From NCBI GenBank assembly GCA_030167865.1, contig JALAGF010006194.1, forward strand, positions 1-44,190: a DNA stretch of 44,190 nucleotides, given 5' to 3'. The notes beneath the pieces are model-generated. The model searched no databases. It was not told the origin of the DNA and saw only the letters and a list, made by a program, of their open reading frames with translations. The stretch is from Craspedostauros australis. Lineage: Eukaryota. The first letter of the stretch is position 1. Each line of letters starts with the position of its first letter. Positions 1 to 44,190 of this stretch are shown here, piece by piece. The position numbers were made by a program, and so were the translations under genes.

Positions 1-2
1 GC

Positions 3-2237
3 AGCAACCATGACGGCGACGACTATGACGATGGTGGAAGCAAGACAGATGACAGTGTCTCCAGCGAAACAACCGATCATAATTGCGATGTGATCGCCGA
101 CGAAGAAGATGACGATATCGATATCGCCGCCGACTCACGCGATAACAACACACTCATCACCCCAACCCCAATCGTCGGAAATGAACGCGGGAACCGAGAC
201 AACACTCCAACAGAAGAACAACACTCCAACACAGACAACAATCGCATGCGTACAAGACGCGGTCCACGAGTGGACTACTACAAGCTACACCATACAGGAC
301 GGGATGGAGCACACGCCACGATGATACAGTTGGGTGCACCGAACAACGGAATACCGGAAAATGAGACATCGGCATGCACTTTTGTTACAGAGCAGATGAA
401 CTGGAAACAAGGACTGAAACAATTCCATGAGCGAGGCGAAGAAGCAATCAGCAGAGAACTCCAACAGGTCCATGATATGGAGGGCTTCGAGCCCAAGCAC
501 TGGCATCAGCTCACTCATGACGAGCGAAGGAAGGCACTGCGATATCTCATGTATTTGAAAGAGAAAAGGAGTGGGATTATCAAGGGTCGTGGATGTGCTG
601 ATGGGCGCAAGCAGCGTCTATACATGACAAAAGATGAGACGAGCTCGCCCACAGTATCACTGTTGGGACTCATGTTCACTTGTGTTATTGATGCACAAGA
701 AAATCGTGATGTCGCAACCGTTGATGTGCCAGGCGCATTTCTGCACGCAAAATTCGACGATGACGATGTTGTGCACGTTCTCATCGAGGGAAGAATGGCT
801 GAAATCCTGGGGAAAATCGCCCCAGACGTGTATGATGAGTACATCCACAAGAAACGTGGACAATCGGCTATATACGTCAAGCTCACAAGGGCACTCTACG
901 GTACACTCAAGGCAGCTCTATGCTGGTGGAAACACCTCACCACAACGCTGGAGGAGGACGGGTTCACTATTAACCCATATGACTGGTGCATCGCGAACAA
1001 GGTTGTGAACGGTAAACAGTGCACAGTGGTATGGCATGTGGACGATCTGAAAATATCACATGTGGATGAGCATGTCGTGAGTGATGTCATCGGTATGTTG
1101 AACAAAGCATATGGACAGAGAACACCGCTAACAGTCACTCGAGGCAAGGTACACGAATACTTGGGGATGCGACTCGACTACTCTACGCCAAACAAAATCA
1201 TCATCGACATGGCCGAATACATCGATGGCATCATTGAAGGAGTGCCTGGGGACATGTCGGGCATAGCAGCAACTCCAGCTGCGAATCACTTATTCAACAT
1301 CAATGAGGACAATCCGACCAAGCTAGACAGTGACACTGCCGACATGTTTCATCACAACGTCGCAAAACTGCTATTCCTCTGCAAGCGAGCGAGACCAGAC
1401 ATCCAAACCGCAGTGTCTTTTCTATGTACTAGGGTCAAATCCCCTGACACTGACGACTACAAGAAACTCGCCCGTGTTGTCAAATACCTACGCGGAACAC
1501 GCAACCTAACACTTGCGCTCGGTGGGTCGGCGCTCAAGGACATCAGATGGTGGGTTGACGGATCATTCGGTGTCCATGACAACATGCGCAGCCACACAGG
1601 AGCATGTCTGTCCGCAGGAGGAGGTGTGATATACGCCACATCATCCAAACAAAAACTGAACACCAGGAGCTCCACAGAAGCCGAACTTGTGGCAGTCGAC
1701 GACGTCATGCCGCAGGTGTTATGGGCACGCTATTTCCTACAGGAGCAAGGTGTCGACCTTGGTCCCACGACCATCTATCAGGACAACCAGAGCGCAATGC
1801 TCCTGGAACAAAATGGTCGGGGTTCAAGCAGCAAACGAACTCGTCACATCAGCATGCGGTTTTTCTTTGCCACAGACCGAATTGAAAAAGGAGACATCAC
1901 CGTCGAGTACTGTCCCACTGATGACATGCTCGGAGATTTCTTCACAAAGCCATTGCAAGGGACCAAATTCAGAATGTTCCGGGATATCATCCTCAACCAC
2001 CATGCTGGTGATACCACCAAGGTCAAGTCATACAAGGAAGCCTTGGTGGGATCAAAGGAGTGTGTTGGGGAAGACACCTACATTCCCGGTCTACCTGTGG
2101 TTTCGGAGCATCCCGACGAAGACCAGACCAGGCAAGGAAAACCAACCGAGACCACACAATCGCTGCGCCAAGTCAGCGATAAGATCACAGCAACAGCAAA
2201 CAACAACAAAGAGAGAGAGAGCAAACAAACACCATAA
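3..2237 (+). CDS. Copia polyprotein C-terminal part: reverse transcriptase + RNase H (5'-partial)
   Basis: The frame is open from base 3 (AGC AAC CAT GAC...). RT motifs: KGRGCADGRKQR, SSPTV, DVPGAFL, LYGTLKAA, WHVDD, YLGM. RNase H motifs: WWVDGSF, SSTEAE, YQDNQSA, KRTRHI, DFFTKPLQG. Stop at 2235-2237, inside the putative LTR. Confidence 0.95.
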   Translation, partial: SNHDGDDYDDGGSKTDDSVSSETTDHNCDVIADEEDDDIDIAADSRDNNTLITPTPIVGNERGNRDNTPTEEQHSNTDNNRMRTRRGPRVDYYKLHHTGRDGAHATMIQLGAPNNGIPENETSACTFVTEQMNWKQGLKQFHERGEEAISRELQQVHDMEGFEPKHWHQLTHDERRKALRYLMYLKEKRSGIIKGRGCADGRKQRLYMTKDETSSPTVSLLGLMFTCVIDAQENRDVATVDVPGAFLHAKFDDDDVVHVLIEGRMAEILGKIAPDVYDEYIHKKRGQSAIYVKLTRALYGTLKAALCWWKHLTTTLEEDGFTINPYDWCIANKVVNGKQCTVVWHVDDLKISHVDEHVVSDVIGMLNKAYGQRTPLTVTRGKVHEYLGMRLDYSTPNKIIIDMAEYIDGIIEGVPGDMSGIAATPAANHLFNINEDNPTKLDSDTADMFHHNVAKLLFLCKRARPDIQTAVSFLCTRVKSPDTDDYKKLARVVKYLRGTRNLTLALGGSALKDIRWWVDGSFGVHDNMRSHTGACLSAGGGVIYATSSKQKLNTRSSTEAELVAVDDVMPQVLWARYFLQEQGVDLGPTTIYQDNQSAMLLEQNGRGSSSKRTRHISMRFFFATDRIEKGDITVEYCPTDDMLGDFFTKPLQGTKFRMFRDIILNHHAGDTTKVKSYKEALVGSKECVGEDTYIPGLPVVSEHPDEDQTRQGKPTETTQSLRQVSDKITATANNNKERESKQTP

Positions 2238-2352
2238 AAATCAATTGTAACTATCTGATTTACCACCCATACAATCACACAGTAACATCGTCTGGAACTG
2301 TCCTTCGGCTCAAAGCCGGGTAGAGACCGGCGAGAGCGCTGTTGTTACAACA
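2063..2352 (+). repeat. Putative 3' LTR of the copia element (290 bp)
   Basis: Begins TGTTGG right after the PPT-like aaaggagtg and ends CAACA, giving a 5-bp terminal inverted repeat. An alternative end at CAACA 2517 cannot be excluded without the 5' LTR. Confidence 0.65.
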
Positions 2353-2825
2353 GTGTTGGCTGGGTGGCTGGTATAATGTATTCTAATACAATAGGTACGA
2401 GTTGGGAATGGGTTAACCTTGGGAAATCGAGAATGAATGAACAAACAAACAGCTGAATCGATGAATGGTCCGATCAACCAACCAACCAATCAACTGTCGT
2501 AACTGTTGTGATCAACAGGTTCGCACCACAGCCTCGAACAATACTCAGATTTGCCAAACGTGGAAACGAGAACAACACCACCAGAAAGAACAGGATTGCG
2601 TGATGATTCTGACACCAATTCCTCCCAACACGGAAGGAGAAACACAACAGTTGCTCTCGCGAAGAAATCGTTGGATGATGCGGTAAAATACAAGTTATTT
2701 ATATTTATTCAAATCAAGCTAAACTCCAAATGTAGGCTGCGATGCTACGCAAACGCACAACAAGAGTGACACGATGAACGGCATCATCGTGCTCAACTCG
2801 CACTGATCTCCAATGCAAGTTCATG

Positions 2826-4460
2826 TCAAGATGGATGCATCATAGTTCCAGCCTCCAACTGACTCGGTGGCAACCATTGGTGCACCATCGCCCGTCGCAC
2901 CCCTCGGCAATGTCGCAGGGCCACCATTCTCGTTTGTGTCGTTCGGATCTTGTTCAGATCAGGGCAGCGCACATCGACCTGCTGCAATCCGGAACATCCG
3001 CTGAGGTTCAATTCTTGTAAATTGACAGCATCCACCTCCAAAGTATGGAGCCGGTGCAGGCATGATAGATTCAGCTTTTGCAACGACGCCGCATCTCGAA
3101 TCACCAGCGTTTCGAGGCACATGCACCAGGTCGTCTGCGAGTGTGGATGCGTTGGCGTGTGTAGACGTTGATTGGATTGCGATTAAGCAGGGCATATCGA
3201 TTATGCCATACGTATCATATGATAGTAGTCGACAGTGAATCAGGAATTGTGGCAGAAAAGGCAGCGTGAGATGCAATTCATACGCACAGATGGATGATTG
3301 ATTATTTGCTGCATGGAGCTGTGGATGGATGGCATCCTTGTGTCTGATCTTTCAAATGAAAATTCAGCACACACACATTACATATAATAGCACATACGCC
3401 CGGCTTGGTTCAGCTTGAATATACTTACAATGATGCTCCTCATCGATTCGCTTGCTATGTGGGCTTCTTTCAGCCCATCGCAGCAAGTGAGGTCCACGTG
3501 CCTGACCTTCGATCCATGTAAGTCAAGGGACTGCAAACTGGAGCACTTCACCAGCTTCAACGTTTCGAGTTCGGGCACAGTCAACAGGACCTGTGCCAAC
3601 GCCTTCGACGAGAGCTTGACGCAAAATGAAAGATCCAAGCATTGTAGCTTCGGGCACTGGAATTCCGGGAACCGTACCAATCCAAAACCTCCCACCAACG
3701 CAAGCCGGCGCAGCTCATCGAATCGAATGGTTGGGGTGCACAGTCGGGCGCAATGTTTGATGCAAAGCTCCTCCAGCTTTGGTCGTGAAATGGACGATAT
3801 GTCGTGGATCGTGCCATCGCGCAATGCGGATGACTGTCTGATCCGCAACCGCCTCAGCGAACCGCAAGAATCACGGATCAGATCCGCGATGGACATGCGG
3901 ATGGATCCGCCCTTCAGCTCCAGCGTGTGAAGATTGGGCAGGCACAGCGAAGTGAGACACCAGTACGACAACGTGCTGCCGCCCAAGCTGAGGTCCTCCA
4001 ACATGTTGGAGCATGGGGCTTTGTTGATCTTGTCCACAATCTCATCGCCCGCCCTCGCCGCTCCTTGCAGATGCAGCGTGTTGAGCTGCCTATGCCGACG
4101 CAGCAGACCATCGATCTCGCCGACGACGAGCTGTGTCGTCATCCGCAACGTCGATGATACGGAAACCGTATGGTAAAGGTTTGCGCTGATGGTCTCGATC
4201 GCTGCGTGATCTGGCTGGCACAAAAATGAAAGGATGATGTCCATAGAATCGGTTGGCAAGAGATCCAATCGGCACGTCACGCATGTGTTGCTTGGATGAC
4301 TCCACGCACGCGTAGGTGGAACACCGAATCGCCGGATCCCCTCCAGTCCTGTCATCGTTCTAGGCCCTCTATCATGAGTCAGCGTTGCTGGTGCTGAAGT
4401 TGCCGCTGTTGCCATTGCTGCTGTTGCTGCTGTTATCGCTTCCGTCTGAGTGATGGACAT
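2826..4460 (-). CDS. F-box/leucine-rich repeat (FBXL-type) protein; exons 4460-3429 and 3134-2826
   Basis: F-box-like LDLLPTDSMDIILSFL followed by Cys-containing LRRs (LEELCIKHC, LQCLDLSFC, LETLKLVKC). A phase-0 intron 3428-3135 (GTAAGT...GCAG on the minus strand) joins in frame to further LRRs (LQKLNLSC, LQELNLSGC). Confidence 0.8.
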
Positions 4461-4867
4461 GGTTGTCGCATTCAGCGTGCTTTCTCAGGAATCGGTGTGC
4501 TTCCTTGATAGAATGGTATGGTGCGGCAACGATGGAAGCTATTTTGGAACAACGTGCGGTGACTTGGTGGGAAGGTCGCACCGATGATGATTCCCTCTCG
4601 TCGCACCCCATCACGAACGAAACAGAACACATGGGAGTTGCGAGGAGATGGCAACTCCGTCGATTCTCTTTCTTTGACACTGTTGGTCCAATGAGTCGAA
4701 CCACGAATGGCCGCGACGTTGGAGTTCGCATTCCATTCGACTGATCAGCGCGCTCTGTTTGGTGTGCATAGCTCGTGCGACCAGTCCACTCTGTTCTGCC
4801 CTATCCTATTTGCATTCTATTATTATTGCTAAAATTGTACTCACTGGAGAGTGCGTCACATTCTACT

Positions 4868-7800
4868 CTATCTTTCTGTTGCGGGCGAATGATCGCTGTG
4901 GCAAACCAAGCCATCGCCTTCTTCAATCCACCTGTGTGCTGCCTGGGAGCTGTCACAGCTGCGCGTTCGCAGGAACAGGCCGAACGTGATCTGCCCATTG
5001 CGTCTGCGGTACTTGGCCAAGGCACGCAAAGTCCTGCCTCTCCGCCCAGTGACGGGATCGTAGTCCACCATGGCGCATCGTGCGCATTCGCCAACCACAT
5101 CGAACTGAAGCTTGCTGGATACCAATGCTGCTGCTGTTCCTCCTGCCACTGTTGTTGCGGTTGTTAATGACGGCTGCGTTCGATTCCTGACTTCGATTCG
5201 CCTCCATGAATCTTCTTCTGTTTGAATGCTGGTGTTGGTGTTGGGATTGTCTATGCCCACAACGATATTGCCTCTGAATTGTTTGGAGTCAACGCCGCTC
5301 TGCCCTTGGTCAGCAAGAACCTGGTTGAGCGTGGAAACGGCATTCTCCGTCAAAAGCAGGATCGGTTGCTCGTTCGCAAATGCGACAGTCGCATCTCTTG
5401 TGAGTTGCTGCAGAGGTTGCTTCTGCATGCCATATCGCGCCAAGAAACACGGGACGCCGAGGAATTCGGTGATCCATCGACTGACTTCGACTGTGCCCCA
5501 AGCTCTCCCGCTGCATTTGTTTCCACAGACGCTGACGACTTGCTCGGACACCGCGTCCAGCTGCGTCTGAGACGATCGCAGATCGACGGCCACATCTCGC
5601 ATGCCCGGAGCGGACAGGGTCATCGTCATTGTTCGCAGGTCGATTCTCGGTTGTATCAATGCCATCTTCGGATATCGTTGCAGGCGCATGGCAATCCCAG
5701 CTGTATCCACGAACGCGAATTCGCGGTCGTACAACAGCCTGCCGGATGGTTGGGAGACTTGCCAGCGTGACACACGTTGCGACGCGCAACTCTTGATTGG
5801 GAAGATGTAGAGCTTGCGGATCGTTGCTATCTGCGGTGCAAGTGCACGGGATGGCGCTTGCGCCAACGCTGGCATGTCGTCCACGAAATGGCGTCGCAAG
5901 AACTCCACGAGCGCATCCATGTCTTCCCACAGACTGTCCTTGCCAAAGCTGACACGAATCGCACCTGTGGGACGTGCATGGATGAGATCCATGTGGTCAC
6001 CGCAGACGTGTCCATTGACCTGATGATTCGCGATGAGCTCGTCATCCGTCCATTCCAACGCCGCTTGGCAGGCGCCGGCGTTGCAGAAGCAACCCGTGCG
6101 AAACTGAATCGGTGGATTCTGCAGTTGGGCCAACTTTGCGACTTCGTTGTAGCCCACGAAGGAACCGTCGCTTCTGCGCACGTTGAATGTGACGATCGAT
6201 GATCCTGCGCATGTCTCGTTGCTGGATTCCCATTCGCCGTACAGCTGAACGACGGCAACGTCCGATCCATGTCTCAAAGCCCGCAGCCTCTTCGCAAATT
6301 CGTTGGACAACGATTGAACGTGGCTGGCGACGCATTCCATACCTCCCAACCTGCGAATCTCTTCGAATCCGAATTGCAATGACGCAATGCCATGAAAATG
6401 GCATGTGCCGTTCGTCATCGAGGATTGGATGGGACGCGGCACGACGTAGTTCTGATTGGCGAGAACCATGTCTACGGAGCCTCCGCCAAAGTAGCTACTT
6501 TCAGTTTGCAACATTCGCTCCGATCCTTTCTTGATTAGCAATGCTCCCAATCCTGTGGGTGCACCGAACAGCTTGTAGAAAGATAAGCACGCAAAATCTG
6601 GATCCAGCTCTCGCAGATGGATTGGCGAGGTTGCAGCTGCCTTGGCGACATCCAGCAAAATGGCCCAACGTGAGGAATCGTTGCGCCTCGCCCTGCATCG
6701 CTGCTCTTTCATCTGGGCAAGATCCGGAATTGCGCCGCTCCCAAAGTTGCATTCCAATGGTACTGCAACCAAGTGAGGCGTTGTGTCACTGTCGCTGTTT
6801 TTAGGCTGCCCGTCTTCGCGACTTGTACCCTGATGAGCATGTTGCTCCGGTTCGTCGATGCGTGACATGGACGCCGCAATCTGACCCATCGGCACGCATT
6901 CATACCGCGCACCGTGTGCGATTGCCGATCCTCTCATTCCAACGACGGACGTGTGTGAATTCTGCGCATACATAAACGTTGAAGAGCGATTCCATCGAAA
7001 GCGTTCCGCAATCAACCGCAGAGCGTCGGTCGTCCCACTCGTGAAAATCACATCGTAGCCCGAATGGTGATCCGCATCATTCGCCGTCGGATTGTCGTTG
7101 CGCAAATACGCGTGCTTGCCAGGCGTCGCGTTGAGAAACCGAAGGACGTCTTGCTTGGCCTGTTCAATCATGACCGACGTGCGGGACGCGGCAGGGCCAG
7201 TGGAATGCGGATTGGCAAGAATCTGATGATGACGATGACGGGGATCAGGAAGAAAGATGTCATGGGTGCTGACCCACTGCGATTTGGAAACCAATGCAGC
7301 ACCAGCGTAGTCCAGATACACTTCTCGTTCGGTGTGAAGTGCCTCGGTGGCTGATGCTTTGATTCCCAATGGATGGATCAAGGTTGGAAACTCGTGGTGC
7401 CGCCATGCATCGATGAAGCCTTTTGCAGAGTCGCCATACCCATAGTTATGACCATTGCGCTGCAAGAAGTCCTGCTTTCGTCTCCAAGCTTCCGAATCTT
7501 GCATTGGGGAGGGCCTTCGAAAGAAAGAATTGATCATCCTTTCATGGAGTCGGAAGAGACCCTCCATCTTGATACACTCCAACGGAGACTGTCGGGATGG
7601 AAAGCCGCGGGAACTTGCCCATGCTTCGGGTGATGTTTTGGATATCCGCTGTATTCGCCAACGCCAACGCCATTGCAACACCGCAATGGAAAGTCCCATG
7701 GCCATGACGACGAGCATCAGCACGTCCGTAGTCTGCAGTTCAGATGTTGCAGATTGTTGCTGCCGCAGGGAACTGCCCAAGTGCACGTTCATCCGTTCTT

Positions 7801-8152
7801 TCGTGTTGGATGCGTTGCTTTCGACAATGCACAGCGCAGAACTTGAGACGGAAATCTCTTGACACATCCCATCGCTCATTGCTCCCGTTGTCAAGCTCCG
7901 TGGAATCGCGGAGGAAGTTTCGCCGTGCGCGCCTTCGAGCTGATGAGAATGGACATGATCATGAGCTTGTTCCAAAGCGTTGCTTGCCATGCTCATCATT
8001 CGACACAATGTGCTGTTCAGGTAGGCGAAGCAAAATACTTTGGTCTCTCCACCAATAGAGAGAGCATGTCGAGTCGATTGTGATGTGCGCAGTGGTTGAA
8101 AAGATCGTGGATTGAGCAGCAACGATGACGATGACAGTGGCCACAGCGACAT
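4868..8152 (-). CDS. MOCOS: Molybdenum cofactor sulfurase (ABA3/MOCOS/HxB): PLP NifS-like domain + MOSC domains; true start uncertain
   Basis: YLDYAGA, ANPHS, FTSGTT, NSHTSVVGMR, PLP-lysine motif SFYKLFGAPTGLGAL, persulfide Cys motif RTGCFCN, GAIRVSFG. MOSC_N motifs LYIFPIKSC and DREF; MOSC motifs FANE, FRGNIVV, CARC. Confidence 0.92.
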   Translation of the reverse strand: MSLWPLSSSSLLLNPRSFQPLRTSQSTRHALSIGGETKVFCFAYLNSTLCRMMSMASNALEQAHDHVHSHQLEGAHGETSSAIPRSLTTGAMSDGMCQEISVSSSALCIVESNASNTKERMNVHLGSSLRQQQSATSELQTTDVLMLVVMAMGLSIAVLQWRWRWRIQRISKTSPEAWASSRGFPSRQSPLECIKMEGLFRLHERMINSFFRRPSPMQDSEAWRRKQDFLQRNGHNYGYGDSAKGFIDAWRHHEFPTLIHPLGIKASATEALHTEREVYLDYAGAALVSKSQWVSTHDIFLPDPRHRHHQILANPHSTGPAASRTSVMIEQAKQDVLRFLNATPGKHAYLRNDNPTANDADHHSGYDVIFTSGTTDALRLIAERFRWNRSSTFMYAQNSHTSVVGMRGSAIAHGARYECVPMGQIAASMSRIDEPEQHAHQGTSREDGQPKNSDSDTTPHLVAVPLECNFGSGAIPDLAQMKEQRCRARRNDSSRWAILLDVAKAAATSPIHLRELDPDFACLSFYKLFGAPTGLGALLIKKGSERMLQTESSYFGGGSVDMVLANQNYVVPRPIQSSMTNGTCHFHGIASLQFGFEEIRRLGGMECVASHVQSLSNEFAKRLRALRHGSDVAVVQLYGEWESSNETCAGSSIVTFNVRRSDGSFVGYNEVAKLAQLQNPPIQFRTGCFCNAGACQAALEWTDDELIANHQVNGHVCGDHMDLIHARPTGAIRVSFGKDSLWEDMDALVEFLRRHFVDDMPALAQAPSRALAPQIATIRKLYIFPIKSCASQRVSRWQVSQPSGRLLYDREFAFVDTAGIAMRLQRYPKMALIQPRIDLRTMTMTLSAPGMRDVAVDLRSSQTQLDAVSEQVVSVCGNKCSGRAWGTVEVSRWITEFLGVPCFLARYGMQKQPLQQLTRDATVAFANEQPILLLTENAVSTLNQVLADQGQSGVDSKQFRGNIVVGIDNPNTNTSIQTEEDSWRRIEVRNRTQPSLTTATTVAGGTAAALVSSKLQFDVVGECARCAMVDYDPVTGRRGRTLRALAKYRRRNGQITFGLFLRTRSCDSSQAAHRWIEEGDGLVCHSDHSPATER

Positions 8153-8471
8153 GCGTCACCTTCGTTGAGCGCTCATCTTTGTGTGCGTGTTGCCTCGCCT
8201 TGTTTTGTTCTTGTTCTCTTTTCTTTTTCGGAATCGTGTTTGTGCGGAATCTTTCCTTGACGTCATGTCAATCAGTGACTCCAACTCGTGAATGAGAGAA
8301 TACTACGAACCGTTTCACGATCTAATCTAGACCAATTTTCTTGCGCATTCCGTCTTGTCATTCCAGAGGAACATCATACTACTCTACTCTGCTCTACTGT
8401 ACTATAATCAACTGTGCCATGCTGCATCTCATCCGTCATGCATTGAATGATGTTATGCTAGTACGATGCAT

Positions 8472-9578
8472 TCACGGCACGATCATCGCGACGTAATGAT
8501 TGGGACGCACCTGATGTGATGCATCGAATGGATCTTCGTACACGACGCGGCTGGCGAATGGATTCTCGTGGTACTCCACGTCACGAATACCGTACGTATC
8601 TCGCAGCAATTGGGCATCGCGCTCTACATCCACATCGGAATGGGCCGTTATCAAGATGGGTTTGATGGCATCGCCCACAAGCAATGCATCGAGAGTGGGT
8701 TTCCAACCCTCGCGTAGATTGTTGTGCGCGAAACCAGGATTCAGTATGACATGCGCGTCCCAAATGGAGCGTCTATCCGCGGGAATGTCATGAAAGAAAC
8801 CGCGGTAGGTCCACCGTAGTTCGATCCTGGCCGTCGCATTCTCATGGCCATCGTCGTCGTCATTAGTATCGTCCTTCGCAATTGAGCATTCTACGATGTG
8901 TGGCTTGACTTTGGGATGCACGAACGTGTCAGGTCCGATGAAATCAAGGCAAAGGCGTGGCGCGCCATTGTGTGCTGCGTGTCTGCTGCTGCCGCACAAC
9001 AGAAACTCTTGCCACAGATGATGCGGTATCGTCGATTCAGCTCTGGCACCCAGACATGACCATCGCAGATTTCTGTCAGCGGATGTTGTTGAGTTCAGAT
9101 GCGCACTGCTATTACGACTACGAAATCGCTGGTGGAAGGATGCAATCGTCAGTGGAGCCGATAGAATGTGACTGACCAGCGCCACGGCGCGTTCTTCTGG
9201 GGCTTCCGATGGGAAGATCCATCGTCGCCATGACAAGTACTCCTCGAAGGACGCGAATTCCATGTCGTCGGTACCTTGGTCATCTCTGCTGTTAACAAGG
9301 TCAGGAAAGAGGACGGCGGGATCGATCCTTGGAGGAACCAGACACTGCTCGGCAACGGAACTATTCTCTCGTGCCCAGCGCAGAGTTGCATCTTCATTCT
9401 TTCCAGCCGAAGACGACGCCGCTCTTCTTCCTGTGGTTCTGGTCGTGCGATGCCTCGGATGGCGGTATACCATCTGCCACAATTCCCCATCACATTCTTG
9501 ATGGCAAGTGGTAGATGGGCGCAGCCGTATGCGTGCAATCGTCGACATCAAGCCGTTGGTACATGCGATACTTGCCAT
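8472..9578 (-). CDS. MSS51/ZMYND15 C-terminal-like domain protein, possibly organelle-targeted
   Basis: Motif series LSAPLTI ... LGARAE ... LDFIGPD ... LNPGF ... W.PTL ... ITAHS..D ... ENPFAS ... NHY resembles the MSS51 C-terminal family. Likely ATG at 9578 (MASIAC...), with an Arg/Ser/Thr-rich N-terminus. Confidence 0.6.
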   Translation of the reverse strand: MASIACTNGLMSTIARIRLRPSTTCHQECDGELWQMVYRHPRHRTTRTTGRRAASSSAGKNEDATLRWARENSSVAEQCLVPPRIDPAVLFPDLVNSRDDQGTDDMEFASFEEYLSWRRWIFPSEAPEERAVALVSHILSAPLTIASFHQRFRSRNSSAHLNSTTSADRNLRWSCLGARAESTIPHHLWQEFLLCGSSRHAAHNGAPRLCLDFIGPDTFVHPKVKPHIVECSIAKDDTNDDDDGHENATARIELRWTYRGFFHDIPADRRSIWDAHVILNPGFAHNNLREGWKPTLDALLVGDAIKPILITAHSDVDVERDAQLLRDTYGIRDVEYHENPFASRVVYEDPFDASHQVRPNHYVAMIVP

Positions 9579-9871
9579 CTTCCTCTTTCGATCGGAGTGC
9601 TTTGTGGTTGTCAGAAGATGTGAGTTGTGTGGACAGTTGAGATCTTTGGCACGCACGAAGACCCGAAATCGGTTCGGATCGCTATGGATTGTGGTCTGTC
9701 CGACGCATCGACGGATACTTCACCGGGAGATCCCCGGCCGAGCGCAATCACCAGCGAGAGGTACCAATACTCCTCAATGTACATCTCTGGAGACTTTCCT
9801 GTCGTAGTATTATATCGTATTATATTACATATACAATAGCATCTCTTCCATTATACATGAAATACATTATT

Positions 9872-11152
9872 CTACTCTATGCCCAATGCGTCGAGGAGAA
9901 CTTCTTGAGCAGCTCTGCGACCGGACAAGGCGGCTCCGTGCACAGTGGACACCTCTCCGGGATCTATGTGCTCGCCAGCGAAGTACACCTTCTTCTGAAC
10001 CGGTTTACTCAGAACGCCGAAATCCTCCGCTGTTTCGATTGGATTGAGTGTGTACGCTCCTTTTATGTACGGCTCATTGGACCAGTTCTGGACGAAGTGC
10101 TGCTTGTAGTACTTCGATGCTTTCCCGTCGTACATACCATCCAACTCTCCGAGATGGTGCTCGATGATTTCATCATCAGTGAGATCCATCAGCGTCTCGA
10201 AGCCGACGTCGAACGCGGTCACCATGTGATCGTTCGTGGGCTTGCGAAACAATCCGTCGTAGTACATCACGGGATCCTCCCGTATGTAATCCGTCAGCGG
10301 CAAGGCGTAAAATACATCGGCATAGAAACGTTCCTCGAATTCGATGAACACTTTCATTCCGTCGCCGAACTCAACGGCGTTGATTGCGTCGACCTTTTCC
10401 TGCGGGAGCGGTGGGATGAAGTCAATATCTTCCTCCTGCATGATCTTGCTGGGAACCGCCATGATCACTTGGTCGCAAGAGTACTCCACACCATCTCGCG
10501 TTGTCAACAAGATCTTGCCATCGGGCGATTCGTAATTGACCGTCTCCACCACAGTGTTCAATCGGATCCGATCCTTCACCTTGGGGGCGATGAATCTGTC
10601 GAAATATGAGTACCACGTCGTGGTCTTGAACTTGTCCTCTCTGTAGAAGTAGCGGGCGATGTTGAACTGGATGGGGCCGTAGCGATTCAGCATCTCGTAC
10701 GATTGAGGTTGATACTTGATGGTCTCGATGTCCCGAACAGCTTCGAGCTCGTCCTCCGTGTCGAACAGAATGAGATCTTGCAGGATTCTGGTGTCGCAAT
10801 GCATCCACTCGGCACCCAGATCGATCGGGACATCGACAAACCCGGTCAGTTCCCCGACGCGCCCGCCGAACCGGCTGGATGCCTCCAGGATTTCATAGTT
10901 GGTCACACCGAGATACTCCAACGTGTACGCGGCGTACAGCCCAGCGGCACCGGCTCCCACGATGATGATCTTGCCTTCGTACTCGGCTGCCTCCTCCTGG
11001 CTCAGCTTGAGTTCAGGAATGGGCACGCGCCATTGCGCCGTCGAGACCTTGGACGCAATGAATAGACTGAGGAAGATTACGAGCGCGACCGCAGAAATTC
11101 GAGTGCAAAGCAGACGCGGTCGGATTCGTTTGCAGCAGATCGTTTCGAGCAT
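9872..11152 (-). CDS. Flavin-containing amine oxidase family protein with N-terminal signal/anchor
   Basis: Rossmann motif IIIVGAGAAGLYAA, ILEASSRFGGRV, DLGAEWMH, NWSNEPYIKGAY, FAGEH...TVHGAALSGRRAA. Hydrophobic segment near residues 19-34. No introns. Confidence 0.9.
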   Translation of the reverse strand: MLETICCKRIRPRLLCTRISAVALVIFLSLFIASKVSTAQWRVPIPELKLSQEEAAEYEGKIIIVGAGAAGLYAAYTLEYLGVTNYEILEASSRFGGRVGELTGFVDVPIDLGAEWMHCDTRILQDLILFDTEDELEAVRDIETIKYQPQSYEMLNRYGPIQFNIARYFYREDKFKTTTWYSYFDRFIAPKVKDRIRLNTVVETVNYESPDGKILLTTRDGVEYSCDQVIMAVPSKIMQEEDIDFIPPLPQEKVDAINAVEFGDGMKVFIEFEERFYADVFYALPLTDYIREDPVMYYDGLFRKPTNDHMVTAFDVGFETLMDLTDDEIIEHHLGELDGMYDGKASKYYKQHFVQNWSNEPYIKGAYTLNPIETAEDFGVLSKPVQKKVYFAGEHIDPGEVSTVHGAALSGRRAAQEVLLDALGIE

Positions 11153-12258
11153 GGTGAAGAGTGGAGAGTGTTGGGATGATGTCGAAAGGGCCTGATGTTT
11201 CGCGTTATGCTGTGTTGCTGTGCCTTGATGTGTCGTACGGGATGAAGTGAAGTGAAGTGGCGCTCCGTGAAATGTCTCGTTCTTGTGATGTTACAAAGAC
11301 GGGTTGTTACGAGTGCTTTGCTTGATTGCTCGTTCAAGATTTATGCGAATGAGGATGAAGTTGAGTGAGCCATGAGCTTGTGGTGTGCTTGTTTGCTCGT
11401 TGTTCGGTACGAATGTTACTCTCCCCCACTCTAGACTCTGCTCGATGTTCTCCGGTGCTTCTTGACTCCCGCAGGCGATACCCCGACATCAAAGATAAAT
11501 GAAAAGAGTAAATCGTATAATAGATCGTACCACACGAATTGTACCAGTACCCCCATCAGTTAGTTGATCAACGTTTCGTCATCTGTGATTGTTGAGGAGG
11601 TGTGGCAGTACTAATCTTGGATCACACATCCACTCATGCACGTGTCCAATGATGCGCGGCCATCGTCATTGGTCCTCCTGCTCCGCTTTGTTTGGTTGTG
11701 ACGATTGGAAGCAAGCGCGGATTGTAGGCGGTTGCTTTGCATTCTTCACTGGTCCCGGCACGCACGGTGGTGACCGGTACCAACCCAGAACTGTCATTCG
11801 TCAAATCACACATTGTTGCAATCGAGTCTTGCACGAATCAAAATCGTTGCGATTCTGCGATGGACCAGTGCGATTGAGACTGTTTTGTTTCCAAACAGCC
11901 AAAACACAAACAGACATGAACGTGACCGGAATGAACGGAGCGGAACAATCCAACATCAATTCGCGTTGACCCCCTCCCGGATAATCCTGCAGACAAAAGA
12001 CGCCGACATGAACAAGCGTAATTCTGCTTCACGACGGAATGAGTACACAAACAAGTTCACACGTGGAAACAGTGCGACACTGTGGGCTTCCACTCCATGG
12101 CTCGTCCCTCGCACTTGACTGTGCAACAGCACTGACTTCTGCGCCAAGCAAGCAAGCAAGCAAGCCGACCAGGACTAGCCTTGGCACTCCAGTGAGTTGA
12201 TGGTATCCGTACAAGCAGGATCACTGATTGCATTCTAGAGACGCCGACACGCGCAACG

Positions 12259-15250
12259 ATGGACGGAGATGGAGACAAAGACGGAGGTTTGGGAGGACCA
12301 GGTGGTCACAGTGAAGCCAGTGACTTGCACGGTGATCCACCACCGCCACCACTATCGCGAACGGTGGAAGGCACGGGGCCCTCTGCAGATCAAGCACATT
12401 CGTTTATTCAGAATCAATGCGGTGTAGCTGATGGCCACGGTGGTCGCGATGATGCAGATCTTCGCTGCGGATCACAGGATGGGGTTTTCCACCCAGCGGC
12501 GATGCAAGCCATCATCGCAACAAGTGGACGACGTGTTTCAGCCACAGATTCCAACCGAAGCTCGGAATTCTTCGACTTAGAGGCCGAGCACGCGCAAATT
12601 CTGAAGGAGATTGAAAAGGAACGTGAAGGACAGCTAACGAATCCACAACAGAACGGCTCTACCGCCGACGGTTCAACCGATGACGGTTCAACCGAGCCTC
12701 CGCCAATGCTGATCGCGACGCCTCTGCCTCAGCACGGTGGTGCCGTAAAACTGCGTGCTTCTCAAATTCTGTCGCTGGTAGATGGTGATGAGACCATCGT
12801 CGCCAACGATGAGAATGAACACACCGACCGCCTTTCTTCCAGTCAACAAGCGGAACGAAAGCGACGTGATCACGATACGAACTACACGGTTTCTCTGGGA
12901 TACACCGAATCAACTGCAATGAGCAACACAGCGAGAATTGCGCCATCAGGGAAACAACTGCTGGCTGGAAATCTGCCAGGTGAAGAGGTCGGTGGATCGA
13001 TGACTTACCCTAAGTCTACGGGCAACACGAGCACGGAGGGCCATCTCCAGCATGCCCTATATCCGAAGTACTTCAACCAAGGGCACAAGCACAGTGGCGA
13101 TGCCGCTGACGAAAATGAGCTGTCTCGGATGCGGGCAAGCGAGCAGCAGGCTGGGCACCGTACATCATCTCGTCGAGGAGGTGACATGAGTGCCAAGCTC
13201 CAAATGGTGAGAGAAAAAGCGAGAACATCGGATGGCAGCGGACCGCAAAAGCGACAACTTCATAGACACTCCAGAGATCGTCGTAAGAGGTCGTCGGATC
13301 CGGACAGTCGCCGCCACTCACGACAAGATTTCAGCGACGGCCAGCATGACGCCGAACAGCTCGCGAATCTCGATGAAGTTGCGCTGATCGATGACGAAGT
13401 TGATGGCAGAAGACATGGAACGAAGAATGCGTTTGCTGACGATGTCACCCATGCGTCAACAGGCAACGAAAGGTCATCCCTGCTATCGGTGCTTCCGCGA
13501 GCAGGGTCGCCGGAGCACTCCGAGTATGATGGTAATGATGCACCGGGCAATGGAAGCGCATCAATTGCTCCTCTCCGCACAAACGATCAAGGTCGTGGCA
13601 ACAACAGCACCGATAACAGTACCGATGACAACACTGAAGAGGGAACGTCTGAGACAAGAATCTCTGAACCTGCTCCTCCAGCGCCGCCTCATATGCACGC
13701 TGTGTCTGCAGTCTTGGTCACCGACGATGATGCCAACCTGGATGAAAGGAGGAGCAACGCAAGACGCGAAGGCGTGGAAACAGCACGCCGCGAACTGGTT
13801 TCAGAAGATGTCGTGGCGAAGGTGACGGTTGTCGAGGAAAGACGGTTATGCAACCCGAGACTCGTCACTGTCGGAATCATCATGTTCATGGTTGTTGTCG
13901 GAGGTGTAGTTGGAGTCATCCTTGCCTTGCAATCATCTGATTCCGGCGCCCCGGCTACCTCTCCAACAAGCACGGATCGTGGCCCAGCACCGACGATGAA
14001 CTCACTCATGCCAACCACATCACTGGCCCCATCATCACTACCAACCGTATCCGCTGTTCCATCATCACAACCGACGGTATCCCTGGAACCCTCGTCACAA
14101 CCAACCATCTATTTTGCAACCGAGGCGGACAAGGAAGTCTACCTCCGGCAAACAAAAATAGCAGCAGTGGCGGGAGAAGTGTCCGGACAGGAAACCGTCA
14201 CATCGGACTTGATGAGGGCGTCAGCAGTCCAATGGTTGCAGATAAGGGATCGAACAATCACGTCGGCAACACCACGTGACATTATTGCCGAGCGGTACAT
14301 TATGGTTTTGGTGTACCTGACGATGGATGGTATCGTATGGGTTTTCGAGAACAACTTCATGGATAGGGACGAGACCACATGCCAATGGGGATCGATTGTT
14401 GATAGCTGGAGCCAACGGACCTTGTTGAAATGCGACGAAGACGATCGCATCACCGAGATCTACACAGATGGTGCCGCGATGACCTTTGTACTTCCCAGCG
14501 AAGTGGGAGCACTGGGACGCTTGGCACGCCTGGAGCTGAGCCGAAATCAAATCAGGGGGGAAATACCGACGGAATTGGGCAACCTCTCGTCGTTGACCCA
14601 TCTCGATTTGCGTACGTACGCTGTGATCAGCTTCGTGTGTTCGCAACGTTGATGCCGTTGCTGATCGTGACCGGTCATCCGCTGCTGCATAGAAATTGCC
14701 AGGGTTCTCTGCATTTCTCGCGACCATGTCACTGACACTGCTCTTACTCGTATTGTTGTTATTGTTGTTATTGTTGAAATGTATTGTACCACTTTAATCT
14801 GCTCTGCTCTTTCCCGTTGAGTCGTGCTCACACTCAACTTGGATTCAACTCTGCACTACTCCTACGTGCCCACGGCGTTCATACTCGAACCATACGTCGA
14901 TTCTTATATCAACACTACTCTCCATACGCAATCATGCGAATGGTGCAACAGATTCCAACGCATTCACCGGTGAAGTTCCCTCAGAACTGGGTCGACTAAG
15001 CAATCTTGAGGTCCTGTCCGTCAGTTCGAATGGCCGCCTCTCAGGAACTCTTCCTTCCAGCTTGGCGTCGCTGCCGCAACTGACCGAGTTGGAGGTCGAA
15101 AAAAGCGGGATTGACAACGTCCAGAACGTGTGTGACGCTGGATTGGAGATCCCCATCTTCATTGCGGACTGTTTGAAGGAGGGATTTGACTGTGATTGCT
15201 GCAGCAAGTGTTGCAAACTGGATGGTTCAAATAAACTACAGTGCGAGTAG
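12259..15250 (+). CDS. Type II membrane LRR receptor-like protein 1; exons 12259-14611 and 14952-15250
   Basis: Long disordered N-terminus, TM helix LVTVGIIMFMVVVGGVVGVILAL, S/T/P stalk, LRR N-cap (ERYIMVLVY...W...CQW...C) and plant-like LRRs (GEIPTELGNLSSLTHLDL). Phase-1 intron 14612-14951 (GTACGT...CAG) restores HSNAFTGEVPSELGRL. Ends in a Cys cap (DC...CDCCSKCC). Confidence 0.88.
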
Positions 15251-15573
15251 TGCGCCGCACGCACCCTGAACTGCATCCTGTCGATGCCATTTGCTGCAGC
15301 AAACTCGTGCTCGGAGTGCTGCGACTGCAAGACCGATGGATTAGTTTCGACTGCTCCGTGCGTTTCAGCTCTTACGACAGGGCACTCACATGTATGGTAC
15401 TGTGAGTGCTGTCCTTTCCATGGACTGGTCGAGCTAATGGCGCTCGTACGGTGACCACCAGGTCGCGCCTTTCCTGTGTATTGCGGCCTCCAAAACGACA
15501 TGGTTAGTGAATTTCCTCGTAAACTTATGGTAATATTGTATTCACCGCAACTTTCAATGTGAAGCGAACACCG

Positions 15574-16107
15574 TTATTCGTCGCCCCCAAAACCAATTGA
15601 AAGCAAGCCATGCGCATTCCTTGTTGGTGCGACAGCAAGCATCTCACCACATGCCAGGCACCACAGACGGTCTGTGGTGCCACAGAAGAAACCCTTTGCG
15701 GTTCCGATCGCCACTTCGTACCAAACGCAACCATCAACAACACCTCTCACGTCGGCAGCCAACTCTCTTGATGCAGCAGAGAAAGGACGCTGGATACAGT
15801 TGAAGTGGAAGCGTATGTAACGAAGCTTCTGGAGCTTCAGTTCATGTACCCATCCGATGGTGACACCGGGGTCCTTGATTTGCGCCGGCATGGTGGAACG
15901 GTTGCCCGACGTTTGGGTTGGGTTGGCGACGAGACCGCTTCCCTTGCGGATACGGTCGCAAAGCGTTTGCAGGTCATCATCGGAGAACATCAGAAGGTCG
16001 TCGAATGTGTTCAACCCCTGTACGCTGAGCGCTTCGCCAATGTCGGCCTTGGTAAAGCCCATGGTGTTGGTAAGGTAGTTGTATATCTTGTTGCTGTTGG
16101 TCAACAT
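15574..16107 (-). pseudogene. Truncated gag-like ORF of a second, degenerate copia/CoDi-like element
   Basis: The N-terminal ~115 aa (YL...GF...QGLNTFDDLLMFSDDDLQTLCDRIRK...PGVTIGWVHELKLQKL.Y..FH) resemble diatom copia Gag N-termini as I recall them. The ORF then runs into unrelated-looking sequence near 15750 and no pol follows. Confidence 0.55.
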
Positions 16108-16174
16108 GATGGTGTCATTCTTGTTCAGAGTGTTGTTGGAGTGCAGAAGTCAAAAGGGAAACAAGACACAGGAT

Positions 16175-16745
16175 TGTGACAGAAATCTCCGCTGGGACAA
16201 GGCGTGTTTCGTCGTGTGAGGTTTTGCAGCGTGTGTGTGTCGATGTTTCGACCCACATTGAGAAGCACGGATGCGGCGACGAGGCACACGATCTTTCACT
16301 CAGTACGAGCGCGTGTCTCAGTAGGGGTTCCGCGTGGCCTGCGGTCGGTGCGTCCACCTTGTCTTGCCATCCACACCACGCCAAAGCGAACGGTGGGAGT
16401 ACATCCCTCTGGCACCGGCCAACATGCACCAGAACATCATTGTCAAAGGGGATGCAACACGGTTTCAAGCTGTGCCGGCTCACGGCGGTCCACCCTCGGA
16501 GTGGGGTCCCAGTATTGTCATCGCCTCTTCAGGCGGTCCCTGCATGCTTGCGCATGGCCCGCGTGAGCGGATGCGTATGATAAACCAAGTTAACACACAC
16601 ATGCATTGTCATTGAGGGTTGCAAACCAAAAGGATTCAGATTATAAGGGTTACAGTGTCGTGTAGGATTGTCAGAGAGTACGCTACCCTCCCGTGGTTGG
16701 GCGATACCCATGTTCGCATGTTAACCCCGTTTTAACCGTTTCACA
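16175..16745 (-). mobile_element. Putative 5' LTR (571 bp) of the truncated element
   Basis: Bounded by TGTGA (16175) and TCACA (16745), a TG...CA terminal inverted repeat, and located 67 bp upstream of the gag-like ATG on the minus strand. No partner LTR in the window. Confidence 0.4.
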
Positions 16746-17074
16746 TGTATCCCTGTTTGCGGTGATAGTCTGTCCTGTATTGAATCTCAACTGTTTAGCA
16801 CATTCTGACTTAGTGGTCAAACGAGAATTTTAATTCGTGACTAAAATGGATGGCTGAGTCGTGATAATCCCGACTTGCATCCACCATGCTGTTCCACCTG
16901 GAATCCGTTTCTGATGCGTTTTCCATCAACCGACAAACAGCAACCACAAACACTGTTCATGTTCGTGCTTGCTGGCGCATCGCCAGGATCACAGCTACGG
17001 ACAGGAGGATCGCCATCACCGCCATTGTCGTTGTTGCCAACGTCGCCAACGCCGCCATCATCAGCAACAGTGCC

Positions 17075-18829
17075 ATGATATCACGGCACATCATCTTCAT
17101 TGCTGCGTGCGTGTCAGTCACGTTGCTCATCACAAGTACACCATCTGCTGCCTTTTGTGCGCAATGGGAGTCCACACGTGATTGTCGGGAATTGGCACGG
17201 TGGGGGCAACCGCACCATTGCAACTGCGCTCCAGCTTCAACCCTGCTGCTGGCATCATCTTCATCACCATCATCGGCGAGCGCGAAATCAAGCGTGCAAC
17301 CGAAGTCAAAAGCAAAGCCAAGAACAACGCAAACAAAAACAGAGAGAAGGACACCAGCGGCATCAACTGGAAATAAAGATATATCGACAAGCGCTGCTCC
17401 AATACCAAGAAAACCAAACTTGCATGTGCGCAGTTTGATGCACACTATTCGATCACATTTCGAGGATGCGAACAACCGTGGTGTCTCGTCCACCAAAGCC
17501 TGGGCAGCAACAAGGGCATACGTGTACTTCGCAGCGGATACCTTATCCCTCAAGCAAGCGCAAGAAGTCCTTGACTTCCTTTCATCCATCTGTCCTGCAT
17601 CGACCGCAAAGAAAGTCGTTCAGGTAGCAGCCCCAGTTCTAACAAAGGATGTGTCCAAGTTCCTTGCACCAGCATCGGAACATTTCATCAATGTATTAGG
17701 AAATGAGGCATTCCAGAAAGAGATCGATGACGATCCTCAGCACTGGCTGTCGAATGTGAAATCCTACCACTCCGAGGTGGCCTGGAACAAGCTGGTGAGA
17801 CATCTCTGTGATGACTGGGGCATGTCTTCGAGAGCCATCAACAAGCTCAAAGCTTCGACGGTGGTCATATCAACTAAATCGACAGCTAGAATCAACGCAT
17901 CTCTGACCTACTTGGATTCAGTGATGGATACAGAATGGTTGGAGAAACGAAAGAAGACGACATCCACTATCGCCGAACAGCTGATCATGCATTGGCCAAC
18001 TGCACTCTTGTCGGACACCAATGCAGTGTTGAAGCCACGCGTTGAGTATCTGATGCGACGACTGAACATGACTGAAACAGATTTCACGGTGTTCTTGAAC
18101 CGAGGTGGTGGAGGGCCATTGGCTTGTTCGTCGGAAGACAAGATCAGACCAATGTTGGAATACCTGCAAACCATGTTGAATCAGCAGGAACTGAAGAACT
18201 GTGTGATGAAGATGCCGTTCTTACTGACTTTGGCTATAGAGACTTTGCAATCCAGGGTTGAGTTCTTCGATGACATCGAACGACGCCACTTCTCACGTTG
18301 GTCTTCTCACACGCCGAACGTACAAACAGAAGTGGAAGAGCGATCGCTAGCAGTGTGCATACTCGCCACTGGACCAACTGTCTTTTCCCTCGACTTCTCA
18401 ACAAATGTTCAGCCAAAAATCGATTTCATCAGCAAAGTGTGGGGTGAAGCTTCATTGGTTCGGAACTTGCGCCAGCGGCCCACACTTATGTCGATGAATG
18501 TAGAAAGCAACCTCAAACCATCGCTCGACTTTTACAACCGAACTGGCTACGTGTTCCTGTCGGACGATTGGGAAATATGCCAACAAGAGACGGCACTGTC
18601 GCTTGCGTATGTGGCTACATCGCTGAAAAGTCGATTATTGCCACGATGGTACTTCGTTCGATCGCAGAACCCTTCGTATCGCCCATCACTGAGTTCCATT
18701 TGCACAGACACAGACGGTCGCTTTTGTAAGTGTGCAGGTCTTGATTTGGAACAGTATTTGGAGTTCAAGAAGGAGCATGGACCAGACCTTGAACTCCCAG
18801 ATCCGTCAGATCTTCAACTCGACGAGTAG
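17075..18829 (+). CDS. mTERF-family helical repeat protein, predicted plastid-targeted
   Basis: Repeated P-x-L-L...(L/I)-x-P-(R/K)-(V/I)-x-(F/Y)-L units: WPTALLSDTNAVLKPRVEYL, KIRPMLEYL, MPFLLTL..LQSRVEFF, PTVFSL..NVQPKIDFI, RPTLMSMNVESNLKPSLDFY, SLKSRLLPRW. The ATG at 17075 gives a signal peptide ending PSAA|F plus a Ser/Thr/Lys-rich transit region. Confidence 0.82.
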   Translation: MISRHIIFIAACVSVTLLITSTPSAAFCAQWESTRDCRELARWGQPHHCNCAPASTLLLASSSSPSSASAKSSVQPKSKAKPRTTQTKTERRTPAASTGNKDISTSAAPIPRKPNLHVRSLMHTIRSHFEDANNRGVSSTKAWAATRAYVYFAADTLSLKQAQEVLDFLSSICPASTAKKVVQVAAPVLTKDVSKFLAPASEHFINVLGNEAFQKEIDDDPQHWLSNVKSYHSEVAWNKLVRHLCDDWGMSSRAINKLKASTVVISTKSTARINASLTYLDSVMDTEWLEKRKKTTSTIAEQLIMHWPTALLSDTNAVLKPRVEYLMRRLNMTETDFTVFLNRGGGGPLACSSEDKIRPMLEYLQTMLNQQELKNCVMKMPFLLTLAIETLQSRVEFFDDIERRHFSRWSSHTPNVQTEVEERSLAVCILATGPTVFSLDFSTNVQPKIDFISKVWGEASLVRNLRQRPTLMSMNVESNLKPSLDFYNRTGYVFLSDDWEICQQETALSLAYVATSLKSRLLPRWYFVRSQNPSYRPSLSSICTDTDGRFCKCAGLDLEQYLEFKKEHGPDLELPDPSDLQLDE

Positions 18830-19432
18830 AAAGAGCATTCACAGCGATATCTCCCCCTACCAATATTAAGGCTATATCTCATCATGTAACGCCATTCGAC
18901 AAGCGCGAGTACGAGAATGACAACCATCCGAGTGTTGTACTGTATGAGTAGACTGCGTTGTCCAACGTTTCGTCACTCTCTGACTATCAGATGCACACTC
19001 TATTGTTTATTACTACGTGCTGCTCCACCGCCGAGAGCAATGGTGCTCAAACGTACGAGTACATGGTATTGTCTGTAGTCGTATTGGAGATAGAGAGCTG
19101 GTGGTTCTGGTTTTGCTTTTAAAATGCAACAAAGGAGAAACGCTTGTTTTTCGCCCATCTGTTCGTGTTTCGCGGAAAACACGGACATTCTCGTGAACCG
19201 GTTACCACTTCGGACGTCAACAACACCAACAATTCGGGCATCGCCACTTTCCGACATGCTGTGGCCAAGACATTGGACAGCACCTGTGACAACCTCGAAG
19301 ACACACACCATGTCCTCTCCAGTTGACACACCCATCTTCGCACGCATACCAATACAGCGGAAACCAGAATTCTTCATCGCTGTGTAGAATACAATCGACA
19401 ACACTTCCACACACACGCATACACACGTAACG

Positions 19433-22085
19433 ATGAGAGAGGATGACAACAGAGAGAGGCATTCTGCGAGAGATGAGAACAGCGAAGCAACGCAGGATAA
19501 TCCGCCAGCAGAGACGATGCTCGCGATGGAAACATCTGCGGACCTGATGCTTTCGATTGTTCGAGATCGATACGAAGTAAACGGTGGAATGGCTGCTCCT
19601 TCTGCGACTGGCGATGGTGGTACACGAAACAACGCGGACCGTCTCTCTGACCGAAACCATGATGACCCAACCACGATGCAGACCATCATGGCCACAAGTG
19701 GGCACGGCGCTGGGGTCAATCCTGGAGCGGATCGTCTCGACATGCCAGGGCAAAATGAAGGCGTGAAGCTGCAGGCCTCCCAAATTCTTGCCCTGGTGGG
19801 CGACGAGACTATTGTCGACAGCCATGAGAGTGCTATCGGCACCAACGAGAAAGAGCTTCCTGACACCTTTTCTTCAAGAATACAAAAGGAACAGCGCAAT
19901 CAACCAGGCCAAGGTCAATACAAAGATAAAAATCAGTCTGTACCAGATTCAGGTGCCAATGAGATATCGCTGGAGTTCACCGAGTCAACTACAATGAGCA
20001 ACAATATGAGGATGACTCCGCCCACAAAGGAATTGCAACTGGAGGATCTGCCAAGTAGAAATGGCAATGCGATGTCAAAGGAGAGACCCATCGCTGGCTT
20101 GATGGGAGATCGACACTCTTCCCAGAGCCACCTACGACCGCCGACAGATTGGGAGCAATCAAAGCAACAACGTGGCCGCAACGCGGTTGAGGAACGCCAG
20201 CTGGCTCAGATGCACGAGACGGAGAAAGAGATGAGTCAGGCAAGAATGATGACGCAAGCCAACATCGCAGGCGCGAAACGGCGACCGTCGACGCAGACGG
20301 CGAGGTTTCTCACGATCACAACGCAGCCGATGGTAAATTCTGAGGAGCGCGGAGGTGGCCAAGCGTCATCATCGAGCGCACGGGGTCACAACCAATCCGG
20401 ACCAGTCGCATTGGTGAATCATGACGAGCACGCCGTCGAGCAAGCTGCTGATCTCAACGAAGGTATCTTGGCCGAAGCTGACTTTGGGCGTCCACAGACT
20501 GGAATGCCTGAGCACGATGATGAACTTATCGATGCGGTCGAACAAGGTTCGTCCCTTTACAGTGATAGCGGCGTTGGAACATCAGAAATTGGAATACCTG
20601 CGCCGATCGCTCCAGCGCCGCCCCGCATGCATACCGTGTCTGCAGTACTCGTCACCGATAATGATGATGACCTGGACGAAATGAGGAGTAAAGCAAGACG
20701 CGAAGGCGAGGAAGCGGCACGCCGCCAACTAGGTTCAGCAGGTGTTGCAGTGAAGGTGACGGCGGTCGAGGCAAAGAGTTTGTGCAGCCCGAGACTCATC
20801 ATTGTCGGAATCATCCTACTCGTGGTCGCTATTGGTGGTATCGTGGGGGTTATCCTTGCATTGCAATCATCAAATTCAGACACCCCGGCGATTGCACCCC
20901 CCTCTTCGGATGGCGCGAACAGTGGGGCACCATCGACGCTGACCACACTCATGCCAACCATGTCCCTTGCGCCATCATCACAGCCAACCATCTTCTTTGC
21001 GACCCCGGCAGAAAAGGAAGCGTATCTCCTTCGAGTCAAAATAGCAAAGGCGGCTGCAGAAGTATCTGGAGAGGCGTTGATAGTGACGGATGGCACGAGA
21101 CGGAATGCCGTGCAATGGCTACAGCACGAAGATCGAACGATCACATTCGAAACGCCGGATGCCATCATTGCCGAACGGTACATCATGGTTCTGATGTACG
21201 ACATGCTGGGCGGCTCGGGGTGGACCTTGGCCAACACCTTCAAGGCCGAAGACGAGACGACTTGCCAATGGGGGTCCCACGTCGACATCTTCTCGCAACT
21301 GACTATATTGGAATGCGACGAGGACAGCCGTATCACTGATATCTTCGCAAGAGATGGTGGGCCGACAGGCAACCTTCCTTCTGAACTGGGAGGATTGGGA
21401 CGTTTGACGAGCATGCGCATCGGCACCGGTGCCATTCGCGGGACGATACCGACAGAGTTCGGCAACCTCTCGTTGTTAACGCGCTTCAGCCTGAGTAAGT
21501 CCCGGAGGTATTCGAGGTGTTCTGCCTGATGTGTGCTCCTTGAGATGGCTGTGCAGGGCGTTGATGGCAGGCCAGTCTTTGCGGCACAAAGCAGGCCTCG
21601 GCACGGAACAACTCTCACGAATGCATGCTACCAATACTTTGATCTCATGTTGGCAACAAACCATCGGTTCATTTCAATTCGATTCGATTCCTCATTATCC
21701 ATGGCATCCGCGCGTTTATTGGCTTCACCTCACACTTACCACGCGCACATTCTGCACTCTATCTGCCATTGTTTGTATCCCAGGTCCCAATTTACTTTCC
21801 GGCAAGGTTCCATCAGAACTGGGTCGATTGATTAATCTTCAGTGGATATACCTCAATCACAACAAACAGCTCACGGGGACCCTGCCTTCCAGTCTGGCCT
21901 CGCTGCCCAATCTATCCGAATTGATGGTTCACATCACTGGGATCGACTACGTGCAGAACATGTGCGATGCTGGGCTGAACATTGACTTTTTCGTGTCCGA
22001 CTGTCTGGAGGAGGGAATCGACTGCGATTGTTGTTCAGTGTGTTGCAGATTGAACAGCTTCACCAACGAGATGGTGTGTGAGTAG
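19433..22085 (+). CDS. Type II membrane LRR receptor-like protein 2 (close paralog of protein 1); exons 19433-21494 and 21784-22085
   Basis: Same architecture as protein 1, with TM LIIVGIILLVVAIGGIVGVILAL, IAERYIMVL and DETTCQWGS. Phase-1 intron 21495-21783 (GTAAGT...CAG) sits at the equivalent position. Exon 2 reads PNLLSGKVPSELGRL...CDCCSVCC...CE*. Confidence 0.88.
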
Positions 22086-22255
22086 CTCACGGAATGTCGT
22101 CCGGGCCCCTCTTTGCGTAAATTCGCAATCTCACAAAGGTTCGGCCATCCATCCACAGACGGATACGAATGTGTTGCGTACAAACGAAGAGACGCCGTAG
22201 CATCGCCGGCAGTATCATATAATACATCATTACCGCTATTTCGAAGCTAACTATT

Positions 22256-22279
22256 ATATTCTAGAATATTCTAGAATAT
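22256..22279. promoter_or_regulatory. Perfect heat-shock element (nTTCnnGAAnnTTCnnGAAn), 24-bp palindrome
   Basis: atattctagaatattctagaatat contains four alternating TTC/GAA pentamers and lies about 490 bp upstream of the LRR protein 3 ATG. Confidence 0.6.
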
Positions 22280-22771
22280 TATATTATTTTATGTTCGCAG
22301 CGTGTCGATAGGCATGCGGTCAACCATTTACGATGAAGCGAAGAGCGCCACAAGAATGCGGAATAAAAGGTGTCTGCCAGCAGACGGTGGATACATTTTC
22401 TCGAGAGCTTCGGGGAAAGTGTCTATTTTGTCACAACGTTTCTTGTGCGTTTTTGCGAGTGTTCGCAGACCCTTCTCCTCGATTTTGCCCAGCGACCCCG
22501 TGATGACCACCGAACAGTCATCCAACCTTGCAGGCACACAAACAACCACAACATCCATCCATCATCCAACCCAACTGGTTGATCTGCTAGATGGCTGATT
22601 GTTTCTGCTAACCGGTTCAAAGCCGCCGCGAGGTACCACTCGTATTATAATCCAGGACCTCATTCGGCCGAGACCATACCTGCAACAACGACACGAGCGA
22701 CAGCAGCGACAACAGTGGACAGAAGACGCGAAGAAGAAAGACACATTTGGACAGCTGCGCCCGCATCCACG

Positions 22772-25057
22772 ATGTCTGATCACGACAACAACCGGAACCA
22801 ACGGCGACAGCATCAGCGCAACAATCACGATGATGAGGGGAATGACGATGACGATGACGAAGAGCAGCTGGACCGCGACCAACAGGCCAAGGCGGAAGAA
22901 GCGCGGAGGGCTGCCTTCATCATGAGCTTGTTGAACGACAGCGGAATTGATGGCAGCCAAAGCAACGCCGACGACGACATGATGGTTGGTTTGGAAGGCG
23001 ATGCTTATGAGAAGCCACCTGCGTACGGGATGAACGAAAGAGAATTGCCTGCGTACCGGTCCTTTCCTGCACTGACAAGCGAGCAACAGCGTGGCACCGC
23101 GGGTTTGCAGACGGTCGCTGTTGACAGCGAACAGAAGATGAGATGGCAGGCAGATGCAGTCGCGGTCGCTCTTGCGGATGGCAGGACCGAGATGATCAGA
23201 GAGAAAGAGCTCATGTCATCTGGGCAGATCGTAACCAACCCACAGCAGGGTCGCAACGTGAGGTCGGGGTACGAGACGGAGAAGGAAACATTTGCGCGTC
23301 GTGGCGATCATCAATCCGCCGAAGAAAACGCGAGCTCTCACCTTCCGATGCATGCGAAACTCCCGGCTGCAGAGAGAGCGTCGGCTGGAGAGAAGGTCGG
23401 AAACCGCATGGCAACAGAACCCCAAGCCGAAGGGTCTAAGAAGAAAATGCAGACTACAGCCACTACGTTGGCTGGTCGACAAACCACTGACGCCTCTGGG
23501 TTTACGAATGCACTCGCTGGCCACAAACCAGAGCCGATCGGCGCTCCGCAAATGTCGGAAGGGGGCAGGACAACGTCCAGCTTCTACGCTACGCTGCCGA
23601 CGCAGTTATCGCGCACACAAGACCGCAACAACCACGTGATACGCCCAGGCGCCATCCGTGTCCATCAGATGGCCGGTGGAGCCTACGCCGAACGCGCGGA
23701 TCAGGTGGTTCCCGATGACGGAACGGTGATTGGAAACAGCCTTGATTCTCAGGTTAGCATTGCCAGTGACATCAACGCACCTCCAAGTCTCTCGCTGACA
23801 AGGCACACAACGAATACGATCACGGCTGTCTCGGTCAATGCAGTTGATAATGACCACGTCGCAGTCGACGAAGAGGAGATATTGCAAGCTCGAGTCGAGG
23901 CGGCGGAAGACGCCAAGCAACAAATGCTCAAGGAGGCAGTGGTTGCAGATGCCTCGGACGGTCCTGACAATCCGAAGCGAATGCGAATGATGGTTTTGGT
24001 TGCGGCGCTGTGCATCGTGATTGTAGCCGCTGCCACGATTGGGGCCGTGCTCGCATCCAAATCGTCGTCATCGTCATCAGCGACAACAGGAGGTACGAGC
24101 ACGCTGCTATCAGATACGTCATCGTCGCCCTCAATGATTCCCTCCACCCAGCCCACGACGGAGCCGACGGACTTGCCTACCATAGATGAATCCGCCTCTC
24201 CCAGCACATCACCGACTCTCGCTCCGACCGCCGCGCCAACGCAACAGACATCGGTGGAACCAACATCGATGGAACAACAATTGATCGATCAGTACATCAC
24301 AGGGGTCGCCACGAACGTGACTGCTGGTCCACTCGATCTGTTCCCCCAACACGACGCACGCCTTTGGCTGATCAACAACGATCGATGGATCACGCTGGAC
24401 ACGGATCCCATCCTGGTGGCCGAGCGCTACAGCATGCTGGTGTTCTACATGGGAATGGGCGGGCCATTCTGGGAGCAGCAGTACCAGTTCCTGAATCCCG
24501 ACACCCACATTTGCGAATGGGGCGGCACGGCGGTGGATCCCGTCGACGGCCAACCGGTGCTTACCTGCACGAGTGCGGATCGAGTGAAGTCGATGTCGAT
24601 CATCCACAACGATCTGGCAGGTGCCATTCCATCTGAAATGGCAGCAATGGAGATGTTGGAAGTGCTGCGGTTGGAACGCAACCAGTTAGGAGGCACGCTA
24701 CCATCCGAGCTGGGGCTGTTGCATGGGTTGAAGACATTGAACGTCGCATACAATTACCTGAACGAGAATATTCCGACCGAAATCGGGAACCTGACGTCGT
24801 TGCAAATCCTAAAGCTGAGATGCAATCCATTCCTGGAGGGTTCCGTGCCGACGCAGCTGAATCAGCTGCTGGAGTTGAAAGAAGTGACTTTGGATCGCAC
24901 GAGGATCACCGACGTCGAGGTCTTGTGCGAGGTGCAGCGTCCGCTGTTCGTGTTGGCGGCGAATTGTCGAGCGGAACCACCGCTGGCATGCTCCTGCTGC
25001 TTCGGCTGCATCCGGCCGGGGTTGGAATGCGAACGAGAGTTGGTGGACGGGTCATAG
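22772..25057 (+). CDS. Type II membrane LRR receptor-like protein 3 (more divergent, intronless)
   Basis: ATG at 22772 (MSDHD). Disordered N-terminus with RPGAIRV, TM MVLVAALCIVIVAAATIGAVLA after KRMR, S/T/P stalk, N-cap AERYSMLVFY..MGG..W...ICEW, four to five LRRs (GAIPSEM, GTLPSELGLL, IPTEIGNL, GSVPTQL), Cys cap CSCCFGC. Confidence 0.88.
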   Translation: MSDHDNNRNQRRQHQRNNHDDEGNDDDDDEEQLDRDQQAKAEEARRAAFIMSLLNDSGIDGSQSNADDDMMVGLEGDAYEKPPAYGMNERELPAYRSFPALTSEQQRGTAGLQTVAVDSEQKMRWQADAVAVALADGRTEMIREKELMSSGQIVTNPQQGRNVRSGYETEKETFARRGDHQSAEENASSHLPMHAKLPAAERASAGEKVGNRMATEPQAEGSKKKMQTTATTLAGRQTTDASGFTNALAGHKPEPIGAPQMSEGGRTTSSFYATLPTQLSRTQDRNNHVIRPGAIRVHQMAGGAYAERADQVVPDDGTVIGNSLDSQVSIASDINAPPSLSLTRHTTNTITAVSVNAVDNDHVAVDEEEILQARVEAAEDAKQQMLKEAVVADASDGPDNPKRMRMMVLVAALCIVIVAAATIGAVLASKSSSSSSATTGGTSTLLSDTSSSPSMIPSTQPTTEPTDLPTIDESASPSTSPTLAPTAAPTQQTSVEPTSMEQQLIDQYITGVATNVTAGPLDLFPQHDARLWLINNDRWITLDTDPILVAERYSMLVFYMGMGGPFWEQQYQFLNPDTHICEWGGTAVDPVDGQPVLTCTSADRVKSMSIIHNDLAGAIPSEMAAMEMLEVLRLERNQLGGTLPSELGLLHGLKTLNVAYNYLNENIPTEIGNLTSLQILKLRCNPFLEGSVPTQLNQLLELKEVTLDRTRITDVEVLCEVQRPLFVLAANCRAEPPLACSCCFGCIRPGLECERELVDGS

Positions 25058-26212
25058 CTGGAGCAATACTCGTGTGAGTATGTGTGGTATTTCTGGAGTG
25101 CTAACTATTATAATATCGTGTGTAGTATGAGAAGAAAATTGAATCGAAATCATGTGGAAGTATTCTACGTGGAGGAGAGTCGTCTGCTATACCTCCTTGT
25201 CCATCTTTGCACCAATACCGAGCTCCCAGAACGATTTCCAGTCATGCAACCAAACCAACAACTCCGACTCGAAAGGAAAGCGCCGAAACGGAACGCATTT
25301 TCGGGAACAAGTCGACCTTTGTGTCACAATGACTATCACTTGTTGTGCGACCTATCCTCAGTCGGAGTCGCCATCATCGCAACAAGGCGATGCGTGGAAT
25401 GGACCAAACAGCGAGATGGCCCTTGGGGCATCGCCGCGCCGATCGTCCTTGTGACAACCATCTTGCCTGAGATGAGATGAAGGCTCGTCAAGAGGAAAGA
25501 GCGTTGCGCATCGATCTGTGGAGTTGCAAAAGTTGGTGCAGCGTCTCGGAGTTGCTGTCTTGTCTCGTTCGTAGACTTCTTGCGGTAATCTCATTCCCGT
25601 CATGACCGTGCGTTAAATGAGATTGCGCCCACGAGACATGTCTCTCGACACATTTATGGCAATCGCAACACGACTAACGCGTGACACAAGACCAGTTTTT
25701 CCACGATCCCATCGCGAAGCGTGGAAGCAGTTTGTGGCGGTGGGAGGAATTTTCGTCAAGGGTGTTTGGCGCCCACGTTGTTGGTGGTTGTGGCGATGTT
25801 GTGTGGTTGGTGTTTGTGGCGTTGTTGGTTGGAGGTGCATCGTCTCTTCGCTGTCTGCGCTCTCTTGCATCCATTGGTTGTTGTATTGAACGGCGTCGGC
25901 AACGACCATTGATGATACTGCACTGTCGTGTTGTATAGCATCTGTAGAGTGAGGCGAAGTTGATCATCCTTGATAGAAAAAACGGCAACCATCAACGGCC
26001 GCAACAAAGGCGATCATTGAATTGCGACGAACAACAGAGGCAGCCCAATCGAGAGCATCCACAGTATCTGCAGATCGAACTTGTAGCACAGAGAGGGTGA
26101 CAGAGGAACTTCCATCAATCAAGTCCGCCAGTCCGCCAACACTAGCATCAATCAGTAACGACAACAATCAACAATCAACAACAATCAGTAACGACAACAA
26201 GCAACAACGACA

Positions 26213-29200
26213 ATGCGACGCCTCTCCGCCATCAAACGGCTGACGACGAAGCTGAACAACAACCAGACGAACGACTGGGACACCAACACGGGCAGCGTGG
26301 ATGAGTTGGGCAGCATCCATTCCACGCAGTCGGAGGAGGAGGAGGACATCCAGCCCTTCTCGCAGCACATCCTGGGCATCTCCGACAGCAGCCACCATCT
26401 CAGCAGCAACGGCGACGAAGAGTCTGAGTCGTCGGACAACATTTACGTGGAGGATGACAAGGAGAGCGAAGATGATGAGGATGACGAGGATGATGATGAG
26501 TATGATGATGAATATGATAGTGAAGAGGAGGGCAGCGAGGGAGGCAGCGAGTGGGGCGAAGACGATGAGGATGACGAGGATGAGGATGACGAAGAGGAAG
26601 GCAGCGAGTGGGACGATGAGGATGAAGAGGAGGGCAGCGAATGGGAAGATGAGGAGGGTGACGAAGACGAGGAAGGCAGCGAGTGGGAGGACGAAGAAGG
26701 AGAAGAGGGCAGCGAGTGGGACGATGAGGATGAAGAAGATGGAGAGGAAGAGTCTGAGTACGAGGATGAAGACGAAGACGAGGATGAAGATGAAGATGGA
26801 GAGGGCGTAGAGTCGGAATACGAAGACGAGTACGAAGAAGGTGCATTCAACGACAACGCATCGCAGCAGACCGACGGATACGATACCTTCGCGGCGGGAA
26901 TGTCGACCAGAACGGGCAACGCCGCTCCCTTGTTCGCTCCGGATGTCGAGAATCAGGAGAGCAAGGACTTCCGCTCCAAGGAGGCCGAGAGGAGCAGGGA
27001 GCAGCGCATGCGCACCCAGAAACGGCGGCAATACCTCCTCATTGCCATCATCTGCGCCTTCCTCGTCATCGGCGCCGTCCTGGCCGTCTTTTTGCTGGGG
27101 CTGTTCGATAGCAGCGACAGCGGCGTCAATCAATCCAGGAGCGCCGTGTCGACACCATCGCCCACGCAGATGGCCACGCCCGCGCCCACCATCACCAATT
27201 CCAGCGCACCCACCGTGCAACCGTCGGCATATCCGAGTGATGCGCCCACCATCTCGCCGGCGCCCATCAGACAACCGTCGGTGCAGTCGCCCGTCTCGGT
27301 CCCGACCATCTTTATGGAGACCCAACAGCCGACGCCGCTGTCATCGCAGGCACCCACAACATCGCCCAGCGCCGCGCCCTTCTTCTTCAACAACACCATC
27401 GAAGTTGCGGTCGCGTACATCATCATGCTGCCGCAGACCACGAACGAGAGCGACTACACGCAGGATCTCGTCTCCGCCATGGATATCATGTCGCAGGAAG
27501 TGTGGCAGCAGGGTTCCTTCGTCAGTTCGCCGCAGCGGCAACGCAGAAGGCGGGCGCTCTTTCCAAATCTGCGCAACAGCCATCGCAACGCGTTGCAAGA
27601 CCGCGAGCGGCAGCAGCAACGGCGCAGGCTGGAGACCCGGCTCGTGCAGCCGACGACCATCGACTCCATGGAGCCGACAGGTACGCAGCATGGTTTGTGT
27701 GTTGTTTTGTTCGACTTGTTGCGTCTGCATTGTCAACATCATTGATCGGTCGACCGGCGCGGCACAACTCTCACACCATCCTCTTCTCACTTCTTCCCTT
27801 CAACTCTGCACATACCAATGCACGTCGCTTTCCACAACAGTCTGCCCCGGATCCATTTTCAATCCCAACGACGTCTGTCACACGGTCACGGCTGCCATCG
27901 AGATCCGCACGACGGAAGAGACAGCCAACATCAACGCGGACGCCTTCGGCAGCGCCATGCAACAATCCATCCGCGTCGGCCGCTTCCAAGAGATCTTGAC
28001 GGAGGATGTGCAATCCACGGCACCCATCGCGGTTCTACCCTTGGTAGATAACAGCCCGCCATCTGCCACGACGCTGCAACCCACGGCATCCATGGCGCCG
28101 ACTCCGGTAGCGACCAACTTCGAACTCAATCTCACGCAGTTTCCGACGCCCAACAATGATAACATCTTCAATCATACCGGCGCGCCGTCGGTGATGAATG
28201 TCACGACCGCGACGCCGACCATGATGCCGACCGAAATGAATAATACCGAGGCGCCCACGATGATGCCGGTGAATGCGAATGCAACGTCCGGTCCAACCAT
28301 GATGCCAACTGAAAGCAACAGTACAATGGCGCCAACCATGATGCCAGTTGATGCAAATTCAACTTCAGGTCCAACGATGATGCCAACCGAAAGGAATAGT
28401 ACAAAGGCACCAACCATGATGCCAGTGAATGCGAATACAACTTCAGGTCCAACCATGATGCCAACTGAAATGAATAGCACCAAGACACCAACGATGATGC
28501 CAATTGATTCAAATGCAACTTCGGGTCCAACCATGATGCCAACTGAAATGAACAGCACAAAGGCGCCCACGATGATGCCAGTGAATGCGAATGCGACTTC
28601 AGGTCCAACCATGATGCCAACTGAAATGAATAGCACCAAGACACCAACGATGACGCCGGTGAATGCGAATGCAACTTCGGGTCCAACCATGATGCCAACT
28701 GAAATGAACAGCACAAAGGCGCCCACGATGATGCCAGTGAATGCGAATGCGACTTCAGGTCCAACCATGATGCCAACCGAAAGCAACAGTACAAAGTCGC
28801 CAACTATGATGCCGGTGAACGTGAATGCAACTTCGGGTCCAACTATGATGCCAACCGAAAGCAACAGCACCAAGACACCAACTATGATGCCGGTGAACGT
28901 GAATGCAACGTCCGGTCCAACCATGATGCCAACTGGAAGCAACAGTACAAAGGCGCCGACTATGATGCCCGCCGACGCGAATGCAACTTCAGGTCCAACG
29001 ATGATGCCAACCGAAAGTAACAGCACAAAGGCACCAACCATGATGCCAGTTGATGCAAATGCAACTTCAGATCCAACCATGATGCCAACTGAAATGAACA
29101 GTACAAAGGCCCCAACCATGACGCCGGTGAACGTGAATGCAACGTCTGGTCCAACCATGATGCCGACCGAAATGAATAGCACCAAGGCTCCAACCATGAT

Positions 29201-32200
29201 GCCAGTTGATGCAAATGCAACTTCAGATCCAACCATGATGCCGGTGAACGTGAATGCAACCTCAGGTCCAACCACGATGCCAACTGAAATGAATAGCACC
29301 AAGGCGCCAACCATGACACCGGTGAACGTGAATGCGACGTCAGGTCCAACCATGATGCCAACCGATATGAATAGCACAAAGGCACCCACCATGATGCCCG
29401 TCGACGCAAACGCAACTTCGGGTCCAACCATGATGCCGACCGAAAGCAACAGCACCAAGGCACCCACCATGATGCCGGTTGACACCAACGCGAGTTCGGG
29501 CCCAACCATGATGCCGACCGAAGGCAACAGCACCAAGACACCAACGATGATGCCGGTTGACACCAACACGACTTCGGGTCCAACCATGATGCCAACCGAA
29601 AGCAACAGTACAAAGACGCCAACTATGATGCCGGTGAATGCGAATGCGACCTCAGGTCCAACCATGATGCCAACTGAAAGCAACAGTACTCTGACACCAA
29701 CCTTGACGCCGGTGAATGCAAATTCAACTTCGGGTCCAACCATGGTGCCAACTGAAATGAACAGCACCAAGGCTCCAACGATGATGCCAATTGATTCAAA
29801 TGCAACTTCGGGCCCAACCATGATGCCAACTGAAATGAACAGCAGAAGGGCACCAACGATGACGCCGGTCGACACCAACACGACTTCGGGCCCAACTATG
29901 ATGCCGACCGAAATGAACAGTACAAAGGCGCCAACTATGATGCCGGTGAATGCGAATGCGACTTCAGGTCCAACCATAATGCCAACTGAAAGCAACAGAA
30001 CAAAGGCACCAACCTTGACGCCGGTGAATGCAAATTCAACTTCGGGTCCAACCATGATGCCAACTGAAATGAACAGCACCAAGGCTCCAACGATGATGCC
30101 AATTGATTCAAATGCAACTTCGGGCCCAACCATGATCCCGACAGAAAGCAACAAGACGGGTCTGGGTGCGACTGCCACGCCCACTGTGACACCGCTGGAG
30201 ACGAACAGCACGGAAGCACCAACCAAGGCACCAGTCGAAGCAAATGCAACATCGGTTCCAACAATGATGCCAACAGTGCAGGCTGGCAACGGGACGGTTG
30301 ATTCCAACGAAACCGAAAGTTCGACGCCATCAAGCGGTCCTACAACCAGCATACCTCCAACATCATCGCCAACACCAGCGCCAACACCAACCAATGCAAC
30401 TTTTGCAGAGACGGCAATGCCAACAACGTCAGTCAATGCAGGAGAAAGCACAGGTATGCCCACTACTGTTGTGAATAATGGCACCACTACCATCAGTGCT
30501 GAACCGACATCACCACCAATATTCATGACTAACACAACAGAAATGCCAACTTCCGTTCCATCGATGTTCAACGAAAATACCTCTGCTCCAACCAGCATGA
30601 ACACAACAGCAAGTCCAACACCCTTGATCGACGACAACAGCACAGCAACTACCATGCCTTCAGTGCAGCCAACAGTCCATGATCGGACAGAATCACCGAC
30701 GGTTGCACCATCGACAAGTAACGGAGACGGCAATTCAACAGATATGACCAGCCCACCAACCACGGTCAACACATCAATAACCACTGCTAGTCCAACACTG
30801 CAGCCATCGATGTTGCCGACGGTGTTGCCGACAGCAATGAACATCTCAACCGATGCGCCCACTCAGTTGCAAGGGAACAATGGTACTGGTTCACCAACGA
30901 TGGAACCAACAGAATTGAATGCCGAAACGCCGGCACCAACTATGGTAGACGACAACACAACACAAATGCCAACAACTGCGGGTGTTTCGACAGAAGCTCC
31001 AACTGTCGCCCCAACTGTCGCATCCAACGTGAACTCCACAACCACATTCGCACCAACCATGCGACCGACTTCAGCGAACATGACAGCTGGAGGGACATCC
31101 GCGCCTACTCCCACCGAGGTCAACGCAACAGCCGACACAGAAATGCCTAGCCAGGTCCCGACGTCAATGCCAACACCATCTGAAGGCACCCCGTCTCCAG
31201 CACCAAGCACGACACCAAGCGATGCTCCGATTTCCACCAATGCGACTGCAACATCGGCGCCAACACCAATTCTATCAATGGAGAATACGACAACAGCATC
31301 GCCGACAATATCTCCATCGATGCAGAGCGCCCCACCCACTGGTGCCCCATTTGCGCCGTCGAATGAGACAGAATCGAGTCCACCGAGTGCAGTACCTACT
31401 CCTGCAGATATGGGCACGACGACGACGCCAACTGGCATGCCATCAGAGTTTCTGAATGGGACGTCATCGAATCCCCCAAGCGAAGCACCTGTTTTTGCGG
31501 AAGTTAATCGAACTGCGGCGCCAACCGGCATGCCATCCAAGGCTAGCAAAGCAGCATCGACTGCCATGCCCAGCGAATCGCCGACTCCTACAAGGATGGG
31601 GGCAAATTCAACCACATCGCCAACCGGCATCCCAACGGCACGAAACGCCACAACGGTGGCACCAACACCTGCCCCAAGTAATGCAAACGAAACAGCCGAC
31701 ACAGAAACGCCAAGTCAGGTCCCGACGTCAATGCCAACACCATCTGAAGGCGCCCTGTCCCAAGCACCAAGCACGACACCAAGCGATGCTCCGATTTCCA
31801 CCAATGCGACTACAACATCGGCGCCAACACCAATTCTATCAATGGAGAATACGACAACAGCATCGCCGACAATATCTCCATCGATGCAGAGCGCCCCACC
31901 CACTGGTGCCCCATTTGCGCCGTCGAATGAGACAGAATCGAGTCCACCGAGTGCAGTACCTACTCCTGCAGATATGGGCACGACGACGACGCCAACTGGC
32001 ATGCCATCAGAGTTTCTGAATGGGACGTCATCGAATCCTCCAAGCGAAGCACCTGTTTTTGCGGAAGTTAATCGAACTGCGGCGCCAACCGGCAGGCCAT
32101 CCAAGGCTAGCAAAGCAGCATCGACTGCCATGCCCAGCGAATCGCCGACTCCTACATGGATGGGGGCAAATTCAACCACATCGCCAACCGGCATGCCAAC

Positions 32201-32480
32201 GGCACGAAACGCCACAATGGTGGCACCAACACCTGCCCCAAGCAATGCAAATGAAACAGAGACGGAGCCTGAGGAGTCATCCGTCGCTCCAACTCCCGCG
32301 AACACGAAGGTGCCAACCATCGCTCCGACCATTGCACCAACGGACTCCCCATCGACAATTCCAACGGTTGGGGTAGCCACGTCCGAACCCAGCGAACAAC
32401 CAAGCGCAGGTTCCGAACCACCAACTGAGGCTGAGGAGACCTTTTTGGAGCAAGATGGGGTGAACATATTCTCAGCGTAA
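26213..32480 (+). CDS. Giant type II membrane mucin-like (PT-repeat) glycoprotein, about 2035 aa; exons 26213-27680 and 27841-32480
   Basis: A phase-1 intron 27681-27840 (GTACGC...AACAG) joins the ORF 26213 frame (acidic region, TM YLLIAIICAFLVIGAVLAVFLLGLF) to the ORF 26841 frame (V-CPGSIFNPNDVCHTV...). Spliced length 1468+4640 = 6108 nt, in frame. Confidence 0.82.
26441..26840 (+). repeat. Asp/Glu-rich coding repeat with EEGSEW(D/E/G) units
   Basis: Repeated ga(g/a)ggcagcga(g/a)tggg units encode GSEWGED, GSEWDDE, GSEWEDE (x2) and GSEWDDE, then SEYEDE twice. Confidence 0.9.
28215..30164 (+). repeat. Coding tandem array: 50 x 39 bp (13 aa) units, alternating A/B (78-bp higher-order repeat)
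   Basis: A = PTMMPTEMNSTKA, B = PTMMPVNANATSG. 50 units counted in the translation, and 50 x 39 = 1950 bp matches the coordinates. Confidence 0.95.
31128..32258 (+). repeat. Near-identical 564-bp (188 aa) tandem duplication in the ectodomain
   Basis: Copy 1 starts acagccgacacagaa at 31128 and copy 2 at 31692. The translations differ at only a few residues (for example EGTPSP vs EGALSQ, GMPSK vs GRPSK, PTRM vs PTWM). Confidence 0.95.
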
Positions 32481-32708
32481 GCGTGACTACTCGATACCAA
32501 GTTGACTTTGTGTATTGAGAGCCACTCAGAGCACAGCGCAGCAAAGCAAGCCACAACGCGGATCTGCCATACTATTTTATGCTATTCTAGAGATTGTAAC
32601 ACACATCAATTGTATCAATATGTATCACTCTGCTGGTATGACATGAATGATGCACGGAAACAGAAAGAGAAGTGCTATGTGCGTAAGCTGATGCACGGAC
32701 ATGCCAAA

Positions 32709-33599
32709 CTACAGCATCTGTCGTTTATTCGCCGTATTTTGGTACGGCCGCAACACGTATTCATTCTCTGCCTCCTTCTGATCCAACGTGCCCAGCCGGA
32801 TTTGATACAACCGCATCTCGAACCTTGGCCCCACCTCGTGCAACGTGACGGAATCATTCGCCGCCGCTTTGCTGTACATGTGATGCCGGAAGGAGATGAA
32901 GTCGTTGTCATTGGAGAATGTGATCACGCGTTTGGAATCATGGCGCGGCACGGGGAACAGACACTTGAGGATGTTGCCGACCCGTTTGCCCAGCTGCGAT
33001 TCGAAGTTGTTCAGGATCAAGTGCGGATAAGCCTCCGACATGGGCGCTGCCGGTGGATCCAGATCGTGCCGCATGACGGTGTTGCTCAACGAGAAGAAGG
33101 CAGTCGGTCCCATTGGCAGATGGCACACCACCAATCCATCCGGCTCACCGCGCGTTTCCTGCACGATGATGACGTCGGTGAATTCGGACTGCTTGCAGGA
33201 CTCCATGAGTTCGTCGACGCGGCTGTTGCCACGATTCGTGCGCACGGAATTGGGAACAAGCAGCTTGACCTCCTTGACGAACTGCTTGAGGCGCGAGCTG
33301 GGTTCGCGGGCGGTTGTGACGCACACGCGCGGTTCGATCAACCCGGCGTCGCCGTACTCATCGTCGATGTGCGATTTTGGCGTGGCCGTCGTGATGTCCT
33401 CGGCATCGATCTGTTGTCGCAACGTGTCGTACGAGGCCCGGACCTCGGTGGGCAGCGGCTTGCCCGATGCCAGGGCCTCGCGGATAACGCGTTTCTGTTC
33501 GTACGTCGCCTTCTCACGTCCTTCCAGCGACTTGCGGTACATGTACTCGCGGCGCAATCGCGTTTGGCGGCGTCTTGAGGCTGAGTCGATGGGTGCCAT
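32709..33599 (-). CDS. IMP4: U3 snoRNP protein IMP4 (Brix domain)
   Basis: RRQTRLRREYMYRKS, IDDEY, VTTAREPSSRLKQFVKE, HLPMGPTAFFSLSN, YPHLILNNF, DFISFRHH, sigma-70-like motif EVGPRFEMRLYQIRLGT, EYVLRPY.NTA.K. Confidence 0.95.
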   Translation of the reverse strand: MAPIDSASRRRQTRLRREYMYRKSLEGREKATYEQKRVIREALASGKPLPTEVRASYDTLRQQIDAEDITTATPKSHIDDEYGDAGLIEPRVCVTTAREPSSRLKQFVKEVKLLVPNSVRTNRGNSRVDELMESCKQSEFTDVIIVQETRGEPDGLVVCHLPMGPTAFFSLSNTVMRHDLDPPAAPMSEAYPHLILNNFESQLGKRVGNILKCLFPVPRHDSKRVITFSNDNDFISFRHHMYSKAAANDSVTLHEVGPRFEMRLYQIRLGTLDQKEAENEYVLRPYQNTANKRQML

Positions 33600-34194
33600 G
33601 GTTGCAGGTACTCCTTGGGATCCTCTATTCTATTCTATCTGTCTAATCTGTGTATGTGTCAGTGTCGGTGTCGGTGTCGGTGTCGGCGGGCATGCGGACG
33701 CGTACTCTTCGGGAAGTCCAGGAGTGCTTGGATACCATCTCCATTATTGGCACTTGCGTCATCGTCCACAGACATCACGTCCAACGGCATCATCTCCATT
33801 TCGGTGTCGGTCCCAATGAATCTTGACTCACATTTGTTCTTGTTTGCGGATTGGTTTCTATGTTTTGCGTTCGTTGGTTGTGACCAATTGCTGAATAGAT
33901 GACGAGCCAATGACAGACGGTGTCATCGACACGATCTTTTGATTAGTTCGAATGTAAATCACCCATCAAGATTTTGCGGATTGGCACAACCATGCACACG
34001 TGTCCCTGCCATCACTGGGCACACGATCACCGAACGCATCAGTATCAACATCAAAATCAGCATCGGCACCTCGTGTCATTCATCACAACATTCATTCGGA
34101 CCCAGCTCCATTCAACACATCTCACCTCAATAATCCACCGCATTTCCTTGCGTTGCCTCGCGCTCCTTCAACCTGAAGAGATACAACCGCCATC

Positions 34195-34989
34195 ATGTTC
34201 AAGACCCTGCCCACCATGTTCGTCGCATTCTTCGGGATGATTTGCGGCGCTGAGGCATGGATCCAGCAGTCACGATCCGTGTCCATGACGGGCCGTGCCG
34301 ATCGCACCATGCTGCGAGCTGACAGCAATGAAGATTACTTCAAGGAGGCAGCATCATCGTTCTCGTCTTCCTCCTCGTCGTCTTCGTCGTCCACGAAGCT
34401 GCCGAAGCTCATCGTCTTCGATCTGGACGGTTGCCTGTGGAAGCCGGAGATGTACGAACTCAAATGGTCCACGGGTGGTGGCTCTCCCTTCAAGCTCTCC
34501 GGCGACGGCAAGACCATGCTCACCAACGGCAACCAGCCAGTCCGCCTGCTCGGCAACATCCGCGAAGTCATGCAGGAGCTCTACGCCGATCCCAAATGGT
34601 CCAAGACCATGGTCGGCGTCTCCTCGCGCACCGACGCGCCGTTGTGGGCCCTGGAATTGCTGCGCAAGTTCACCATCCGGTACCCCGATGGGCAGACGTT
34701 CGGAAAGCGCACCTTCACCCTGCAGGATGTGCTGGAGAAGAAGTCCACGGGCGCAGACGCGGAACCGCTCATTGAGATTTCGTACGAGTCCAAGGCCAAG
34801 CACTTCGAACGTCTGTCTCAGCGCACGGGCGTCAAGTTTGAGGACATGCTATTTCTGGACAACGAGTACGGTAACTGCGAGGAGATTTCTGCCTTGGGCG
34901 TGACGGTGGTGCATTGTCCGGGAGGAGTCACGTCGCGCCAGTTCGAATCGGGTCTCGAAACGTTCCCGTCGGGAGACATCGTCGGGTAG
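34195..34989 (+). CDS. MDP1: Magnesium-dependent phosphatase 1 (HAD family IIIC), likely plastid-targeted
   Basis: HAD motif I PKLIVFDLDGCLW, motif II VSSRT, Lys motif SKAKHF and motif IV LFLDNE..N, plus LGVT. Signal peptide ending AEA|W followed by an Arg/Ser-rich transit peptide. Confidence 0.85.
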   Translation: MFKTLPTMFVAFFGMICGAEAWIQQSRSVSMTGRADRTMLRADSNEDYFKEAASSFSSSSSSSSSSTKLPKLIVFDLDGCLWKPEMYELKWSTGGGSPFKLSGDGKTMLTNGNQPVRLLGNIREVMQELYADPKWSKTMVGVSSRTDAPLWALELLRKFTIRYPDGQTFGKRTFTLQDVLEKKSTGADAEPLIEISYESKAKHFERLSQRTGVKFEDMLFLDNEYGNCEEISALGVTVVHCPGGVTSRQFESGLETFPSGDIVG

Positions 34990-35580
34990 AGTTGGCTGGA
35001 TCAGATCAGATCAGCGCAGGTAGACGATGCTTCCGAATTTGCGATATGTCAGATGCCTACGATGATCTGTACCATGACATCGAACGCAGACAGAGCACTG
35101 CTAGATTCAAATGTGCATCTGTCTCGCGGCGACGGACGCAGTTGTTGTTGCGTGCAGTGAATCAGCGATAACATACAGTAGAGGATTCACCGCGCATGTT
35201 ACCAATACAACCGCAACTTCTTCTGTAGCATTGCCATCGTCGACCATTGGCCCACCGTCTATGTTCATGAGAAGCATCCACATTCGCCCGAGCGTCACAA
35301 GATCGCACGCTATTCAACGAAGATAGATGCTTGTTGTTTCAACTGTGCGAGTGGACTGGAAACCGAAAGATACGAACTCCGCAAACAGAACGCAAACAGA
35401 ACACAAACACAACAAAAAGATCGTTCTTCTTCACCTCTCTCTTCCAACACCCTCCACAATCGCAGAGCACACACTCGCGACACACTCATTAAGTGCCTGC
35501 AGCATCGTAAGCACATCCACAACTACTATACGTTCGCAACTGAATCCACAACGCTCGTTTCTGACACAGCCGACGCCATC

Positions 35581-36836
35581 ATGTTTGCCAGGCACGTTCA
35601 ACGATCCGCGGTCACACGACGACTTTTCTTCCTGCCACGGAATCGACCCCAGCAGATTGCCCCGGCTTTGGCTTCCTCTGCCATCTCTGCGCAACTGCCA
35701 TCCCCGCAAGTTCGGAATCATTACACCTACGCAAGCCGAGGCACGTTCGTGCCCGCACCCTCCAATCTGCGTGACGACTGGCATCACAGAGGATTCACGG
35801 TCGGCATTGGCGGTCCGGTGGGATCGGGCAAGACGGCGCTGGTGCTGGCATTGACCAAGGCCTTGCGGTCCCAGGTCCCGTTGGGAGTCGTGACAAACGA
35901 CATCTTCACGCAAGAGGATGCTGAATTCCTCATCCGGCATGACGCCTTGCCACACGAACTGATTCGTGCAGTCGAGACGGGTGGGTGCCCGCACGCGGTG
36001 AGTATGGCATTGTGGTTTGGATGAATGGGTGGTCAGCGTGCGAATTCCAAGAGTGTTGTGCTGCAACAACTCTTACGAAGAATGGTTGCTGTGTTGTGGA
36101 GTGGAGTGGAGTGGAACGATGCTCACAAGGACCAGCTACGTAAGAGCGCAGGGATGGACATGCCAGTGCGCCGCAACAATAGAGATCATCACTGACGCGG
36201 TGTCATATGTTCGCAAATCTTATCCTATCGTCCACGGTACTCTGCTCTACTCTTTTCTACATTCTCTATTTTCAATGCAACCAGGCAATCCGAGAAGACG
36301 TATCCTCCAATCTCACCGCTTGCGAAGACTTGACGAAGGTGCTGTTGGACAAGCAAAATGACAGCAACGGCGGCAAAGGAGCGGCGCCACTCATTCTCTG
36401 CGAGTCCGGTGGCGACAATCTGGCTGCTAACTTCTCGCGCGAGCTTGCGGACCTGACGATCTACGTCATTGATGTTGCGGGCGGGGACAAGGTCCCACGC
36501 AAAGGTGGGCCCGGCATCACGCAGTCGGATCTGCTGGTCGTCAATAAGATTGACTTGGCGGAGGCTGTGGGTTCTGATTTGGACGTCATGCGCCGCGACG
36601 CAAAGGTGATGAGGAGCAGCGCGACGGCAAGAGTCGACGGGAGCCATCATGACCACAACCACGACCACGGCCACGACCATAGCCACAACCATGAGCATGG
36701 TGTCGACGATGTGACGATGGGAGACGAGGAAGGACCCACAGTGTTCGCTTCTGTTCGTAAAGGCATTGCCCTCGACGAAATCGAGTCCTTCGTTCTCAAG
36801 AAGTACAACGAGGCGACCGAGAACTACAGCCCCTAG
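35581..36836 (+). CDS. ureG: Urease accessory GTPase UreG; exons 35581-35997 and 36285-36836
   Basis: P-loop [25 protein letters not shown], and [14 protein letters not shown] split by a phase-0 intron 35998-36284 (GTGAGT...CAG). Also [47 protein letters not shown]. Confidence 0.96.
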
Positions 36837-37167
36837 AAGGAGAGACGGTGATTTCTAACATGCTCATCTCCTCCTCATCGAGTTGTGTATTGCTCTATCA
36901 TGGTTGCATAATAATACGAGTTGTGGGCAACATGGTTGATCTTCAAATGGATGCAATTCAGAACCAACGATTCATATCTTCGACTAACTCGACTAAAATC
37001 GCTTCGCGCCAAAAATCCAGCAGTTGTACAGAACCATGGCCACCAAAGATCGTGTTGCTCCACGTTCCACGTTCGACGTCCCATGTTCGTCAGAACACCA
37101 ATTCGTGGCCGCCATGGATACACAATCGCTCGTCATCCGTTGTTGCTTTCGTCGTTAGCTATTCGCC

Positions 37168-38697
37168 ATGTCGGCGCAGCGTCGGCACCAGAAACAGAAG
37201 CAACCTCAGGCTGAACATAAACATATGCACGAACGGCTGGATGATCGGCAGTGGCATGGGATCAGCAACCGGCGTGTGATTATCATTCTTTGCGCGGCGT
37301 GCTTGTCGATCTACTTCCTGCTCAGCAACACAGCGTCCCTGCAGCAATCGCAACTTGAGCAGCAGGTCCGCACAACGGCCAGCCAAGATCAACGCATAGG
37401 CAATGAGAGGGATGGGGGCAATTCGAAGCACACCAATACAAGAGCGCAGGCTGTGCAAGACGGAAGAGAGATTGTCGCTCGTCCAGCGCGGCCATCATCG
37501 CGAACGTCGTCGATACTGACCACGAAGGCCGTTATCGACTCCACGATCTGTCTATCGGAGGAATGCATTCAGAACAAGGCGCAGGAGCTCGTCAGGATAT
37601 GGTCGGACCGTTCCAACGGGACGTGGGCCACGCATTACAGCAACCCCGTGCAGGATGCGTACAAGCGTGGCATCATCCTCGTCAAGGTGCCGAAGACAGC
37701 ATCCACCACATCTGCGGCTGTCGCACTGCGCATCTCGAAACGATACGGCGATATCCCGGTGCTGTACGAACACGGGCTCCCCACCGAGCGCAGATACAAG
37801 TACCGCCACGGGACCGAATCGTACCTCTTTTCGTCGATCCGCCATCCGCGGCAGCGCGCACTGAGCTTCCTGTGGTATCATTTCTCGCGATTGCAGCAGC
37901 ACGAAGACAAGCACAACGCGACGATCATCCTGCAACAGCTGGAAGGCATGGACGAGCGCATCCAAGATGGCGCAAACGCAAGATCCAGCGGACGCGGTGG
38001 CTTTCAATTGAGCTATTTGACACTGCAGCGCATCCCGCAGTACTCGGCATACTCCAGCACAACGCCAACCCAAGTACTGCGGCTCATCAACGACGACGAC
38101 GGCAATGGCGACAAGAGAAACAGCCACGGCAAGGTTGCAGACCGCTTTTCGTCCCTGTCAGTCACACAGAATGTGGAGAGCATCATGCAACACTACGATT
38201 TCCTCCTGGTGGTGGAACGAATGGACGAGTCGTTGGTGGCGCTCTCGATGCGCATGGGAGTCACGTTGGCAGACATCCTTGTGGCTTCCTCCAAGGTCGC
38301 TGGCACTTCGTACATGCCCGTCGGTGCAGAGCCGAAGCATTGCATCCGGTTGGAATCGCCACCACCGTTGAAGGAATTGCCAACGACCGTGCAGGCATTC
38401 CTTGCCGGCGACACGTGGCGCGCCATGAACTACGGTGACTACCTGCTGCATGCGGTGGCCGATGCGAGCTTGGACCGCACAATCGATGCGATCGGGAGGC
38501 ACAAGTTTGAAATGCGATTGCTGGAATATCGCGAACTGAAGCAACGCATCCACGAGCTGTGCGAGACCGAGATCCACTTTCCATGCAGTTCCGACGGCGT
38601 TCTGCAGGCAGACAAGTCAGCACAGAGCTGTTACGAGAGAGATTTGGGCTGTGGCCACGCCTGTTTTGACACGCATCTCCAACGGGAGGGCTGGTAA
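37168..38697 (+). CDS. Type II Golgi-type carbohydrate sulfotransferase (Gal-3-O-sulfotransferase-like)
   Basis: N-terminal TM VIIILCAACLSIYFLL, 5'-PSB motif LVKVPKTASTT, 3'-PB motif SSIRHPRQRALS, YDFLLVVERMDESLVAL, NYGDYLLH. Confidence 0.8.
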   Translation: MSAQRRHQKQKQPQAEHKHMHERLDDRQWHGISNRRVIIILCAACLSIYFLLSNTASLQQSQLEQQVRTTASQDQRIGNERDGGNSKHTNTRAQAVQDGREIVARPARPSSRTSSILTTKAVIDSTICLSEECIQNKAQELVRIWSDRSNGTWATHYSNPVQDAYKRGIILVKVPKTASTTSAAVALRISKRYGDIPVLYEHGLPTERRYKYRHGTESYLFSSIRHPRQRALSFLWYHFSRLQQHEDKHNATIILQQLEGMDERIQDGANARSSGRGGFQLSYLTLQRIPQYSAYSSTTPTQVLRLINDDDGNGDKRNSHGKVADRFSSLSVTQNVESIMQHYDFLLVVERMDESLVALSMRMGVTLADILVASSKVAGTSYMPVGAEPKHCIRLESPPPLKELPTTVQAFLAGDTWRAMNYGDYLLHAVADASLDRTIDAIGRHKFEMRLLEYRELKQRIHELCETEIHFPCSSDGVLQADKSAQSCYERDLGCGHACFDTHLQREGW

Positions 38698-39260
38698 AAG
38701 GTATTATTCGCGAGTACAAGTGTGAGTATCAAGAAAGAGGGATCAGAGTGGGCAACGTTGCGATAGCGACCTTCTGTTGCCCCACACAACGTGATTGATT
38801 CGTGACCCGAAAGGTGCTTTCCGTGGCGACCTTCTTTGATTCGTGCACATCACTTCGCTTCTCTCTGGAACAACAAAAACGCAACCACAAAACTCTCTGC
38901 GTGAACGACCTGGGCTTTATCGGCAGCCGTGCAAGGAATCCAGGCACACCAAGAGAGAGAGAGAGAGCCTTGGCGTCTCTCGATCTTTGCATCGGTCCGG
39001 CATCACCAAAGCAAGGTTGGCAAGAGGGCACGCACCGCAGAGAGGGGTATTTTGTGCACCCATCGCCCAGCATTGCACTCTTGACGCACCGTGTGTCATC
39101 CAACATGTACCTCTGCTCCTTACTTCATCAACAGGTGTTTCAGCAAGACTCAAGAAACAAGGAGAGAGTGATCAATCGATGATCATTGCTTTGCACATCC
39201 CACAAACATACCAACGAAGCTGTCTTTGAGCAAAGAACAAGTCCAACCAGCCAAGCCGCC

Positions 39261-42200
39261 ATGCACACATCATCACCTGGCTTGAATCAACTGGCACCAA
39301 ACGGCGATGGCGTCTCCGCCGTCGTGGGTCGTCTACCGCCAGGCACCGATCCCGCCGATACTTCAGGAAACAGCAGCCATCGCCCGGGCAACTCCCGCCG
39401 CCTGCGGGTGTGGCTGGCCGTGTCACTACTGGTCCTCGCGGTCGTCATCTCTGGAACCATTTTGGCAACCCGACGTACAAGTGGCCGTAGTAGTAGCAAT
39501 AGCAGCAGCAGTGGTGGTAGTAGTACCAATGGCGGTGTCAGTCCAAGAAACAATGCTGATGGCAAACCAGAAACCCCAATCTACTACGACGATAGCACCG
39601 ATTCACTGCCTACCGACTCACCATCCTCCGGCGTCGACTTTCGCGACGGGGTATCGGACGAGGACGACCCCATCTCTCCCGCAACCGAAACTCCAGTACC
39701 AGACGTGAGCGAAGATACTAGTAACACCACCGACTCTGGTGACGCGGCAGCGGTACAGACCTATTCGTGCCCCAGCGATGAATCGCAACCCGCAGTGGCA
39801 GTCAGCCCTGGGAGCATCCGAATTACGCATTCTACTCCTTTGTGCACCCTCATCCGTGTCTCCTCATCCATGACGTCCTTCCAGCCAATTGCACGACCCT
39901 ACAACAACAAACCTTGGAAAGTGGTCGGCTCCACGGAAGCAATGGAATCATCTCCCAACTCGGTCCAAGTCGACCAATGCGGAGAAAGCGCTTGCACGGC
40001 CCAACTGCCAGCTCCAGAGGAGGGCCACACCTACGAGCTCAAGACCTTCGATGCGCCGGCGTACTCAGACCGGGACATCATCTCTCGCTTCTTGGAGCAA
40101 ACAACATTCGGTGTGACGAGCGCAGCCCTCGATCAGATGGAGGCGGAATACGATGCATCGTCATTCTCGGACTTGAACGATGTCTTCGCCAAGTGGATCG
40201 AAGACCAGCAGGATACAACCAAAACGCCAATCCAATCCCATCGCGCCTTGTTCCGCCAGTTTTTGAATGCGCAATTCGAGATCCCAACCATCATCGGTCG
40301 CACCACCCAACCATGCGAAGTTGGCACCAGATACCGCCACGAGGTCTTCATCGACAAGGACATCGGGACCTTCATCGAACTCAAGACCGTCACGGGATCA
40401 AACGGGCAACGTCTGCGCGCCATTTCCAAGGTCCGCAATGGTGTTGCAAGACTTTACACCATCGTTGACTTCACCATGTACGACTACGACTATGCGCACG
40501 ACTCCGACAGCGAAGCATATGTTCCCACCACACGGTGGGATCAGGATGGTTTGTACACTATCTGCTGGGTCGACGGATCCATCTACGTTGAAAACGCGGA
40601 CAGGACGGAGTGTCACAGAATGATCTTCAAGGACCCGGCACTCCCGGCCTTCCAATGGGAGGAAGCGTTCTTGGTGAATCCGTTCGTCACCAGCGCGGCC
40701 AAGGACGCCATCCTCGCATCAAGCGACAGCATCGTGCTGAACGTTCCCACCTCATCGCAGATTCTGAAGCCCATCGACCAGCAATACTATTTGGACTATG
40801 ACGAATACCTCCCGTTGCGACACTACATCCTCGCGAACAGCATGGCAGACTCGCAATGCAACACAGCAACCTTTGAACCGAATGTGCCTGTCTTTGTCCA
40901 ACACGGTACGTCAACAGAGGTGCCCCAAGCCTACAGACATGTCCCCCACCATCACCCTATCTCACCATTCCAATGTCCCTGCTGCTTCTGTTTCTCCTCT
41001 TTACGCACTTGCCGCTGCTTGATTGTGCTGAAACATGAACCTTCGCAACCAAATCATCACACAACTACTACTACCACCACCAACAACACCACCACCAACA
41101 ACAACAACATCGCATCAAACAGGCGACGACATGCTGATCCATGATCCACGCTTCAAGTTGTTGGACAACACGCTCGAGAATGTCCTCCCAGATGGCGGTG
41201 GCCAGGTCTTCGCAGATCATGCCGACCTCCTCGATCCGTACGAGACAGCGCACTGCGCCAACACCCCACGAACCTTCCTGAACGAAGACAACTGCTACGT
41301 CTCGACATCACCCTCCGCTTGCTCACCGCTGATGGGCTGGGTGAACCGCGCACCCGATGTTGAGACCGGCTACTTCACACTGACCGAAGATCTCATCCGC
41401 AAACTGTACAAGGAGACCGGAGGCACCGAGGATGATAGTTCCGCAACCACGCGATACTGGTATGCTGTCCAGGGACTCGACCAAGCACGACAGAAGCTGA
41501 CCGACCCAAAGCCATGCGACCAGTACTCTCGTTCCCGCTGGATCCCAGTCACGTGCAACAGCGCTGAATTGGGAGCTGTCAACGCTGGTGTCGCAACCAT
41601 GTTCTCCGCCCTGATATCCAACACCAAAGCGTGGTTGAGCGAGCAGAACGACATGAATCCTTACATGATGGATGTTTGGCTGTGGGACGATGATCGACAA
41701 TGCCCAGACGGACAGCGTGATACTGCCATCGATTTCATGGTCCAAGACGACGACGGTGACTGCTGGAAGAATGTGCACCAAGATCACCTGAACGTGTACG
41801 ACTTCACCGAATGGGTCAACGGCGGGCATAACGGCGGCCCAACACCCATTGCCGCATTTGCCAAACAGGGCAGCGCTCGTCTCAACTTTCCCGGGTGGCA
41901 TGAAATGTCTCGCTGGAACAACAAGAAGGGCGGCTTTGGCGGTCCGTGGCGATTGGGTGATGAGGTCAACTTCTACCAGTTGCCACGCGAGATGCGCAAT
42001 GAAGAAATGGCGAAGATCTTCGGCGTCACCTTGCTGGAACCAGGCGATCCGGAACTCACACAGGGATACGGTTCGCTGTCAGGTGTCGGAACGGTCGTGT
42101 GCGGAAGCCCATACGAAGTGGCCAACGATCCAACCAACGGAGGCAGTGTCGCAAACGGAGGCCGGATCAACCGAGGTTCATTCGATGCCTACACTCGTCG

Positions 42201-42707
42201 CTTCTCCACATCTTACGAGCTGTTCGAGCACCAGAACAAATATGTATGGCTCAAGGCCACAGTCGAGAATGAAGTGGATCAGCTCCGCCAACGCATGGCG
42301 TGGGCATTGTCGCAGATCCTCGTCATCACTCCCGACGGTGCTGATGCAGACCTCTCCACCGAACCATTCCTGGTTTACTACGATACCTTCGTAAGTACAA
42401 TACATTCCATGGTGGGGTTCCATGTTATCTGCGTGAATCTATTCACGATCACGCAGCACATCTGTCTCGACTTTGATTCCTCTACTGATGCTCTCGTCGA
42501 TGCTATCATTGGTCACGGTGNNNNNNNNNNNNNNNNNNNNNNNNNNNNNNNNNNNNNNNNNNNNNNNNNNTATTCACGATCACGCAGCACATCTGTCTCG
42601 ACTTTGATTCCTCTACTGATGCTCTCGTCGATGCTATCATTGGTCACGGTGATGAATCAATCCTTCATTCAACCCACCCATGTATCTAACCCTGTTCTCA
42701 TTTCAAC

Positions 42708-42750
<43 letters not shown>

Positions 42751-44190
42751 GGTGCTATCTCTCTCCACTTTCACACCAACACGCAACAGGTCCGTCATGC
42801 ATTTGGGAACTACCGTGACGTGCTCAAGGAAGTCTCGTACAACCCCTTGATGGCCAACATGCTCACATACTACAACAGTCAATCAACTGCATTCGTGTAT
42901 CAGCGCGACGGAGTGGTGGAATACGCCGATGAAAACTTCGCCCGTGAGGTGATGCAGCTCTTCACGACCGGCTTGTTCCAACTCAACATGGACGGCACAA
43001 AGATCCTGGACGAAGCTGGCAACCCCAAGCGCGTGTACACGAATGAGGACATCGGTGAGTGAGACGAGGCTACGATACCGATGGAGATGACTTCACCTGG
43101 AAACGCCATGATGTGGATACTGGCACCGGTAGCGATGGTGTGCTCTGCGCTGCTCTGCTCATGGACGTCCTGATCTGCTCTTGCCAACCCATCGACTCAC
43201 TTTGCCTGTATGGTACTCCATTTACTCTCAACCAATGACCACTGCGCCACGACGCAACCCCATGATGATGAATTGGTTACTGTACGTACTATGATTGCTT
43301 CCCTCTCCCTTCTATCCACCCATCCTCCCTTCCTTTCTTACCCAACAACACGCAGAGGAATATGCAAGGGCGTGGACTGGATTCGAGCAACAGCAAGTCC
43401 GCGGAAATGCAGAAAACCTCTGGAGAAACTACATCGACCCCATGTACATCCGAGAGGAATGGCGTGATCGCTTCCCCAAGATGGGACTCAACCGCAAGTA
43501 CGTCGGTGACGGATACCCTCTGTGTGCCGACCTCCCGGATGATCACTTCCTCCAGCCAGGTGCGGTCTACCGATTCCTTGGACCCAACCCACACCCAGAG
43601 TTGCACTCGGACATCGACGCATGGAAGACAGATCCATCGGCGCAACGGTTCAAGCTCGACGCAAGCAACAGCGGACTCTACACAAAGCTGTGCAATCCTC
43701 GAGGAGACGGATCCTGTGACTACAAAACCAAGATCGTGCTGGATAAACCAATTCAATGCTCTGGCAAGGAATGCCGCATCGACACCGTGCGAACCGTGGA
43801 GGTATCAGCCGGCATGTACTACGAGTACATCCGCAAGCCTTGCGTGCACCAATCGTTTTACGAGAACGCGAAGACCATCATCCGACACTGGGAATGGGGT
43901 GAATACATGTGCGCCGATCCCAGGACCGAGTCTGCGATCGTCGCGTGCTGCAAGACGAACCCAACCAACAACTTCTACGACGACGTGTACTGGGGCGAGC
44001 GCACCAAGTTCTCCACAGCATTGGATGCCTGCGACGAGCAACTGTGCAGTGAATGGCCACGTCCCGATTGCGAAGCTCAGGATGATACTTCGGCAGCATA
44101 CACGAAGTGCTGGGATCCAAATCACTTCTGGACATCCGAATCGTGCACTCTCAAGGCGAAGATCAGCGGAGATGGCAAGGTCGGCATCGT
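39261..44190 (+). CDS. Large type II membrane DUF1800-domain protein (3'-partial); exons 39261-40905, 41123-42390, 42790-43054, 43356->44190
   Basis: TM VWLAVSLLVLAVVISGTILA. DUF1800-type motifs RFLEQTTFG, DQLRQRMAWALSQILV, YYDTF|VRHAFGNYRDVLKEVSYNPLM, DENFAREVMQLFTTGL, YTNEDI|EEYARAWTGF. Three GT-AG introns (40906-41122, 42391-42789, 43055-43355) all restore the frame. Confidence 0.85.
42521..42570. other. Assembly gap (50 N) flanked by an 81-bp duplicated sequence, within intron 2 of the DUF1800 gene
   Basis: 42440-42520 is identical to 42571-42651. Confidence 0.95.
42709..42747 (+). repeat. (TC)n microsatellite in the intron polypyrimidine region
   Basis: About 19 TC units upstream of the acceptor AG at 42788-42789. 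Confidence 0.95.

Follow-up and report, generated by a model that had tools for sequence, protein, structure and literature searches.

A candidate type II membrane-anchored mucin-like glycoprotein with an acidic Trp-repeat tail in a raphid diatom

The surface and trail material of raphid diatoms is made up of Pro/Thr/Ser (PTS)-rich, frequently species-specific glycoproteins, according to the passages that describe it. CaFAP1, the Trailins, Ca5609, and the GDPH/CAA proteins of A. coffeaeformis carry, in those passages, an N-terminal signal peptide and CAA, GDPH, vWA-like, or Cys-rich modules, with no membrane anchor. The gliding of these cells had been stated by the initial annotation to be modeled with a transmembrane connector, and this is borne out by a figure legend in PMC13056149, where the transmembrane complex is still a schematic element. 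Single-pass diatom membrane proteins with RXL motifs are represented by Silicanin-1 (Sin1) and SAP1-3, for which a role in connecting luminal material to partners in the cytosol has been proposed. All are type I and have a signal peptide; in Sin1 the cytosolic tail is 20 aa long and an NQ-rich domain contains 18 Cys, and the SAPs combine a Ser-rich luminal part with a cytoplasmic domain that is conserved. Silaffins, cingulins, Sin1, and the SAPs are reported to be processed at RXL motifs such as RRL, and TpSAP3 is cleaved, its luminal part remaining in the silica. Outside the diatoms, animal tethered mucins of the MUC1 type are type I proteins with a long tandem-repeat Pro/Thr/Ser brush. Cytosolic Trp residues in acidic surroundings are found in the apicomplexan adhesins TRAP and MIC2 and in the kinesin-1 adaptors calsyntenin and SKIP.

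Within the window (the whole 44,190-nucleotide stretch of DNA analyzed), two ORFs in different frames, 26213..27745 and 26943..32480, can be joined as 26213-27680 plus 27841-32480 into 6108 nt encoding 2035 aa, with the terminal stop as the only one (Table 1). We read the locus, with a probability of roughly 60%, as a real two-exon raphid diatom gene for a lineage-restricted, type II membrane-anchored, mucin-like glycoprotein. The architecture proposed at the outset holds at sequence level: a single gene for a type II protein whose tail, on the inside, is acidic with Trp repeats and whose giant, glycosylated ectodomain faces outward. The neighboring IMP4 gene encodes a protein with 87% identity to Bacillariaceae sp., 86% to Cylindrotheca closterium, 83% to Amphora coffeaeformis, 80% to Phaeodactylum, and 77% to Chaetoceros, and these best named matches place the host as a raphid pennate diatom near Bacillariaceae.

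Table 1. Features of the predicted gene and its neighbor (positions in the window)
Feature	Position	Strand	Basis or remarks
Exon 1, aa 1-489 plus first base of codon 490	26213..27680	+	cytosolic tail, TM, PTS stalk, module half 1
Hyper-acidic tract, aa 81-205: 91 D/E in 125 aa, 1 K/R, 5 Trp, 4 Tyr	26453..26827	+	translation
Five GSEW(G/D/E) units	26543..26725	+	tandem duplication at DNA level
YDTF, sole Y-x-x-hydrophobic motif of the tail, 47 aa before TM	26879..26890	+	pattern match only
Single transmembrane (TM) signal-anchor, aa 273-297	27029..27103	+	KD19 maximum 3.19
Pro/Thr/Ser-rich stalk, aa 298-392 (95 aa)	27104..27388	+	composition
Module half 1, aa 393-489	27389..27679	+	non-repetitive sequence; low-confidence AF2 model
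Basic loop, aa 440-474, RQRRRRAL and QQRRRL, candidate processing sites	27530..27634	+	motif match
Predicted intron, 160 bp, GTACGC...AACAG, T-/pyrimidine-rich	27681..27840	+	splice consensus, coding switch
Exon 2, aa 490-2035 plus stop	27841..32480	+	ORF, joined translation
Module half 2, aa 491-556, with the ectodomain's only two Cys (491, 502)	27843..28040	+	translation
Array, 50 in-register 13-aa units, TMMPTEMNSTKAP alternating with TMMPVNANATSGP (78-bp period)	28218..30167	+	650 aa, 15.7% Met, 49 sequons
Less regular Thr/Pro/Ser/Ala-rich C-terminal region, about 770 aa, C-terminus not hydrophobic	30168..32477	+	composition
Recent tandem duplication, 564 bp	31122..32259	+	copies 574 bp, 97.2% identical, 16 mismatches, no gaps
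IMP4, neighboring gene	32712-33599	-	protein identity to named diatoms

The Kyte-Doolittle windows of 19 residues exceed 1.6 only where they start at aa 271-285 in the 2035 aa. This segment is flanked by QKRRQ on its N side and by an acidic/Ser stretch, FDSSDSG, on its C side, and two N-x-S/T sequons precede it while 90 follow. A type II (N-in) topology is most likely by hydropathy and the positive-inside rule only, the same grounds on which the earlier call (no signal peptide, KRRQ and then one TM helix, N-in) finds support. With tethered mucins of the MUC1 type the protein shares a single-pass anchor, a small membrane-adjacent non-repetitive module, and possible shedding there, and tandem PTS repeats likewise make up most of its ectodomain (fifty 13-aa units plus about 770 aa rich in T/P/S/A). 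Unlike those mucins, however, it is predicted to be type II, its repeats are built around N-x-T and Met-Met-Pro, and its cytosolic part comprises 272 hyper-acidic aa. The raphid origin, giant size, PTS-rich repeats, presumed heavy glycosylation, and species restriction are those ascribed to the trail proteins in the passages cited above; in contrast to them, a signal-anchor and a long cytosolic tail are predicted for this type II protein, its ectodomain contains only two Cys, and none of their domains represented in Pfam, CAA (PF20597) included, was matched at E up to 1. Published descriptions also set it apart from Sin1 and the SAPs: its orientation is type II, its ectodomain contains 2 Cys, and its luminal part is rich in T/P/M/N. 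Common descent with three neighboring LRR genes is at best tentative, the weak alignment with the same region of those genes (32-34 bits; E from 4e-5 to 2e-4 against a database of 3 sequences) being limited to the TM and PTS stalk and possibly compositional.

The membrane-proximal module, roughly 165 aa of non-repetitive sequence, is split by the predicted intron. AF2 single-sequence models are of low confidence for both halves, the first being all-helical (mean pLDDT 59.5) and the second without secondary structure (mean pLDDT 54.2). The language-model look-alikes of the module, an unnamed cluster (0.84), a SEA cluster (0.81), and a Bacillariophyta cluster (0.76), all lie below the reliability of the tool, and no SEA domain was matched by Pfam in either exon product at E up to 1; a SEA-like or Notch-HD-like module is a guess. 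The luminal part contains just two R-x-L motifs (RAL, aa 447; RRL, aa 471). These, and the two R-x-[KR]-R matches found in the entire protein, fall within the 35 aa of the basic loop, and 13 of the 30 ectodomain Arg lie within aa 430-480. This clustering, together with the processing of silaffins, cingulins, Sin1, and SAPs at RXL and the retention of the TpSAP3 luminal part in silica, speaks for an anchor that serves delivery only: the ectodomain would be cut at RR-x-L along the secretory pathway or inside the silica deposition vesicle (SDV) to give a soluble or frustule-associated glycoprotein, and the acidic stub would be recycled or degraded. In the known SDV membrane proteins, however, the orientation is type I, a signal peptide is present, and RXL is N-terminal, whereas the protein described here is type II, and its ectodomain has neither the Lys-/Ser-rich character of silaffins nor an NQ-rich or Cys-rich domain (2 Cys), with no pentalysine-like clusters noticed. 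As cleavage is moreover predicted from motifs alone, we consider an anchor for delivery only unlikely.

The joining of the two ORFs bears on whether there is one gene at all. The model would be undone if the ORFs were two separate genes, if the intron were retained to give a type II protein of 510 aa, or if the locus were a pseudogene, fast-evolving and rich in repeats. The ATG is preceded, 24 nt upstream, by an in-frame TAA, and the exon-1 frame has positive coding potential up to about 27680-27740; the frame favored by codon-usage log-odds changes between about 27680 and 27830, that of exon 1 giving way to that of exon 2. The donor, cag followed by GTACGC, begins at 27681, and the acceptor, CCACAACAG, finishes at 27840. 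Because the exon-2 frame is open far upstream, 155 GT..AG pairs are compatible with the frame, which leaves room for a wrong model; only at 27681/27840, however, does an extended donor (cagGTACG) pair with a pyrimidine-rich acceptor (AACAG). These sites also fit the local consensus, the introns of neighboring genes reading GTACGT...CAACAG and GTAAGT...CCCAG. The module halves co-fold with an ipSAE of 0.40 (best control, 0.00), graded by the tool as weak support, and the pLDDT is 61-62 with the other half as partner and 48 with others, the runs agreeing in at least 80% of contacts. Of 78 solved complexes, 51 attain the mark used for co-folding, as do 2 of 108 mismatched pairs, and scores of 0.60 or less belong to only 5 of the 78 solved complexes and to all 4 passing mismatches. 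Splice consensus, the switch in coding potential, and this weak co-folding together suggest one two-exon gene, and the predicted junction restores a single 2035-aa frame; one protein revealed by a 160-bp intron had been proposed by the initial annotation. Exon 2 alone has neither a signal-peptide start context nor a hydrophobic segment, although it holds most of the 90 post-TM sequons. The lack of homologues for the module halves and the array in protein and metagenome searches would suit a pseudogene; against this, the 4.6-kb frame stays open throughout the repeats, and a pN/pS of about 0.2 among the units speaks for protein-level selection. On balance, an erroneous model or a dead gene appears quite unlikely.

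The homologue searches covered both module halves and the array; the collections include proteins of Cylindrotheca, Amphora, Phaeodactylum, Fistulifera, and Seminavis. The exon-2 module half (75 aa) gave 18 candidates among proteins of 849-2704 aa and the exon-1 half (aa 396-489) gave 24 among longer proteins, none of which scored in either case. HMMER with the 76-aa exon-2 half found no match at E<=0.001 among 1,835,955,588 protein representatives. In JGI metagenome contigs, 555 pattern matches to the exon-1 module half and 48 to 338 aa of the array yielded no relatives, and neither module half matched a PDB sequence at E up to 10. A search for homologues of the TM-proximal module across diatoms, which had been proposed as a check, thus returned none from collections that contain other raphid diatoms. 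The protein is most likely lineage-specific or species-restricted, and the gene may be evolutionarily young or decaying. As no homologue was found, conservation cannot support function.

The 1738-aa ectodomain after the TM bears out the length expected from the start (about 1700 aa), although a mostly P/T/S-rich composition proved an understatement: it is also rich in Met and Asn and strictly periodic. The array units follow the consensus T-M-M-P-x-x-x-N-x-T-x-x-P, with T1, P4, and N8 invariant in 50/50 units. Sequons are far in excess of composition, the array having 49 where 2000 shuffles gave 17.5 +/- 3.4 (maximum 30) and the ectodomain 90 where shuffles gave 35.2 +/- 5.0. Between units (25 + 25), pS is 0.50 and pN 0.10, and this ratio of 0.19-0.21 indicates purifying selection on the array at the protein level. 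At 0.35 nm per residue, the PTS part would extend about 0.5 um and the whole ectodomain about 0.5-0.6 um. A raphe slit of 300-500 nm is quoted, in the passage concerned, for another species, and the length of the PTS part is of the same order. A Pfam hit of the array to Lysostaphin_N (PF25533; 95.7 bits, gathering cut-off 60, 7 stretches) is probably not homology, being a repeat-to-repeat match inside the 13-aa units only, which we read as periodic low-complexity likeness; at E up to 1, the two exon products otherwise gave just a sub-threshold DUF6548.

The Met content of the array invites a further reading, in which the Met-Met-Pro units are the functional core of the protein, a brush on the cell surface that would bind soft metal ions, for instance Cu(I), or serve as a sacrificial oxidant sink, with no adhesive or mechanical role. 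Met accounts for 102 of the 650 residues, and M2 is kept in 46/50 units and M3 in 42/50 despite a synonymous divergence of 0.5. Met clusters of a similar kind are Cu(I)-binding motifs in Ctr1-type transporters and bacterial copper proteins. The canonical spacing in such sites is M-x-M or M-x-x-M, however, whereas the array offers MM-x-x-x-M or MM only, and dense glycans may bury the Met. Pfam and HMMER searches showed no homology to any metal-binding family, and the best-ranked literature matches held nothing relevant on Met-rich diatom surface repeats. We regard a metal-binding or redox core as very doubtful; for the mucin-like glycoprotein favored here, the same units would serve as glycosylated brush.

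The 272 aa N-terminal to the TM contain 120 D/E and agree with the original description of a region of about 270 aa with five GSEW(D/E/G) and two SEYE units, all found where placed: GSEW[DEG] at aa 111, 130, 141, 155, and 166, and SEYE at aa 181 and 201. Four of the five Trp units read EW[DE][DE], and the remaining one is EWGE. SEW occurs 5 times against an expectation of 0.17, a count that none of 20000 composition shuffles reached. This excess is produced by tandem repeats in the DNA, with periods of 33 and 75 bp, and the Trp units are therefore not independent. Their core codons are GGC AGC GAG/GAA TGG, and the identity of 59/60 core bases shows that the unit number reflects repeat expansion, as judged at the DNA level, and not conserved valency. 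S-x-x-[DE], which we take to be a CK2 consensus, is present in four of the five GSEW units.

As in calsyntenin and SKIP, acidic-flanked Trp (and Tyr) residues stand in several copies in what would be the cytosolic part of a membrane protein. In SKIP's W-acidic peptide, TNLEWDDSAI, the passage in PMC6214655 has the Leu at -2 filling a pocket; position -2 is Ser in 5/5 diatom units, and [LMIVT][DE]W[DE] matches 0/5. Of the suggested likeness to the kinesin light chain motif, then, the acidic flanks of Trp stand and the hydrophobic -2 residue, the Leu or Met that kinesin light chain requires, falls. The best-ranked literature matches on kinesin light chain in diatoms held nothing relevant. The parallel with TRAP tails survives only in part as well. 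Like TRAP/MIC2, the protein is a predicted single-pass surface protein of a gliding cell with cytosolic Trp amid negative charges, the setting in which aromatic residues of apicomplexan adhesin tails bind aldolase. TRAP, in contrast, is type I, with a vWA/TSR ectodomain and a terminal Trp in a C-terminal tail, whereas the diatom tail is N-terminal, the Trp residues (aa 114-169) are internal, more than 110 aa away from the N-terminus and separated from the TM by 104-159 aa, and a mucin-like brush makes up the ectodomain; neither vWA nor TSR was matched by Pfam in either exon product at E up to 1. The analogy to WASP is undercut because Arp2/3 is absent from many diatoms, according to the passages on this point, and no WH2 domain of the WASP/WAVE type was matched by Pfam at E up to 1.

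These comparisons frame the boldest reading, in which the protein would supply the transmembrane element that is missing from the raphid adhesion-motility complex: the multivalent acidic Trp/Tyr tail would engage raphe actomyosin directly or via an adaptor, the Met-rich, N-glycosylated, half-micrometer brush would reach the secreted adhesive strands through the raphe, and the RR-x-L module would be the release point for letting go and reversal. The single pass, the long cytosolic tail, an ectodomain whose length is of the same order as the raphe slit, a host among the raphid pennates, and the aldolase-binding aromatics of apicomplexan tails are what commends it. The gliding model also needs such a complex, for which the passages on the model name no protein, and the trail proteins, as described in the passages available, lack a membrane anchor. 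Core motor coupling would be expected to be conserved, yet no homologue appeared in the collections with the five genera named above; since trail proteins are frequently species-specific in those same accounts, orphan status is not fatal, and the absence of homologues speaks only weakly against a motility role. Further against a connector, the Trp residues lie internally in an N-terminal tail and far from the membrane, whereas the type I tail of TRAP depends on a terminal Trp, no SKIP-type hydrophobic residue occupies -2 in any of the five motifs, Arp2/3 is absent from many diatoms, and the near-identical units bespeak repeat expansion; Pfam found no adhesive domain (CAA, vWA, or TSR), the RR-x-L sites between anchor and brush could cut the link, and there is no known myosin-binding motif for comparison. 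We judge this connector very improbable, the least probable of the readings weighed here.

We return to the lineage-restricted, type II tethered glycoprotein, for which the following course may be envisaged. The signal-anchor would take the long C-terminal part into the ER, where the ectodomain would become a densely N-glycosylated, probably O-glycosylated, extended brush and part of a cell-surface coat or mucilage. At the RR-x-L sites of the module, the brush might be released or passed on to the wall. The tail would form a disordered, multivalent acidic-aromatic region with putative CK2-type Ser sites and one YxxF. Its most probable role is the sorting or transport of a carrier vesicle, or low-affinity docking of basic cytosolic partners, and we think force transmission a less likely role. 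From the sequence we infer glycosylation, a surface location, cleavage at RR-x-L, and a tail partner.

A type II tethered mucin would be a rare arrangement, and the way a short intron splits this frame illustrates how giant diatom surface proteins can be hidden from ORF-based gene calls. The T-M-M-P...N-x-T...P array offers a clean natural scaffold for studies of dense N-glycosylation and Met-rich surfaces. With a predicted single pass through the membrane, an extensive cytosolic tail, and a brush of sufficient length to span the wall, the protein is a legitimate short-list candidate for the transmembrane complex of diatom gliding.

The locus contains two open reading frames that differ in frame, 26213..27745 and 26943..32480, which the initial annotation had read as one protein interrupted by a 160-bp intron. 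The junction does restore a single frame: joining 26213-27680 to 27841-32480 yields 6,108 nt, or 2,035 codons, with no stop but the terminal one, and a TAA lies in frame 24 nt upstream of the ATG. Because the exon 2 frame is open far upstream by chance, there are 155 frame-keeping GT..AG pairs at the locus, among which 27681/27840 is the sole one with both an extended donor (cagGTACG; here cag/GTACGC at 27681) and a pyrimidine-rich AACAG acceptor (CCACAACAG, ending at 27840). Similar types of splice site are found in two neighboring genes (GTACGT...CAACAG and GTAAGT...CCCAG). A codon-usage log-odds score, trained on 3,707 codons from other genes in the window, is positive in the exon 1 frame until about 27680-27740, near 0 in both frames within the proposed intron, and positive in the exon 2 frame starting at about 27800-27830. 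Exon 2 lacks a hydrophobic segment, yet is built of glycosylation sequons, and on its own would thus have no way into the secretory pathway. The two halves of the membrane-proximal module, which are split by the intron, were also co-folded as separate chains, giving an ipSAE of 0.40 versus 0.00 for the best control, a pLDDT of 61 to 62 with the partner versus 48 with others, and contacts that agree between runs in at least 80%. This result is graded as weak support. Of 78 solved complexes, 51 reached the mark, compared with 2 of 108 mismatched pairs; passes at ≤0.60 comprise only 5 of the 78 solved complexes but all 4 passing mismatches. We infer a single gene spliced over 27681-27840, with a probability of about 0.85 to 0.9. 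A 16-bp tandem repeat, CAATCAACAACGACAA, is present in four copies in the 5' leader just before the ATG.

Positions of the gene under study and of other features in the window
Feature	Position	Strand	Description
Retrotransposon-like frame	3-2237	+	Open frame cut by the 5' end of the window
LRR paralogue	12259-15250	+	Type II LRR protein, upstream of the gene under study
LRR paralogue	19433-22085	+	Type II LRR protein, upstream of the gene under study
LRR paralogue	22772-25057	+	Type II LRR protein, upstream of the gene under study
Leader repeat	26149-26213	+	16-bp unit
Exon 1	26213-27680	+	
Predicted intron	27681-27840	+	160 bp
Exon 2	27841-32480	+	
Repeat array	28218-30167	+	aa 616-1265
IMP4	32712-33599	-	Convergent neighbor of the gene under study
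Type II protein	39261-41144 and 41035-43062	+	Short basic N terminus, one TM, Ser-rich stalk
N run	42521-42570		50 N, from masking or a gap in the assembly, inside the long + frame 41035-43062

The initial annotation's account of the tail, its Trp and Tyr units, and a single TM with a basic flank agrees with residue counts and hydropathy. Residues 1 to 272 carry 120 D/E versus 17 K/R, with 91 D/E among the 125 aa of the core acidic tract, and include five GSEW(G/D/E) units (aa 111, 130, 141, 155, and 166) and two SEYE units (aa 181 and 201). The only hydrophobic segment, with Kyte-Doolittle-19 values above 1.6 solely in windows starting at aa 271 to 285 (maximum, 3.19), has QKRRQ on its N side and FDSSDSG on its C side, and 2 sequons lie before it and 90 after. 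The Trp units sit in DNA tandem repeats with periods of 33 and 75 bp, and their core codons (GGC AGC GAG/GAA TGG) are identical at 59 of 60 bases, while the flanks are variable. The fivefold valency is thus a product of repeat expansion, and the five Trp units are not countable as five independent conservations.

A motif scan of the tail returned a single YxxF (YDTF) and no D[DE]W, WxxF, LIR pattern, or di-leucine. Four SEW[DE] and the two SEYE units fit S-x-x-[DE], the CK2 consensus, and the tail is read as a generic multivalent acidic-aromatic disordered region, probably phosphorylated. Acidic clusters and YxxPhi are signals of cycling membrane proteins, and by analogy a role in sorting or vesicle transport would be a more ordinary reading than cytoskeletal docking. 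Alternatively, the tail could dock to a basic pocket in an adaptor of the cytoskeleton. The proposed likeness to known Trp-acidic systems holds in part: EW[DE][DE] is found in four of the five Trp units, but the hydrophobic residue at -2 described for the kinesin light chain ligand TNLEWDDSAI (PMC6214655) is found in none of the five. TRAP-aldolase binding is described as requiring a type I tail with a terminal Trp and negative charges, whereas the Trp residues here are internal in an N-terminal tail. The analogy with WASP is weakened by the reported lack of Arp2/3 in many diatoms.

On the luminal side, aa 393 to 556 form the only nonrepetitive part and hold the only two ectodomain Cys residues (491 and 502). 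A basic loop (aa 440 to 474) contains RQRRRRAL and QQRRRL, which provide the only luminal R-x-L and the only R-x-[KR]-R of the whole protein. RXL (e.g., RRL) has been described in diatom biosilica-associated proteins as a site of proteolytic processing by an unknown protease (PMC5647440, PMC5525289), and it is reasonable to suppose that the brush would be shed at the candidate RR-x-L sites. The module has no Pfam match, its halves gave no match in a PDB sequence search at E values up to 10, a language-model lead to a SEA cluster was subthreshold (0.81), and single-sequence AF2 models of the halves were poor. The homologue search suggested earlier for this TM-proximal module found no relatives of its halves in protein collections and JGI metagenome contigs, nor of the array in JGI metagenome contigs, a blank that is weak evidence against a place in the gliding machine given queries of only 76 to 105 aa.

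The array (aa 616 to 1265) consists of 50 in-register units of exactly 13 aa, alternating between TMMPTEMNSTKAP and TMMPVNANATSGP. T1, P4, and N8 are invariant; T/S10 and P13 are each kept in 49 of the 50 units, M2 in 46, and M3 in 42, with Met (102 residues) accounting for 15.7% of the array. Between units, pS is 0.50, near saturation, versus a pN of 0.10 (ratio, 0.19 to 0.21), which argues for an old array kept at the protein level and not a fresh minisatellite. Sequons number 49 in the array, compared to 17.5 ± 3.4 in 2,000 shuffles (maximum, 30), and 90 in the whole ectodomain, compared to 35.2 ± 5.0. The term P/T/S-rich, applied earlier to the ectodomain, understates an array that is Met-rich, sequon bearing, and strictly 13-aa periodic. 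The final 770 aa are irregular and T/P/S/A-rich, include a recent 564-bp tandem duplication with copies 97.2% identical, and end in a C terminus that is not hydrophobic. The array is also matched by Pfam Lysostaphin_N (95.7 bits versus a gathering threshold of 60; seven stretches). We read this as one 13-aa repeat matching another and probably not as homology; the label is probably a false family assignment, owed to repeats of equal period and similar composition of their units, and liable to spread through automatic annotation.

A type II anchor with a Ser/Thr/Pro stalk is common in the window, being shared by the three LRR genes and the gene at 39261. In each LRR paralogue, a long disordered cytosolic N terminus leads to a single TM and a Ser/Thr/Pro stalk, followed by LRRs and a C terminus rich in Cys. 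Two of them share an intron position in the LRR region, with the two splice-site pairs cited for neighboring genes, and the third lacks this intron. The TM and stalk studied here align weakly with theirs. The 39261 gene extends, probably over an intron, into a luminal domain that is large and looks conserved; either side of the N run, the translation looks partly duplicated and of low complexity (SLSLSL run). By eye from its translation, the frame at the 5' end of the window looks like the reverse transcriptase/RNase H part of a Ty1/copia-type polyprotein. IMP4 matches Bacillariaceae sp. best among named entries (87% identity), followed by Cylindrotheca closterium (86%), Amphora coffeaeformis (83%), Phaeodactylum and Fistulifera (80%), and Seminavis and Chaetoceros (77%), no match exceeding 87%, which places the host as a raphid pennate diatom near Bacillariaceae. 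The convergent stop codons of the gene under study and IMP4 (32480 and 32709) are 228 bp apart, which leaves room only for very short or overlapping 3' UTRs.

The protein had been proposed as a gliding connector from motor to mucilage. At 0.35 nm per residue, the contour length of aa 557 to 2035 is about 0.52 µm, commensurate with the 300 to 500 nm described for the raphe slit of C. australis, so it could reach outside through the wall. This brush length is compatible with a connector without supporting it. A conserved gliding-machine core ought to turn up in Cylindrotheca, Amphora, or Phaeodactylum, although the blank search is weak evidence; we regard the role as very improbable. From its sequence, the protein is predicted to be a mucin-like glycoprotein that is tethered in type II orientation and restricted to its lineage; its nearest known kinds are tethered mucins and the PTS-rich surface glycoproteins of diatoms. 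What is unusual is the Met-rich, N-glycosylation-centered repeat together with the hyperacidic Trp/Tyr tail. As a candidate, the protein is cheap to test.
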